From Candidatus Bathyarchaeia archaeon (GTDB lineage: Archaea; Thermoproteota; Bathyarchaeia; Bathyarchaeales; Bathycorpusculaceae), in contig JBEKKK010000001.1 in the NCBI GenBank assembly GCA_050010755.1, positions 704,001 to 768,000 on the forward strand: a stretch of 64,000 bases of DNA, written 5' to 3'. The translations under genes were made by a program, and so were the position numbers. Below, in pieces: positions 1 through 64,000 of the stretch (its first letter is position 1; every line of letters begins with the position of its first letter). Under the pieces are notes generated by a model. It was given only the letters and a program-made list of their open reading frames with translations, was not told the DNA's origin and did no database searches.

Positions 1-2
1 CA

Positions 3-644
3 GTGCGGGAGGGCATCAACGTCATGATTCGCGCGTTGGCAGGCGAAACTGTGGATCACGATGGAGAAATGATAACGGCGCACGGCCTTCATCTTTCCTT
101 TCATCCGAAGACCAGAATTCCTGTTTATTTGGCGGCCAGAAGCCCCAAGTTTATGCAGTTGGTCGGCGAATTGGCTGACGGTTCGCTGCTGAACACGCCT
201 TTTCATTACATCGAAAACGCTCTGAAAACAATTCAGGAAGGGGCCTCAAGAGCGGGAAGAAAAATGGATAAGATAGATGTTGGAAATATTCTTCCATTCG
301 CCGTCGCCGAGAATGACTCAGAGGCCCGAAAGAAAGTGAGGCATTTGGCCACTTTCATGGCGGCTTTCACTTCGATTTCGGTGCATGAGACGTTGGGAAC
401 GAAGAAAGAACGCGTAGCATCTATTCAAGAAGCTTTGTATAAAGGAAGGGAGGCTGAAGCGATGAGTTTGATGACGGATGAAATGATTGATGAGTTTTCG
501 GTGGCTGGGAGACCGAGCAAATGCCTCGGAAGGGTTGAAGAATTCTTTAAGGCTGGAGTTACGCAAATGATCTTCGTCGTCCCTGATGGGAAGAAAGGAA
601 TAATGTCAGCTGGGAAGGACATCATTTCATTTTTCAAGGCCTAG
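3..644 (+). CDS. LLM-class (Mer-like) flavin/F420-dependent oxidoreductase, 5'-truncated by window
   Basis: C-terminal luciferase-like motifs IPVYLAARSPK..LVGELADG and FSVAGRP...GVTQ. Confidence 0.8.
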   Translation: MREGINVMIRALAGETVDHDGEMITAHGLHLSFHPKTRIPVYLAARSPKFMQLVGELADGSLLNTPFHYIENALKTIQEGASRAGRKMDKIDVGNILPFAVAENDSEARKKVRHLATFMAAFTSISVHETLGTKKERVASIQEALYKGREAEAMSLMTDEMIDEFSVAGRPSKCLGRVEEFFKAGVTQMIFVVPDGKKGIMSAGKDIISFFKA

Positions 645-738
645 CATCCTGAAAACTGGCGTTTTGCCTTTTTGTTTAAGCAGATTTATTTCTGGCAAAA
701 CACATTGATAAATAACAGGTTCGGGAGCATCAACTATC

Positions 739-2595
739 GTGACATCGGGTTGGACGGGAAGAGCGCTTAACGTAGACTTGGCTTCTGGCAAGATTGAACC
801 ATACAACCTTGAAAAGCCGATACTGAAGAAGTTCCTAGGCGGACGCGGCCTGACTTCTTACTACCTTTTTGAAGAGTTGAAAGAAAAAACAGACCCATTG
901 TCGCCTGAGAACGTCCTGCTTTTTTCCGCAGGCCCCCTGGTTGGAACCATGTGGCCCACTTCTTCAAGAATAACAGTGGCGGCAAAATCACCCCTAACAA
1001 ATGGTTTAGGATACGCCCACGCTGGCGGCTACTTCGGTCCAGAACTAAAATTCGCCGGGTACGACCTGATACACATCTCAGGAAAGGCAAGAAATCCAAC
1101 GTACCTGCACGTTGAAAACGAAAAAGCCACTTTGAAGTCAGCCAAGCACATGTGGGGCAAGACAACGAGTGAAACGATAAAGACAGTTCAGGAGGAAACT
1201 GGCAGGTGCCGCGTCGCCTGTATTGGACCAGCAGGAGAAAACCTGGTTCTCATAGCCTCAATCATGACCGACAGGGATAGAGCCGCTGGCCGATGCGGAC
1301 TGGGCGCGGTCATGGGTTCAAAAAACTTGAAAGCGGTGGCGGTGACCGGAAAGAACAAGGTTGAGGCTGCACGTCCCGAGAAATTCCGCGAGCTATGCCT
1401 AGCTGCTCTCAAACAGTGGTCTCCTCAGAATCCTCGGCTGAAAGGTCTGAGCAATTATGGAACGCCGTGGTTAATTGCCACAAAGAACGAGACAGGAGAT
1501 CTTCCTGCCAAGAACCATCAGGCCGCCAGGTTTCCATGGGCTGAACAGATTTCAGGAGAAACTCTGAAGGAGAGATATTTCCTCAAACCAGAAACGTGTT
1601 ACTCGTGTCCCATCCACTGTCGAGCGTACGCAAGGGTTACAGAAGGAAAATACGCGCCTCTGGAAGGCTCGAGACCAGAGTACGAAAGCATAGATTCTTT
1701 GGGGCCGATGTGCTGGATCGCAGATTTCAGCGTCATCATGAAGGCCAACCAGCTCTGCGGTGAACTGGGATTGGACACCATATCAACGGGCGTGACCGTG
1801 TCCTTCGCTATGGAACTCTACGAAAGGGGTTTGATATCCAAGAAGGAAACTGGGTTGTCCCTAGAATGGGGAAACGCTGAGAGCACGCTGGAACTCATAA
1901 GGATGATTGCCTATCGCGAGGGATTCGGCGATGTCTTGGCGGAAGGCACGGCGAGAGCATCCGAAAGAATAGGCGGGCAGGCAAGCATGTTTGCAATGCA
2001 CGTCAAGAGAATGGAGATACCGAGACAGGAGCCGAGAACCCTGAAAGCCTTCGGCTTAGGACACGCCGTTTCTAACCGCGGAGCAGACCACCTCTACGCT
2101 CTACCGACGATTGATTCTGCCCGGAAAACGGATGTTGCAAAGCAGCTCTTCCCAGGAAAGCCCGTGGAAAAAGTCTTGGACACGAAGAACCCGAGGTACA
2201 AGCCTGAAATCGTGGTCTTCAGCGAAAACTATTGCGCAATCACGGACGCCCTAGGCGTCTGCAAATTTACTACGACGGAAACCTACGTTTTTATGCCTTC
2301 AGACCTGGCCCGAGCCCTCACAGCGCTGACGGGAGAGGATTTCACCGAAGAAGAGCTCCTGAACTGTGGAGAGAGGATAGTTAACTTGGAACGATGTTTC
2401 AACGTCCGAGAAGGGTTCTCTCGAAAAGACGATCAGTTGCCGCAGAGGTTCCTAAAGGAATCGCTCGAAGGAAGCACGGTTGAACTGGACCAGATGCTCT
2501 CAAAATACTATCGCTTACGCGGATGGTCCAACCAAGGAATCCCCCGAAAAGAAAAGCTCAGCGAACTGGGGCTGAAAACCTGCAGCGCCCGTTAG
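739..2595 (+). CDS. Tungsten aldehyde:ferredoxin oxidoreductase family protein (paralog 1)
   Basis: FLGGRGL, KSPLT, AAGRCGLGAVMGSKNLKA, CYSCPIHC, PEYE, GLDTIS, RGADH, YYRLRGW. Confidence 0.95.
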   Translation: MTSGWTGRALNVDLASGKIEPYNLEKPILKKFLGGRGLTSYYLFEELKEKTDPLSPENVLLFSAGPLVGTMWPTSSRITVAAKSPLTNGLGYAHAGGYFGPELKFAGYDLIHISGKARNPTYLHVENEKATLKSAKHMWGKTTSETIKTVQEETGRCRVACIGPAGENLVLIASIMTDRDRAAGRCGLGAVMGSKNLKAVAVTGKNKVEAARPEKFRELCLAALKQWSPQNPRLKGLSNYGTPWLIATKNETGDLPAKNHQAARFPWAEQISGETLKERYFLKPETCYSCPIHCRAYARVTEGKYAPLEGSRPEYESIDSLGPMCWIADFSVIMKANQLCGELGLDTISTGVTVSFAMELYERGLISKKETGLSLEWGNAESTLELIRMIAYREGFGDVLAEGTARASERIGGQASMFAMHVKRMEIPRQEPRTLKAFGLGHAVSNRGADHLYALPTIDSARKTDVAKQLFPGKPVEKVLDTKNPRYKPEIVVFSENYCAITDALGVCKFTTTETYVFMPSDLARALTALTGEDFTEEELLNCGERIVNLERCFNVREGFSRKDDQLPQRFLKESLEGSTVELDQMLSKYYRLRGWSNQGIPRKEKLSELGLKTCSAR

Positions 2596-4532
2596 CCATG
2601 GGGTCTTGCCTTTTTTTCTTTCGGGAGGTTCCCCGTTTTCTCAAGATCGTCTGCAACGTTTTTCAGGCCGAGTTGCTCCAGCTTCTTCCGCGGTATTAAA
2701 CCAGTTTTGACGTTCCATCCACGTGTTCTGTAATACTCATCCAGCATCGTTTCGAGCTCTACTTTTTGTCCTCTGCATGGCCCGTCTGGGCTTGGTTCTT
2801 CGGTAAACCTTGCCGGCAGTTTATCGTCTTTGCGGGACAAGCCTTCGCGAATGTTGTATGCCCTCTGGAGATTGACTATGCGTTCTCCGGCCTTTCTCAA
2901 GGATTTCTCGGTGGCTTTCATCCCTGTCGCGGCTCCGACGGCATCTGCGAGATCCTTGAAGTAAAAGATTGGTGGGTAAGCGTATCCTCCAGTGAGGCAA
3001 AGCCCTAGCGAGCTCACGACGGCTGCAAAATCCTCGCAAACCTTGACCATCACTCCCTTGTACGTTTCGTCCAGCCTGTCTGCCATTTCGGGCAGATACT
3101 GCTTGCCAAAACGTTTCCCAACAGCCTCTTCAAACCCTATCTCGTCGAGAAAAGCGGAGGCGCGCAAATGATCTGCCCCCCTCGTTGAGACTGCGTGTGC
3201 AAGCCCCATCGACTTCTGTGCTCTCCCGTCCTGGGCGGGAATGTCCATTCCTTTAACATGCATAGCGTATTTTTCCGCGCCGCGATCAAGCTGATCCGCA
3301 ACTCTCTTTGTTCCTTCGGCCAAGAGATTGCCTATGCCTTCTCGGAACGTGATCTTTCTTATCAGTTCCAGAGCAAGGTCTTTGTCCCCCCACTCGAAGG
3401 CAATGCCTCCCGTGTCTGCCTTGCTGATTATCTTTTTCTCGTAGAGTTCCATCATGAACGCTATTACGCCGCCGGTTGAAATGGTGTCGATGCCGTAGAG
3501 GTTGCAGAGGACGTGCGCCTCTATTATCGAATCGAGATCGTCGTTTCCAATTCGGCTTCCGAAAGCGCATAGCGTTTCATATTCTGGATGATCGAGGATC
3601 ATTCCCTTGAAGCGGCCCGTTTTGACTCTGATGACATTCTTGCACGCAAGCCTGCATCCGAAGCATGCCTTGTCAGCGATTTTGTATTCTTTAACAAGCA
3701 CTTCGCCGCTGATCTTGTCAGCCGTTGGGCAGACTCCTGTCTGAAAGTTTCTGGTTGGAAACCTTCCGATCTCGTTCATCGCTCCGACTAGAATCGTTGT
3801 GCCGTACTTTCTGACTTCAGGCACGAAGGGGTCCGCTCTGATTCTCTTATCTGCCTCTTTGACGAGCGCGGTAAAACGTTTCGGATCTGCGATTTCCACA
3901 CGGAGACTTCCTTTCAAGGCGAGGGCTTTCAGGTTCTTTGAGCCCATGACTGCGCCTAGTCCCGACCGTGCAGCAAGACGGAAACGGTCGGTGACTATTC
4001 CGGCGTAGCGAACAAGGTTTTCCCCGCCTTGGCCTATGCAAGCCACTTGAGTTTTCTGACCGTGGTCTTGGCATATTATCGTCATAGTTTCCTCAGTGTT
4101 TTTTCCCCAAAGGTTCCCTGCGTCTCGAATCTGTACCTCACCGTCTTCTACGTAGACGTATACAGGCTTGGAGGCACGTCCTTGGATGATGATGGCGTCA
4201 TAGCCGACGCGTTTCATTTCAGGTCCGAAGCTTCCTCCAGAATTTGCTCCTCCCAGGATGTTGGTCAGCGGGCTCTTGCCACCGACCTCGTACCTTCCTG
4301 ACTCTGGCCACGTCGTGCCAGATAGAGGCCCGACTGCAAATACTATGCGGTTCTCTGGTCCAAAAGGGTCTGTTTCTGGACTGGTTTCGTTGTAAAGAAT
4401 ATTCGTGCAGAACCCTGTGCCGCCCAGGAACTTCTCAGCATCCTCAGGGGACAAGTCTTGCCTGCTTACCTTTCCTCCTGTCAAATCTATTCGGAGGATT
4501 TTCCCCGTGTACCCCTTGTACTTCAGTGCCAC
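2592..4532 (-). CDS. Tungsten aldehyde:ferredoxin oxidoreductase family protein (paralog 2)
   Basis: GYTGKILRIDL, KSPLT, GAVMGSKNLKA, CFGCRLAC, PEYET, GIDTIS, RGADH. Start moved to GTG 4532 to avoid overlap with the upstream gene (ORF track start 4601). Confidence 0.95.
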   Translation of the reverse strand: MALKYKGYTGKILRIDLTGGKVSRQDLSPEDAEKFLGGTGFCTNILYNETSPETDPFGPENRIVFAVGPLSGTTWPESGRYEVGGKSPLTNILGGANSGGSFGPEMKRVGYDAIIIQGRASKPVYVYVEDGEVQIRDAGNLWGKNTEETMTIICQDHGQKTQVACIGQGGENLVRYAGIVTDRFRLAARSGLGAVMGSKNLKALALKGSLRVEIADPKRFTALVKEADKRIRADPFVPEVRKYGTTILVGAMNEIGRFPTRNFQTGVCPTADKISGEVLVKEYKIADKACFGCRLACKNVIRVKTGRFKGMILDHPEYETLCAFGSRIGNDDLDSIIEAHVLCNLYGIDTISTGGVIAFMMELYEKKIISKADTGGIAFEWGDKDLALELIRKITFREGIGNLLAEGTKRVADQLDRGAEKYAMHVKGMDIPAQDGRAQKSMGLAHAVSTRGADHLRASAFLDEIGFEEAVGKRFGKQYLPEMADRLDETYKGVMVKVCEDFAAVVSSLGLCLTGGYAYPPIFYFKDLADAVGAATGMKATEKSLRKAGERIVNLQRAYNIREGLSRKDDKLPARFTEEPSPDGPCRGQKVELETMLDEYYRTRGWNVKTGLIPRKKLEQLGLKNVADDLEKTGNLPKEKKARPHG

Positions 4533-4537
4533 GCGGG

Positions 4538-5635
4538 TCAGCTCCTGAACTTTATAGCTTGCCGAGGACAAACGGAGTAGCAAAGACCACAGCTGAGACA
4601 TTTACGTTTGTGTGAGACTATCTTTCCATCACTCAGAGTCAATGCTTGATAGGGGCAGAGATTTACACAAAGTCCACACAAGGTGCAGGTTTCATGATTG
4701 ATTTGAGGGTGCAGTCTTTTCTTGCTTTCCCTCTTTTGTTTCTGCAGATTTTTTAGTGCGACCCCGCGCAGCTCCTGAATTGTCTTATAGCCCTTAAGCT
4801 CCATGAATTCAACGAGCTCATTTTCTATGCGATCAAAGATTTTCAAGCCATGGAGGATGGGCGCACTGCACAGTTCAACACAACTGGCGCCTGCCATAAT
4901 CATTTCAACGGCGTCTTGGCCGCTCGAAATTCCGCCTATGCCTATTACCGGTATCTTCACTCGCGCAGCTATTTCAGCAACGCATTTCACTGCCAATGGG
5001 TGAATAGCGGACCCGGAGAGCCATCCTTCGCCATCACGAGTGCCGAGATAGGGTTTTCCAGTTTCGACATCAATCGCCAACACGGGACTAGTAGAATCGA
5101 TAGCTGACACGGCGTCGGCCCCAAATTTTTCGGTCTTGACCGCTATTCTCAGAAGATTAAGCCAATTCGCGCTCACCTTAGCTATGACGGGAATCTTCGC
5201 CGCGGACTTGGCGGCTTTAACAGTCGGCAAAATCTGATTCGCATCGTAAGTGACTGTTTCGATGAAATCTGCCCCAGCCTCTTCCACCATCGGAGCGATT
5301 TTTGCTGCTTCTTTTGCCGTGAATCCGATGCTTGCGATTATGGGCACTCCGAGGCGTTTCACCGCTGGTATTTCATGAGTAATCCATGCTCGAAGAGGAA
5401 GATCGGACCACTTTTCGGCGTTGATCAACGTGTCCACACCTATCTTTGCAATGTTAGGAGAGGGGTTTTTGGCCGCTATGAGCCTGATCGTTTTTGTGGT
5501 GACAGCGCCAAAACCCGCTCTTACTGCGCGTTCCAAGGTCTCGGCGTCGCGTCCGAACGGTCCAGCAGCGAGAACTATAGGGTTTGTCAGGTTTACTCCA
5601 CACAACGAAACGGACGTTCGAACTGTTCTTGCCAT
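4538..5635 (-). CDS. Dihydroorotate/dihydropyrimidine dehydrogenase (PreA-like) FMN TIM barrel with C-terminal 2x[4Fe-4S] domain
   Basis: NPIVLAAGP, GFGAVTTKT, GWLSG..IHP, IPVIGIGGI, CTLCGLCVNLCP and CLSCGLCYSVCP; likely ATG 5635. Confidence 0.85.
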   Translation of the reverse strand: MARTVRTSVSLCGVNLTNPIVLAAGPFGRDAETLERAVRAGFGAVTTKTIRLIAAKNPSPNIAKIGVDTLINAEKWSDLPLRAWITHEIPAVKRLGVPIIASIGFTAKEAAKIAPMVEEAGADFIETVTYDANQILPTVKAAKSAAKIPVIAKVSANWLNLLRIAVKTEKFGADAVSAIDSTSPVLAIDVETGKPYLGTRDGEGWLSGSAIHPLAVKCVAEIAARVKIPVIGIGGISSGQDAVEMIMAGASCVELCSAPILHGLKIFDRIENELVEFMELKGYKTIQELRGVALKNLQKQKRESKKRLHPQINHETCTLCGLCVNLCPYQALTLSDGKIVSHKRKCLSCGLCYSVCPRQAIKFRS

Positions 5636-5649
5636 TGCCGTTCGCTCTG

Positions 5650-6978
5650 TCAGGTTTTCCACAGCGTCTCTGCCGCTTCCATGCATCTTGTCCTCGCCTT
5701 ATCTTCATCCACGGTGAGTATTTCTTTGTTTCTCACTATTTCCTTGCCGGCTATCAGGACATTGCGAACCATGCTCCCGTTGCCGAAGACGACGAGCTGC
5801 TGAATCAGGTTTTCAGCCGTTACAGGCGTTGGAAACTTTAAGTCTACCGTTATAATGTCTGCCTGCTTATTGGGAGTTATCGAGCCTACCGTGTTTTCCA
5901 TGCGAAGGGCTCTTGCCGCGTCGATTGTCGCCATTCTAATGACGACGTCAGCTGGCATCACGCTTGCGTTTTGCAGATATCCCTTGTGTATAAGGAACGC
6001 GGCGCGCATCACTTCAAACATGTCCTGAATGTACCCGTCCGTTCCAAGCCCGACTGTAAGGCCCGTTTGCAGAAAGCTTGGAACAGGCGCTATGCCCCCG
6101 CCTACTTCACAGTTGCTCAGAGGCATGTGTGATACCTTCACATCGTGTTTCCGCAATAGTTTAGCTTCCCTCGGGAGCGTGTGCACGCACTGAGATGCCA
6201 GAACATCGGAACCTAAGAAACCTATTTCTTCGTAGAGCTCAACTGGAAGTTTCTGATACTTGGCGAGACAATGCTTCGACTCATAGGCGCCTTCTTCCAG
6301 ATGAATGTGTATTCCCGCATGGTACTCGTCGGCCTGTTCTCTCACTTTCTTCAGGAACTGCGGGCTGCAAGTGAAAGTTGTGTGTGTGCAAAACATGCCC
6401 CTAGTCAACGAATCGTTCTTTCCGTTGTGTTTCTTGATGAAGTCGATGTTTTCTTCAACTCCTTCCTCTCCATTCTCTTGGCTGATTCTTTCAGTAGCTT
6501 CGAAGCTCAGCACGGAACGCAAGCCAACCAGTTCCGTTGCTTGAGCCTCGACATCTAAGGCCCCTGGAATAGAGTTTGGTGCCTCCAAAATGTCAGAGCA
6601 GCACGTTGTTCCAGTTTTCGCCATGTGAATTGAAGACATGGTAGCAGCGGTGCTTATTTGGTCCCTGTTCAAGGCATTTTCGATACAAGGCCACCAGAAC
6701 TGCTCTAGAAAAGTGATGAAAGTTGACGTTGTTTGAGGAACGGGTAAGCCGTGCGACAGAATGCCGTACATGTGGTTGTGACTGCAAATCAGCCCTGGCA
6801 TGACGACGCATTCTTTGGCGTCGATTATTTCATCAGCGTCATAAGAGTCTTCGATTTTTTTTGCGGGTCCAACGTCCAGAATCTTGTCGCCTTCCACGAA
6901 AACGGCTCCTTTGGGAATCGTTCCGTGCTTCTTGTCCAGCGTTAGAACGTATTTTCCTTTGACGATTAATGATTTCAC
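5650..6978 (-). CDS. Metal-dependent amidohydrolase/deaminase (SsnA/MtaD-like)
   Basis: VMPGLICSHNH, HIHLEE, HMPLSN, GLGTDG, GSITPNKQAD. Confidence 0.9.
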   Translation of the reverse strand: MKSLIVKGKYVLTLDKKHGTIPKGAVFVEGDKILDVGPAKKIEDSYDADEIIDAKECVVMPGLICSHNHMYGILSHGLPVPQTTSTFITFLEQFWWPCIENALNRDQISTAATMSSIHMAKTGTTCCSDILEAPNSIPGALDVEAQATELVGLRSVLSFEATERISQENGEEGVEENIDFIKKHNGKNDSLTRGMFCTHTTFTCSPQFLKKVREQADEYHAGIHIHLEEGAYESKHCLAKYQKLPVELYEEIGFLGSDVLASQCVHTLPREAKLLRKHDVKVSHMPLSNCEVGGGIAPVPSFLQTGLTVGLGTDGYIQDMFEVMRAAFLIHKGYLQNASVMPADVVIRMATIDAARALRMENTVGSITPNKQADIITVDLKFPTPVTAENLIQQLVVFGNGSMVRNVLIAGKEIVRNKEILTVDEDKARTRCMEAAETLWKT

Positions 6979-7091
6979 GCTGAGCTTACTCCATTACTCC
7001 ATAAAATCCAACTCGGGATTAATATTTAGTGCCCAGCTGTTGTCCTATGTTTATATAACGATTCTCGCATGTTAGTTTTGAGCTGAAAAAT

Positions 7092-7988
7092 ATGCCAAAG
7101 CTCGTTCTGGATGGTATGTTCGTTCCCTGTGTCACTCCATTTACGCGTGCTGGTCGACTTGACATCGGCGGGCTCAGGGCATGTGTGCGGTTTTGGTTGG
7201 AAGGCGGAGTCTCGGGGCTGGTGCCCTGCGGCAGTAACGGCGAAGCCCCTTACCTAACTAGGCAAGAGAGGATAAGGGTGATTGAAACCGTGTTGGATGA
7301 GGTTAAAGGGAAGGTTCCTGTAATTGCCGGCACTGGCAGCATAAGCACCCAAGAGACTATCACCTTCACCAAGGATGCTGCCAACCTCGGCGTAGATGCT
7401 GCACTCGTGGTGACACCGTTTTACTTCAAACTGTCAAACAAGGAGATGCATGAACACTTTCGAGCAGTCTCAGAAGCTGTCGACATTCCCATCATCGTCT
7501 ACAATGTTCCCAAGTTCAGCGGCGTCTCTCTAGAACCCACTCAGATTCAGAACCTCGCGGTGGAAAACGAAAGGATAATCGGCATCAAAGACAGCGGTGG
7601 AAACCTCGGCACGATAACGGAAACCGTGAGGCTGATAGGCGACCGGATTTCAGTTCTGGCCGGAACGGCTGACGTGGCGCTGTCAACCCTGATGATAGGT
7701 GGGAGAGGCGCAGTGCTAGCAGTCGGAAACGTTTTTCCCACTTTGTGCAGTCGCTTATACGAGGCTTTCAAAAACAGGCGGTATGAAGAAGCAGGCAGGC
7801 TGCAGAGCCACTTATCCTTCGCAAACGAGGTACTCGTGAAGAAGTTCAATCAGGTTTCAGCAATAAAAGAGGCCATGAGACTGCATGGACTTGAAGCTGG
7901 CTACCCTCGAAAACCATCGTTGCCGTTGGACAGCGAAGGAAGGAAGGCCCTCGAAAACTTGCTCAAGGAAGTAAGTCTAGCCGCCTGA
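7092..7988 (+). CDS. Dihydrodipicolinate synthase family aldolase
   Basis: VTPF, GSNGE, VIAGTG, YNVP, GIKDS (Schiff-base Lys); TTTATATA box at 7050-7057. Confidence 0.9.
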   Translation: MPKLVLDGMFVPCVTPFTRAGRLDIGGLRACVRFWLEGGVSGLVPCGSNGEAPYLTRQERIRVIETVLDEVKGKVPVIAGTGSISTQETITFTKDAANLGVDAALVVTPFYFKLSNKEMHEHFRAVSEAVDIPIIVYNVPKFSGVSLEPTQIQNLAVENERIIGIKDSGGNLGTITETVRLIGDRISVLAGTADVALSTLMIGGRGAVLAVGNVFPTLCSRLYEAFKNRRYEEAGRLQSHLSFANEVLVKKFNQVSAIKEAMRLHGLEAGYPRKPSLPLDSEGRKALENLLKEVSLAA

Positions 7989-8115
7989 GCGCAAGACTCG
8001 AGCTTCTGAAGAACTTATTCTTCACTGAAAGTGACGGTTTTAGAAACGAATTTATGAAAACGTTAACGGCGTTTTTGGATTTTCTTGGCAGAATCCTTTT
8101 CTAGGCAGAGCGGAA

Positions 8116-9042
8116 ATGGTGGATTGCATGGCAACCAGAGCGATTAGCCCTCTTAACGTCGTCTTGATGGTTTGTCTTATCACTTTTTGGGGCAGCTCGT
8201 TCGTGGTTGTGAAAACTACTCTTGGTGAAGGGTTGACGCCTATCGCCATAGCGACCTTCAGGTTTCTCACGGCTGGGGCACTCTTCGCTATAGCTCTCCC
8301 TCTGAATAAGAGCAGAAAAGCTGATTACAAGCTTCTTGTTGAAGGAAGAGATTTTCCGAAACTTGTGTTCCTCGCATTGACTGGTGTTACTTTCTTCTTC
8401 GTCGCACAATACACTGGAATACAGATGGCTAGCGCTTCAATCGCTGCTATTCTTGTTTGTCTTCTCTCGCCGATACTCATCAGCGTTTTTTCAACTCGGA
8501 TGTTCAAAGAACAGTTGATGGGCAAAAATCTCATTGGCATTGGTGTAGCCGCTGTGGGAACGTTTGCTGTCGTCACTGGAGGAGCTTTGAGCGTTCAGGG
8601 AAGCAGCAGCTTTCTGCTCGGAAGCGCAATCTTGCTTTTCACGCCTCTCATGTGGGCCTCTTACAGCCTGATGGGAAAAAGAATCATGGAAAAGTACGAT
8701 CCCTTTCTCGTCGTGGCCTACGTTAACATACTGGGAGGGCTTTTCCTTGTTCCCTTCGCTCTGGCACAAAACTCTTTCCGCGAAGTTTTCACGCTGAGCA
8801 TCAATGAGTGGTCCGCGATTCTTTACTTGGCCTTCACCTGTTCTCTTTTAGGTTATTTCATCTGGTTCCGCGTTATGAGACAGGTGAAAGCCTCGTTGAC
8901 CAGCTCGTTCATGTTCGGAGAACCTCTTATCACAGTGCTTCTAGCCTCAATTTTCGTCGGCGAGGGCAATGAAATCACGCCGTTCACCGTGCTCGGAGCC
9001 TTGCTGATCTTAGTGGGTGTTTACCTTGTCAGTCGGAGATAG
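8116..9042 (+). CDS. DMT/EamA family transporter
   Basis: About 10 hydrophobic helices, FWGSSF and two EamA-like repeats. Confidence 0.9.
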   Translation: MVDCMATRAISPLNVVLMVCLITFWGSSFVVVKTTLGEGLTPIAIATFRFLTAGALFAIALPLNKSRKADYKLLVEGRDFPKLVFLALTGVTFFFVAQYTGIQMASASIAAILVCLLSPILISVFSTRMFKEQLMGKNLIGIGVAAVGTFAVVTGGALSVQGSSSFLLGSAILLFTPLMWASYSLMGKRIMEKYDPFLVVAYVNILGGLFLVPFALAQNSFREVFTLSINEWSAILYLAFTCSLLGYFIWFRVMRQVKASLTSSFMFGEPLITVLLASIFVGEGNEITPFTVLGALLILVGVYLVSRR

Positions 9043-9817
9043 GTAAGGGCAATTTGTTTCCAAAGAAACTGAAAATCCGCCTCGGACTGAACACTCCTAT
9101 TCTTGCGTTTCTCAGGTTTTTGCCAATCCTTGGAATCAATCCGACTGCGTCGGTACCAAGCTTGCACACGATGGCATACTCGAAGCCGCCGAGCGGTTCG
9201 ATGCCGACTACATCGCGGCTGAACCCTGCTTGTTGAACAGCCGACTCAATCCCACTGTGAGATGCTCCTAAAATATACAGTCTGTCCAGCAGCGACTGTG
9301 TCCATGCTATGTATTGTCTTCGCTGCTTTTCCGCAACTTCGGCCACAAATTGACTCTTGTCTTCGTCGATGCTGTCGATTTTCAGTGTGACGGGCAGATT
9401 TTCAGTGAAGCCGTATAATTCAGTAATTTCCTTCAAGCTGATTTTTCTTCCATCGACGAGCTGAGCTTGTAATCGTGCCAACGGGATTACCGCATCGTAA
9501 ATGCGCGGAGAGAAGACTCCGATGTCCACTCGCAGTTCATCCTTGCTTTGGTCCAAATTTGTTATGCGCCCTTTGATGGTTGAGAACCTGTGAACGTCCT
9601 CAAAGCTAGATGGGCATAGTCCAATCATGTCGTCCAAGAAGTGAAGAGCTGCGTTTTCATCTTCCCCAGAAACTGATACTTGAATCCAGCCGCGCGCGGT
9701 TGCTCCACAGGTTTTGACTTCAGCCTTCAAGCCTTCCAGCATGGATTTTAAGGCCTTGTCGAAGCTGTCTAGTCGGCGATTGTTGTGCGTTTTTGCGAAC
9801 AGCGTTACGGTAGGCAT
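9029..9817 (-). CDS. Conserved archaeal protein (DUF2110-like)
   Basis: GEDE, VDIG, CKLGTDAVGLIPRIG resemble DUF2110; overlaps the upstream HD gene; likely ATG 9817. Confidence 0.65.
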   Translation of the reverse strand: MPTVTLFAKTHNNRRLDSFDKALKSMLEGLKAEVKTCGATARGWIQVSVSGEDENAALHFLDDMIGLCPSSFEDVHRFSTIKGRITNLDQSKDELRVDIGVFSPRIYDAVIPLARLQAQLVDGRKISLKEITELYGFTENLPVTLKIDSIDEDKSQFVAEVAEKQRRQYIAWTQSLLDRLYILGASHSGIESAVQQAGFSRDVVGIEPLGGFEYAIVCKLGTDAVGLIPRIGKNLRNARIGVFSPRRIFSFFGNKLPLPISD

Positions 9818-10347
9818 TCGCAGTCCCCGACCAGGATTAGCATTTCTTCGTGCAGTTTCCACAGTCTTTGGATGGCGGGCGCCGGCAGTTCTCGTGAAAG
9901 TTCTTCTATGGTCACCTCTATGGGCACTCGCCTGGAACCTTCGATGAGCTTGTCGGCGTACGAAACGATTTTTTCTTCAAGTGATAAAGGAACGTAAATG
10001 TCTCTAGGCCACCCGAGTTTCCGAGCTTCCGTTGCCGTTATTCCTCCGCCGACGTGCCTCTTGATTATCGACACCAGAGGCTCTGGTAGACCGAGAGATC
10101 TTGCAATCTCTGCTCCCAAGACTGCGTGGTGTACGGTGTGAGTTTTGCCGCGTCCGATATCGTGCAGAAGCGCGCCGATTTCAACAAGTTGCACGTCTAC
10201 GTTGTATCCTTTCTTCCGGCAGGCTTCGGCTATTTCAACTGCAAGCGCAGAAACCGCTTCACAGTGCCTTACTACGTTTTCCCGACAGCCGCTCTCTCTG
10301 AGAAACTCCAACGCCTGGGCTCTCGTCGGGAGCTTTTCACTCACCAA
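9805..10347 (-). CDS. HD-domain protein (archaeal TIGR00295-like)
   Basis: HC..V, GALLHDIGR, RHVGGG, LEEKIVSYADKL; directly downstream of tfe. Confidence 0.85.
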   Translation of the reverse strand: MVSEKLPTRAQALEFLRESGCRENVVRHCEAVSALAVEIAEACRKKGYNVDVQLVEIGALLHDIGRGKTHTVHHAVLGAEIARSLGLPEPLVSIIKRHVGGGITATEARKLGWPRDIYVPLSLEEKIVSYADKLIEGSRRVPIEVTIEELSRELPAPAIQRLWKLHEEMLILVGDCECLP

Positions 10348-10849
10348 GCTCCTTCCTTAGGATTTCAACTTTCTTGGCCAGTGATTCAAGAATTTTATCG
10401 TTGTCGCAATGCATCAACGGTTTTCCACATGTTGGACACTTGAAAACGAGTTCAACAGCTTCTTCGAAGGGAATTCGCTGGCAACCCGGCGTGGAACAGT
10501 AATAGAAATCATGGTTTTTTTCATAGTCCAGTCGAATGTCAAGTTTTTCAAGCACTCGACGTTTCTGACTGAGTATGAAACCCTCAAGCTGATCGGGCTG
10601 CAACCTCCAATGAAATATGAACCACCCCGTTTTCGGATCGCGCGTGCGCCTGAGGCTTACGAGAGAGTGGTCATAGAGTTTGTAGAGGATTTTTCGAACA
10701 GAGTTCAATCGTATGCCCGTCTTGGTTGCAATCTCGTCATCCGTTATTTCACCGGAGTTCTTCAGAATATCTATTAATTTGACCGCGTCTTCTTCTCCCA
10801 CGGCTTCAGCAACTTTGAGCAGGGTTGCATCATCTATGTTGGATAACAT
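10337..10849 (-). CDS. tfe: Transcription initiation factor E alpha (TFE)
   Basis: wHTH TDDEIA..VRKILYKLY, GWFIFHW, Zn ribbon C..GC/FKCPTCG. Confidence 0.95.
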   Translation of the reverse strand: MLSNIDDATLLKVAEAVGEEDAVKLIDILKNSGEITDDEIATKTGIRLNSVRKILYKLYDHSLVSLRRTRDPKTGWFIFHWRLQPDQLEGFILSQKRRVLEKLDIRLDYEKNHDFYYCSTPGCQRIPFEEAVELVFKCPTCGKPLMHCDNDKILESLAKKVEILRKELGE

Positions 10850-10944
10850 GGCAGACCTTTGCTTCCAGTAATCAGCATTATTACTTATATCATATATTTT
10901 GCAGGTTTAGACTTAAATCTCTTTATTAGGAAAAGCGGGGTTTT

Positions 10945-11511
10945 TCACGGTCTTTTCTCTACTACAACCTTTTTTCCTCTACGTTGAGGGATGATTTTCA
11001 CGTCTGCGTTCTGGAAGCTCTTGGCCAATTCCTCTCCTTTGAAGAAGCGGTCGAGGAAAACTGCCACGCTTGCGCATTCTGAGTGCGGCTGGTTCCCTAT
11101 GGCGACGTTGAAATCTGAAACGGCTTTCGAGAAGAATTCGCCTGGGACTTTTTGGCTTCCAACGATGACCAGAATGTTCTTTCCAGAAGCTCTGATGCGG
11201 GTCAACACGTCTGAAGTTTCAACGTTTTCTCCGTATGCTGTCATGTGCACGACCACGCCGTTTCGGGCTTTCCAGTCGCTTACAGCCTTTCTCCAGGAGG
11301 TTCCCATTTCGAAGAAGAAGGCCCCGCCCCAGCTTCGGGTGACCTCGTCTATCGTGTCCTTGAGTTTTCGGTCCTCTGTGTCTGAGAGGATTAGTCCAGA
11401 AGCACCTAGGGCGCGCGCTGCGAGGGCGACGTGCGTGGTGAGCCTTGCGTCTCTTGTCGGCCGGTGCCCCCATCTCAGCACAACGACTTCGGGCATAGTT
11501 TCTCTCTTCAT
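10945..11511 (-). CDS. trm56: tRNA (cytidine(56)-2'-O)-methyltransferase
   Basis: LRWGHRP.RD.R.TTHVAL.ARALGA, VHMTAYG, VG..KVP, NVAIGNQPHSE. Confidence 0.95.
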   Translation of the reverse strand: MKRETMPEVVVLRWGHRPTRDARLTTHVALAARALGASGLILSDTEDRKLKDTIDEVTRSWGGAFFFEMGTSWRKAVSDWKARNGVVVHMTAYGENVETSDVLTRIRASGKNILVIVGSQKVPGEFFSKAVSDFNVAIGNQPHSECASVAVFLDRFFKGEELAKSFQNADVKIIPQRRGKKVVVEKRP

Positions 11512-12770
11512 ATTTTCTCGACTTGTTGATTAAATTCTATTTTCACTCGGCTTCTAACCTTCTCAGCGAACGTGGGAGCCGATTCGAAAACCACGCAGAC
11601 GGAGTTTCCGTTGTAATCCGCTTTCTGAACGTCAGCATTTTCGAAAAGCCACGCCATGAACCGCATCGTCTTGTCGGTCAATGGAATGGTGAAAGTTGCC
11701 CTGACATAGTTCCTCAGCGTCTTCAGTATCTCCTGTTTCAACTGTTCCAGGTTGGTTTTGAACAATGCGGATATCGGAACAAGAGTCATCGCCTTGTCCT
11801 CCAGCGCTTTAATCTTCTGCTGAACCTCGGTTTCCGACATGAGATCAATCTTGTTCAACAAGGTAATCACCGGAACGCCTGAGGCTCCAATGCGGTCTAT
11901 GGTGTCCAAGCATGTCCACAGCTTCTTTTCGATAACGTTCATCGATTCACTCGCATCCACCAACAGGAGTATCAGGTCCGAGTAGATTGTTTCTTCAAGA
12001 GTTGAGTGGAACGCCTCTATCAGAGTTAAGGGCAGCCGATCTATGAAGCCGACGGTGTCGGTCAAGAGAAACTCTTTCTTCGAGAGTTTTACGAGCCGCG
12101 TCGTCGTCGAAAGCGTCGTGAACAATGCCGCGTCCACGGGAACTGTCTCTTCCGCAAGGGCGTTGAACAGAGAGCTTTTTCCGGCCTTCGTATATCCGGC
12201 GAGCGAAATTGACGTGAACCCCAATTCTTCCCTTCTGCGCCGATGCAGGACTCTCTTTGCCCGGATTTTTCGGAGCTTTCTGCGTATCGCGTGTACTTCT
12301 CTCTTTACGCTTTCGTAGTAGACGTCCACTTCGTAGGCTCCGAGCCCCATGAAACCCGGCTGTTCTCCCTTCTTGGCAAGGCGCACTCTCTCCTTGGCCT
12401 GGGTCAAATCGTATCGTAGACTTGCCAGTTTGATCTGCATCTGCGCCTCGGCAGTGGTGGCTCTCTTCGTGAAGATTTCCAGTATCAGCTGAAAACGGTC
12501 GATGATTTCGACGCCCGTTGCTTTTGCAAGGTTGTAAGACTGAAGAGGCCTCAGTAGGTTGTCGAAAATCACTTTTTCGGCGGCTTCTTTCTTTACGAGT
12601 TCGGCGAGTTCTTCCACTTTCCCGGAGCCTATCTGGTAGCGGGCGTCTCCCTGTCTGACTTGTTCCAGCCTGCCAACGATAGTGTAGCCCGCCGATTCAG
12701 CTAGACTTTCAAGCTCATCAAGGCCGTTCGGTTCGAATTGCTGGCGACGTTGGACTATGATTGCCTTCGT
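11508..12770 (-). CDS. hflX: GTPase HflX
   Basis: IIDRFQLILEIF, AGYTKAGKSS, LFTTL, DTVGFI, NKID. The HflX-like N-terminus continues in frame 51 codons upstream of the ORF-track start (see findings). Confidence 0.9.
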   Translation of the reverse strand, partial: TKAIIVQRRQQFEPNGLDELESLAESAGYTIVGRLEQVRQGDARYQIGSGKVEELAELVKKEAAEKVIFDNLLRPLQSYNLAKATGVEIIDRFQLILEIFTKRATTAEAQMQIKLASLRYDLTQAKERVRLAKKGEQPGFMGLGAYEVDVYYESVKREVHAIRRKLRKIRAKRVLHRRRREELGFTSISLAGYTKAGKSSLFNALAEETVPVDAALFTTLSTTTRLVKLSKKEFLLTDTVGFIDRLPLTLIEAFHSTLEETIYSDLILLLVDASESMNVIEKKLWTCLDTIDRIGASGVPVITLLNKIDLMSETEVQQKIKALEDKAMTLVPISALFKTNLEQLKQEILKTLRNYVRATFTIPLTDKTMRFMAWLFENADVQKADYNGNSVCVVFESAPTFAEKVRSRVKIEFNQQVEKI

Positions 12771-13309
12771 CCAGCAGTATCCTCCTTCTCCTTGCCCTTC
12801 TTGTCCATCTGAATCAGATCTCCAAGGGTCATGTCCCGACCTGAAGCCCTGCCCAGTTTCGCCTGCGGGACTTTCTCTTCCTTGGCTGGAACGATTAGCT
12901 TGATTTTCAAAGCGTGCTCGAGCATCGTTGCAAGTCTGTTGTCCGGCGTCATCTTTCCAGTTTCAATTTTTCGCAGAAGCGACACTTTCTCGTTTATTTT
13001 CTTCCCCAATTCCTCGTGAGACAGCCCGAGTTTCTCTCTGGCTTGCCTTATTTTCAAATCGAAGTTCTCCACGAGTTCCAAGCTTGTGTCCACTTTCGGA
13101 GGCTGCGGCTTCTTGGTCTGAATCATCAGAGGCCTAGGCTTCGTCCCAGGCCTCAGACTTGTAACGCGCTGTTTAGGTTCCTCGTAGTATGGCTTTCCAA
13201 GCTTAGAGCACTCGATGCATACCGTTAGCTTTGCCCCTTCGATGATGACTTTTAGGGGTTTTCCGTTGATTCTGCGCCCACAGACTTCACATCGCAATTG
13301 TCCTTCCAC
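12755..13309 (-). CDS. mbf1: Archaeal multiprotein bridging factor aMBF1
   Basis: N-terminal CEVCG..VC..C Zn ribbon, HTH IRQAREKLGLS..IETG, TLGD motif. Confidence 0.93.
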   Translation of the reverse strand: MEGQLRCEVCGRRINGKPLKVIIEGAKLTVCIECSKLGKPYYEEPKQRVTSLRPGTKPRPLMIQTKKPQPPKVDTSLELVENFDLKIRQAREKLGLSHEELGKKINEKVSLLRKIETGKMTPDNRLATMLEHALKIKLIVPAKEEKVPQAKLGRASGRDMTLGDLIQMDKKGKEKEDTAGRRQS

Positions 13310-13384
13310 CTGAACTGTTTTTATTATCCATTTTATTATTCTAGTGATGTTTATAGTTGTCGAAACGGAATTCGGCCTTTGCTG

Positions 13385-13864
13385 GTGACAGGTTTGGAAG
13401 ATTCATTGAGAAGAGTTAGGAGCGTTGCTGATTATCAGTTCGGCAAGGGAGTTGGCAGGGTACTGTTCCCCGACGAGGTGAAGATCGTTTTTTCTAGGAA
13501 CACGGGCCGAATCCGCTACGTCTACCTTGAGGGTAAACGGCTTGGAACGATGCGGCCGACAGACGGCTTCTTTTCGTTGAGTATTTACGGAGCGAAAAGA
13601 GTTGTTGATGGTGGACAATCTGCGAGGTGTTTTGTTACTGTTCGTAGTGACGTTGCGAAGTTCATAGCTGAGGGTGGCGACGTTTTTGCTGCGCACATCG
13701 TGTCGGCTGATGACGAGGTTCGCGCTAGAGACGAAATCATCGTGCTCGACGAAGAGGGCGAGGTCTTGGCAGTTGGGCGGGCTGCACTTTCGGGTGAAGA
13801 AATGAAAGCTTTTAAGCGCGGCATCGCCGTGAAAGTTCGGCGCGGTTGTCTAGAGGAAGGTTAA
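13385..13864 (+). CDS. PUA-domain RNA-binding protein
   Basis: ADYQFG, SRNTGRIRYV, VFAAHI, LAVGRA, AVKVRRG; likely GTG 13385. Confidence 0.85.
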   Translation: MTGLEDSLRRVRSVADYQFGKGVGRVLFPDEVKIVFSRNTGRIRYVYLEGKRLGTMRPTDGFFSLSIYGAKRVVDGGQSARCFVTVRSDVAKFIAEGGDVFAAHIVSADDEVRARDEIIVLDEEGEVLAVGRAALSGEEMKAFKRGIAVKVRRGCLEEG

Positions 13865-13910
13865 GTATATGAAGATTGAATTGCAAATGCTATGCATGTA
13901 GGGTGAGACC

Positions 13911-14264
13911 GTGCAAAGACGTGTGAACCCCAGAGAAGCAAAACGCATGATGCAACGTATGGGCCTGAACATGAATCCAGTGACCGACGTTGAGCAAGTC
14001 ATCATCAAAACTAACAGCAAACAGATCATTATAGAAGAGCCTGAAGTTGCGATGCTTGAAATGCAGGGACAGAAAATTTTCCAGGTGACAGGTGGAAAAA
14101 TCACTGAGAAAGCAGCAGAACGCAAACCGTCAGCCGTGGCTGAAGAAGACGTCAGGCTTGTAGCAGACCAGACTGGAAAAAACTTGGAAGAAGCGAGAAA
14201 AGCCCTGGAAGAATGTCAAGGAGATCTAGCCAAAGCCATCCTGTTGCTACAATCGAACGGCTAG
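13911..14264 (+). CDS. nac: Nascent polypeptide-associated complex protein
   Basis: NPR..KRMMQRMG, FQVTG, C-terminal UBA EEDVRLVADQTG...GDLAKAI. Confidence 0.95.
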   Translation: MQRRVNPREAKRMMQRMGLNMNPVTDVEQVIIKTNSKQIIIEEPEVAMLEMQGQKIFQVTGGKITEKAAERKPSAVAEEDVRLVADQTGKNLEEARKALEECQGDLAKAILLLQSNG

Positions 14265-14561
14265 AAAGTAGCGCTCTCGCACAAACAATCTGAACTCATC
14301 GATGACGGCTAAGCCAACGTGAAAATCGATTTTCAAGAAAAAGCAAGATTGATCAAACTCTTTCAAAAGCATGACAAAAAAACATTCACTGACCTGAACT
14401 TCGCTAAAATAATACTTTCAATGAAGTTTGGAATGACTGCTTGAAAGTTGAAAGAGACTTCGGACACTGAGACGGGAGCTGAAAACTCGCGGCGGGATGC
14501 ATCCCAGAACATCTATAAGCAAATTCGTCTTTCCTTAATGCGACTATTTGAGGGGGCGCCC

Positions 14562-15707
14562 GTGAAGTATAGGAAATTTGGCAAGTTGGACTGGGAGGTT
14601 TCGGCTTTGGGGTTTGGAGCAATGAGACTGCCTATTATCGATGGGGATGCCTCGAAAATCAACGAACCCGAAGCTTTGAAGATGATCAGGTATGCGCTTG
14701 ACAGCGGCTTGAATTATGTGGATACTGCGTATCCTTATCACAGGGGAAACAGTGAGGGACTTGTTGGAAAGGCGCTGCGAGAAGGCTACCGTGAGAAGAC
14801 AAGATTGGCCACGAAGATGCCGTCTTGGCTCATCAAGTCCCAGGAGGACATGGACAAGTACTTGGATGAACAGCTCACTAGGCTCCAGCAGGACTACGTG
14901 GATTTCTATTTGTTGCACGGGCTCAGAAAGGATGGCTGGCAGAAACTCAAAGATTTGAACGTGTTCAAGTGGGCTGAAAAGAAGATGGACGAGGGAAAGT
15001 TTTTGCATTTGGGTTTCAGCTTCCATGATGACTATGGCACTTTCAAGAAAATCGTAGACGCCTACGACGGCTGGACATTCTGCCAAATCCAGTACAGCTA
15101 CATGGACGAACAGTACCAAGCTGGCACGAGAGGGTTGAAGTATGCCGCCTCAAGGGGCTTGGCAGTTGTCGTGATGGAACCCATAGCCGGCGGAAGGCTG
15201 GCAACTGTACCTCCCAAAGAGATCCAGGAATCTTGGAACAAAGCAGGTATCCAGAGAACACCCGCGGAGTGGGCGCTTCAATGGGTGTGGAACCATCCGG
15301 AAGTGTCCGTTGTCCTGAGTGGCATGAGCACGTTTCAACAGGTGAAAGAAAACCTGGACAGCGCAAACAGATCAGCCGCCAACAGACTCACAGCTAAGGA
15401 ACTAAGCGTCATCAGCCAAGTCAGACGCAAATACAAAAGGCTCGGCTTCATCGGTTGTACTGGCTGCAGATACTGCATGCCCTGCCCACAGGGAGTGAAC
15501 GTACCTGAGATATTCTCACTTTACAATGAATACTACGTACGGAATGAGGACGACGAGATAAAAAGCAAGTATTGGGAGCACATCACGCCGGAAAGCCAAG
15601 CAAAGAGATGTGAGAGATGTGGAAAATGCGAGGAAGTTTGTCCTCAGCACCTGCAGATCAGGGAAATTCTGAGCAGGGCCGCTTTTCTCTTTGAAGAGAA
15701 GACCTGA
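14562..15707 (+). CDS. Aldo/keto reductase with C-terminal 4Fe-4S motifs
   Basis: YRKFGK, SALGFGAMRLP, DTAYPYH, GFSFH, VMEP..GG, CTGCRYCMPCP, CERCGKCEEVCP. Confidence 0.92.
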   Translation: MKYRKFGKLDWEVSALGFGAMRLPIIDGDASKINEPEALKMIRYALDSGLNYVDTAYPYHRGNSEGLVGKALREGYREKTRLATKMPSWLIKSQEDMDKYLDEQLTRLQQDYVDFYLLHGLRKDGWQKLKDLNVFKWAEKKMDEGKFLHLGFSFHDDYGTFKKIVDAYDGWTFCQIQYSYMDEQYQAGTRGLKYAASRGLAVVVMEPIAGGRLATVPPKEIQESWNKAGIQRTPAEWALQWVWNHPEVSVVLSGMSTFQQVKENLDSANRSAANRLTAKELSVISQVRRKYKRLGFIGCTGCRYCMPCPQGVNVPEIFSLYNEYYVRNEDDEIKSKYWEHITPESQAKRCERCGKCEEVCPQHLQIREILSRAAFLFEEKT

Positions 15708-16021
15708 AAAAGGATGCATGCACGAATTAGGATGGCTGCGCAGGAATAGCAGGTCTCGCGGGTGCTCATATTTTTAACGGGAGGAGACGAATGTCTGGAC
15801 TGCGCGTTCGCTTTAGGTCTTTGGGTGACAACCTCTTGGTGTCGCGTGATTTACGTTCAGTTCATGTCATCTATTTTGATGTAAAGTTTACAGATGATTC
15901 ACTTTTTTGAGAACGTGACCAAACTCTGATTGTTCTTTTTGCATTACTTGAGAACAAAGATTAAATAGTCTCTCCTCCATGAGTTAAGTCTTAAACTTTG
16001 GATTTAATCGAGGTGATACAA

Positions 16022-16234
16022 TTGGTGAGCGAAGGAAAGGGACGCTTGTTCAGAAGGAAAGACGGAAAGTATCTGCTCTACCTGCCCGTGGACTTGGCTG
16101 AGGATAGTATGTTTCCGTTCAAGGAATACCAGAGAACAAAGAGAGGAGCCGATTCAATCGCTGTTAAAATAAACTTCAAACATGGGGAGGGCAAGCTGAC
16201 AGTGGAAAAGTGGAAGGAACCAGCTGCACAATAA
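16022..16234 (+). CDS. Small hypothetical protein, possibly AbrB-like swapped-hairpin fold
   Basis: GAGGTG RBS and TTAAATA box upstream; GRLFRRKDGKYLLYLP pattern. Confidence 0.55.
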   Translation: MVSEGKGRLFRRKDGKYLLYLPVDLAEDSMFPFKEYQRTKRGADSIAVKINFKHGEGKLTVEKWKEPAAQ

Positions 16235-16466
16235 TCTGGTCGAACAGTTGCAGTTAAGCATTCCCCACGTTAGAGCAAATCTGTCACTTGTTTCTGAACC
16301 ACCTACACTTTTTTAGGCATTAGCCCAGATTTACCAAGGCAGGCAAGTCGGGGCAGTGATTTTGAAAGTTCCGTTTTGGTGTGAGTGTATGCATACAAGA
16401 AGGACGAGAATGAGGGCAATTTTGATCTTTGCTGCGTGCAATCAGTGATCGAGAAGATCAAATCTA

Positions 16467-18434
16467 TTAGCCGTAGATTGAAACTCGGCAAAGACCTTTC
16501 TTTTCCAAGTCTTCTGCAATATCGGTAATCCCTAACTCTGTCAATTTCTCTTTTGTAGGTATTCCCCTGTCCAATTCCCAACCTCTTTCGTCGTAATACT
16601 CATCAAGAATCTCATGGACGTCGTTCCGGTTGAGAACCTTTTTGCCATAGTAATCTTTCATTTTGACCAACCCGTCAGGCGTCTTTCTCGGCTTAAGCCA
16701 TATTTCGGGAATCACGTCGTTTTTTCTTTCAAATCCTTCTCTGACATTCAAAACTTTAAGCAAGTTATGAACAAGCTCACCTGCTTTCTTGAGTTCTCTA
16801 GCATTAGTTTGAATCCCGGTTGCTGCTGAGTAGGCTTCGGCAAGAATGTCTATGCTCAAGATTCCTAGTACTGCATAGATCGTGCATATGCCTAAGGAAT
16901 TATAAACTGCGTAGGCATCCTCTGCATGTCTGGCGAGTCTGCCAGCGCTGAATCCCAGAGGATTTGACGGATTAAAAATCCTTTTCAAGGCGTCAGTATC
17001 TACACCCATCTTCTTGCAGTCTTTCCGAATCACATCTATTGATTGTAAAGGATTAATGCTCGCTGAATGAGCAGATGCACTGTGTGCCCCGCGAGGATGG
17101 ACAATTTGAGTGAGGGATATTGCATCAAATGATCTGAATCGTGCATCGTATATCGAGTCTGCACCCTTGACTTCTCCGCGACCTTGCAGGTATTCAGTGC
17201 TTGAGTCTATGCCAAGTGTCTCAGAAGTCGTTTTCCATCCATCTGCCAAAATATCTCCGAATCCCTCCTTATGGCTTATCATATCCGCCAATAGAACGTA
17301 AGTGTTCAAGTTTCTCTTCAGTTCTAGGCCACCAGTTTGTTCTCTGTTAATCTTGCCTTGTTCAAAGACTCTAGTTACAAAATCTACTAAACCAGAGAAT
17401 GTCATGCAGCATAGGCCGTATCTATTCAGTATATCCATTAATTCAATTGCATTTCTGTAATCAGCAATTTCCAATCTATTGCCCATCGCAGCTATCACAT
17501 CGAAGTGTCCTGTTTGCGTGCCATGTCCCTTGAATTTCCCACTTTTTATTTCAAATGAAGCTGCACAAGGCAGCATGCAAGCTGTACAAGCTAATATCTT
17601 TGTTTTTACTTTTGCAAAATTTTGGAACCCATAAAATTTATCATATGTCTCTTTATCCCAATTTCCTTCATTCATGGTCTCTATGTAAGTTTCCCATCCT
17701 GCCATCGTACCTAGGTCTTTCATTTTCTCGAAGGAAGGATGATTCAGGATTTGTCTGCGTATGCGGCCCACTACATTCATGAATTTTTGCTTTTCTCGTA
17801 TGTTTACACGTCCAGTGCCTCTGACAACGATTGCTTTGAGTCTTTTGGAGCCCATCACTGCTCCAAGCCCGCCTCTGCCTAAATGGTAGTTTTTGTCGAC
17901 TAGGCACAGCGAAAAACTCACTAAATTCTCGCCAGCGGCACCAATTGCTATTATTCCATTCTTGCCTTCATTGGTCAACTCATCGGAAACTTCATAGCTG
18001 TCTTTTCTTCCCCACAAATGTTCGGCATCGCAAATGCTGATTCGATCATCTATAATCTCCAAATACACTGGATTCTCCGATTTTCCAGTTATTATTAACT
18101 GATCGTAGCCTGCACTTTTGAGCATGAAACCAAATCTTCTGCTACCACTTACAGCTCCTGCAATCGTCCCCGTGAGAGGGAATTTTGTTGTTGCCACTAC
18201 CTTTGCAGCAGATGGGAACATTGTTCCTACAAGGGGACCGGCGCTGATAATTATAGGGTTGATTGCTGATAGAGGAGTTTCTTCGGCTTTTATCAGGGAG
18301 TAAGCTACTCTCAGGTCCAGCCCCCAACCTCCAATAAATTTTTTCGCCAAAGACAAGTCGAGGGATTTCATATCGATCTGTTTGGTTGCAAGATCCACGA
18401 AAACCGTGGTGCCAGCAAATCCGTGACATACCAT
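16467..18434 (-). CDS. Aldehyde:ferredoxin oxidoreductase family protein (paralog 3, divergent active-site motifs)
   Basis: FIGGWG, GRGGLGAVMGSKRLKA, CTACMLPC, HPRGAH, YYDERGW; visibly more AT-rich than neighbours. Confidence 0.9.
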   Translation of the reverse strand: MVCHGFAGTTVFVDLATKQIDMKSLDLSLAKKFIGGWGLDLRVAYSLIKAEETPLSAINPIIISAGPLVGTMFPSAAKVVATTKFPLTGTIAGAVSGSRRFGFMLKSAGYDQLIITGKSENPVYLEIIDDRISICDAEHLWGRKDSYEVSDELTNEGKNGIIAIGAAGENLVSFSLCLVDKNYHLGRGGLGAVMGSKRLKAIVVRGTGRVNIREKQKFMNVVGRIRRQILNHPSFEKMKDLGTMAGWETYIETMNEGNWDKETYDKFYGFQNFAKVKTKILACTACMLPCAASFEIKSGKFKGHGTQTGHFDVIAAMGNRLEIADYRNAIELMDILNRYGLCCMTFSGLVDFVTRVFEQGKINREQTGGLELKRNLNTYVLLADMISHKEGFGDILADGWKTTSETLGIDSSTEYLQGRGEVKGADSIYDARFRSFDAISLTQIVHPRGAHSASAHSASINPLQSIDVIRKDCKKMGVDTDALKRIFNPSNPLGFSAGRLARHAEDAYAVYNSLGICTIYAVLGILSIDILAEAYSAATGIQTNARELKKAGELVHNLLKVLNVREGFERKNDVIPEIWLKPRKTPDGLVKMKDYYGKKVLNRNDVHEILDEYYDERGWELDRGIPTKEKLTELGITDIAEDLEKKGLCRVSIYG

Positions 18435-18435
18435 C

Positions 18436-18660
18436 CTAGATCCAACTCACTGTTCTCAGCGCTTCAAAAGGACAATACTCAACGCAGAGTTTGCTTTCTT
18501 TGATGCATAGTTCTAAAAATACGATTTTCTCTTTGCTAACCGATATTCTTGATTTTGAGACGTTGAAACTCCCATTGTGTGCAAATGAGCAGATCAATTG
18601 GCAGCTCAAACACTCCCTACACTTCTTAGGAGACATGATTATGTTTGTCTTCTCATTCAT
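18436..18660 (-). CDS. Small 4Fe-4S ferredoxin-like AOR partner
   Basis: CRECLSCQLICS..H and CVEYCPFEAL; stop 1 bp before the AOR start. Confidence 0.75.
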   Translation of the reverse strand: MNEKTNIIMSPKKCRECLSCQLICSFAHNGSFNVSKSRISVSKEKIVFLELCIKESKLCVEYCPFEALRTVSWI

Positions 18661-19083
18661 CCATAATAAAACCGCCGATCTTAATTATTAAACCTTGTCT
18701 GCCCAATCCTGTTGAGCTAGCATTTATTCTGATTAAGTCATCTGGCTTAAGAGCCTACAATAATCGTCTTTGTCGAAAACAACGTTAGAAACAATACGTA
18801 CTCCAAATTCATAATGGATAAATCAAATGTCCAAGTCTTTTTGACTATCAACGGGAGTCTTCAAGCAAAACCTGAATATGCAAGTTACCCATGGTAGAGA
18901 CGCAGAACATGGTATCTCCCCAAAGATGTGAAAATAGGCAGAAAATCTGATGTCACAGTTTGCCGATGTGCATGAGAGTCGTCCAAGCGCCAGACCTGAA
19001 AATCTGTCGAAAACACCTTAGAAGGGGAGTAGCTTTCACGACAACCGTTCCCATCGACCCATAGGTACAGGGGGCAAGGAAAT

Positions 19084-19551
19084 TTGGATGAAAATAACAG
19101 AATCCTGATAGTCGACGATGACGAAAGCATAAGGAAAATCTTGTCAGCGATACTGGAAGATGAAGGATATGTTGTTGAAACGGCGGAGAACGGTAGAGAA
19201 GCCATTGACAAATCTAACGAGAAAGTCTACAACCTTGCATTGATTGATGTGCGTCTTCCAGACATTGAAGGGGTGGTGCTTCTCGCGAAGCTTAGAGAAA
19301 CTATGCCCAGAATGCGAAAAATAATCATAACAGGATTTCCAACTGTCCAGAACGCCATAGAGGCCGTGAACAACAAGGCAGATGCTTACATGTTTAAGCC
19401 TTTTGAGGTTGTAAAGATTCTGGAAACGATCAAAGAGCAGCTTAAGAAACAGCTCGAAGAGAAGGAGTACAGCCAAAATAAAATTACAGAATTCATTGAA
19501 ACAAGAGTTAGAGAACTGGAGATGGAAAACGCTCCAAAAACATCTCGATAA
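19084..19551 (+). CDS. Response regulator receiver protein (no kinase in window)
   Basis: ILIVDDD, LIDVRLPD (phospho-Asp), ITG, KPF. Confidence 0.93.
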   Translation: MDENNRILIVDDDESIRKILSAILEDEGYVVETAENGREAIDKSNEKVYNLALIDVRLPDIEGVVLLAKLRETMPRMRKIIITGFPTVQNAIEAVNNKADAYMFKPFEVVKILETIKEQLKKQLEEKEYSQNKITEFIETRVRELEMENAPKTSR

Positions 19552-19843
19552 AGTGTCCCTCCAACCAACCATCCATCCGACTGTACGGCAGACAGCCAAC
19601 CTCCATCTTTTGCACCATCCAAACGTTTTAATCGTTTGAATATTTGCAAGCGCCTCGTCAAAACCATGATTGCCATCCCCCTCCCGTCAGGGATAGGTGA
19701 ACAAAGATTTCCTGGCTTGCAAGAAACTGCTTCCGCTCCCCTTACACCCTACAATGCGGAATTAAATACTATCGAGTATTATGTTCTGGCGATCCATTAC
19801 AAGTCAAAAGATATTTATCGTCAGGAGAAAACCATCTTTCGAT

Positions 19844-19958
19844 GCTCCGGTAGTATAGTCCGGTCAAACTTCGTTGAAGGACTAAGTATAGCGGCCTCTC
19901 GACCCCGAAAATTGGGAGACAGTCGCGGACCCGGGTCCAAATCCCGGCCGGAGCACCA
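19844..19958 (+). tRNA. tRNA-Glu(CTC) with two introns (19868-19885 in the D-loop, 19902-19920 at 37/38) and encoded CCA
   Basis: Acceptor GCTCCGG/CCGGAGC-A-CCA, anticodon stem GCGGC/GTCGC with CTC at 19898-19900, T-arm CCGGG-TCCAAAT-CCCGG; both introns form BHB-like motifs. Confidence 0.92.
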
Positions 19959-20267
19959 ATTTACCGGTAAATTTCATATGGATTCAAACGCCAATCTCCT
20001 TGGTGTGTTTTGGTTGGACAAGTACCGTTCGATTGGTCTTGGATCTTAGACCTGTCATTTTTCTGTAGGTTTATTGCATTCATGATCTGACCCAAGCATC
20101 TGAATTCTTGTATAAACCATTTTGCGGTTGTGTTTTCTTCGAAAATTCGGTGTATTCAATCTCTCGTCAGATTAGCGTGCGCTCTTGAAAAACATAGTTC
20201 CATCGCTTCTGGTAGTGTCTTTAATACTAGTTCAAGCCTCAGTGAGGATATAAGTGGAGGGGTTGGC

Positions 20268-23200
20268 TTGGGTAATCTTGCTGAGGAATTTGATAAAAGT
20301 TGGCAGGAGGAATCGAGAAGACATGCGGCGACCACAATCCGTAACGAAGTTGACGACTGGTGCGAATCCTACAGGTCCACAGCAGAGAAAAGGTGGCTTT
20401 ATGAATTACTACAGAATGCGATAGACACTGCAACGGAAAACATGATTCCCAGCTTGGACATAAAGGTTGAATTCAAAGGTGGAAACCTTTCGGTTAAGCA
20501 TAACGGAGGAGGTTTTCTTCTCAAAGAAGTCATTGCTCTTGTATCTGGTGGGACATCAAAGTACTTTGGCAGAGAAACTCTTGGAAGGTTCGGCAAAGGG
20601 TTTCTCGTAACTCATATTTTGTCCAAAGAAGTTGAAGTTGAGAGTTCGATAACTCATTTGGGAACCAAAAGGCCTTTTCAAATCAAACTAGATAGAAGAG
20701 GGGACGAAAAACTCATCGAGCAAAACATCAATGATTGCAAAGACCAGCTAGATGTTGTTGTAAATCGAGTCGAGCCTGTTAACCTCGACGAAACGACCTT
20801 TACTTACATAAACGCAGCAGTGGAGGAAGCCAACAATTGCAAGGTTCTCTGTCGTCCGTTGCCTTACGTTATGATTTTTAATCCCATAATTGAGAATATC
20901 GACGTAGATTTTGAGCTTGAAGATGGGCGCTTCAACGTTTTTTGGAAAAAAAGGAATCAGAACAATTTTGATTATAACGGGCAACAATTCGAAAAAATTG
21001 GCATATCGACCGCCACCGGCGAACTTACCTGCATTAAGATAAAAAGCACTAAATTGGAACTCGCAGTGCTATTGGCAACTTCAGGGGCTTCACCTGAAGT
21101 TATGGACACTAGATGCTTCCCTAGTTTTTACTGTAACCTTCCACTGTGTGATTCGGATTCAGCTAGCCTTTCTTTTGCGATTAACAGTTCGAGCTTCGGA
21201 ATTGACACAAACCGCTCTTTCATCAATGTCTCCGCTGAAAACTCCGAAATTCTCGAGGAGCTTCCAACATTGCTAAATTCTTTATTAGATTATCTTGTTA
21301 GTGCAGGGGCACTGAACTTGCACCTGCTAGGACATGTTGACTTTTCAAGACTTTCGGAAGAAAGAAAAACCTACTTACTGAAACAGTTTTTCTATCTTAC
21401 AGAGCAACTAAGTTCTAAACCGATCCTTCGTTGCAAAAATGAAAACATCGCTCCCAACTCATCACAGATACCTTCAGGTGATTATCTAGGCCAAAACCTT
21501 CCTAAATTGACACCTTTGATATATGGTCTTCTAACCCAGTGTCACGCAAATGTGCCTGAGCTGTACGAAGAATGGGAAACAATATCTAAAGAATGGGCAT
21601 TTCTAGGAGTCAATCTACAGATTCGCACCCTAGAAAATCTGTTGGAAAGTCTGCAAGCGGACATTAATCTTGTTCAACCAGGATCGGTGAAAGCGTATGT
21701 GATTTCATTAATAGAGGCTCTTTATTCGGGTCAACAAATCACAAAAAGCATTCCTCAAGAAATCTCACAGAGGAAAATATTGCTAAATCAAAAACTGCAG
21801 CTTGTTGCTCCTCAAGACGCTAACATCGACTTGCAAGTAGATGAGAAATTAAAGGAAATAGCCTCTGGAGTGGGATGGGATATAAAAGGGCAGCTTCTGG
21901 ATGGTGAGATTCTCAAAACTCTGTCACTGAAAGATTTTATCAGTAATACACTCTGCTCAGGCAGAGAAACCTTCACAAACGATCTTGTCTTGCGAAAACT
22001 GTGGGATTCCTATGTTTCTACCAGATGGAAAGAAAGTCAGAAACAAGTGACATACAAAGATGCTTTGATGGGTCTGATAATTTGGCTAACGAAAAACAAA
22101 AGCTCAGATGAAATAAGAAGTTTCGTGAATCCTGACCTGCTGCCCATTCTTTGCAGCGATGGCATCTTTAGATGCAACGAAGAAATGTCGCGATATCCTT
22201 TTTTGTGGTCTGTGGAACAGCTGGAAGATGAACTGCGGCAGTTTGTTAACCTGATCGGTTCAAGATGGATCATGGCAAACGAATACGTGACTTTGTTGCC
22301 GCCGGATGAGCGTACCAAGTTTTTTGAAGCGCTGTCGTCAATCAGCGTTTCTTTTGAAACTCCAATTTTTCAATGGTCCGATAAGCAACTTAATGAAAAG
22401 GAAGCAGACGCTCTAGCCAGCTCGACAACTTTTCCAACTGGAGCCAAGGTTGATGCGTGGGACCTTATAGGCTTGCAAGACATGACTTCCGCAGTCGCTG
22501 GAGGAAGGGATGCAGATCTCGCTTCAAAGGTCTTGGCATTTGTTCTTACCTACGTTATCAATCACGATGACTCATGGCTTAGTCCAACCTTAATCGGCGA
22601 TAAGGCAATCTACAGCTGTTATTGGCTAGCTGTTTTGAAAACGAAGGATTGGGTTCCGTCAATAGATGGAAAACATTTGGAATCTCTTAACAGAGAGAGT
22701 TGGGAACGGGTCCTCAACATCCCTGATCTGGAGCTTAACGGTAACATTGTGAGTTTCTTAGGAAAGCATTTTGGCATTAATTTGCCAGGGATTCTCGCTC
22801 TAAAATTGAAGGTCATGAATCCGCTCGATTATCGAACTATGATTATAGACAAGTTAATCACTCTTTCATCGGATGATGCATCAAAGATCGCAGCAGAAGT
22901 AGAGAAACGCCTAAATGATATTGAAAATGTCCGAAACAATCAAAAACTTGGTCGGATTGTGGAAGAAATAAGCAAACGTATTTTTGAGAAACGAGGATTC
23001 AAAACGAAATGGACAGGAATAGGTTCTGACTTTAGATTAGTCGAGCCTGATGATATTGGTTCATTGAAATTGCAGTCCTCGGAGAATAGCCAAGATTCCG
23101 GAGTACTGATAGAAGTAAAGGCAACTGCTAGAGAAATTACCCGCATGACAATGGTGCAAGCGAAAAAAGCAATTCAAACCGGAACAAGATACATTTTGTG

Positions 23201-23525
23201 CGTATTGGACGTAAGCGGAATTACAATCCCAGATGTTAAGGGCGAAGAACAAGACCCCAAAACAGTAGAGTTGGTTGCGAAGTCATTGAAATTCGTCACG
23301 GACGTCGGAAGCAAGATCGACGAAGCTGTCAAGAAAGCTGACGGCTTTCAAGATCATCAGGGAGAGTTGAAAGACGTGGAAATTCCTCCAGGCATTAAGA
23401 TACGTTTTGAGGAGACCGATATTAGGCTTGGCGTAATGAAAAAAATATGGGGCGAAGGATATTCATTGGAAGAGATTGTGCCCTATTGCGAAAGCATTGT
23501 CAGTACCAGATCGACAGGTACATAG
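20268..23525 (+). CDS. Sacsin-like GHKL ATPase fused to C-terminal DUF3883/NOV-like PD-(D/E)xK nuclease
   Basis: ELLQNAID, HNGGGF, GRFGKGF (Bergerat fold); C-terminal G..VE, GSDF, IEVKAT, YILCV. Likely TTG 20268 after GGAGG (ORF track start 20130). Confidence 0.8.
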   Translation: MGNLAEEFDKSWQEESRRHAATTIRNEVDDWCESYRSTAEKRWLYELLQNAIDTATENMIPSLDIKVEFKGGNLSVKHNGGGFLLKEVIALVSGGTSKYFGRETLGRFGKGFLVTHILSKEVEVESSITHLGTKRPFQIKLDRRGDEKLIEQNINDCKDQLDVVVNRVEPVNLDETTFTYINAAVEEANNCKVLCRPLPYVMIFNPIIENIDVDFELEDGRFNVFWKKRNQNNFDYNGQQFEKIGISTATGELTCIKIKSTKLELAVLLATSGASPEVMDTRCFPSFYCNLPLCDSDSASLSFAINSSSFGIDTNRSFINVSAENSEILEELPTLLNSLLDYLVSAGALNLHLLGHVDFSRLSEERKTYLLKQFFYLTEQLSSKPILRCKNENIAPNSSQIPSGDYLGQNLPKLTPLIYGLLTQCHANVPELYEEWETISKEWAFLGVNLQIRTLENLLESLQADINLVQPGSVKAYVISLIEALYSGQQITKSIPQEISQRKILLNQKLQLVAPQDANIDLQVDEKLKEIASGVGWDIKGQLLDGEILKTLSLKDFISNTLCSGRETFTNDLVLRKLWDSYVSTRWKESQKQVTYKDALMGLIIWLTKNKSSDEIRSFVNPDLLPILCSDGIFRCNEEMSRYPFLWSVEQLEDELRQFVNLIGSRWIMANEYVTLLPPDERTKFFEALSSISVSFETPIFQWSDKQLNEKEADALASSTTFPTGAKVDAWDLIGLQDMTSAVAGGRDADLASKVLAFVLTYVINHDDSWLSPTLIGDKAIYSCYWLAVLKTKDWVPSIDGKHLESLNRESWERVLNIPDLELNGNIVSFLGKHFGINLPGILALKLKVMNPLDYRTMIIDKLITLSSDDASKIAAEVEKRLNDIENVRNNQKLGRIVEEISKRIFEKRGFKTKWTGIGSDFRLVEPDDIGSLKLQSSENSQDSGVLIEVKATAREITRMTMVQAKKAIQTGTRYILCVLDVSGITIPDVKGEEQDPKTVELVAKSLKFVTDVGSKIDEAVKKADGFQDHQGELKDVEIPPGIKIRFEETDIRLGVMKKIWGEGYSLEEIVPYCESIVSTRSTGT

Positions 23526-23678
23526 CCAAGTCTGCAGCGGTCCGCGCGCGCTGAAAAGGGCGGATTGCCTCGGCTGTTTCCCAGTTCAGAGACACTTTCA
23601 CCTTATCCAAAATCGAAGAGCGAGGGGAACTAGTAGCCGTGTACAACCTTTCCAGAGCCTGGGAACGCATGAAACTTG

Positions 23679-25028
23679 CTAATTCTTGGGCAATAGGTCT
23701 TTTAGGATTTGTATTTTTGAGTTTGCCAATCTATCAACGATCAGTTCTATGTTTTTGTCATCATCTATTGCCTTCCTCACATAGCCTAGCCATTCGTTCA
23801 TGAACAAAGCAACATGACCCCGCCGCAATATGTACCATTGATCTGGCTTTAGTTCCTCAAGTTTTTTTACAGTCACACTTCTACAGAAGTCGCAATTGTG
23901 AGGCAATGCTCCAATATTTTCGTATATTTCCTTCATGACATCCCAAGGCCTATGTATTAACATGGTCGGATGAAGCCATTTGCCATAAGGCGCATACTTG
24001 CCAAAACTGTGTTCAATATCATAGTTTGTGAAAGAACTGGAAACAATGTCGAAACCAGCGAGAGGAGAGACAAAGCTTTGGCAATTATTTTCAAGAACAA
24101 CACATGCTCTATTTTTGAACGTTTTCGAGAAAAATTCTAGATTCGCCATAAAATCTCGATAATTGTCTCTCTCAGTTTGAAGTTCCTTATTGGTTAGGTC
24201 TAGATATTTGAATTTGAGCACTACTAAGGATTCCTTCGCATTTTCGGCGATGTACCTAAGAGCCTTGTCGAGCAATGACCAGCTAGCTAAGGCACTGCTT
24301 TTGAACAGAAAATAGGTAGCACAATGTTTCTTTCCTCTGGCCAGTTCTTTCGCGTTATCATTCATCTTTTGGGCTATCTCCAGCATTTCCTCTGAATCTA
24401 CCAGAGGAGTTGGAGGCAGAACAGCATCTGCATCATAATCTAAGTCACATTGTAGGAACGCTCGGATTATGTCAAGTCTATTTTGATTTGACTGGCTATT
24501 TTCCTCAGCAAGTCCTCGCCAAAATTCTCGATGATGTCTGTCGCGTTTGGATTCAAAGGATTTGTAAGCCTTCTTCTTCTCCCCTTTGTATCCAGACTCT
24601 TTTTGTAGTTTTTCAATTTCTTTGATGTAGTCAAGAATTACTTTTGGAGTGTATTGATTTTTCTTGAAGCCGTCCATTCTCGGTAGATAATAGAGGTATT
24701 CGAGACTAGGGTCGATAAGAAGAAGCTGTTGTTCGAAGAAGAGGCTATACTTGTCCTTGCGTACGTTCATCAATACATCCTTTGGTGTCTTCGGATGCAA
24801 TCTCCATAGAGCTTGACGCAAATCGACGAATCTTACTGTAGATGTTGTTAGTCTGTCGCTGACATGTTGCTCTCTCAAATTGATTAGAAAGTCTAGTTCA
24901 TCTGAATCTTGCAATTGTACACAGAAATTGGGCGTAGATACAATCTTTTGTCCAATTTTCGTTCTGGTTGTTCGGGCATAGCGATCACGACTCTCTGGTT
25001 TGACTTCTATTTTTAACTCGCTATCCAT
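23679..25028 (-). CDS. Hypothetical protein, probable divergent TGT-like TIM barrel with Zn site
   Basis: N-terminal ARTT..IG...STPNF like TGT ARTG...TP.F; LLIDP; GFDIVS; C-terminal H-x-C-x2-C...RRGH. Confidence 0.55.
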   Translation of the reverse strand: MDSELKIEVKPESRDRYARTTRTKIGQKIVSTPNFCVQLQDSDELDFLINLREQHVSDRLTTSTVRFVDLRQALWRLHPKTPKDVLMNVRKDKYSLFFEQQLLLIDPSLEYLYYLPRMDGFKKNQYTPKVILDYIKEIEKLQKESGYKGEKKKAYKSFESKRDRHHREFWRGLAEENSQSNQNRLDIIRAFLQCDLDYDADAVLPPTPLVDSEEMLEIAQKMNDNAKELARGKKHCATYFLFKSSALASWSLLDKALRYIAENAKESLVVLKFKYLDLTNKELQTERDNYRDFMANLEFFSKTFKNRACVVLENNCQSFVSPLAGFDIVSSSFTNYDIEHSFGKYAPYGKWLHPTMLIHRPWDVMKEIYENIGALPHNCDFCRSVTVKKLEELKPDQWYILRRGHVALFMNEWLGYVRKAIDDDKNIELIVDRLANSKIQILKDLLPKN

Positions 25029-25486
25029 TCGGAATCCTCCTTTTTCTCTACGAATTTATGTAAAGCGCTGAGAAAATTCCCCAAGTCTTTCATGTTTATC
25101 ATTACCCCTCCTTTGATGTGCGGGACTCGGCACTCATCTAATTCTTTCTCCTGTAAGTAGATGAATTTGCCTTCGTTGTTCTCCAACTTGTAGAAGGTAT
25201 AGGTTTTGTCAGTGTAGACAATGCTTTGAACGTCGGTTTCGTGAACAATCTTGCCGTTTTTGTAGTAGATGAACAGATTGCCTCGCTGGATTTTGTAGGC
25301 TTCTCCTATAGCGACCAGGACATCAAGATGTTTGCTAATGGTCATTCTATTGAAGTTAGTAGCAGAGGCAATTTGAGTAACTGTAATGCCTCCTTTGTCG
25401 TTTAGTCTGAGTATTTCAAGAATTACGTTGCGGGTATAGAAGTCTCTTTCTTGTGGAGACAAAACATGGATTTCTTCAGGAGACAA
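25013..25486 (-). CDS. Winged-helix regulator with C-terminal PUR/PC4-like domain
   Basis: GITVTQIA..NRMTISKHLDVL wHTH; KTYTFYKLENNEGKFIYLQE...GGVMI..DL.NF..AL; overlaps the downstream gene by 16 bp. Confidence 0.65.
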   Translation of the reverse strand: MSPEEIHVLSPQERDFYTRNVILEILRLNDKGGITVTQIASATNFNRMTISKHLDVLVAIGEAYKIQRGNLFIYYKNGKIVHETDVQSIVYTDKTYTFYKLENNEGKFIYLQEKELDECRVPHIKGGVMINMKDLGNFLSALHKFVEKKEDSEWIAS

Positions 25487-25554
25487 TACTGTTCTCGGAA
25501 CGATTATGCGACTTCTTATCTCAAATTCCCTCCCTAGGTTCTGTTCAGCATTCT

Positions 25555-25588
25555 TGCTAAGCGAATATGCTAAGCATATCTGCTAATC
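25555..25588. promoter_or_regulatory. Putative operator: three TGCTAA(G/T)C repeats at 13-bp period with central near-palindrome ATATGCTAAGCATAT
   Basis: Copies at 25555, 25568, 25581 between the divergent wHTH and uvrD genes. Confidence 0.55.
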
Positions 25589-25713
25589 AATATTTAACAC
25601 TTTTGCTTAGAACCCATATATCGTCGAGGCGGCAGCACCCGCTACAGTATTTGTTTGCTGTAATATTCATATAAGACGCCATGTTAGAGGTAGAACAATG
25701 AGGATCACCGTTA

Positions 25714-27588
25714 ATGTCCATACCTTTTGAGGAACTTGATCCGAAGCAAAAACAAATCGTCCGACGCGCAACTAGTCCGCTTCTTGTTCTTGCTGGGCCG
25801 GGAACTGGTAAGACAGAAGTGTTGACACATCGAATTGCCTATCTTAATGCTCAAATGGGTGTCCCGCCAAATCGAATACTAGCCGTCACCTTCAGTAGGA
25901 AAGCCGCAAGTGAAATGCTTGATCGCCTGAGAAAATTTCCAGGACTTGAAACAACAGAGTTTCATGTCTTAACCCTTCATGCAGAGTCGCTGAAACTACT
26001 GAACGAGATTGGAAAACGTCGCAAGTTTCTTGTTGCAGATGATGAGGCACGGCTACTAATTAAAGACGCTGCTGAGGATCTGAATCTTGGACTAGACTGG
26101 AGAAACTTAAGCTCATTAGAAAAAAAAGTGAAACTAGCAAAAGCAAACAACCTCCTTCCTGGAGATATTCGAGATCAACCCTTGCAGCGTTTCTACCGAC
26201 GATACGAAGAACTCCTTGACTTTAACAACGCGATAGATCTTGATGGACTGGTTGTGAAAGTCACGAGAGCCTTGCTCTCAGAATCGCCTTCTGATGTTTT
26301 TGAAGGTCATCTCCTAGTCGATGAGTATCAAGACATAAACCAAGCCGAATACAAACTAATCCATATCTTGGCTAGGGAGGCCGAAAGTCTTTTCGTAGTG
26401 GGTGATGACGATCAGAGCATTTATGGTTGGCGTGGCGCGGATCCTAGCATAATCCGCAATTTTGAAGGAGCCTTCCAAAATGGACGCATCGAAATTCTTG
26501 AGCAGTCGCATCGATGCCCGGGGCACATACTTGCAGGTGCTTATGCGATAGTATCAAGAGATCCTGATTGCATAAAAAAGACTGTTCGTTCTTCGAAAGG
26601 TGATGGCAATCCTATTAATGTCCTGCTCTCAAAGAGCTGGAGTGTTGAGGCTATCTGGATAGCAAATTGGATAAAAGAATGTGTTTCCAAGGGTTCCGTT
26701 AAGCCCAGTGACATCGCAGTACTGACAAAAACACCAAGTTTAGCCGAGTTACTTGTGGACCAGCTCAGAATTGCAGAAATTGATACGGTGTACTGGAAGT
26801 CAGGAGGATTTTTTTCTGATAGGAATATCTTAGACATACTTGCATATATACGCCTAGTTGTCGACAAAGATGATAACTTGGCTTTGCGGAGATGTTTGAT
26901 GACCACAACATCAGGCATCGGAAACGTAGCCGACACAAGATTGCGCTTGCTGGCAGAAAGGAATGAATGCAGTCTATGGGAAGTCGTCGTTGATTACATG
27001 AAGTTTGTAGAACTTCGCAGGTGGCGCGGTTCATTGGGAAAATTCGTGGCAAGGTTCACGCAGATGGAAGAACGGTTCTCCGAACTTAGGGTGTATCAAA
27101 TTGTCCAATCTATCGCAAAAGAAATAGGTACGGACCGATCAGCTAACATAAAGAAGTTGCAAGACTTTGCCAAGGCATTGCCGGAAGACTTCGAATTAGA
27201 AGATTTTCTTGCAGAGATTAACAAAAACAGAGGCGTAGACCTTACTGGCGGGAGTCCAGAACCAGAGACGAACGCAGATGCTGTAGCTATAATGAGCATG
27301 CATTCTTCCAAGGGACTTGGATACAAAATTATCTTCATTCTTGGAATGGATGAGGAACTATTACCGGATATGAATCAAAATGAATGTGAGCAAAGGAGAC
27401 TATGCTACGTCGCAATGACAAGGGCAAAGGACGAACTTTTCTTATGCCATGCCAAAATGCGGAAAGGGCCTGCAGCAAAGGGGCTTAGCTTCTACAAACC
27501 ATCAAGATTCATTAGCAACATACCAAAGAGCCACATGAAAATCATTAACAATGAATACTTCAGACAAGGATCAGCTGGTGCAACATAA
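25714..27588 (+). CDS. UvrD/Rep/PcrA-family SF1A helicase
   Basis: AGPGTGKT, VTFS, VDEYQD, VGDDDQSIYGWRGA, MHSSKGL, RRLCYVAMTRAK, SRF. Confidence 0.93.
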   Translation: MSIPFEELDPKQKQIVRRATSPLLVLAGPGTGKTEVLTHRIAYLNAQMGVPPNRILAVTFSRKAASEMLDRLRKFPGLETTEFHVLTLHAESLKLLNEIGKRRKFLVADDEARLLIKDAAEDLNLGLDWRNLSSLEKKVKLAKANNLLPGDIRDQPLQRFYRRYEELLDFNNAIDLDGLVVKVTRALLSESPSDVFEGHLLVDEYQDINQAEYKLIHILAREAESLFVVGDDDQSIYGWRGADPSIIRNFEGAFQNGRIEILEQSHRCPGHILAGAYAIVSRDPDCIKKTVRSSKGDGNPINVLLSKSWSVEAIWIANWIKECVSKGSVKPSDIAVLTKTPSLAELLVDQLRIAEIDTVYWKSGGFFSDRNILDILAYIRLVVDKDDNLALRRCLMTTTSGIGNVADTRLRLLAERNECSLWEVVVDYMKFVELRRWRGSLGKFVARFTQMEERFSELRVYQIVQSIAKEIGTDRSANIKKLQDFAKALPEDFELEDFLAEINKNRGVDLTGGSPEPETNADAVAIMSMHSSKGLGYKIIFILGMDEELLPDMNQNECEQRRLCYVAMTRAKDELFLCHAKMRKGPAAKGLSFYKPSRFISNIPKSHMKIINNEYFRQGSAGAT

Positions 27589-27589
27589 C

Positions 27590-27746
27590 TAGCTCCAGCT
27601 TGTTTTTTACTACTAGTTTTTGTTCCTTCGTATATCTCCACAATATCTCCTACTTTCCAGTTCAAAACACTGATAACCTCTGGAGGTATTGCTATCGCCG
27701 CTGATCCGCGGCGCGCCTACGAAATAAGCCTACGTATGAATAGCAA
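27590..27746 (-). pseudogene. Degenerate AbrB/MazE-like gene
   Basis: Manual translation LLFIRRLIS*ARRGSAAIAIPPEVISVLNWKVGDIVEIY with in-frame TAG at 27717-27719; tail KLVVK lies in another frame. Confidence 0.55.
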
Positions 27747-27825
27747 AAGCTACTACAGACGTTTGAAGCAAGTCATTATGACTCTTCTCCAGGGCGAAGC
27801 CCTAGCAGGGATTGAATTAGAAGAA

Positions 27826-28812
27826 TCAACAGCTAAAATATGGATGCCCATTTATCAATCTAAACGTAAGAACCTTAATTCCCAATTCTGCAAGTACTCC
27901 TCTGAAGTTTTTGCCTAGAACATCCGGAAATACTGCCACGAGCTGAGGGTTAATGCCTAACCTGATTGAGTTGAAGAAGAGTTGTCCTATTGCTGCGTAG
28001 CAACTCTGACGCTCTGTATCAGTCTTAACCTCGTATAACGTTTTTACCTCGTTCTTTTCACCAAGAATGTATAGGTCCATCCCATATCTGTTACCAACCT
28101 TCGATCCCTCAGAGATGAGCTTTTCTTCTAGACCCTTAACGATAATGCCATGATTGCATTTGGCTTCTATTTCACTATTGGAGCTGTAACGTTTTATTCC
28201 TGTAAATTCTTCTCTGAAAGCATCGAACGTTCGATCGGGTATGTGTAAATCAGACTTTTGATGTAAAGGTGCAATATATTTGATTCGTGCAACTTCATGC
28301 ACAAAGACACTCATTTGTTGCGGGAATTCTTTGCTCCCAAGCGACGCGACAAGTGCTAGCCTAGCTATATTATTGCCCTCTCGAACAGATACCCATTCGC
28401 CAATGAAATTATTAACGAAAAGCGACTTTCCAATGCCTTTTCTTCCGCCACCGATTATTCCTCTGTGCAATAGAAATAGTCCCTCCATTTCGTCCCCTAC
28501 TACGGCACCAGAAATCCTTCGGTTAAGGTTCTTAGGCAAATTGACCTCAACGACAATGCTATGAGGATACTTTTTGCCCCATTGAGGCTCTTGGAGACCA
28601 AAGGAGTTCCAGAACCTATCTTCTTCGTCCTTTGCTGTCCACCAAAAACCAAGATCTCTATTCCAGTAAGTCTCTCGAAACTGATGCCAACCTTTGCCAC
28701 CAATCATAATTCTACCATGCTTATCCAGAATAGACTTCAGTCTCTTTTCGAGTTGATCTTGAGCCTTTCTAACATCCGTCTCCTTTTCGATTATTCTTAG
28801 CATTTTTCCCAC
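27826..28812 (-). CDS. Hypothetical protein with C-terminal PD-(D/E)xK nuclease domain
   Basis: H..IV..L, MDLYI...LYEVKTD, YAAIGQL. Confidence 0.65.
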   Translation of the reverse strand: MGKMLRIIEKETDVRKAQDQLEKRLKSILDKHGRIMIGGKGWHQFRETYWNRDLGFWWTAKDEEDRFWNSFGLQEPQWGKKYPHSIVVEVNLPKNLNRRISGAVVGDEMEGLFLLHRGIIGGGRKGIGKSLFVNNFIGEWVSVREGNNIARLALVASLGSKEFPQQMSVFVHEVARIKYIAPLHQKSDLHIPDRTFDAFREEFTGIKRYSSNSEIEAKCNHGIIVKGLEEKLISEGSKVGNRYGMDLYILGEKNEVKTLYEVKTDTERQSCYAAIGQLFFNSIRLGINPQLVAVFPDVLGKNFRGVLAELGIKVLTFRLINGHPYFSC

Positions 28813-29049
28813 AATGTCTACGGAACGGCGTAGTAAATAAAAGCTTGAGGTAAGGCTATGCCAACCGCAAGGCAGTTTTACAAAAACGACGCATTCTTGA
28901 AAGACATGAAAAACCTTTTGATTTAGCCATAATTATTACATAATTCGCTCTTATGATGACCGCGGAACCCATAACCGATATAATAAAGAGAATTCAAACC
29001 CTCGCCAAGCAATGCGCAAGTATATTTTTACTGGCAAGAGCGTATTCCG

Positions 29050-29068
29050 ATCCCGGCCGGAGCACCAA
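29050..29068 (+). repeat. att-like direct repeat of the tRNA-Glu 3' end
   Basis: 19/19 identity with 19941-19959. Confidence 0.9.
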
Positions 29069-29319
29069 ACTTTTAGTGCTGTTCTCCGCAATAATCGTTT
29101 TTTCTTGTATGGCGCCCCATCAGGTACCGACATAGCTCTGCTTTATAGAATCAAGCCACGGCAGAAAATGCTCCCGGTCAATAGTTTCTATTGGTCGGCG
29201 GTCTGGTGTCTAGAGCTTGTATGTTATTGTTGCCACCTTTGCGTGCGCAGAAAAGATGATAGTAGGTGAAAAAACTTGGAGAATAGATACTGCAAGACCA
29301 AGCTAGTTCAGCGGTTTAG

Positions 29320-29892
29320 TCAAGACTTTGGCGTTGCCAGTATCATGTAATGGTAGACGCCTTCTTTCTTTATCTCATTTATTTTGAAGCCTGCTGACTC
29401 TATAAGGCCAGAAGCTTTCTTTTCGTCGAATCGTATTTGTAAAGGTGGACCCAACCGCATGGGTTCCTTTTTCCAGTCCAGGTCTACAAGTCGGCCTGTC
29501 GGCTTCAGCATTTTCCTGGCGTTTGACAACACTTTGCTTGGATCCTCGAAGTCGTGAAGGACTATTCCAAAGAAAACAACGTCTGCGCATGAATCACAGA
29601 GTACGGTCTCTTCAGCCATTCCCGCTGCAAGCTTGAGGTTCCTCAATTTTTCTTTTGCAGCTTTTTCTTTCAACCTGCGTATCGCTTCAGGATCAGCGTC
29701 CAAACCGTAGACTCTTCCTTCGTCGCCCACTAGTCTCGCTGCAGGAAGCGCAAAGAATCCTTGGCCACAGCCTACGTCTACGAACGTGAGCCCTGCCCTA
29801 ACGCCCACGTCAACCAGAATGGCTTCAGGGTTTTGCCATTTTCTCCTTTCTTTTTCATCATCGAAGAACCTGCGGCCATGCAAGTCTATCAA
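29320..29892 (-). CDS. Class I SAM-dependent methyltransferase
   Basis: VDVGCGQG, VYGLD, VLHD, LKPTGRL.DLDWKK. Confidence 0.9.
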   Translation of the reverse strand: MIDLHGRRFFDDEKERRKWQNPEAILVDVGVRAGLTFVDVGCGQGFFALPAARLVGDEGRVYGLDADPEAIRRLKEKAAKEKLRNLKLAAGMAEETVLCDSCADVVFFGIVLHDFEDPSKVLSNARKMLKPTGRLVDLDWKKEPMRLGPPLQIRFDEKKASGLIESAGFKINEIKKEGVYHYMILATPKS

Positions 29893-30056
29893 CCTCGAAT
29901 GCTATCTAAGTCCAACACGATAATAGATTCATGCGCACTTGCTTTCAAGCTTTTCAATGGATGTGGTCAAATCCACGCACGCTGAGGAACGAATTATACG
30001 CAAAAGAAATAGACCAGAAGCTAGAAAAGGTATTCGATCTTAATAACTGGTGAGAG

Positions 30057-31052
30057 GTGTACTGTTTGGTTTCTCTCAGAGCTTTGGCACCGTCGTTAAC
30101 AAGAATAACTGTTGCCGGGGCTGTTGGAGCAGCGATGCATATCGGCCAAGGTGACGAACACTTGGTAGACTCAGACGCAGTCGAATTCTCGAGGGCGGTT
30201 CTGGCCCAGACAGATGTCGAGGGTGAGGTAATTGCCTGCGAGGGACCAAAGGACAACGCTCCAGCATTCATACGTAGAGAGAAAGTTGGAACCGGCAAAG
30301 GCCCGAAAGTCGAGTTTGTTGTCGATCCTGTTGATGGCACAACTGCCGCTTCCAAAGGGAGAAAGGACGCAATCTCTGCGCTTGCCTGCGCGCCAGCTGG
30401 CTGCTTTCAAGTTCTTCCGGACGATGGATACTACTTCAAAGTGGCCACTGACCGCCACGCGCTTGGAAAGATTTCCCTAGAAATGTCGATTGAAGAAATC
30501 GTGCGCACAGTCGCTCGGGAAAAGGGCTTGCCTGTTGAAAACTTCACGGTAATCATGCTGGAGCGTGAAAGGCACATAGAAATTCTAAATCGTCTAAGAA
30601 AGCTAGGCGTACGAATAATCCTCATAACCGACGGCGACATCGCGGGAGCAGTCGTCACGTGTCGACCGGGGTCAGGCATAGATCTCCTCTTAGGTGCTGG
30701 TGCGGGACCCGAGGCGACCATTGCAGCCACTGCCATTAAAATTCTGGGCGGCACTATGCTCGTGAAGGCTTGGAAGGATAAGAAAGACGACGCGAAAAGG
30801 ATGGACAGATTGAAGGCCGAAGGAGTTGACGCAGACAAAACTTATTGCCAAGACGAGTTGGCCAAAGGCAACGAACTTGTCTTTGCTGCATCTGGCGTGA
30901 CTAAAGGCGAACTGTTGGACGGCGTTCGGTTCATCCCAGAGGGGGCCATCGTTAACTCTCTTTGCATGAGATTGCCTAGCGGAACCGTGGAAAAGTCAGA
31001 AACAACCTTACGGTTTAAGGGGCATCCCGTGTACAAGCGGTTCATGCCCTAG
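30057..31052 (+). CDS. glpX: Fructose-1,6-bisphosphatase class II
   Basis: EGPKDNAP, VDPVDGT, ITDGD, GAGPE, FAASGVT.GELL.GVRF. Confidence 0.9.
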   Translation: MYCLVSLRALAPSLTRITVAGAVGAAMHIGQGDEHLVDSDAVEFSRAVLAQTDVEGEVIACEGPKDNAPAFIRREKVGTGKGPKVEFVVDPVDGTTAASKGRKDAISALACAPAGCFQVLPDDGYYFKVATDRHALGKISLEMSIEEIVRTVAREKGLPVENFTVIMLERERHIEILNRLRKLGVRIILITDGDIAGAVVTCRPGSGIDLLLGAGAGPEATIAATAIKILGGTMLVKAWKDKKDDAKRMDRLKAEGVDADKTYCQDELAKGNELVFAASGVTKGELLDGVRFIPEGAIVNSLCMRLPSGTVEKSETTLRFKGHPVYKRFMP

Positions 31053-31109
31053 AATGCATTAAGGCGTTCATGTGGCACGGCACGAATCATCCTCAAATGG
31101 AGCAATGGC

Positions 31110-31259
31110 ATGGAAGAAAAAACAACGATTCTGCCATGTGGCTGCAAGTATCAGGACAACGGATACATGGTGGTGCGAGTCCATGAATGTGCTTACCATA
31201 AACGGAAGAGGACGACCAAGCGGCCGTATCGACCGAAAGCCGAATGCGTTAGACCCTGA
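31110..31259 (+). CDS. Possible 49-aa Cys/His-rich small protein
   Basis: Manual translation MEEKTTILPCGCKYQDNGYMVVRVHECAYHKRKRTTKRPYRPKAECVRP; below the ORF-track cutoff. Confidence 0.3.
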   Translation: MEEKTTILPCGCKYQDNGYMVVRVHECAYHKRKRTTKRPYRPKAECVRP

Positions 31260-31464
31260 GACTACACGATTAGACTTTCAACAGAATCTGGCAAACATGG
31301 AGCGAGTATAACAATGGATTGCATGATTCCCGATGCTAGAGGCAAGCAAGTGAATACTCAACGTGAAAATAGGTTCTCACGAAGAAAGAGGCAAGCAGGA
31401 AGAGGGCGCCGTTGCCCAAGTTTTATTCAAAACAATTCTCGATGTGGTCTCAGGTGGATTTCGC

Positions 31465-32373
31465 TTGTTTGACATAGTGTCCGTCGGTGATTTTTGCATA
31501 GATTCAATTTTCCTGCCCAATCGACAAACTGGATTCACTGTTCTGGGCGGCTCGGTGGCGTATGCCTCTTTTGCTGCAAGACGTTTGGATGCGAGGGTTT
31601 CGGTCATTTCAACTGTAGGTGCAGATTTCCCCGCCGCTTACAAATGGTGGCTCGAACAAGAGGGCGTAGATTTGTCTGGAGTTACCGACATGAAGGATGC
31701 GCTTACTACCCGTTTTGAGCTGAGATACAACAGTGACCTTTCAGACCGTACCCTCTGCTCAAAGAACAGGATGCCTCCTATTCGTATCGAAGACTTGCCT
31801 AACCCTCTGAAAGCCAGAGTAATACATCTTGCACCAATCGCAGGCGAAGTCACATATGAAGTGGCCGAGAAACTGAAAAACTACACAGAAATCATGTCCC
31901 TTGACCCGCAAGGACTCGTACGAAATTTCGACGAGAACGGAAACGTCACACTCAAAGAGCCTGAGGACAGACGCATCTTGGGCCTCGTTGACATCTTCAA
32001 ATCCGCACGGAGGGAAATCGAAACCCTAACAGGCCTATCCGACCTTGATTCAGCCATAAAAGCCATGCACAGCCAGGGCCCCAGAATAGTCATCGTCACT
32101 CTAGGACAGGAAGGCGCCTTGGTCTCCCTCGAAAACACTATCCATAGAGTCCCAGCCTACAAACCTGAAAAATTCGTCGATCCAACCGGAGCCGGAGACG
32201 CCTTCATCGGCGCCTTCTTAGCAGAATACGCCCGAGGCGAAGACTGCGCCTGGTGCTCACAAGTAGGTTCTGCAGCAGCCTCGCTAGTCGTTGAAGCAAT
32301 CGGTCCCACATCATTCGGCGACAAAGAGGAAATCTATCGAAGAGCGCACACTCTTGCTGAAAAAAGAAACTAG
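31465..32373 (+). CDS. PfkB-family carbohydrate kinase
   Basis: LGGS..Y, DPQG, VTLG..G, DPTGAGDAF; likely TTG 31465 after AGGTGG. Confidence 0.92.
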   Translation: MFDIVSVGDFCIDSIFLPNRQTGFTVLGGSVAYASFAARRLDARVSVISTVGADFPAAYKWWLEQEGVDLSGVTDMKDALTTRFELRYNSDLSDRTLCSKNRMPPIRIEDLPNPLKARVIHLAPIAGEVTYEVAEKLKNYTEIMSLDPQGLVRNFDENGNVTLKEPEDRRILGLVDIFKSARREIETLTGLSDLDSAIKAMHSQGPRIVIVTLGQEGALVSLENTIHRVPAYKPEKFVDPTGAGDAFIGAFLAEYARGEDCAWCSQVGSAAASLVVEAIGPTSFGDKEEIYRRAHTLAEKRN

Positions 32374-32776
32374 GACATAGCGCGCGAGAGCGCAGGTTCA
32401 ATGAACCCATGGGCGACAAGCCTGCCTGACTTCATATTTGGATCATATTTGGATCATATCGTTGACCGAGGGGGGAGGCCGTTGGCGCACACATATCGGA
32501 ATTCGGCGAGTCTTGAAAAGTTAGAAACCGAATTCAAGAATGCCCATGCGCTCATAGTAGCCTGCGAAAGAAAGAGATTTCAACCATACAAATCAAAAAG
32601 AGAATACTTAGAGCCCCCATCGGGGAAACGGCTAGATTCGTAGTGCGAAAAGCAGGAAGGTTTGGTATCTCTCCATACGTTCGGAATTCGAGTTCAGGAT
32701 TTTCTTTCGGAAAAGAAGATTAAGGAATGACGCGTATGTACGTTTCGAACATCGGATTAAAGCTGAGGCGTTAAGT

Positions 32777-32983
32777 GTGGGACGTATTGACAAGGGAGCG
32801 AAGTGCAGCGTGTCGGGCTGCGCCGGAGAAGCAGTTCGTTCACTCTCAGGTGAAAAGGTAAGAGCGGCTGGTCTCAAAGTGGGCAACGAGAAGCGGGCTT
32901 ACCTCTGCAAAGAACATTACAAAGAGTACAAGAAGAAGACAAAGAAAGATAAGCAGCTTGAGAAATGGCGCTACAGCGTGTAG
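32777..32983 (+). CDS. Small basic Zn-finger protein
   Basis: CSVSGC...LCKEHY; GAGG RBS; directly upstream of thrS. Confidence 0.7.
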   Translation: MGRIDKGAKCSVSGCAGEAVRSLSGEKVRAAGLKVGNEKRAYLCKEHYKEYKKKTKKDKQLEKWRYSV

Positions 32984-33004
32984 AATCAGGAGGCACATGT
33001 ACAA

Positions 33005-34873
33005 ATGCGGATATTGCAGTTGCACTCAGACTTCATCGCGTATAAACCGGTGAAGAAGGAAGTTGCCAATGCTGAGGAAGCCGAAAAGAAAGAGGTTCGA
33101 TTAGAAGAAGTGGTTGTCCTGTTCACGGCAGTGGAGGAAGCCGACGACAGTACAGTAGCCCAGAGAGCCATAGACGAGATTCAGACTTTCCTTTCAAAAC
33201 AGAAGATAAACCGTATCCTGATTTATCCCTACGCACACTTGAGTAGCGATCTGGCTAAGCCGGCAGAGGCCTTGAAAACTGTAAAGGCCATGGAAGCCTA
33301 CGCCAAGAAGAAGGGCATAGAAACTTTCCGCGCACCCTTCGGTTGGAACAAGCAGTTCACTATTTCCATAAAAGGGCACCCTCTCGCTGAGCAGTCCCGC
33401 GTAATATTGCCCACAAAAGCTGAGAAGAAGGAAGAAGAAAAGATTTCCGAAGCAGCCAAAGCTGAAGAAAAACTCAAATCGTTCTGGTACATTCTTCAGC
33501 CGGACGGAAAACTCGTTCCAGTCGAAGACTTCAAATTCAAAGGCCATGAAAATCTGGAGAAATTTTCAAAATATGAAATATCCAAGGTTCGCGCAAGCCA
33601 GCAGATGCCTCCCCACGTGACATTGATGAAAAGACTGGAAATCGCAGACTACGAACTCGGAAGTGACCCAGGCAACATCCGCTGGTACCCCAAAGGACGG
33701 CTTGTCAAATCTCTGCTCGAACAGTTTGTAACCGCGAAGATGAACGAGTACGGCGCCATGGAAGTTGAGACTCCAGTCATGTATGATTTTCAACATCCCA
33801 GCCTCGCAGACTACCTGAATCGTTTTCCCGCAAGGCAATACCTACTCAAGTCGGAAGATAAAGAACTGTTCTTGCGTTTCGCCGCTTGCTTCGGACAGTT
33901 TTTGATGGTTCACGACGCCCAGTTCTCATACAAACAAATGCCAATGAAAGTCTACGAGTTGACCCGCTACAGTTTCAGAAGGGAAAAAAGCGGAGAACTC
34001 GTTGGCTTAAAACGTTTGAGAGCTTTCAGCATGCCCGACTGCCACGCCTTTTGCACGGACTTGGAGCAGGCAAAAGAAGAGTACGCGACAAGGTTCAACC
34101 TCTGCATAAAAATCCTAGAGGAAATAGGTCTGTCCGAAAAGGACTATGAAATTGCAGTGCGATTCACTAAAGACTTCTACGAGCAAAACAAGGAGTTCAT
34201 CGCCTCATTAGCAAAAATGGCTGGCAGACCGGTTCTGGCTGAAATGTGGAATGAACGCTTCTTCTACTATGTGCTCAAATGGGATTTCAACTTCGTCGAT
34301 AATCAGGACAAGGCTGCAGCGCTTTCAACAGACCAGCTTGACGTTGAAAACGCAGAAAGATACGACATAAACTACACCGACGAAAAAGGCCAAAAAATCC
34401 ACCCCTTAATTCTACACTGCTCCCCGAGCGGGGCAATCGAAAGAGATGTGTACGCGCTGCTCGAAAAAGCCTACAAGGAACAACAACGCGGCAAATCACC
34501 AATGCTTCCGCTGTGGCTCTCGCCCACCCAAGTTCGCATAATCCCAATATCGGACAGTTTCCTGAAAGACGTTGAAAAGATGGCTGAAAAAATTGAAACG
34601 CACTGCATACGAGTTGACATCGACGATAGAGCACTGACCCTGCAGAAAAAGATACGAGAAGCCGAGATGGAGTGGGTCCCCTACATAATCGTAGTAGGAA
34701 AAAGAGAAATCGACTCAGGCACGATTCCAGTAAGGGACAGAATAGCTGGGAAAGTACAAAGCATGAAGCTGGAGCAGTTGATGAAGGAAATCGAAAAAGC
34801 AACCCTTAACAAACCCTTCAAAGCGCTTCCATTGCCAAAATACTTATCAAAAAGACCGCAATTCCACGGCTAG
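33005..34873 (+). CDS. thrS: Threonine--tRNA ligase (archaeal type with N-terminal editing domain)
   Basis: MRILQLHSD, YPYAHLS, RAPFGW, GHPLAE, LRFAACFG, PDCH, LHCS. Confidence 0.97.
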   Translation: MRILQLHSDFIAYKPVKKEVANAEEAEKKEVRLEEVVVLFTAVEEADDSTVAQRAIDEIQTFLSKQKINRILIYPYAHLSSDLAKPAEALKTVKAMEAYAKKKGIETFRAPFGWNKQFTISIKGHPLAEQSRVILPTKAEKKEEEKISEAAKAEEKLKSFWYILQPDGKLVPVEDFKFKGHENLEKFSKYEISKVRASQQMPPHVTLMKRLEIADYELGSDPGNIRWYPKGRLVKSLLEQFVTAKMNEYGAMEVETPVMYDFQHPSLADYLNRFPARQYLLKSEDKELFLRFAACFGQFLMVHDAQFSYKQMPMKVYELTRYSFRREKSGELVGLKRLRAFSMPDCHAFCTDLEQAKEEYATRFNLCIKILEEIGLSEKDYEIAVRFTKDFYEQNKEFIASLAKMAGRPVLAEMWNERFFYYVLKWDFNFVDNQDKAAALSTDQLDVENAERYDINYTDEKGQKIHPLILHCSPSGAIERDVYALLEKAYKEQQRGKSPMLPLWLSPTQVRIIPISDSFLKDVEKMAEKIETHCIRVDIDDRALTLQKKIREAEMEWVPYIIVVGKREIDSGTIPVRDRIAGKVQSMKLEQLMKEIEKATLNKPFKALPLPKYLSKRPQFHG

Positions 34874-34934
34874 CAAAGACAAGACCAGTTTTTTAATCCA
34901 AGGGCGCTCCTAAGCGACGTGCGGATCGATAGAC

Positions 34935-36146
34935 TCAATCATGCCCCTTGACCTTCATAAATGCCTCAACTTTGTCAAGGGCTTCCTCAAGCGTTTCAAG
35001 CGGCGGAAGAATCACGCCTCTTACGTGGCCAGAACCGTATTCGGGGTCAAACCCTGAGCCGTGCACGAAAAGAACGCCTGTCTCTTTCAGAAGGTCCAGC
35101 ACGAATTCGAAGTCTGTTTTCCATTTTGAGCCCACGGCGTCGATCTTGGGGAAAACGTAGAATGCGGCTTCTGGTCTTGCGCAGCTCATGCCATGGATTT
35201 CATTCAGTCTTTTCCAAGCGTATTCACTTCTTTGTCGGAGCTTTTCAACAGTGACTTTAATGTGGTCTTGCGGGCCATTCAAGGCAGCTACTCCCGCCTT
35301 CTGAACTGGCGTGTTTGCGCAAAGCCTTATCCTTGCTTCTTTTTCTATACACTGCTTAAACTCTTGTAGCTGTCCCTTCTGACAGCAGAAGTACATGTAG
35401 CCGAGTCTCCAGCCGGTCATGAGGTATGCTTTGGAGAAGCCGTTCAGCCCTATAATTGGAACATCATTGGCGATGTGCGCTGTGCTGACAGACCTTTTGT
35501 TGAAGACCAACTGATCATAGATTTCGTCTGACAAGACCGGGACATCGTATTCTGCGGCCATGTCTAGAATCTGTTTGATGACCTTTTCCTCATAAAGGGC
35601 ACCGCAAGGGTTGTTGGGGTTGATAATCACTATTCCGCGCGTTTTGTCTGATATTTTACTTCTGAGATCGTCGATGTCTGGTTGCCAGCCGTTTTCTTCG
35701 ACCGTTTTGTAGGTTACTGGTTTTCCGTTGAAGAATTTGGTGTAGGAAATGTAGGGTGGATATGTCGGTCCTGGAAGGAGGATTTCATCCCCTGGATCGA
35801 TGAGGGCTGCCATTGTCATTTGAATACCCTCTGAAATTCCCGAAGTGACAATAACATCTTCGGCTGAGACATCAACACCGTTGACCCTTTTCTCCTTGCT
35901 GCTGATTGCTTCTCTGAGCTCGGGCAATCCTTCTGAAGGAGAGTAACCGTTGGATCCCCCTTCGACAGCTTTCACAAGGGCCTGCTTGATGTGCTGCGGA
36001 GTGTCAAAATCAAAAGCGTTAGGATCTCCTATATTCAAATAGTAAATCTTCTTCCCAGTCTTCGCAATCTGTCTCGCCGGAATCACGACATCACGTATCG
36101 CATATTCAATGGTTTGCACCCTTTCAGTGGTCTTTACGTTGGTCAA
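34935..36146 (-). CDS. Class I/II PLP aminotransferase (alanine aminotransferase-like)
   Basis: YAIRD, LNIGDP, INPNNP, SDEIY, SKAYLMTGWRLG. Confidence 0.9.
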   Translation of the reverse strand: MTNVKTTERVQTIEYAIRDVVIPARQIAKTGKKIYYLNIGDPNAFDFDTPQHIKQALVKAVEGGSNGYSPSEGLPELREAISSKEKRVNGVDVSAEDVIVTSGISEGIQMTMAALIDPGDEILLPGPTYPPYISYTKFFNGKPVTYKTVEENGWQPDIDDLRSKISDKTRGIVIINPNNPCGALYEEKVIKQILDMAAEYDVPVLSDEIYDQLVFNKRSVSTAHIANDVPIIGLNGFSKAYLMTGWRLGYMYFCCQKGQLQEFKQCIEKEARIRLCANTPVQKAGVAALNGPQDHIKVTVEKLRQRSEYAWKRLNEIHGMSCARPEAAFYVFPKIDAVGSKWKTDFEFVLDLLKETGVLFVHGSGFDPEYGSGHVRGVILPPLETLEEALDKVEAFMKVKGHD

Positions 36147-36216
36147 GGTTCATCCTCTTCTTTAGCAAGGGTTTATCCGAAAATGAAATAAAGATTGCGG
36201 AAAGCCTGCTAGACTT

Positions 36217-37938
36217 TCAATGACCAGTCAGCACATAATCTAGTAATGTTAGGGATAGAGGAACAGTTAATGTTAGGGATGCTTGGAACCCGTCAGCCGT
36301 CTGAACGATGACCGTCACATTCTGGTCGGCGTAGGGGCTCCAGTTCCATGGACAGGTAATTGTCTGGTTGGTTCCTGCGGCAAGTTGGTATTGTGGGCTG
36401 ATCTGCGGGTACGTTATCGTTCCGTCAATTGTCTGGTTTCCGTTTTCAGTTTGTACGAATATTTGTGTAATGCTTGCATTTGTTTCGGAGAACGGGCTGT
36501 TAGTGACTGTGACGTTAATGTATGGAATTCCAGGCGGGCTTGAGAATGAAACGTTGATTATTTCGTAGTATGTCACGTTTGCTAGGAAAGGTAGAACCAG
36601 AGAGCCGTTCTCGTAGGTTGCGTAAGCTGTTATGTTCACTTGGTGTCCAACATAGGCGGACCAGTCGAATGCACAAACGAAGACTGCTTGCTCTCCTATT
36701 GCAACCGACGGTTGGCTTATGTTGATTTCGTTATTGTTGAGATAGATCTGTGTAACGTTGATATTATCAAGCGAAATCTGTGTAACATTGATACTATCAA
36801 GCGAATATGGCAGGTTTGTCACGGTCACATTGAAATGTCCAGTGTCGGCTAAATCAAATTCTGCTTGATCCACCTGCGCCGCAACCTCATCTGGAGTTGT
36901 GTACGTAACTGTCTGGGAAGCGAAACCTTGGCTGGTGAAGGCCGTTACACTAATGGTCATGTTGCGGTAGCTTTCACTGCTCCAGTTCCAAACACAGTCG
37001 AGCGTGACGCTCGTATTCACGTCGAGAGTAAAAGGAAGTATTGGGCTTGAAAGTGTCCCATTAATCACGTCGGTGCTGTTGGTGCCGTATGCGATCGTGA
37101 TGTCTGTTACGTTGACGGATAGCGTCGAACTTGGTGAGTTGAGAAGCGTGACGTTGATGCGGTCCGAATTTGCCTCGTTAAACTGAAGATCGGTAATCAT
37201 CAAAGTTGTAGAAGCGTTGACCTGTTCAATGACCTCAGCATCGTATCCTTCTTGTGTTTGAACCACCACGTCGGGGTTGACGTGACTGTGCCAATCGAAG
37301 AAACACGTGAATTGTGTGCTGTTGCCAATGCCGAGAGTTTTCGGAAGAGTTATGCTCAAATCTGAAATGTCGGTGCCATCGATTGTAACGCCAGTTAAGG
37401 TCAGGTTTATGGCCGAACTTGCATTGTTTTGAACGATCATAAGAAAAGACTCCACGGTTTGCGAAGGGACGAAAAATGCGGAGGCGGTCAACTGAACGAA
37501 CGAAGGTTGAACCGTGAACGTTGCGCCAATACCGGTCTGGGGTGTAACGGTTACCGTGAGATTTTCTCCAGCATAAGCCCCCCAATTGAGGTTACACTGA
37601 ATGCTTACGGACGCTCCGATATTGAGAAAAACGGGCAGGGCCGGATCCGAGTTTGTCACGTTTAGCACGTTGGTTCCGTTAGGAGTTGTGAGGGAGACGC
37701 TGGTAATATTCGTTCCAGATGATGAATAAGACGGGTTAAGAACCGTCACCACGAAGTAATCTGCATGATACAAAGGAAAATTGACACTCGTAATCGACAG
37801 ATTCACATTAGTAGGAGTTGAGTAGAAAGGCGCTATAGCCCACATGTAAGAAATAAAGCCGCCTAGAATTGCTGCGGCAAGAATCAACAATATAGTGAGG
37901 AGGGTTGAAACCGCTCTGAAATCCTTTTGTAACCGCAA
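36217..37938 (-). CDS. Cell-surface protein with class III (pilin-type) signal peptide and repeated beta-rich domains
   Basis: FRA|VSTLLTILLILAAAILGG; four repeats ending C.(W/F/L)(N/D)W...V.T..G; many NxS/T sequons. Confidence 0.75.
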   Translation of the reverse strand: MRLQKDFRAVSTLLTILLILAAAILGGFISYMWAIAPFYSTPTNVNLSITSVNFPLYHADYFVVTVLNPSYSSSGTNITSVSLTTPNGTNVLNVTNSDPALPVFLNIGASVSIQCNLNWGAYAGENLTVTVTPQTGIGATFTVQPSFVQLTASAFFVPSQTVESFLMIVQNNASSAINLTLTGVTIDGTDISDLSITLPKTLGIGNSTQFTCFFDWHSHVNPDVVVQTQEGYDAEVIEQVNASTTLMITDLQFNEANSDRINVTLLNSPSSTLSVNVTDITIAYGTNSTDVINGTLSSPILPFTLDVNTSVTLDCVWNWSSESYRNMTISVTAFTSQGFASQTVTYTTPDEVAAQVDQAEFDLADTGHFNVTVTNLPYSLDSINVTQISLDNINVTQIYLNNNEINISQPSVAIGEQAVFVCAFDWSAYVGHQVNITAYATYENGSLVLPFLANVTYYEIINVSFSSPPGIPYINVTVTNSPFSETNASITQIFVQTENGNQTIDGTITYPQISPQYQLAAGTNQTITCPWNWSPYADQNVTVIVQTADGFQASLTLTVPLSLTLLDYVLTGH

Positions 37939-38088
37939 ATCTTATCCTCCAATTTTCAGCAATGGTGTAAATCATATTTCTCGGAAGTAGATAAGCGTTC
38001 TCTTGCAATATGAACTTCAATCAGTATGGAGGGCTAAGTTTAAATCTTATCCGATTTCATAATTGGCCCTCAAGTTTTGGGATGCAGC

Positions 38089-39375
38089 ATGGCAGATTAC
38101 GACGTAGTCACAGTGGGCGCGGGAATCATTGGGTTGGCAACGGCGTATCACCTGAAAAGCCGCAACCCCAACCAGAAAATCTTGGTCGTTGACAAGAGAG
38201 GAGCCGCCGGCCAGGGCAGCACTGCGAAGAGCGCGGCCGCATTTCGCTGTCTCTTTGCCTCTCGAACAAACTTTGCCCTAGCAGACTCATCTGCAGAATT
38301 CTACAGACACGTCCAGACCGATCTGCACGTGGATTTGAAGCTGCGGTGGGCGGGCTACTTGTGGTTCTTTGACGAGGAAGGCTACCGCAGAATGCTCCCC
38401 GTCCTGAAAGAACTGGCGGCCAAAGGGTTCCAGTACAAGGAATACGATGAAGCTGAATTGGCCAGAAAGCTTGAGATGAAAACAAGCTTAAGTGATGACG
38501 AAGAAGCAAAAATGATGGGTTTGGGAAATGTTCATAAGGGAATACTGATTCCCAAGGCGGGGTTAATCGACGTTGACTCCCTCGTGAAGTTTTACGAATC
38601 AGAGTTCCTGAAACTTGGGGGAAAGATTCTGTACAACACCGAAGTGAAGGAACTCATTGTGGAACCCCGTCAGCCACTCGGAATGCCTGGTGAACCGTAC
38701 TTCTGGCAGGACGCATCCGTTACTGGAGTTAAGACTAGTAGAGGCGTAGTTAAGGCAGACAAGACGATAATTGCGACGGGGGCCTGGGCTTCACAGTTGC
38801 TGGACCCTGTTGGAATTGAATGTTTCATCAAGCCCAAGAAGCGGCAGATCTTCTCGATTAAAGCAGGAACCGAAGGGTTGAAAAAACTGTTGCTATCGAA
38901 GGAGTTCACAAACGCCGGATGCTTGCCGTTCACGATTCTTCCTAAACCCACAGCTTATATCCGGCCCGCTCCGGAAGAGAATGCCCTGTGGCTGGCTTAT
39001 GCTGACGAGTTTCCAAGAGCTTTCAAGATTGAGGAAGAACCTGAGGCGGAAGAGAACTACTACCGGTACGGCCTGTATCAAGTCATGGTAAAATACTTCC
39101 CACAGTTCACGGACTGCCAACCCTTCTCATCCTTCGCCGGATTGTACGAAATAAACAGCATCGACGGTCAACCCATAATCTTCGAAGAAAACGGCGTAAT
39201 GCTCGCCGGTGGAGCGAGCGGAAGCGGCATACTGAAGGCCGACTCAATCGGAAGAATAGCGGCAGCGCTCTGCCAAGGCGAAGAATACGCTCTACTGTAT
39301 GGGGATAGAAAATTCCGAGTAAGCGACTTAGGTTTGAAAAAGAGAAGTGTAGAACCGGAAAGACTGGTAATATAG
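38089..39375 (+). CDS. FAD-dependent oxidoreductase (DAO/sarcosine oxidase beta-like)
   Basis: VGAGIIG, GST..SAA, ATGAW, FAGLY, GASGSGI. Confidence 0.9.
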   Translation: MADYDVVTVGAGIIGLATAYHLKSRNPNQKILVVDKRGAAGQGSTAKSAAAFRCLFASRTNFALADSSAEFYRHVQTDLHVDLKLRWAGYLWFFDEEGYRRMLPVLKELAAKGFQYKEYDEAELARKLEMKTSLSDDEEAKMMGLGNVHKGILIPKAGLIDVDSLVKFYESEFLKLGGKILYNTEVKELIVEPRQPLGMPGEPYFWQDASVTGVKTSRGVVKADKTIIATGAWASQLLDPVGIECFIKPKKRQIFSIKAGTEGLKKLLLSKEFTNAGCLPFTILPKPTAYIRPAPEENALWLAYADEFPRAFKIEEEPEAEENYYRYGLYQVMVKYFPQFTDCQPFSSFAGLYEINSIDGQPIIFEENGVMLAGGASGSGILKADSIGRIAAALCQGEEYALLYGDRKFRVSDLGLKKRSVEPERLVI

Positions 39376-39448
39376 TTTCGGGCACAAGTAGATTTATTTA
39401 CTTTCGGATAGAAGTAACTACATACTGATTTTAGGGTCGGTTATCAAC

Positions 39449-41278
39449 ATGGCAGGATGGACTGGAAAATTCTTACGCGTAAATCTAGGCAAAGGCAAGG
39501 CAGTGATAGAAGCGTACGGGTCAAGCATGGCCCGCGACTTTCTGGGCGGTCGAGGATTCGCAGTCAAAATTCTCTGGGATGAACTCAGACGCGGAATCGA
39601 TCCGCTCTCGCCTGAAAACAAACTTGTATTCGCTGCTGGCCCGTTGACAGGTTTTTCCCTGCCAAGTAGCGGCAAACTCGTCGTGGCCTCCAAAAGTCCG
39701 CTAACCGGTGGCTACGGAGACGGAAACATCGGCACCCTTGCCGCCGTGCAGATGCGAAAGGCAGGCTATGACGCGGTTATCATCGAGGGCAGAGCGAAGA
39801 AGCCGATGATCTTGGTTGTTCGAGACGGGTCAACGGAGTTTCTTGAGACAAAAGATTTGTGGGAGTTGAACTCATTTGAAACTCAGAAGAGACTGAGCAG
39901 CCTTTACGGACGTACAGCTGGCATTCTCTGCATCGGCCAGGCTGGAGAGAATCTTGTCAAATACGCGACAATTGTTTCCCAAGAAGGCCGTTCGGGCGGC
40001 CGACCCGGCATGGGAGCCGTTATGGGTTCTAAAGTATTGAAAGCAGTTGTTTTCATAGGCTCATATGATTTGCAGGCAGCCTATCCCAAAGAAATGCAGG
40101 AACTGGGCGCCGAGGCTTACCGAGAAGTGTTGACGAGGCCCAACTATGCTTTCTGGAAGAGGCAGGGCACGATGAGCACGATAGAATGGAGTCAAGAAAA
40201 CGCTGTTCTCCCCACTTGCAACTATAAAGAAGGCGTTTTCGACATGGCAGCTGCCATCGGCGGTTTTGCTATGGAAAAAATCAAGGTTTCAAACCGAGGT
40301 TGTCCACAGTGCAACATGACCTGCGGCAACATCGTGAAGGATTCGGACAGAAAGGAATCAGAGCTTGACTACGAAAACGTTGCGATGCTCGGTTCAAACA
40401 TCGGACTGGGCGACCTGAAACAGGTTGCAGCCCTGAACAGGGTTGCCGACGAGTACGGCTTAGACACTATCTCTCTTGGAAATGTTCTCGGCTTCGCTAT
40501 GGAGGCCTCTGAAAAAGGATTGATTGACCAGAGCGTTCCTTGGGGCGGGTTTAAGACGACCAAGGCGCTGATAAAAGATATCGCCTACAGGAAAGGGCCG
40601 CTGGGCGACGCACTCGCTGAGGGCGTCCGCTCTGCATCGGAAGCTGTGGGCGGAGGCTCAGATCACTGGGCCATGCACGTGAAAGGACTGGAGATTTCAG
40701 CCTACGACTGCCATGCTGCACCAGCCATGGCCTTGGCGTACGGGACCTGTTCCATCGGTGCTCATCACAAAGACGCGTGGGCGATTTCCTGGGAGGTCAA
40801 AGTCGGTCGAGAAGGCTATAACGCTCAGAAGGTGGACAAGGTCATTGAGCTACAGCGCATTCGCGGCGGGGTCTTCGAATGTCTCACCGTCTGTCGGCTT
40901 CCGTGGATTGAGGTAGGATTAGAACTGGAATGGTACACGAGGCTTCTGCGCGCAGCAACAGGCATGGAAATGTCTTGGGATGAACTGAACACTGTTGCAG
41001 ACAGAGTTTTCAACCTGACGCGGGCTTTTTGGATAAGGGAGTACGGTAACAAGTGGGGCAGCCACATGGACGTTCCCCCTGCTCGATGGTTCGAAGATCC
41101 GCTCACTAAGGGTGCATTCAAAGGCAGAACACTCGACAGAACCAAGTACGACAACATGCTGCAAATGTACTATAGAAAGAGAGGCTGGGACGAAAGAGGC
41201 GTGCCTAGAAAATCCACCCTGAAAAGCCTCGGACTGGATAATATTTCAGGCCAGCTCGGGGTGAAACTGACAAAGTAG
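39449..41278 (+). CDS. Tungsten aldehyde:ferredoxin oxidoreductase family protein (paralog 4, FOR-like)
   Basis: KSPLTGGYGDGN, GRPGMGAVMGSK, CPQCNMTC, ELDYEN, DEYGLDTIS, GAHHKDAW. Confidence 0.95.
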   Translation: MAGWTGKFLRVNLGKGKAVIEAYGSSMARDFLGGRGFAVKILWDELRRGIDPLSPENKLVFAAGPLTGFSLPSSGKLVVASKSPLTGGYGDGNIGTLAAVQMRKAGYDAVIIEGRAKKPMILVVRDGSTEFLETKDLWELNSFETQKRLSSLYGRTAGILCIGQAGENLVKYATIVSQEGRSGGRPGMGAVMGSKVLKAVVFIGSYDLQAAYPKEMQELGAEAYREVLTRPNYAFWKRQGTMSTIEWSQENAVLPTCNYKEGVFDMAAAIGGFAMEKIKVSNRGCPQCNMTCGNIVKDSDRKESELDYENVAMLGSNIGLGDLKQVAALNRVADEYGLDTISLGNVLGFAMEASEKGLIDQSVPWGGFKTTKALIKDIAYRKGPLGDALAEGVRSASEAVGGGSDHWAMHVKGLEISAYDCHAAPAMALAYGTCSIGAHHKDAWAISWEVKVGREGYNAQKVDKVIELQRIRGGVFECLTVCRLPWIEVGLELEWYTRLLRAATGMEMSWDELNTVADRVFNLTRAFWIREYGNKWGSHMDVPPARWFEDPLTKGAFKGRTLDRTKYDNMLQMYYRKRGWDERGVPRKSTLKSLGLDNISGQLGVKLTK

Positions 41279-41315
41279 ACGGGCTACAGCTTTCCTAAAA
41301 CGGGCGGAACTCCTC

Positions 41316-42758
41316 TCAGTATGCTCTTGCGAAGTAGACGGCTTCGCTGGCCTTTTCGCCACAGTGGACGCATCTTGAAGATGGATCCCTTTGTTCTGCG
41401 GATATCACTCTGATAGTGGCACCTGTCTCTTCCTTTATTTTCTGCTCACACTTGGAATCGCCGCACCATGAGGCTTTTATGAATCCGCCTTTCTCCTTCA
41501 GAACTTCTTTGAACTCGTCGTAGGTTTTCACGGTGGTGATGCTCTGCTCCAGAAGCTTTTTGGCTTTTTCCAGCAGGGCGTTCTGAATTTCTTCAAGCAA
41601 CTTGGTCACCGTTGTCACGGCCTCTTCTTCTTTTACGGTGGTCTTCTCATGGTTGTCTCGTCTGGCTAATGTCACTTGTTTGTGTTGCAGGTCTCGAGGA
41701 CCTATCTCTATCCTTATCGGCACTCCTTTGAGTTCCCACGCGTTGAATTTCCATCCCGGCGTGTATTCTTGGCGATCGTCCAACACGACTTCCACTCTGT
41801 TCTTCTGCAGATCTCCAAAGAGTTGCTTGGCCTTCGTGAGTATCAGTTCAGCATCAGAGTTTCTGTAGGGGATTGGGACTATTACAACCTGTACGGGCGC
41901 TATCCTTGGAGGCAGTACTAGTCCCTTGTCGTCGCCGTGGACCATCACTGCGGCGCCTATCATTCGGGTGGACATTCCCCAAGATGTCTGCCAAACATAG
42001 CGTTCTTTTTCCTGTTCGTCCAGAAATTTGATGTCGAAGACCTTGGAGAAATGCTGTCCGAGGTTGTGCGAAGTCCCCATTTGCAGTGCTTTACCGTCGG
42101 GCATCATGGCTTCAAGCGCCAGCGTGTAGAGGGCCCCAGCAAATTTCTCTTGTTCTGTTTTCTTTCCAGCGAGTACAGGGATGGCTAGGTAATTCTCCAT
42201 TATGTCCTTGTAGTCCCCTAGAATCTGCATGGCTTCCAAGTCTGCTTCTTCTTGAGTGGCGTGGGCCGTGTGTCCTTCTTGCCAGAGAAACTCTCTCGTA
42301 CGCAGGAACAATCTTGTGGCTTCGGTTTCCCACCTGACGACGCTGCACCACTGGTTCAGTTTGATGGGTAGGTCTCTCCAGCTTCTGACCCATTTTCCAT
42401 ACGTCGCATAGATGATTGTTTCAGAAGTTGGTCGTACGGCAAGCCTCTCTTCGAGCGGAGTGTTACCGCCCATCGTGACCCATGCGACTTCGGGCACGAA
42501 CCCCTCGAAGTGTTCCGCCTCTTTCTTCAAGAAACTTTCAGGTATGAAGAGTGGAAAGTACACGTTCTTGTGCCCTGTTGCTTTTATTTTCTTGTTAAAG
42601 GCTTCTTGGATTTTTTCCCAGATGGCGTAAGAGTGCTCACGGAAAATCATGCACCCTTTGACCGGAGCGTAGTCGGCTAACCCGGATTTTAGAACGACTT
42701 GAACGTACCACTCTGAGAAGTCTTCGGTTTTCTTAACTGTTATTCCCATATCTGACAT
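41316..42758 (-). CDS. proS: Proline--tRNA ligase (archaeal/eukaryal type)
   Basis: FSEWY, RPTSET, FLRTREFLWQEGHT, QTSWG, C-terminal ARAY. Confidence 0.97.
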   Translation of the reverse strand: MSDMGITVKKTEDFSEWYVQVVLKSGLADYAPVKGCMIFREHSYAIWEKIQEAFNKKIKATGHKNVYFPLFIPESFLKKEAEHFEGFVPEVAWVTMGGNTPLEERLAVRPTSETIIYATYGKWVRSWRDLPIKLNQWCSVVRWETEATRLFLRTREFLWQEGHTAHATQEEADLEAMQILGDYKDIMENYLAIPVLAGKKTEQEKFAGALYTLALEAMMPDGKALQMGTSHNLGQHFSKVFDIKFLDEQEKERYVWQTSWGMSTRMIGAAVMVHGDDKGLVLPPRIAPVQVVIVPIPYRNSDAELILTKAKQLFGDLQKNRVEVVLDDRQEYTPGWKFNAWELKGVPIRIEIGPRDLQHKQVTLARRDNHEKTTVKEEEAVTTVTKLLEEIQNALLEKAKKLLEQSITTVKTYDEFKEVLKEKGGFIKASWCGDSKCEQKIKEETGATIRVISAEQRDPSSRCVHCGEKASEAVYFARAY

Positions 42759-42967
42759 TCGAATCTCTTCCTTCGTTTTCTGCTAGTTGAAACAATTTTC
42801 GCAAAACAAATCCTATTCTGGGCCGACGTTGCAAGAATCTAGCTTTGTGGAAGGCAATCGCCCATTTTCAACCACTTTCTAGCAAGTTAGGAAGAGAAAC
42901 TATTAAACATTTTCTTTGCGGGTTCTGTTAACTTGTGGCGCGCGAGGCGTGCCCCCCCCTTTTTCTG

Positions 42968-43086
42968 TGGTAACAACCGTGGTAATGTTGTGTGGTAACA
43001 ATGCATGTTGAAATTCTAAAAGAAAACGCCTCTATGGGGTTTGGGTGTTTTCGTTGGTAACAACCGTGGTAACACTGCTTGGTACC
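42968..43086. repeat. Two clusters of three TGGTA(A/C)Y direct repeats
   Basis: Copies at 42968, 42980, 42993 and 43055, 43067, 43080; TGGTAACAACCGTGGTAA duplicated exactly. Confidence 0.8.
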
Positions 43087-43215
43087 GAGTGGAGCGCTGA
43101 GTCTTGCCAAGCCCTGTTATTTGGGAACATGTATGCGCGCTGGATGCGCAAGTGTTTTAACCGTTGCTGTCCAAGATTTAGTGCGTTCTGATTTGAGATA
43201 AGGTGGGGATCAGGT

Positions 43216-44457
43216 TTGGGGGTTGTTTTGGTTATCGCAGATGGGATGGCTGACAGGCCTATTAATGAACTGGGATGGAAAACTCCCTTGGAAGCAGCAT
43301 GTAGGCCCACGTTGAATCGGCTGGCTGAATCGGGCGTGAGTGGTATACTGGATCCTATAGCTCCTGGCATACCGCCGGGAACGGATACTGCTACTTTGGC
43401 GTTGCTTGGGTATGACTCTTTGCGAGTTTACACAGGCAGGGGTGCCTTAGAAGCTGTAGGTTCAGGTGTAGAGGTTCTGCCTGGGGATGTGGCGTTCAGG
43501 TGCAATTTTGCAACGGTGGACAAGAACCTTGTCGTTCTGGATAGAAGGGCGGGCAGAATCGCGAATGAGGATGCCGCCAAATTGGCTGAGAGTTTGCAGA
43601 GGGTCAAGCTTAAGAATTCTCTTAATGTTGAGTTCTTTTTCAAAAACACTGTTCAACACCGTACGGCTCTGGTCATCCGCGGACACAGCCTATCAACGGC
43701 CATAAGCGACTCAGACCCGGAAGTAGCTGGGAAGCCTGTTTTGGAAGTGAAGCCTATGGTCGATCTTCAAGAAGCCAGGCGCACGGCCAGAATCGTCAAC
43801 GAGTTGACACGAGAGTTTCACAAGGTTTTGGAGAAACACCCGGTTAACAAGAAACGTGCAGAACGCAAGCAACCGGTGGCAAACATGATCCTGTGCAGAG
43901 GGGCGGGCACGATTCCCAAGATAAGCCCTCTTTCCGAAGTCTTCGGAATCAAGTCTGCATGCGTTGCTGCTGTCCCCCTGATAAGGGGTATCTGCAAGGT
44001 TGCTGGCATGAAGATCATCAACGTCAAAGGCGCTACAGGCACGGTTCAAACAGACTATATGGCCAAAGCCAGAGCCGCGGTCGAAGCGCTGAAAACCAAT
44101 GATTTTGTGCTCGTACACGTGAAGGCCACTGATGTTGCTAGCCACGATGGAAATTTCAAGCTGAAGATTGAAGTCGTGCAGAAGATTGACGAGATGCTCC
44201 GCTTCATGCTTGACAACTCAAACTTGGATTCGACATTCATGGCCGTCACTGCTGATCACTCGACTTCATGCCTAACCGGGAACCATGTTGGAGATCCCGT
44301 TCCCGTAGTGATTAGCGGACCGTGCGTTCGCAGGGACGGTGTTGTCGAGTTTGGAGAAAGATCATGCGCCGAAGGCGGCTTGAACAGGATAAGAGGCGTG
44401 GATCTGATGCACATCCTGATGGACTTGATGGGTAAAACAAGAAAGTTTGGAGCCTGA
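43216..44457 (+). CDS. apgM: 2,3-bisphosphoglycerate-independent phosphoglycerate mutase (archaeal)
   Basis: DGMADRP..KTPLE, PGTD, YTGRG.LEA, DRRAGRI, HVK.TD..HDG, TADHST. Confidence 0.93.
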   Translation: MGVVLVIADGMADRPINELGWKTPLEAACRPTLNRLAESGVSGILDPIAPGIPPGTDTATLALLGYDSLRVYTGRGALEAVGSGVEVLPGDVAFRCNFATVDKNLVVLDRRAGRIANEDAAKLAESLQRVKLKNSLNVEFFFKNTVQHRTALVIRGHSLSTAISDSDPEVAGKPVLEVKPMVDLQEARRTARIVNELTREFHKVLEKHPVNKKRAERKQPVANMILCRGAGTIPKISPLSEVFGIKSACVAAVPLIRGICKVAGMKIINVKGATGTVQTDYMAKARAAVEALKTNDFVLVHVKATDVASHDGNFKLKIEVVQKIDEMLRFMLDNSNLDSTFMAVTADHSTSCLTGNHVGDPVPVVISGPCVRRDGVVEFGERSCAEGGLNRIRGVDLMHILMDLMGKTRKFGA

Positions 44458-44460
44458 GCC

Positions 44461-45585
44461 TTACCGGACGGGCATCAGCTGCCATTCTCTGTAATCTGTC
44501 ATCACTCTAATGTAACCCTTCAACATCTCATCCACTTCAGCGTCGCCGGTGTCGACCCTCAAGATTTTTCCGTCAATACTCTGAAGTTTGCTCTTAGTTG
44601 CCAAAACTATTACCCGCTCTTTTCCGACACGCCTTATAATTTCTGGGCTTATTTGCTGATTTCCCCTTCCAAAGATTATTCCTTGATGCCCTATTGGCGA
44701 GACCACAATCCACGTGTTTTGCCAGCTGCCAACTTGCCTCACGATTTCTTCTTCATCCACGTCGAGAATCACGTTGCCATCCTTGTAGAGGTCCACCCCG
44801 AGAAGTGTTTTTCCGACGCCGAGCAATTCGGCGACGCTTTTCACGGTTGTTCCTGGACCAAGAATCCACGTTGCTCCTGATTGCTTCTCCTCCATTAGAA
44901 ACTTCGCAATTGCTGTTTGATTTTCTTTTTCGTCCGTCGTTTCTGGGCTTATCTGCTTGCTTCCTTGTATTTGAGCGGGCAGAAAAGGCCCCTTCATGTA
45001 ACCACGAAGCTTGACAGCGAAGGAGTCATTTCGCACACTTTTTTCGTCTGCGTCCATGATTTCAAATTCTGCTATTTCCGTCTCTTTTTTCGCGAAGGCC
45101 GATACGATATCTGAGGCGTCTGCTGGACTCACCGCAAAAATACCGCTGTACATCTTCACACCTGCTGGAACGCCTAAAACTGGCAGCTCTCCGTAGACTT
45201 GCTGTGCATCGAGAATGTCCTCGGCCGTACCGTCTCCTCCAACAAAAACCATCAAATCTACTCTTGCATCTATTAACAGCTTAACAGCCAGCTTCGTATC
45301 TTCAGCGGACGTTTTACTACCAATCTTCATGGGCAACGTCTTAGCTGGAAAACCTGCCGCTTCCGTCTCTTCTTTTCCCATGATCCCAGGGCAGGTGAGA
45401 ATATCAATCTTGACTTCTGTCAAATTCACCTCAAGTTTCTTCAGAAATTCTTTCGCTCTTGCGGGCGCCACACTGTGTGCTCCTTTATTCAGAGCTTCCT
45501 GTAGAACGTTGTCAGTTCCCTTAAGACCAACCTTGCCACCCATCCCTGCGATCGGGTTCACGATCAAGCCCAGCTTCATCGTCAA
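44461..45585 (-). CDS. ATP-NAD kinase-like (AcoX-family) protein
   Basis: VNPIAGMGG.VGLKGTD, GGDGT, PAGVKMYS, GRGNQQIS. Confidence 0.88.
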   Translation of the reverse strand: MTMKLGLIVNPIAGMGGKVGLKGTDNVLQEALNKGAHSVAPARAKEFLKKLEVNLTEVKIDILTCPGIMGKEETEAAGFPAKTLPMKIGSKTSAEDTKLAVKLLIDARVDLMVFVGGDGTAEDILDAQQVYGELPVLGVPAGVKMYSGIFAVSPADASDIVSAFAKKETEIAEFEIMDADEKSVRNDSFAVKLRGYMKGPFLPAQIQGSKQISPETTDEKENQTAIAKFLMEEKQSGATWILGPGTTVKSVAELLGVGKTLLGVDLYKDGNVILDVDEEEIVRQVGSWQNTWIVVSPIGHQGIIFGRGNQQISPEIIRRVGKERVIVLATKSKLQSIDGKILRVDTGDAEVDEMLKGYIRVMTDYREWQLMPVR

Positions 45586-45784
45586 TCACCCATGAAATTT
45601 GCTTCCCACACTATAAACCATTATCACAGAATCCAACATGATCTTGAAACGTTAACAACAACTTCTCCAAGGTTTGGAATAACGGTACGACTAGTAAATG
45701 GGTGATACGAAAGAATCTTTTGATTTGAAAATTCTTATAAGCCGAAATTCTAAACGCTTGAAGAGGAGAATAGGGGGTCATGAA

Positions 45785-46762
45785 ATGCCGATCAAGAAGA
45801 TGAAGAGTATTCTGGTTACTGGCGCTACCGGTCAGATTGGTTCAGAGTTAACATTAGAGTTGCGGAAAAAATACGGCAGCGGCAACGTTGTTGCCGTGGG
45901 ACACGTTAAGAAGCCCAGCGACAAGCTGTTCAAGTCAGGCCCGTTTGAAACCGTTGACCTGAATGAAAAAGCTGAGATAGAAAAGACCGTGAAAAGGTAT
46001 GATGTTGACACGATATACCATCTGGCTGCGATCCTTTCGGCTACTGGTGAGCAGAACCCGCAGCTTGCTTGGAACGTGAACATGGGAAGTCTTTCCAATG
46101 TGCTCGAGGTCGCCAGAGAGCAAGGATTGACAAGGGTTTTTTGGCCGAGTTCCATCGCGGTTTTCAGTCCGCCAGCCCCTCGAATTAACGCTCCTCAGGA
46201 AACCATATTGATTCCTGGAACAATGTACGGGGTCACTAAAGTTGCTGGCGAGCTTCTGTGCAATTACTATTTCAACCGCTTCTGTTTAGACGTTCGAAGC
46301 GTCAGGTACCCAGGCATCATAAGCAGCGAAGTCCTTCCAGGAGGCGGAACCACGGATTATGCCGTAGCGATTTTCTACGAGGCACTAAAAAACAAGCACT
46401 ACACGTGCTTCGTGAGAGAGGACACGGTTCTGCCGATGATGTACATGCCGGACTGCATAAGGGCCACAATTGAGTTGATGGAGGCTGACCCGTCCGGGAT
46501 CAAACGTCACGACGGCTACAACGTGGCGGGAACCAGTTTTTCTGCAGGCGAGCTTGCTGCCGAAATCAAGAAGTACATTTCAGAATTCAGGTGCGACTAC
46601 AAGCCTGACTTCAGACAGAAAATAGCGGATTCGTGGCCGATGTCAATCGACGACAGCGTGGCTCGCAAAGAATGGGGCTGGAAACCCCGGTACGATTTGG
46701 CGGCGATGACGAAGGACATGATAGAGAAACTATCAAGGCGCTATTCTGAGGGTAAGCTGTGA
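45785..46762 (+). CDS. tdh: L-threonine 3-dehydrogenase (extended SDR type)
   Basis: TGATGQIG, HLAAILSA.GE, PSSIA, YGVTK, PGGGTTDY, IADSWP; adjacent to kbl. Confidence 0.88.
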   Translation: MPIKKMKSILVTGATGQIGSELTLELRKKYGSGNVVAVGHVKKPSDKLFKSGPFETVDLNEKAEIEKTVKRYDVDTIYHLAAILSATGEQNPQLAWNVNMGSLSNVLEVAREQGLTRVFWPSSIAVFSPPAPRINAPQETILIPGTMYGVTKVAGELLCNYYFNRFCLDVRSVRYPGIISSEVLPGGGTTDYAVAIFYEALKNKHYTCFVREDTVLPMMYMPDCIRATIELMEADPSGIKRHDGYNVAGTSFSAGELAAEIKKYISEFRCDYKPDFRQKIADSWPMSIDDSVARKEWGWKPRYDLAAMTKDMIEKLSRRYSEGKL

Positions 46763-46823
46763 GAAAGAACTGGTTCAGCCAGAAAGGGTTAAGAGAAGGA
46801 GTGCCCGACTAGGAAAAAGAGGC

Positions 46824-48026
46824 ATGATGAAAATGCGTGATCCCACGGGGTTTTTGCGAGAAGAGTATCAGGATCTTGTCAAGAACGCGCTCGATTGGAA
46901 GATAAGGGTTCTTGAGGGCCCAAGTTCACCATGGTGCATGGTTGACGGAAAAAAAGTTCTGATGTTTTGCTCCAACAACTATCTCGGTCTGAGCAATCAC
47001 CCTCGGCTGAAGGAAGCCGCGACGAAAGCAATTCAGACTCATGGTGCCGGCTCAGGTTCCGTTCGCCCCATAGCGGGAACGATGGATATTCACATTGAGC
47101 TTGAGAAGCGGCTTGCGAAATTCAAGCACGCAGAAGCTTCATTGGTCTATCAGACTGGTTTTGCCGCTAACGCGGGCCTGATTCCTCAGTTGGTCGGAAA
47201 AGAGGATTTGATAATAAGTGATGAGCTCAACCACGGCAGCATAATCGATGGTGTCCGACTGGCCCACGGTGAAAGAGCAGTTTACAAGCATTCTAACATG
47301 CAGGATCTGCAACGCGTCTTGGAAGAAGCAGAAAAACATTCGCCGCCTTACAGGCGAATCCTGATTATAACGGACGGTGTCTTCTCTATGGACGGCGACA
47401 TTGCACCTCTAGACGAAATAGCCAAACTCGGCGCGGAACACGGCGTAATGGTGTATGTTGATGACGCTCACGGTGAGGGTGTCCTCGGCGAAGGTGGCAG
47501 GGGCATCGTTTCGCATTTCAAGCTCGGCCGAGACAGGGTTCAAGTGGAGATGGGCACGTTCTCGAAGGCTTTCGGCGTCGTCGGCGGACACGTTTCAGGC
47601 TCCAAAGATCTTTATAGCTTTGCCTATAACAAATCTCGAACTTGGCTGCTCAGCGGATCGCATCCTCCGCCAGTGGCTGCGGCGTGCATCGCCGCAATTG
47701 ACGTTCTGGAGAGCGAACCGCAACACGTGAAGACGTTGTGGGATCACACCAGATATTTCAAGAAGGCAATGAAAGACCTAGGGTTTGACACTGGAAACAG
47801 TCAAACTCCTATCACACCCATAATAGTCGGTGAGAGCGGCGTGGCGAAGAAGTTTAGTTCACGGCTCTTCGAGGAAAGCGTGTTTGCGTTGTCGATAGTG
47901 TTTCCAATGGTTGCGAGAGACAAGGCGAGGATAAGGACTATCATGAACGCTGCTTTGACGCGGAAAGACGTGGACGTCGCCATTGGGGCCTTCGAAAAGA
48001 TTGGAAAGGAGCTTCACATAATCTAG
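46824..48026 (+). CDS. kbl: Glycine C-acetyltransferase (AONS family)
   Basis: SNNYLGL, SDELNHGSIIDG, TDGVFSMDGD, DDAHG, GTFSKA; downstream of tdh. Confidence 0.88.
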   Translation: MMKMRDPTGFLREEYQDLVKNALDWKIRVLEGPSSPWCMVDGKKVLMFCSNNYLGLSNHPRLKEAATKAIQTHGAGSGSVRPIAGTMDIHIELEKRLAKFKHAEASLVYQTGFAANAGLIPQLVGKEDLIISDELNHGSIIDGVRLAHGERAVYKHSNMQDLQRVLEEAEKHSPPYRRILIITDGVFSMDGDIAPLDEIAKLGAEHGVMVYVDDAHGEGVLGEGGRGIVSHFKLGRDRVQVEMGTFSKAFGVVGGHVSGSKDLYSFAYNKSRTWLLSGSHPPPVAAACIAAIDVLESEPQHVKTLWDHTRYFKKAMKDLGFDTGNSQTPITPIIVGESGVAKKFSSRLFEESVFALSIVFPMVARDKARIRTIMNAALTRKDVDVAIGAFEKIGKELHII

Positions 48027-49894
48027 TCGCAGCTTATTCTTTCCAAGGCTTTTTCAACGTCTCCGAGTCCGAGTTTTCTCAGGATTTTCGCTGTTGGTAT
48101 GCCGTTCTTGTCCCAGCCAACCGCCTTGTAATACCTGTGTTTGTACTCTTCAACCTCGACCTTGTCTGCAGCCTTGCCTTTGTAGGGTCCGCTGGGCAGC
48201 GGTTTGTAGAATTTTTCGGGATTGTCATCGTGGATTTTCGGGTTCCATTTCACGTCTGGACCTCCCAACAGTAGCATCGTCCTCTGAAGTTGCAATATCC
48301 TCAGGGCTTTAGTGAAGCACCATTCTCTCCGGGTGAGGCTCACTCCTGTGACAGCCTTGTAGAAGTCGAACTTGAGGTTCCGCGACCCACCGAAACCGTT
48401 GAAGGCGCAATAGACTCCTGAATCGTTGAATATCTGCATTGTTTCTCCGCCCCCGTCGAGTGGGAGGCTTGCCAGAGACGTGTGATCTCCGCATTGCACT
48501 GAGCAAGCGTAGGAAATGATATCGGCAAAGTCTTGACCACTACGGATGCCGTGGGCGCCTATGCTTATACCCTTGGATTGCACCGCATAGGGCAGCAGAT
48601 CCATCTTCTTTTGCTTTCCGATCTTCAACGCCGCACGATACGTCCCCTCAGCTAACGTTTCTCCAATGTTTTCTCTATAGGCAATTCTCTCGGCTAGGGT
48701 TGCGAAAGCTTCGGTATCTCCCCATTTGAGTTCCAAGCCGTCCAAATCTTTCTTGGTCAATATTCCTTCTTGAAAGAGCTCTGCAGCAAAGCCCATGACA
48801 TTGCCCGTCTGTATGCCGCACATGCCTAGATCATCAAGCAGAGATGCGAGAAACACGTTTTCTTCGGGCACGAATATTCCTAGGTTTGGACCTAAGTACG
48901 CCTGCATTTCATAATCAGGATTGTCGGTTATAGCACCCTTGAATTTTCCATTCTTCACGACTGCAAGTTTCAGACAAGTGGTTGGACATCCGAAATCGCC
49001 CCAGTACGGTTTCACCCAGAGCCTGTTCTCAAACTTGTCAACCCCATACCCCTTCTCGTCGTGCCATTCCTCCTGCCAGTTGCGTATGGGTTCCGAGCTG
49101 GTTTTGTTTCCGAAATTGTACCCTCCCCCTCCGGTTCCCCAGCGCCTCCACAGCTCCCCTTCGAAGACGCCGCTGCACACTGCGTCCATGAGCCTTTTCA
49201 CTTTTTTGATGTCCGACACTTCAGGCAAGGGTCCAGTGCCCTTCGCAACCACTGCCTTGAGTTTTTTCGAACCCATGACAGCGCCGTAGCCGCCGTAGCC
49301 TGCAGCGTGTGCCCATTTAGTGCAGACAATCGCTGTGCGCACCTTGTTTTCTCCCGCAGGGCCCACGTACAGCATTGCAGGTTCCTTCCATTCTCCATAC
49401 TTGGGATAACGCGTCTTCAGAAGCCCCCTGCACTCTCTGGTAAGCGCTGAAACAGTTTGCTTTCCGTCTTTGCCCCAGGCATCACTTGCGCTTCTCAATT
49501 CAACGTCGGAGTCCTTGAGAAACAGGTATACTGGCTTCTCCGATTCGCCGGACACTATTATTCCGTCGTACCCTGCGCATCTTAATTCAACACCAAATTC
49601 TCCGGAAAGGGTGGAACCTACAACACCGTTGCTTTGAGGAGACTTGCCTGACACGCACGTTCTCGCTCCTGGATAGAACCCTGTGAGAGGCCCAGTCATG
49701 AGGAGGAGCAGGTTTTCTGGTCCCAGTGGATCTACCATTTCCCATTTGGATCCCAACCGGTCCCAGAGGATCTTTGTTGCCAGTCCTCTGCCTCCAATGT
49801 AATCATTCAGAATTTTATCGCTGAACTTTGTCTCCTTAATGGCCTGCGTCGAAAGGTCGACGTCTAAGAACTTGCCTGCATACCCAAGAGTCAC
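48023..49894 (-). CDS. Tungsten aldehyde:ferredoxin oxidoreductase family protein (paralog 5)
   Basis: IGGRGL, KSPQS, GAVMGSKKLKA, DFGCPTTC, PDYE, GDH. Confidence 0.92.
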   Translation of the reverse strand: MTLGYAGKFLDVDLSTQAIKETKFSDKILNDYIGGRGLATKILWDRLGSKWEMVDPLGPENLLLLMTGPLTGFYPGARTCVSGKSPQSNGVVGSTLSGEFGVELRCAGYDGIIVSGESEKPVYLFLKDSDVELRSASDAWGKDGKQTVSALTRECRGLLKTRYPKYGEWKEPAMLYVGPAGENKVRTAIVCTKWAHAAGYGGYGAVMGSKKLKAVVAKGTGPLPEVSDIKKVKRLMDAVCSGVFEGELWRRWGTGGGGYNFGNKTSSEPIRNWQEEWHDEKGYGVDKFENRLWVKPYWGDFGCPTTCLKLAVVKNGKFKGAITDNPDYEMQAYLGPNLGIFVPEENVFLASLLDDLGMCGIQTGNVMGFAAELFQEGILTKKDLDGLELKWGDTEAFATLAERIAYRENIGETLAEGTYRAALKIGKQKKMDLLPYAVQSKGISIGAHGIRSGQDFADIISYACSVQCGDHTSLASLPLDGGGETMQIFNDSGVYCAFNGFGGSRNLKFDFYKAVTGVSLTRREWCFTKALRILQLQRTMLLLGGPDVKWNPKIHDDNPEKFYKPLPSGPYKGKAADKVEVEEYKHRYYKAVGWDKNGIPTAKILRKLGLGDVEKALERISCD

Positions 49895-50460
49895 AGGTAA
49901 TCTCCTCCTGCTTCTCCATAAATTTTCGCAGCTAAATCCTTAGTTATCTCTTCCGGTTTCCGAGCGTAGAGCTTGTAGGGCTCGTTTCCCCTCTCAACTA
50001 CCCTGAGGACGTTCCAACTTCCTTCCTGACAAACTTTGACACACTGGGGTTTCCCGTTGCATAAGTCGCAGATTACGATGTGCTTCTCTTTTGGATGCAT
50101 GTGAGGAACCCTGCCTGGACAAGCGCCAAAACACTGTCCACAGGCCGTGCAAGTTTCGTTGTTCACCAGCACCGCACCTGTCTTATTGCTTACTGACAGG
50201 GCTTTCACGGGACATGATTTCACGCAGGGATAGTCTTCGCATTGAGCGCAGAGGTGCGGAAATTCCAGTCCAGGGACAAGCATGAACACCCTCACTCTGG
50301 AAGCATCTGGCCAAATTCGATTTTCATGCGATAGCGAGCAGGCTATCTCGCATCTTCTGCATCCGCTGCATTTAGACAGGTCTCGGGCTATCCATATGGG
50401 TTCTTTTCTAGTCGGCAAACATTGTGCCTCTTGGAAATTCGTTGAATTTTCCTTAGTCAA
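49891..50460 (-). CDS. 4Fe-4S dicluster subunit of the adjacent AOR
   Basis: CSGCRRCEIAC, CAQCEDYPCVKSCP, CTACGQCFGACP, CDLC; 4-bp overlap with the AOR gene. Confidence 0.92.
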   Translation of the reverse strand: MTKENSTNFQEAQCLPTRKEPIWIARDLSKCSGCRRCEIACSLSHENRIWPDASRVRVFMLVPGLEFPHLCAQCEDYPCVKSCPVKALSVSNKTGAVLVNNETCTACGQCFGACPGRVPHMHPKEKHIVICDLCNGKPQCVKVCQEGSWNVLRVVERGNEPYKLYARKPEEITKDLAAKIYGEAGGDYL

Positions 50461-50591
50461 TGGTGTGATTTAAGGATGGTGTAACATTGTTACACTTCAC
50501 AGATTATCCAGCAGTCAGTTCGCACCAAGAAATTTCGCGATAACCTAATAATGTCGAACCTGACAAGGGATGCGGGAGGGCAGAGGGACGC

Positions 50592-51875
50592 TTGAGGGTA
50601 ATAGCCGACTTCCACATGCACAGCCGTTACAGCATGGCGACGAGCGAAAGAATGTGCATCAAGGAGATTAATCGTTTTGCAAAGATTAAGGGTCTAAAGG
50701 TTGTGGGCACGGGGGATTTCACGCATCCGAAGTGGCTTCAAGAGCTGAGTGAGACGCTGGTTCCTGAACCAGATTCAAACCTGTACAAGTCGGTCTCAGA
50801 TGACAATTCGACCGTGCGTTTCATCGTTACGACTGAAGTCAACACCGTCTTTGCAGCCAAGACTGGATTTAAGAAAGTTCACCACGTCATTCTGACGCCG
50901 AGCTTGGAAACCGCGGGACAAATTAATGATAGACTGGCAAAATACGGTAATCTGGCTTCAGACGGCAGGCCAACCCTGGACGTTAACGCGGCGCATCTGG
51001 TTGAGGAGGTCATGGAAGTTTCAGCTGACAACATGGTTTTCCCCGCTCACGCATGGACGCCTTGGTTCGGTATTTTCGGTGCTTTCAGCGGTTTCAACAC
51101 CATCCAAGAATGCTACGAGGACATGGCTAGGCACATCTATGCTTTGGAAACCGGTCTTTCATCAGACCCGCCTATGAACTGGAGGCTGAGCGGCCTTGAC
51201 AGGTTTACGCTGGTTTCGAACAGTGACAGCCACAGTTTCTGGCCGTGGCGCATCGGAAGAGAGGCAAACGTCTTCGAACTTGAGAAGCCAGATTATCATG
51301 AAATGCTGGGTGCCATCCGTACAAAAGATACGGCACGATTAAAGTTTACGATAGAAACAGACCCTGCTTATGGCAAGTATCATTGGACCGGCCACAGAAA
51401 CTGCAATGTGTCGCTCTCGCCGCAGGAGGCAGCGAAGCTTGGAAACATCTGCCCAGTTTGCCGCAGAAACCTCACTAAAGGCGTTGAGCAACGTGTTGAA
51501 GAGCTTGCTGACCGCCCGGCGAATTTTAAGCCTGAAAACACCCCCGGGTTCGTGCGTCTGCTTCCGCTCTCGGAAATCATTGCCACATCATTAGGAGTTG
51601 ATTCACCATCCTCTGAGAAGGTGTGGGGCGTTTACAACCCGCTCATAGAGAGATTCGGGGACGAGTACTCCGTTCTGATTGATCGTTCGAGAGACGAACT
51701 GAGCTCCGTTGCGGGTGAACAGCTGGCCGAGGCAATACTGCGTGTTCGAGACGGGAAGGCCAGGGTTGTCCCTGGTTTCGATGGCGTTTATGGGCAACTT
51801 GTTCTTGATGAGAAGGCGCATGGTCAAATCTTGCCGAAAAGAGTTCAACAGTTGAATCTAAATGATTTCGTATAA
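50592..51875 (+). CDS. Endonuclease Q family (PHP domain, TIGR00375-like)
   Basis: DFHMHSRYS, GTGDFTHP.W, PAHAWTPW, ETGLSSD, SNSDSHS, YGKYH..GHR.C, CPVC. Confidence 0.9.
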   Translation: MRVIADFHMHSRYSMATSERMCIKEINRFAKIKGLKVVGTGDFTHPKWLQELSETLVPEPDSNLYKSVSDDNSTVRFIVTTEVNTVFAAKTGFKKVHHVILTPSLETAGQINDRLAKYGNLASDGRPTLDVNAAHLVEEVMEVSADNMVFPAHAWTPWFGIFGAFSGFNTIQECYEDMARHIYALETGLSSDPPMNWRLSGLDRFTLVSNSDSHSFWPWRIGREANVFELEKPDYHEMLGAIRTKDTARLKFTIETDPAYGKYHWTGHRNCNVSLSPQEAAKLGNICPVCRRNLTKGVEQRVEELADRPANFKPENTPGFVRLLPLSEIIATSLGVDSPSSEKVWGVYNPLIERFGDEYSVLIDRSRDELSSVAGEQLAEAILRVRDGKARVVPGFDGVYGQLVLDEKAHGQILPKRVQQLNLNDFV

Positions 51876-52101
51876 GAAAACAGTTAGATGCTAGTTTCTG
51901 AACCCGCCCTCATTGCAAATGATAACTGCATGTCCGACGTTGCTCCCACTTACCTTCTCAAACATGTAGAGTTTCGTCCTGAATGCGTTTTGAAGTCTTT
52001 CGCGCGCGTACCTGTTTGGTCAAGAACAAGAATCCACTTAGCGAACGATATGGAAAAGACTTTCTATCGAACGAATTCGCATGAAAATGAGGCAAACCGA
52101 A

Positions 52102-52575
52102 TCAACTTGAGTCCACCGTCAGGCTAACCGTCTCAGTGTCAAATCTTGTTGAGTTGAAGTAAAACTCCGCATTTATTGGGTATGTGCTCGTGAGAGCCCC
52201 TCCTGTCGATGTTGGGATGACGGTCAAAGAGTAAGTCGATTGTTGACCAGCATTTAGGCTCATCTGGAAGTATGGCAACCCCTCACTATTAGGAAGCGGA
52301 GAACCATCCTTAAAGAAAGTCAAAGGACTAGTAGTGTTGAATATCAGCATTACGTTGTGCGGCTCAACTGCGTCATTATTCTTGATTGTAAAATTAAATA
52401 GGGCAGATTTATTTACGACCACTTCGCTCGGATTCAAAGAAACACCGCTCACTGTGAATGCCGAAGTTCCCTGAGTAGAATACCACCATGCGACCCCAAT
52501 GATTATACCGACAACAATCAAAACTAGAATTAGGATTCCACCTTTGGCTATTCCACTGTTTGAACGAGAATGCAA
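52102..52575 (-). CDS. Membrane-anchored/secreted Ig-like protein
   Basis: N-terminal hydrophobic helix and Ser/Thr/Asn-rich beta domain. Confidence 0.7.
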   Translation of the reverse strand: MHSRSNSGIAKGGILILVLIVVGIIIGVAWWYSTQGTSAFTVSGVSLNPSEVVVNKSALFNFTIKNNDAVEPHNVMLIFNTTSPLTFFKDGSPLPNSEGLPYFQMSLNAGQQSTYSLTVIPTSTGGALTSTYPINAEFYFNSTRFDTETVSLTVDSS

Positions 52576-52706
52576 AATAGTTCTTTCTCCAAGTTGATGA
52601 CACGACAGAGACGCTTTTAAGTTTAACTATAGAGTCAAGGATTCAAAGTCAAAAGACAGAAATCTTAAATCTGCACAGCAACAGAGGACAAACTACAGGC
52701 TCAAGA

Positions 52707-52934
52707 ATGAGTAAGGCTTTGCCAGAGAATAGAAAACCATTGAAATGTGACTTTGAGGAATGCCCAGAAATGGTTCAATGGTATAGAAAGTATAAAGGAA
52801 AACTCTGGAAATTATGCACTAAACATGAGGCTTTTATGGCAAGGCAACATCAAGGTCATTCTGTAGACCGTGACCACTTAACCCCAGATGATTGGCGATA
52901 CTTGAGGCAAAAGGATTTAGAAGAAGAAGAGTAG
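52707..52934 (+). CDS. Small Zn-finger-like hypothetical protein
   Basis: CDFEEC...LCTKH; preceded by the repeated leader. Confidence 0.65.
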   Translation: MSKALPENRKPLKCDFEECPEMVQWYRKYKGKLWKLCTKHEAFMARQHQGHSVDRDHLTPDDWRYLRQKDLEEEE

Positions 52935-53005
52935 TCTCTAGTCAAGCTGAAAGACAGAAATCTTAAATCTGCACAGCAACAAAAGACGAACTAGAGGTTC
53001 AACAA

Positions 53006-53392
53006 ATGACATTACCAAACTTGGACGAAGTGCGCTATGCTGTTTCAGATTCAATCAAGACCGTTGAGAATCTAATCGAAAAGCTATCTACTCAAAAATC
53101 TCTAACTCACCAAGAATTTCGTCATGATTACCACTCTATAATGATGGAGCTTCTTCAAATTGAGGATGAAACCCAATTGCTTACTGTAAATGACAAATAC
53201 AGTAAGGGATTTTATAAAATGAAGAAAATCCTTCTTTCGCTGCTTGACATAGACAAAATAGAGAAGAAACACGCAAACGACCACTTCATTTTCTTGGACA
53301 CTCAACTTACGAAAGACATGCGAAAAGACCTAATCAAGTTCTTCAAGAACATCTCCAAGCAGCTTAAACAAGTTCTGAAAACACTCAACTAA
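53006..53392 (+). CDS. Hypothetical alpha-helical protein
   Basis: 128-aa ORF preceded by the same repeated leader. Confidence 0.65.
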   Translation: MTLPNLDEVRYAVSDSIKTVENLIEKLSTQKSLTHQEFRHDYHSIMMELLQIEDETQLLTVNDKYSKGFYKMKKILLSLLDIDKIEKKHANDHFIFLDTQLTKDMRKDLIKFFKNISKQLKQVLKTLN

Positions 53393-53466
53393 AGCTCTTG
53401 TCAAGCTGAAAGCTGAATATGAGAAGACGAAAACTTGGCTGAAGAGCGCGCGCTATAGCATGCATT

Positions 53467-54684
53467 TTAGGCTCCAATGTTCATGAAATCTGCAAGTGAA
53501 GAATTTTTCTGTTCTGTAACCTCTTTCTCAGGATAAGCCTTAGTTACGAGTTTACCTTTGAATGCCTTAGACATCAGGGAGTCCTGCAGTTTAGCGATTT
53601 CTTTGGTTGATATGCCTTGGTTCCCCCTTAAGCTGTTGATTCCTTCAACGATACTCACAAATCGCTCCTGCAAATCCAATCGTGGAAGTGGGATTCGCAG
53701 GTCACCGACTTGTTTAAGGTTCAAATGTAGTCTTGTAGCTCCTCTCTTGATGTTCTCAATTTGCTCTCTAACATAGTCAGTAGATAGCGCATGAACTACA
53801 TAAGTCGGGTTGACCAAATCTTTCCTGAGACGGACCAATGCTTGGTCTTGGTTCATGTTCGCAGGACAGACATCTGCTGTTACTATCGCACACCGTCCCA
53901 AAGTTCCTGCTATGCTAATCACAACGTCATCAGGGTGAAGTTGTGACCGTTTCATTCTTGAGTGAACCGTTTCTGTAATGTAGTCTGCATCATCAAGCAC
54001 AATTCTGAAGTCTTTTATGTTCTTGATGCGAATTATGGGGACTCCGCTGCTCTGATATCTGTCCCCCTTCCAAAGAGGCGACTCACCTTTGGTAATTAAG
54101 GTGCTCACTTCTTTCAGTTTCTTCATGGGTACATTGAAATCATGTGTCTTAGGGTCTCTAAACATTTGCACGAAGACAGCTTGAAGAAGTTTGTTTGTCA
54201 GCAGATTCGCCTGTTTCCTCTTTACAAGAAGGGCGTCAGCTTTTTCAAGAATTCTCACTATCCGTTCTTGGTAATCTAATGGAGGGACGATGATTTTCTT
54301 CCTTTTAAGGAACCTATAATGCCGGCTGTATCCTGCGTTTTCAATGGGTATCCATCGAAGTTGGTAGTAGAAGAACTTGGGAATCAGGATGTTCTTTCTG
54401 ACTCTAATGATTTTGGTTCCGTCTGCACCCACACAAAAAGGAAAATTCACGAATTTGACAATTCTTGTATGGTCACCAAAAATAACTGAGTCCCCTTCTT
54501 TGGGAAAGACTTTGGAAATCTCATCCGAATATCCTGCAATGAACTCTTGCCCTTGGTCAATAATCGGAAACTTTCCCTTCTCTTTGTAGTCAGAACGTTT
54601 TATTTTGATTTTCGAAGGGGTGCTATCTCCTTCTATGCAACTCTCAAAATCTACAATCCTCCAATCCTTTGGCAACGTTGTCAT
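53467..54684 (-). CDS. hsdS: Type I R-M specificity subunit
   Basis: Two TRDs (FGDHTR; KG..P/SIAGTLG) with PPL..QERIV and PLP...QERF conserved regions. Confidence 0.93.
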   Translation of the reverse strand: MTTLPKDWRIVDFESCIEGDSTPSKIKIKRSDYKEKGKFPIIDQGQEFIAGYSDEISKVFPKEGDSVIFGDHTRIVKFVNFPFCVGADGTKIIRVRKNILIPKFFYYQLRWIPIENAGYSRHYRFLKRKKIIVPPLDYQERIVRILEKADALLVKRKQANLLTNKLLQAVFVQMFRDPKTHDFNVPMKKLKEVSTLITKGESPLWKGDRYQSSGVPIIRIKNIKDFRIVLDDADYITETVHSRMKRSQLHPDDVVISIAGTLGRCAIVTADVCPANMNQDQALVRLRKDLVNPTYVVHALSTDYVREQIENIKRGATRLHLNLKQVGDLRIPLPRLDLQERFVSIVEGINSLRGNQGISTKEIAKLQDSLMSKAFKGKLVTKAYPEKEVTEQKNSSLADFMNIGA

Positions 54685-56165
54685 TCTATCATCTTTTTCA
54701 ATTCATCAAGGTCTTTCAAAATTTCCTCTTCACTTGTCATTACTTGGTCAATTATCTGAACGGGGTTCTCATAGTCAATTTGAACTTGTTCTATTTCCTT
54801 GTATTGTGAAATTGACAAACTAAAATTATTCTTCGTGATTCTATCAATAGGAACTACGATACTCTGAGTAGCTTCCTTACGTTTTCTGAACATCTCTATA
54901 ATGTTAGGAATGTCGCCTTTGCCATCAATGAAGTCCCTTTTTTGGTCCAGACTGTATCCATCTTTTAGCATTTCATAGAACCAAACATTCTCAGTCTTGC
55001 CACCTTTCACAAATACCAAAACTGCTGTGCTGACTCCCGCATACGGCTGAAACACTCCTGAGGGCATGGATACCACCGCTTCAAGCTGACATTTTTCCAA
55101 CAGCATTCTCCTAGCCTGCACATGAGCATTGGAAGAGCCAAACAAGACACCATTGGGAACAATTACAGCAGCTCTCCCACCGACTCTAAGCAGGTTATAG
55201 AACAACTCCAAGAATAGGAGTTCAGTTTTCGTGGTGGTAAGTTTGAATGCGTCATTGATGTCGCTTTTGTCTATTGACCCTGCAAAGGGTGGATTGGCAA
55301 AAACAATATCATACTGTTGTTTCTGTTCAAACTTTCTGGATAGTGTATCGGCATAGCGGATGTTTGGTCTTTCTATCCCGTGGAGAATCATGTTCATGAG
55401 TCCAATGCGAATCATCGTTGAATCAAAATCAAAACCGTAGAAAGTCTCTCTCTTCAGTAAGTTCCAATGAGCTTTTTCAACTATTCTGTCGCCTACAAGA
55501 TTATGCGCTTTGCCGTCCTCTTCGGTTACAATTATGTCGTTGCTTGTGTATTTTCTGAGGATGTGTTCATATGCCCCGATTAGGAAGCCTGCTGTTCCAC
55601 AGGCAGGGTCACAGACTGTTTGTCCAATGTCAGGGTCAACAAGCTCAACCATCATGCGGATTACGTGTCTTGGAGTCCTGAACTGTCCATTCTTCCCTGA
55701 GGTTTTCAACTCACTCAAGAGGTATTCATAGATGTCTCCTTGAGTGTCTTGGTTTCTTTCCGTGATGTTCATCTCATCAATTATTGCAACCGCTTCCTGT
55801 AGCAGAGAAGCCTTCGGGATGGCAAACATGGCATCTTTCATGTATTGAGAGTAGAGAACGTCATCTCCGTTGTGAAGAGTCTTTATGAAGGGAAAGACCA
55901 CTCCTTGAAAATGCTTGAGCATGTCCTCAGCATTCAGATGCTTCCATTGAGACCACCTGCAGTTTTCGTGCCCTTCAAAGACGGATTTGTGCTGTTCTCC
56001 TCTTGCTGCGGCCCTTTTGGCGTGGATTGCGTCCAAGTCTTCGAGTCTCTTGATGAAAATCAGATAGGACATTTGTTCAATTGCGGTTAGCGGATTTGCT
56101 ATTCCTCCTGACCAAAACCTATCCCAGAGCTTGTTAATCTGCGACTTGAGTTCAGGAGCTAACAC
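54681..56165 (-). CDS. hsdM: Type I R-M m6A methyltransferase subunit
   Basis: GQFRTPRH, DPACGTAGFL, ANPPF, VPNGVLF; likely GTG 56165. Confidence 0.95.
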   Translation of the reverse strand: MLAPELKSQINKLWDRFWSGGIANPLTAIEQMSYLIFIKRLEDLDAIHAKRAAARGEQHKSVFEGHENCRWSQWKHLNAEDMLKHFQGVVFPFIKTLHNGDDVLYSQYMKDAMFAIPKASLLQEAVAIIDEMNITERNQDTQGDIYEYLLSELKTSGKNGQFRTPRHVIRMMVELVDPDIGQTVCDPACGTAGFLIGAYEHILRKYTSNDIIVTEEDGKAHNLVGDRIVEKAHWNLLKRETFYGFDFDSTMIRIGLMNMILHGIERPNIRYADTLSRKFEQKQQYDIVFANPPFAGSIDKSDINDAFKLTTTKTELLFLELFYNLLRVGGRAAVIVPNGVLFGSSNAHVQARRMLLEKCQLEAVVSMPSGVFQPYAGVSTAVLVFVKGGKTENVWFYEMLKDGYSLDQKRDFIDGKGDIPNIIEMFRKRKEATQSIVVPIDRITKNNFSLSISQYKEIEQVQIDYENPVQIIDQVMTSEEEILKDLDELKKMIE

Positions 56166-59011
56166 GTGTTCCTTTCCTCTCCAATTGAGCACATAGTTGT
56201 ATTACTTCCTTCAAATCTTCATCTTCAAACAATGGAATAGGAGCGTTGACTCCAAAATTGGTGAAAGGAGGCTCAAACAAGTCACCATAATCAATATGAT
56301 GCTTCTTGGTAAAAACTGTCTGTATAGTTCTCAGAAAGTTCACTTGGTCAGCATTAAGATAGTTCTTCTCAATCATGAACGTCTTAAAAGCATCTTCAAT
56401 CATCTTCTTAGGTTCAGGAAAACTGTACAAGCCTAAAACGTTCTTGATGAACTGCACAAGTGTTCCCCTGTTTTGTTTGAAGGCTTTCTGCAACACTTCT
56501 TCCGTGATGTAGAGCTCAGGACTATTCAGAGTCAACTCAAGATTTACCAAGTCTTCCTCGTTCAAGGCCTCATTATTCTTTATCTTTAGAATTGTCGGAT
56601 TTTTATCAGCAAGCTGCCTAATCCTCTCTTCAACTTTCTGAATGTAGGTTTTCACATACTCATGAGAAGGCAACGGTCCATACGCAATGATTTCTCTCTC
56701 TTTTATCCAATCATCAATATCCAATTTGATAGTAGGTCTTGGTTCAGAAAGCTTGTATCGCATCAACGGACCAAATTCTCTACCAAGCATCTGAGCATCT
56801 TCATAGGATATGCTTGTCCAAAAATCAGCACGGAGAACCCTGTTTAGCAAATGTTGCTTTTCCTTTACTGCATTAATCGTTGTTGGCAGACAGTTCAAGT
56901 ATTCTCCTATAGAGTCCCGAAGTGCTTCAATCTCTACTTGACTCTTGTGCAAGATTGCCAAACTCAACTGCTCAACTTTAAGCATGAAATAGGCTTCATC
57001 AGGATTGACATCAGACTTGTACTTCATAAGCGGAGCAATCTTTCCCTTCAAAAACTCCAACTGATTAACGCCTATCATATCCCAAAAATCAGGAGAAAGC
57101 GCCTTCTCCAACTCCCTCATATGTTCCTTAACAGAAGCTGAATCCACAGGCAAGCTATTCATATCAGCAGTCAGTTTTCCCTTGACCTGCTCAGACCTCA
57201 CATCTTTGACACTTAGGAAATAGTCCATTTGCTGCAATCTTGCAATGAAAATCTTTATAGGAACAGCCTCAGCAGGCTTCTCCTCTTTCCCAGGAGGATG
57301 CATCTTGAACCATTCAAAGTTCTTCCAAAAATCAAAAATCAAAAATCAAAAAATACTCTTTCTTACGGTTTGGCAACCAATGCCTATGAAGCTCTTTACA
57401 GGTTTGGTCATTTCTTGTACCTCTGCCAATCATCTGCCAAAACCTAATCTTGGAAAACACAGGCTTGGCAAAAGCAAGATTGCACACTTCGGGAACATCT
57501 ATCCCCGTATCAAGCATATCAACCGAAATGGCAACCTTCGGAAAATCATCATTTTTGAATTCGCTAATCAGCTGCTGTGCTCTGCTGTCTTCTGAAACTA
57601 TGATTCTTGTGAGCCTTCCTTTATACTGCGGATAGAGTTTTTCAAAGGCTTCCCACAGCCGTTTAGCATGCTTCTTTGAGACGGCAAATATGATTGATTT
57701 TGCAGGCAGAGTTCCTGTTTCATCCATCACGCAGTTGTCCATGAACTCTTTGACTATGGCTTCATTCGTGCCTACTACAACTACCTTTTTCTCAATGTCT
57801 GTGCCCTCAAAATTGAGTTCTTCCTCCTCAATCCCCAATTCCTCTAAAACTTTCTTCTTTACCTCGTCAGGCACGTCTTCAGGTTTTATACCTTCAATCT
57901 GAAAATAAGTTTGGGCAGCATAAACTTTGTAATCAACAAGGTAGCCCTCAGCTACAGCTTGTTCATAAGTGTAAAGATATGTTGGCACACCACCTTCACA
58001 TTCAAAAAACCTGAAGGTGTCTCTCTCTATCAATTCTGAAGGAGTGGCTGTCAAGCCTATTTCCATAGCGTCAAAATATGTGAAGACCTCTTTCCACTTA
58101 TTGTATATGGACCTGTGAGCTTCATCTGAAATGATAACGTCAAAATCACCGCAAGAGAATTGCTGATAACACTCCATGAAAGTCTGTATTGTGGACGCGT
58201 AAAGACGTGGGAACTTCTGCACGTCTCCTGAAAAAACCTTCACCTTGGATTCATTTGGAAAGAACGTTTTGAACCCCAAATCTCCGTAAGCCTGGTCTCT
58301 TAACGCTTTTCTGTCCGCAAGAAAAAGGATTCTCTGTCCTCTATTTGCCCTCAGCAGAACATCAATGAGTGCCATTGCCACACGTGTCTTGCCCGTGCCC
58401 GTTGCTTGAACAATGAGGAACTTTCTTTTCCCTTTCTCGATTCCTTCAAGAACTCTCTTAACCGCTTCAATCTGGTATGGTCTGTCAACAATTTCCTTCT
58501 TAATAGGCACATCTTGAAAGTCTTTCTTTGAATAATTTTGGAACCGTATCCTCTCAAGCGAGTTCCTGTCATGGAATCCACTGACCATTCGGGGATTCTC
58601 AAACGGCTTATTCCAAAACCAAATCTCATAACCATTAGTCAAAAAGATGAATGTATCCTTGCCTGTCTGCTGCCTAATATCTGCAACATAACCTTCAGCC
58701 TGCCTCTGCCCCAAAATAGGGTCTTTGGATGTCCTCTTGACTTCAACAACCGCCAAAGGAAGCCCTTTTGAATCCAACAACAGATAATCAGCATAAGCAC
58801 TATCCTCAGGATTCTTCAACGTCTCCGGCATCGTCTTGTACTTGCCATAGTTGAAGTCGGACTGTTTTGTATCGACTTCTTCAATGACTTTAGTTCTGTC
58901 TTTTGAGCCCCAACCACATCTTTTCAGCAATTTATCTATCTTTTCTCTACGAGTTCTATATTCAGACAGACCTGCCATTTCTGTCACTGATTCAGTCTGC
59001 AAATATGTCAC
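56152..59011 (-). pseudogene. hsdR: Type I R-M restriction subunit (EcoAI/EcoEI-like), split by a frameshift at a heptamer tandem repeat
   Basis: ORF 57332-59011: ADY..VEVK, RPYQ, ATGTGKT, DEAHRS, GLTATP, TGIDVP, QMIGRGTR; ORF 56152-57342 is the C-terminal part; (AAAAATC)3 at 57327-57347. Confidence 0.9.
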
Positions 59012-59119
59012 AAGATAGGCTATAGCATTTGTGCAGGTAAAGGTAGGCGCGCACTAACCAATCTATCAATGTAAATAAGACCTTTTAAGGTAGTACGTGT
59101 TTAACGATTCTGAGAAAGC

Positions 59120-60295
59120 ATGTTCTATACTGGATTTGACTCCACAAAATTAGCAAAAAAGTTCATCCCTTTAGAAGATTTCCTTAACAAGCCGCAGGAA
59201 TCTGACCAAACGAACGCTGAGGAACTGAACTCAGAATCTCCTAAACCTGAGCAACTCAAAGAGGAACCCATTGATTCCGAAGAGGCAAATGCAATGCCCA
59301 AGTTGCCTATTGTATTAAAGGCATTAATCGGAGCGTCAGTCACAACGCAAGACTCAGATTTTGACGAACATTATAAAACTACTCTTGGCAACGTATTTGA
59401 AAGACACGATATTCGACTGGAAAAAACGATTTACAAAGGCGCACACATAGTGAAGCAGATAGGCGCAAACTTTGACCAAGTATTTACTGAAATCTTGAAC
59501 GAAATAGGACCAGCTCTCGCTCATATAGACCTTTATTTTGCCACATATCCTAAACCGTTCGTTTCGATTTTTGGCAAGGCTCAAGGAGAGCGATTACGTC
59601 CTTTGGAATACATAGAGAAACATCAAAATGGATTTGCGCATGCGTGTGCATGGTGGCATTGGAGAACTTACTCTAGAGCTGAAACAGAATATGAATATCA
59701 TATTGACCATTTTGAAGGTAGGGCAACACCAGCATGGGCTGAAATGGAATCTAGCAAAGTGAACATAAAATCATACTACAATGGATCTGAATGCGACTGT
59801 CTTATTTCCTTTGCTGACCTTATCTTGAAAGCATTAGACATATTCCATTTTGGAACTATTGACTACCGAAGCATCTCTCAACCAATAAGGAAGAGAGCTA
59901 GAACCTTCGCCCTAACTCAAAAAATAAAGAGCTACGATTTAGCGAAATATGATTGGACAATAAAAGCAACAGTTCCTGAGTTGCCACTAGACATAAACCT
60001 CAATCGCTATGTGAAGCATCCAATATATTTCATTGCATGGACTCCAACATTACCAAGAAAAACAGTAAAAGTGAGTTTTGAATGGAGTAAATTATACAAC
60101 TCTATAATTCAGAAAGCGATTAAGGCAAAAGGGTGCGTGAAATTTCTGGACTTTGACAAAGACATGACTTTCTGGGATACAACCGATTTCATCATACCTT
60201 GGGAAGCCCCTGACGAAGAACATGTGAGGCTTCTATTAAGCATGGGATTTGAAAGGATGCCAAAAATACTAAAATCATCCGATATAATAACATAA
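59120..60295 (+). CDS. Hypothetical protein, possible DUF3800-like RNase H fold
   Basis: N-terminal GFDS, internal HIDH, LISFADLI resembling the (Q)xAD motif. Confidence 0.5.
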   Translation: MFYTGFDSTKLAKKFIPLEDFLNKPQESDQTNAEELNSESPKPEQLKEEPIDSEEANAMPKLPIVLKALIGASVTTQDSDFDEHYKTTLGNVFERHDIRLEKTIYKGAHIVKQIGANFDQVFTEILNEIGPALAHIDLYFATYPKPFVSIFGKAQGERLRPLEYIEKHQNGFAHACAWWHWRTYSRAETEYEYHIDHFEGRATPAWAEMESSKVNIKSYYNGSECDCLISFADLILKALDIFHFGTIDYRSISQPIRKRARTFALTQKIKSYDLAKYDWTIKATVPELPLDINLNRYVKHPIYFIAWTPTLPRKTVKVSFEWSKLYNSIIQKAIKAKGCVKFLDFDKDMTFWDTTDFIIPWEAPDEEHVRLLLSMGFERMPKILKSSDIIT

Positions 60296-60409
60296 CAAAA
60301 TAATGCGTTTTCACGCAAGGAGTGCACCCTTTGGGCTTAGAGTGTACCAAGTATACAGCGTTTATAAAGTCGTATTTAACACTTGTGGAGCACGGTTCTA
60401 TTTGTCATC

Positions 60410-60453
60410 GTCTCGCATGTGTCCCACGTCTGTCCAACGCGTGTCTCACATCT
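60410..60453. repeat. Four imperfect 11-bp tandem repeats (iteron-like)
   Basis: GTCTCGCATGT GTCCCACGTCT GTCCAACGCGT GTCTCACATCT. Confidence 0.7.
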
Positions 60454-60638
60454 ATATTACACTTGTTAGATGGACGACAATTATCTTATGGTTATTCTTT
60501 TCTTAATGCATTTGTTCCCATTCTTCCCGAGTCAAGACGCCTTTTCCTCCCGCTAGGCCTGAGAGTATAGTATCCAGTGGGTCTAATTCTAGCGCGCGCG
60601 GGCTCACCGCGTTAACACTGGTGACGAGCATTGATTGT

Positions 60639-61390
60639 TGACTGTTCAAAACCTGTTCTATAATATAGAGAGAACGCATATTGAACATCTAGGGTAGAGA
60701 ATTTGAGAGTGCATTCCAAGAGCTACCACAGCGATGCTTTAAACCTTCGGACACGATGCCAGGCTTGAAGTACTCGATTGGATGAAGTTCTTCCCGCTTA
60801 CACCAGAAATTGGTAAACCTGTCACGTGGATTCTGCAGCAGTTCATCAGCAGTCGCGTAGCCGATGAGGTGAACTGAGTTTTCATGAGCCGCGTTCAAAC
60901 CCAACACGTAAAAGCTTTCTTTGAGGGTGGTTTCTTTGAACGTTAAACCCCATTTGTTTTTGACGCGTGTTTTTACGTTGTACGGCTGGGCGCCTATGAA
61001 TCCATCTGGCTGATGCGGCCACACATTCACATCGTTGAACTTGAACACGAGACGCCAGGGTTCACCGAGCAACGTGTGAACTGCAATTTCACCGAAATAA
61101 CCGACCCAGTGGTTCCTAAGAATGTTAGAGAAGTGTTCATGCGTGAGTGCATTATCGTGTATAGCTTTCACTAAAGCTTCCCACGAGGTTTGAGGAGGCA
61201 GCTTCATCTCCTCAAGCAGATGCTTCAAGTCTTTATGCATGTTAGACACGCCCAGCTTCGTCAGTTCACGTATGTGCTGCTGAACGCCGCTTTCACTTTC
61301 AAAGATTTTTCGGATGTTTACCGCAATCATGCTGCTCCACCTGCTCAATATTTGTTCCTTATGTATTATAGAACAGGTTTTGAACAGTCA
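60639..61390. repeat. 49-bp inverted repeats (27-bp perfect core) enclosing a nuclease gene
   Basis: TGACTGTTCAAAACCTGTTCTATAATA at 60639-60665 and its reverse complement at 61364-61390; 42/49 identity when extended inward. Confidence 0.9.
60689..61330 (-). CDS. Putative PD-(D/E)xK-like nuclease
   Basis: G.FGE.AV, PDG....YNVKT, FYVL, HLIGYA; ATG 61330 preceded by GGTGGAG. Confidence 0.6.
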   Translation of the reverse strand: MIAVNIRKIFESESGVQQHIRELTKLGVSNMHKDLKHLLEEMKLPPQTSWEALVKAIHDNALTHEHFSNILRNHWVGYFGEIAVHTLLGEPWRLVFKFNDVNVWPHQPDGFIGAQPYNVKTRVKNKWGLTFKETTLKESFYVLGLNAAHENSVHLIGYATADELLQNPRDRFTNFWCKREELHPIEYFKPGIVSEGLKHRCGSSWNALSNSLP

Positions 61391-63640
61391 GCCTCGAACC
61401 CTCCTTATCGTGCTGACGCTAACCCCGTATTTTTCAGCGAAAACTTTATGTCTAATCTTAGAATCTGCAGTCTTTATCTCAGCAACCTCTTTTTCTGTAA
61501 GCTCACGCGGTCTTCCAGACTCCTTCGCTGGGAACTGCGCACGATAAGCCTCGTCAACGATGTCGTACGGCGTCGTGAAAGTGTTCTCTGCAAAGACGTT
61601 AACGTCGCGGTCGAGTTTGCGCTTGCCGTCGAACAACCAGCTGATCTTCTTTTTCTTGTGTTGAACTGAGTTTAGCGGAATGTTGTCGTGTATAAAGTCC
61701 ATCAAGCCTGTCAGCCGAGTCGTCTCGCTCTCAAGGATGACCTCTTTGCGTGCAGCTAAGTTTTCACGTATCATTCTTTCAAAGTTAAGTTTCTTTTCGT
61801 CCGAAGAGCCTGTCACCGCGATGCCTCCTTGTGCAGCGTGAACCAGCTTGCCCTGATACCATGCTGCATAACACCGATTTCTTCCAATCCAGAGCTCATC
61901 TATCGACGCTTCACGCCGTATGCCGCTGTAGAACTTCGCTAATTCTTTTGATAGGTTGCTTTGCTCAAACATCGGGTCACCGAGCCAGAAGCCGCCGTCT
62001 GTCGAGATAGTTAAACAACGTTCACCTTGATTGATAGCCCACCCTGCCATGCTGCGAGCTCTACCCACTATCAGCGACGCCCATTCGATGTTCCAACTAC
62101 CACCTACCTCGCTGCGCGTGTACATCGCACGCATCGCCTTCTTCTTGCCGTATTTTCTGAACTCCTCGCTTTGCAAGCCGCTCACGTGCAACAGCCGGGC
62201 AATATCTTCAGCCGTATGACTCGGCTTCATGTAAGCGAAGCGGCCGATGATGCCCACCATCTTTGCCTTTTCAATCTGATAGTCGGTGCTGTCGCGTTTA
62301 CCGCGCGCTTCAAGCTCAGTCTTCTTCTTCAGCATATCAACAAGGAACGGTCTCAGCTCATTTTCAACTTCGTTCTCCAGCGGCATAAAACCGTAGCCTC
62401 TGAACTTCGTAACATTCACACCCAGAGTCAGCGCCTGTCGAAGCTCAGCCAACGTGCAGTACGATAAGCCTCGTAATGGAAACATCAGTTTCGGATAATA
62501 GTTTACTTGAACAGGCAGCGTCGGGTACATCGTTGCATGAGGAAACTCGAACTCTACCTCGCAGAAGCCTTCAGCGCCTTCTTTAACATCCTGCAGCGTA
62601 ATCGGTTTGTACTCCGTGTCCTCGTTACTCAGAGGTTGCAGAATACCCGCTATGATGTAAAGAGATTTGAAGTCATAATAAGAGGCTTGAACGTGCGGGA
62701 AATATCCTCGTGCGAAAGCCTGATTGTTACCTCCCCAATACGACATTACGGCGAGAAGTCGTTCGTTCAAGTCGCCGCTGAAAGTTAACGTTTTCGCAAC
62801 ATGCTCGCGCCACGAGCCATTCTTCATCTTCTGGTTTATCTGTATACGTTCTTCTTCAGCTTTACATGGCAGCTTCTTCATCGTGCGCCGAAACGCTGCC
62901 ACCGTAATCGACGTGTACGTCGCGTAGCAGTGAGGGTCCAAGTTAAGTGGTTTATAAGAATCAACGATGCTGCGCCAAGCCTCGACTGCGATTTCAGCGT
63001 CTCGTACGGCGTAAGCCTCGTAGACCTCATGATGCCGTTGCAGCAACTCTTTCATGTGCAGCTTCCAATAGCTGTCATCTTTACCGTCAGCCTCGATTCG
63101 CAGCTTCGCGTAACCGATGGCAGCACCTACCTTGTCCAGAGATGTTTTCATGTGACCGAACAGATCAGCAATGTGTAGCGTGAAGTCTGAGCCTGAAACG
63201 CTGAATCGTCGTTGCCACATAACCGCCTTGTTAAACTCGCTGACCTTCGGCTTCACACGCACCGCGCGCCCGGCTTCAACGCTCTCATATTCGTCGTAAA
63301 AATCCTTGACCTTAGACAGTTCAGCAATCGCGAAATGCGCTATTAGAAAGATGTGCCTGCGCGGTTCGACATCCTGCTCGGCGAGGAATTTCAAAGTGTA
63401 ATCGAGAAGTTCGAGGGAGGAGATGCCTTCACGTTTGCCGATGTAATACACTTTTGAACGTCCGCGACCCAGTGAAAACTGCACGCTCAATAGTTCACGG
63501 TCAGCGCTGCTGTCCTCTGGCGTGAACTCAGTGTCGAAGCCGATGTCAATGTAGTCTTTCAACACTCGGCCTCTTTTCAATGGCGTGAGAACATGCTTCA
63601 AATCTTTCAGTTTAAGGTTTCCAACATCTTCTTTTCTCAT
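61388..63640 (-). CDS. Divergent family-B DNA polymerase, piPolB-like, with C-terminal HTH
   Basis: Exo I IGFDTEF, AHF..AEL, Exo III YAVRDAEI, YWGGNN, motif A YDFKSLY, altered motif B KAKMVGIIGRF, motif C ISTDG, FDGKR; terminal FAEKYGVSVSTIRRV. Confidence 0.85.
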   Translation of the reverse strand: MRKEDVGNLKLKDLKHVLTPLKRGRVLKDYIDIGFDTEFTPEDSSADRELLSVQFSLGRGRSKVYYIGKREGISSLELLDYTLKFLAEQDVEPRRHIFLIAHFAIAELSKVKDFYDEYESVEAGRAVRVKPKVSEFNKAVMWQRRFSVSGSDFTLHIADLFGHMKTSLDKVGAAIGYAKLRIEADGKDDSYWKLHMKELLQRHHEVYEAYAVRDAEIAVEAWRSIVDSYKPLNLDPHCYATYTSITVAAFRRTMKKLPCKAEEERIQINQKMKNGSWREHVAKTLTFSGDLNERLLAVMSYWGGNNQAFARGYFPHVQASYYDFKSLYIIAGILQPLSNEDTEYKPITLQDVKEGAEGFCEVEFEFPHATMYPTLPVQVNYYPKLMFPLRGLSYCTLAELRQALTLGVNVTKFRGYGFMPLENEVENELRPFLVDMLKKKTELEARGKRDSTDYQIEKAKMVGIIGRFAYMKPSHTAEDIARLLHVSGLQSEEFRKYGKKKAMRAMYTRSEVGGSWNIEWASLIVGRARSMAGWAINQGERCLTISTDGGFWLGDPMFEQSNLSKELAKFYSGIRREASIDELWIGRNRCYAAWYQGKLVHAAQGGIAVTGSSDEKKLNFERMIRENLAARKEVILESETTRLTGLMDFIHDNIPLNSVQHKKKKISWLFDGKRKLDRDVNVFAENTFTTPYDIVDEAYRAQFPAKESGRPRELTEKEVAEIKTADSKIRHKVFAEKYGVSVSTIRRVRG

Positions 63641-63811
63641 ACAAAAAACCAACTTTTTCTTTCGCTCACACAGGGGGGATTTTGTTCCATTGTGTAACTA
63701 TTCGCGCGTATTTATTTAAACGTTACTTATTATTAAAAGTAACTCAAAAATGAATACTAATGATAAATCTTAAATATAAAGTAACGCGTATGTACCCCTG
63801 AGGACAAAGCA

Positions 63812-64000
63812 ATGCTGAGAAAGAGTGAAGTCAACTTTGTCGAGAAAAACAAAGGCCATAATGGAGTCATGATGGCTTCGGATAAACAAAAAATGTACAG
63901 GATTAGAAAGAAAGCGCAGAAAACTATTGAAGAACTGACTTACCTTGCCCAGAATCTCCCGGAGAAACAGCTTAAGCAAATTTTTAGTGAAGCTGCTCTT
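63812..64000 (+). CDS. Hypothetical protein divergent from polB, truncated by window end
   Basis: Open frame MLRKSEVNFVEKNKGH...YRIRKKAQKTIEELTYLA... to position 64000; TTAAATATA box about 40 bp upstream. Confidence 0.6.
   Translation, partial: MLRKSEVNFVEKNKGHNGVMMASDKQKMYRIRKKAQKTIEELTYLAQNLPEKQLKQIFSEAAL

Follow-up and report, generated by a model that had tools for sequence, protein, structure and literature searches.

A two-gene cassette pairing a predicted autorepressor with a TGT-superfamily barrel protein in Bathyarchaeia-type archaea

The cassette lies in the genome of an uncultured peat archaeon (Candidatus Bathyarchaeia archaeon), within a 64 kb stretch of DNA (64,000 nucleotides) that we call the window. 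Both ORFs are on the minus strand. The regulator gene is upstream and, as the preliminary description of the locus had stated, the genes overlap, with the ORFs at 23679–25028 and 25013–25486 sharing 16 nt. The features of the locus, with the evidence for each, are as follows.

23679..25028, minus strand: TGT-like gene, 449 amino acids (ORF, AlphaFold2 model, Foldseek, profile matches, conservation)
25013..25486, minus strand: regulator gene, 157 amino acids counted from a TTG start (ORF, Pfam, model)
25487..25519, minus strand: in-frame 11-codon N-terminal extension of the regulator (sequence and alignment with relatives)
25528..25534, minus strand: Shine–Dalgarno-like GGGAGGG, 8 nt upstream of the ATA codon (read from the sequence)
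25542..25588, minus strand: candidate operator, four palindromic-core copies at 13 bp spacing (sequence, conservation, co-variation)
25590..25597, minus strand: TATA-like box TTAAATAT, immediately preceding the first repeat (sequence)
Key residues of the 449-residue protein: D106, E110, N223, K272, K274, E313, D327, S330–S332 and H377/C379/C382/H405

The extension matches the N-termini of relatives (MRSRIxVPRTxL), most of which are 10–11 residues longer than the regulator counted from TTG. Its first codon is ATA in the window (25517–25519) and ATG in the relatives, and the ATA codon is identical in contigs of two sequencing runs (X7 and X8). The GGGAGGG segment may serve as the Shine–Dalgarno sequence of this longer form.

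The two genes had been predicted to co-occur elsewhere, and they do so wherever this can be judged. A same-strand regulator ORF stands immediately upstream of the TGT-like gene, usually with an overlap of 4–16 nt, in 28 of the 38 fetched loci, a number that excludes the window's own copy (L035). One locus (L047) holds only half a regulator, in four the contig begins within the TGT-like gene and in five that gene is present only as fragments. Every full-length copy with upstream DNA has its partner gene and, in a survey of genomes, all eight with a full-length regulator match carry an adjacent TGT-like gene; a very divergent pair occurs in G179.

The cassette is rare, patchily distributed and often decayed, and so is accessory in character. 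It was found in 8 of 301 genomes of the class and in 2 of 14 genomes of one genus. Broken copies include L003 and G193 (two TAG stops), G214 (one TAA), L008, L037, L059, L064 and L065, and contigs of two sequencing runs have a 2 nt insertion in the TGT-like gene. Cassette sequence is carried by 20 DNA sequencing runs from peat, wetland and sediment, with no RNA run among those listed. A search of viral contigs gave 34 pattern matches, none of them a relative, a result that neither helps nor hurts a role in defence. No description of this gene pair was found in those portions of the literature that were available to us.

The AlphaFold2 model of the 449-residue protein (pLDDT 87.6, pTM 0.89) is a (beta/alpha)8 barrel with an N-terminal beta cap and the topology of the TGT superfamily. 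The best 50 Foldseek matches listed are all TGT (E 6e-9 to 9e-8), and a VIA comparison with archaeosine TGT (ArcTGT; 1iq8_A) gave Z 26.7 with an r.m.s.d. of 3.1 Å over 326 residues, which bears out the fold that the preliminary description had put forward for checking. The TGT-like start claimed there is likewise seen in the family profile, residues 6–40 of which align with residues 7–41 of 1iq8. At the level of sequence profiles, the family matches ArcTGT in the PDB at E 5e-6, and local-mode HHalign comparisons with ArcTGT gave probabilities of 89–96% (E 2e-6 to 6e-9), that with 25 ArcTGTs of Bathyarchaeia reaching 95.9% (E 6e-9). The protein matched no Pfam family, and no PADLOC model, at E up to 0.1, and no PHROG family was found for it; the gathering cut-off of PF01702 (TGT) was reached by none of 28 family members, six of which gave sub-threshold matches (best E 6.3e-4). 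Its matches to viral and phage TGT-like models (E 4e-3 to 8e-2) are much poorer than those to cellular TGT. In the ESM Atlas the closest clusters (0.89) consist of unnamed archaeal proteins and are treated as a lead only; in one cluster at 0.85, 14% of the members are TGT.

A candidate phosphate-binding loop was considered from a profile match to ManNAc-6-P epimerase (5zkn; 'GFDIVGTTL' against 'GFDIVSSSL'), and was discarded since the match is not significant (E 0.15).

Like ArcTGT (1iq8) and bacterial and eukaryotic TGT (PF01702), the protein has the barrel with its beta cap at the N-terminus and a zinc subdomain at the C-terminus. It differs in having a helical insert of about 80 residues after strand 3 and in lacking the C1/C2/PUA tRNA-binding domains. 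The zinc site, H377-x-C379-x-x-C382...H405, had been noticed in the sequence as HxCxxC...H and aligns with the ArcTGT ligands CxCxxC...H. Among 126 sequences Cys or His is found at position 377 in 102 (Cys in most relatives, 83 of 126), C379 in 94, C382 in 111 and H405 in 113, so that a TGT-type zinc site is predicted to be retained.

The pocket is different. Three aspartates are described as invariant in TGT and DpdA (PMC10164549), and by alignment the window's clade appears to lack two of them. Residue equivalences were taken from profile alignments and DSSP strand positions rather than from superposition. The strand 'LLLIDPS' aligns with the 'IMTDSGA' strand of the 25 Bathyarchaeia ArcTGTs, in agreement with the initial suggestion that an LLIDP strand takes the place of the TGT DSG motif. 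Its D106 aligns with the Asp of TDSGAYQ (strand 3; DpdA Asp95) and is Asp in 116 of the 126 sequences; the general acid/base of TGT and DpdA would therefore be kept. The base-recognition Asp at the end of strand 4 (DpdA Asp130), on the other hand, appears to be replaced by a proline-rich PPxP segment in an alignment of low confidence; the strand-4 segment reads D201-x-x-x-P205-P206-x-P208, and its C-terminal end carries no conserved acidic residue in the 126-sequence alignment. The nucleophile, which follows strand 8 in the motif GxDxFD (DpdA Asp256), aligns with Ser330, a position occupied by Ser in 76 of the 126 sequences, Val in 14 and Ile in 12. At position 331 Glu or Asp occurs in 45 of the 126, in other subfamilies, and Ser or Thr in the window's clade, which by this alignment has no nucleophile Asp. 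D327 is the counterpart of the first Asp of GxDxFD, and together with K272 (strand 6) and N223 it is invariant and new to the clade.

Since the base-recognition and nucleophile aspartates are not conserved, base exchange is less likely than the preliminary description implied, and the alignments oppose classical TGT or DpdA chemistry in this clade. The reaction may instead be of a different glycosidase type or of some other kind. The loss of two canonical aspartates also leaves room for a non-enzymatic protein, or for one whose target is a small molecule or a protein, as it is for Cap10.

The regulator is a winged helix protein of the HTH_11 type. Pfam HTH_11 (PF08279) matches it with E 1.9e-5 and 24.9 bits, against a cut-off of 25, and the same family is precomputed for an identical protein (P0041); the winged helix scores Z 10–11.5 against many wHTH domains. 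Z-alpha domains are the top matches (Z 11.5), but ordinary ArsR/MarR-type domains are tied with them, within about 1 Z unit, and for this reason we make no claim of Z-DNA binding. In the model (pLDDT 83.2) the winged helix comprises residues 11–76 and is followed at 85–147 by four strands and a helix. The fusion that had been proposed is therefore correct in its N-terminal half; its second domain is beta-beta-beta-beta-alpha in the model and not, as first read, beta-beta-beta-alpha. The assignment of this domain as PUR/PC4-like is tentative. Its best Foldseek matches are Pur-alpha 3nm7, human PURA, Drosophila repeat III and PC4 homologues, with target TM scores of 0.64–0.82 and r.m.s.d. values of 1.6–2.4 Å over 64–69 columns, but their E values, 5e-3 or weaker, fall short of the significance line of 1e-3. 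Pfam PUR gave no match in the regulator, the VIA list for the whole protein was filled by wHTH matches, and the ESM Atlas gave no usable named match for the C-terminal part. The model weakly suggests a single PUR/Whirly-like repeat.

A triple repeat with a period of 13 bp had been noted upstream of the regulator. We find two exact copies of GCTTAGCA (25555–25562 and 25568–25575), a one-mismatch copy (25581–25588) and a fourth, weaker copy, GCTGAACA, which was read directly from the sequence (25542–25549, two mismatches); in listed order the copies are GATTAGCA, GCTTAGCA, GCTTAGCA and GCTGAACA, and the first-listed GCTTAGCA sits within a perfect 15 bp palindrome, ATATGCTTAGCATAT. These are the only exact copies of GCTTAGCA in the 64 kb window, which shows no general enrichment of it (37 matches at one mismatch or fewer, compared with 49 expected). 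By a rough estimate the chance of such clustering at a fixed spacing is about 1e-7, and conservation in related loci is the stronger argument. The palindrome ATGCTTAGCAT is also found upstream of the regulator in two of these (L001 and L003), while in other clades analogous, clade-specific palindromes replace it; the cassette loci have two to four copies of an 11 bp palindrome between a TATA-like box and the start codon. The box in the window, TTAAATAT, we take to be such an element from the archaeal TATA consensus, and most related loci have a (C)TTAAAT-type box placed likewise with respect to their palindromes. Changes in the regulator's recognition helix are matched by changes at the inner bases of the palindrome.

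Recognition helix NR-M-T: palindrome ATGCTTAGCAT
Recognition helix SR-P-T: palindrome ATGTTTAACAT
Recognition helix YR-D-T: palindrome ATGTG[GC]CACAT

Conserved in close relatives, replaced by analogues elsewhere and co-varying with the recognition helix, the repeat is predicted to behave as an operator belonging to the cassette itself, and the earlier proposal to that effect is supported.

In the window the cassette is flanked by Tiamat TmtA (PADLOC E 5.5e-92) and a GajB-like UvrD helicase. Neighbours at other loci include type I restriction–modification, GmrSD with McrBC, DndB with TIR, PLD nucleases, DNA methylases and IS240/DDE transposases, so that, judged from the 150 of 205 neighbour ORFs that were scanned, the usual setting is a defence island with transposase genes. 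Several loci (L001, L002 and L036) have ordinary housekeeping neighbours, and the low-GC stretch around the cassette (16–30 kb) also contains metabolic genes and so is not a clean island. Tiamat does not qualify as a recurrent partner: locus L004 has a 1173-residue neighbour, but this protein shows no relationship to TmtA of the window. No conserved third gene accompanies the cassette in the surveyed loci.

We give about an even chance to the reading that the cassette is a self-contained, horizontally mobile unit of Bathyarchaeia-type archaea that encodes an autorepressed effector acting on nucleic-acid bases; it is probably a defence or addiction module. The gene 1 product, a repressor that probably dimerises through its single PUR-like repeat, would bind the 11 bp palindromes (ATGCTTAGCAT in the window). 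With the palindromes placed downstream of the TATA box and ahead of the start codon, bound repressor would block initiation of transcription of its own operon. Translation of gene 2 would be coupled to that of gene 1. Its product would be a TGT-superfamily barrel that contains zinc and has a reworked pocket, in which D106 is kept, the guanine-reading and nucleophile aspartates are lost and K272, D327 and N223 are gained. Its most likely role would be to attack the base–sugar bond in nucleic acid, and base excision is more likely than exchange with 7-deazaguanine. The effector would stay silent until the repressor is released, possibly by single-stranded nucleic acid on the PUR-like domain. A more specific form of this reading we offer only tentatively: that the family represents a catalytic branch new to the TGT superfamily, an N-glycosidase in which a Lys/Asp pair (K272 and D327, with D106) replaces the Asp nucleophile, excising bases of invading or host nucleic acid once freed by a PUR-type single-strand sensor on the repressor.

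The gene layout is that of a type II toxin–antitoxin system, with a DNA-binding first gene, an overlapping second and a palindromic operator. It is conceivable, if somewhat unlikely, that the wHTH–PUR protein binds the enzyme as well as the operator, as an AbiEi-like antitoxin or as the nucleic-acid-targeting subunit of a holoenzyme. The antitoxin-first order, the 4–16 nt overlaps suggestive of coupled translation, the palindromic autoregulatory operator, the strict one-to-one pairing and the frequent decay of the enzyme gene would all fit. However, a plain repressor–effector operon fits the same features, direct contact between enzyme and regulator is only putative and 449 residues is large for a type II toxin.

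We consider it improbable that the protein acts as DpdA does, with the wHTH–PUR protein selecting the DNA sites at which 7-deazaguanine or some other base is inserted, so as to mark self DNA or to shield a mobile element from restriction. DpdA is a DNA 7-deazaguanine transglycosylase that keeps all three aspartates and needs DpdB and preQ0 genes (PMC10164549); a TGT paralogue that works on DNA is thus already known. The present protein resembles it in being a TGT paralogue without tRNA-binding domains in conflict-related neighbourhoods, here mobile and defence regions, and it has the TGT fold with the zinc site and a DNA-binding partner that might unwind DNA. The two missing aspartates weigh against this reading, as do the failure to match any PADLOC model and the weak matches to viral TGT-like models reported above. 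Nor are Dpd partners conserved, whether DpdB-like, ParB-like or restriction genes. A Pfam scan of all 49 non-overlapping window ORFs of at least 110 residues, with differing E-value cut-offs, found no QueC, QueD, QueE or ParB-like protein, in line with the earlier remark that dpd and que genes are missing from the window, and full-length QueC is absent from the 93%-complete genome, which has PP-loop fragments only.

Less probable still is a role outside nucleic acids, on a nucleobase-linked protein or a small regulatory molecule, although the pocket is remodelled and TGT-family barrels are re-used in this manner in defence, in Cap10 (10.1101/2025.04.06.647259) and in the proposed TIM-B (10.64898/2026.10.19.760177). 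Cap10, of type IV CBASS, is likewise a re-used TGT-family enzyme with a remodelled surface. It keeps the nucleophile Asp (D248) and base-reading residues, has lost the zinc site and acts together with Cap9 and a CD-NTase (10.1101/2025.04.06.647259). Our protein instead retains the zinc subdomain, and no Cap9, CD-NTase, QueC-like or separate effector gene is conserved beside it. TIM-B/phage P4 Beta (PF14350) is a proposed TGT-related barrel of defence systems and, as in our family, recurs in small conflict operons (10.64898/2026.10.19.760177); TIM-B has separate toxins as partners, whereas the TGT-like protein is paired solely with the wHTH–PUR regulator. A relation to the phage Beta family, raised for checking in the preliminary description, is not detectable at the profile level: PF14350 was matched by none of the 28 family members, and HHalign gave a probability of 0.4% with P4 Beta and 0.2% (E 0.27) with a 22-sequence PF14350 profile. 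The motif [IV][LV]S[ST]SF occurs in both the family and the TIM-B consensus, a likeness that is unexplained and not significant; a phosphate-binding loop considered from this shared STSF motif was accordingly set aside.

That the protein is a housekeeping tRNA-modifying paralogue of archaeosine TGT is very unlikely since, although ArcTGT is its closest structure and profile match, the cassette occurs in no more than 8 of the 301 genomes of the class and several of its copies are broken, the genome already encodes a full-length ArcTGT of 548 residues, the C-terminal tRNA-binding domains are absent and the gene has a dedicated predicted autorepressor and lies in defence and transposon contexts.

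The autorepressed, base-acting effector that we favour would be of interest for three reasons. Firstly, known TGT-family barrels insert 7-deazaguanine into tRNA or DNA or, in recent examples, handle base–protein conjugates. The window's clade appears to keep the scaffold and zinc site with most of the catalytic set replaced, and if active would show a new reaction on the TGT fold; were the N-glycosidase reading true, it would be the first TGT-fold immune effector described in archaea. Secondly, few candidate modules for defence or addiction are specific to Bathyarchaeia-type archaea, and the cassette is one of them; the immune repertoire of these archaea is, to our knowledge, almost unknown. 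Thirdly, joining a winged helix to a single PUR repeat would define a type of regulator new to prokaryotes. The wHTH–WYL defence regulators of the BrxR/CapW type and the AbiEi antitoxins also combine an HTH_11-type winged helix with a small beta-rich nucleic-acid-binding domain, and autorepress through promoter palindromes of the defence operon. Unlike the wHTH–WYL regulators, the cassette protein is tied to one effector family only and its putative sensor is a single PUR/Whirly-like beta-beta-beta-beta-alpha repeat with no WYL domain. Its operator code is readable, in that one residue of the recognition helix tracks the inner bases of the palindrome, and the regulatory half of the cassette is therefore directly testable in vitro.

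The description that best fits the cassette is a mobile, autorepressed module of two genes, with an effector that would form a new branch of the TGT superfamily, remodelled in its catalysis. Its two minus-strand ORFs share 16 nt, the overlap noticed in the preliminary description. On one side lies a Tiamat TmtA gene, convergent with the TGT-like gene, and on the other a gene for a GajB-like UvrD helicase, divergent from the regulator gene.

13298-13864, plus strand: stand-alone 188-aa protein consisting of a TGT_C2 domain (E 2e-29) and a PUA domain (E 4e-19)
20130-23525, plus strand: 1131-aa Tiamat TmtA match (PADLOC E 5.5e-92 over residues 52-661)
23679-25028, minus strand: TGT-like enzyme gene, 449 aa (ORF)
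25013-25486, minus strand: regulator gene, 157 aa (ORF with TTG start)
25517-25519, minus strand: ancestral start position of the regulator, ATA where ATG is expected (comparison with longer relatives)
25588-25542, minus strand: four repeats at 13-bp spacing (read from the sequence)
25714-27588, plus strand: UvrD-family helicase (GajB and DRT-associated helicase models score best, at E 4e-69 to 4e-77)
27826-28812, minus strand: 328-aa protein adjoining the helicase (ORF)
53470-59011, minus strand: type I restriction-modification cluster (HsdS, HsdM) within a second low-GC stretch

The N-terminus of the TmtA-like protein is a sacsin/HSP90-like ATPase (NCBIfam E 1e-12). Pfam, PADLOC, NCBIfam and PHROGs place the 328-aa protein in no family. 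The source genome (2.19 Mb, eight contigs, 93% complete) contributes archaeal genes to the window (TFIIE-alpha, aTrm56, NAC and a ThrRS with an archaeal editing domain), and the nearest relatives of the pair are in Bathyarchaeia/Thermoproteota metagenome-assembled genomes.

Pfam, PADLOC and PHROGs assign no family to the 449-aa protein, and the sole NCBIfam match is a weak one to archaeosine TGT (ArcTGT) over the zinc region (E 0.013). A PDB search with a 28-sequence profile reached archaeosine TGT (1iq8) at E 5e-6, with the N-terminal segment and the zinc region carrying the match. Confidence in the AlphaFold2 model is high (pLDDT 87.6, pTM 0.89); TGTs provide all 50 of its 50 best Foldseek matches in the PDB (E 6e-9 to 9e-8), and VIA aligns it with 1iq8_A at Z 26.7 and an rmsd of 3.1 Å over 326 residues. 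Against 25 Bathyarchaeia ArcTGTs drawn from genomes, HHalign gave a probability of 89% (E 2.3e-6) with the 28-sequence profile and 95.9% (E 6e-9) with one of 126 sequences. The TGT fold proposed earlier thus stands: the enzyme is, by model and profile, a predicted TGT-fold barrel. Matches to phage TGT-like models are far weaker (best E 7.9e-4; phage proteins named 'queuine tRNA-ribosyltransferases', E 4e-3 to 8e-2). A recent preprint proposes a TGT relationship for the P4 Beta/TIM-B family, PF14350 (10.64898/2026.10.19.760177); profile comparison found no relationship between that family and the enzyme.

Three aspartates, described as acid/base, base-recognition residue and nucleophile, are invariant in TGT and the DNA 7-deazaguanine transglycosylase DpdA (PMC10164549). 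The LLIDP strand was rightly placed where TGT has DSGG: Asp106 (LLIDPS) aligns with the acid/base residue, and 116 of 126 relatives have Asp at this position. The strand-4 segment, D201-xxx-P205-P206-x-P208, lacks an acidic residue at the expected base-recognition position, where the alignment is weak. The invariant Asp327 matches the first Asp of GCDFFD, the nucleophile of which aligns with position 330 (Ser in 76, Val in 14 and Ile in 12 of 126). Position 331 divides the wider family into three subfamilies, with the motifs GFDIVS[ST]S (68 sequences, including that of the window), G[AVI]DGFxEP (34) and GFDFFxD (11); therefore 45 of 126 relatives, none of them in the window's clade, have an acidic residue directly after the nucleophile site. 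Conservation is highest at Asp327 (95%), Lys272 (94%), Asp106 (92%), Asn223 (90%), Pro107, His405 and Cys382. The C-terminal zinc site, also part of the preliminary description, retains its ligands, and the profile match to 1iq8 spans it. Judged from these alignments, the active site is rebuilt relative to TGT and DpdA, and we read the scaffold as probably retained for macromolecule binding with its chemistry changed. Hydrolytic base excision with Asp106 would be plausible, as would a Lys272-based mechanism. Residues 325-336 (GFDIVS[ST]S[FL]T) resemble 'GFDIVGTTL' of ManNAc-6-P epimerase (PDB 5zkn; profile E 0.15) and, in the TIM-B consensus (A3), 'VLSTSFP'; the likeness might reflect a phosphate-binding loop, or else chance.

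The regulator, described earlier as wHTH-PUR, begins with a winged helix (HTH_11 E 1.9e-5; Z 10-11.5 against many wHTH structures). Residues 85-147 are modelled as four strands and a helix. The best Foldseek matches of the whole model are Borrelia Pur-alpha (3nm7), human PURA, Drosophila Pur-alpha repeat III and PC4 homologues (target TM 0.64-0.82, rmsd 1.6-2.4 Å over 64-69 columns). Their E values are 5e-3 or weaker. The earlier assignment to PUR/PC4 is accordingly the best description to be had of the C-terminal domain, at the level of fold only. Regulators of relatives have an N-terminus 10-11 residues longer. The Shine-Dalgarno-like GGGAGGG is placed for a start at the ATA codon, which is the same in contigs of two other runs; TTG, 11 codons downstream, is the first canonical start.

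Reading along the minus strand, TTAAATAT (25597-25590) is followed by the repeats, GGGAGGG, the ATA codon and the TTG start. The 13-bp periodicity was correctly recognized, with four repeats in place of the three first counted; the second sits within the perfect palindrome ATATGCTTAGCATAT. A position of this kind, past the TATA box but ahead of the start codon, is classical for an archaeal repressor. The palindrome ATGCTTAGCAT is common to the window and two fetched loci, L001 and L003, in which it follows a TATA-like box; other clades have ATGTTTAACAT or ATGTG[GC]CACAT in the equivalent place. The recognition-helix residue following an invariant Arg tracks the inner bases: Met with ATGCTTAGCAT, Pro or Ile with ATGTTTAACAT, and Asp with ATGTG[GC]CACAT. 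Because the clades are few and related, this apparent co-variation is supportive rather than statistical.

We fetched 39 loci (eight genomic, 31 metagenomic; L005/L048/L049, L042/L043 and L045-L047 are duplicates). A regulator ORF lies directly upstream on the same strand in 29, including the window's own DNA. Elsewhere the sequence begins within the enzyme gene (L002, L006, L036, L053), half a regulator is left (L047) or there are only truncated enzyme genes (L037, L008, L059, L064, L065). The enzyme is rare and patchy, being present in eight of 301 sampled class genomes; full-length regulator matches likewise number eight, every one with an adjacent TGT-like gene. Co-occurrence, the test named at the outset, is upheld in the loci that allow a judgement. 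One of the eight pairs, in genome G179 (contig C27, 2148-3959, adjoining an IS240-type transposase), is very divergent, with a regulator at E 1e-21 and a 436-aa TGT-like protein whose HHalign match (probability 91%) covers the zinc region only; the family therefore extends beyond the HMM threshold of the survey. Neighbourhoods of the fetched loci contained no conserved third gene, and a literature search found no description of such a pair.

Broken copies are frequent: L003 is split, the copies in genomes G193 and G214 carry two stops and one stop respectively, and truncation affects several others. In two peat runs, X7 and X8 (two samples of one study), contigs have a 2-nt TT insertion behind 24550 that would shift the TGT-like reading frame near codon 160; at a depth of only about 7-8 it may be an assembly error. 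Among the 150 of 205 neighbour ORFs scanned, frequent neighbours elsewhere are restriction-modification, GmrSD/McrBC, DndB/TIR, PLD nucleases, methylases, transposases and an integrase. Plain housekeeping surroundings were seen at three loci. The cassette is of accessory, costly character, and its context makes a defence or addiction role likely. The module first noticed is confirmed as an observation; its reading as an autoregulated base-exchange or base-excision system sensing single-stranded nucleic acid is supported in part. Substrate, chemistry and trigger are what we infer.

The TGT_C2-PUA protein is encoded about 10 kb from the cassette, and the full ArcTGT of the genome (548 aa) elsewhere on contig C1. 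With this canonical ArcTGT present, the 93%-complete genome gave no full-length QueC match, just N-terminal PP-loop fragments. A split HsdR gene occupies two ORFs that overlap (57335-59011 and 56155-57342), and five aldehyde:ferredoxin oxidoreductase paralogues occur within the 64 kb (739-4601, 16467-18434, 39449-41275, 48026-49894).
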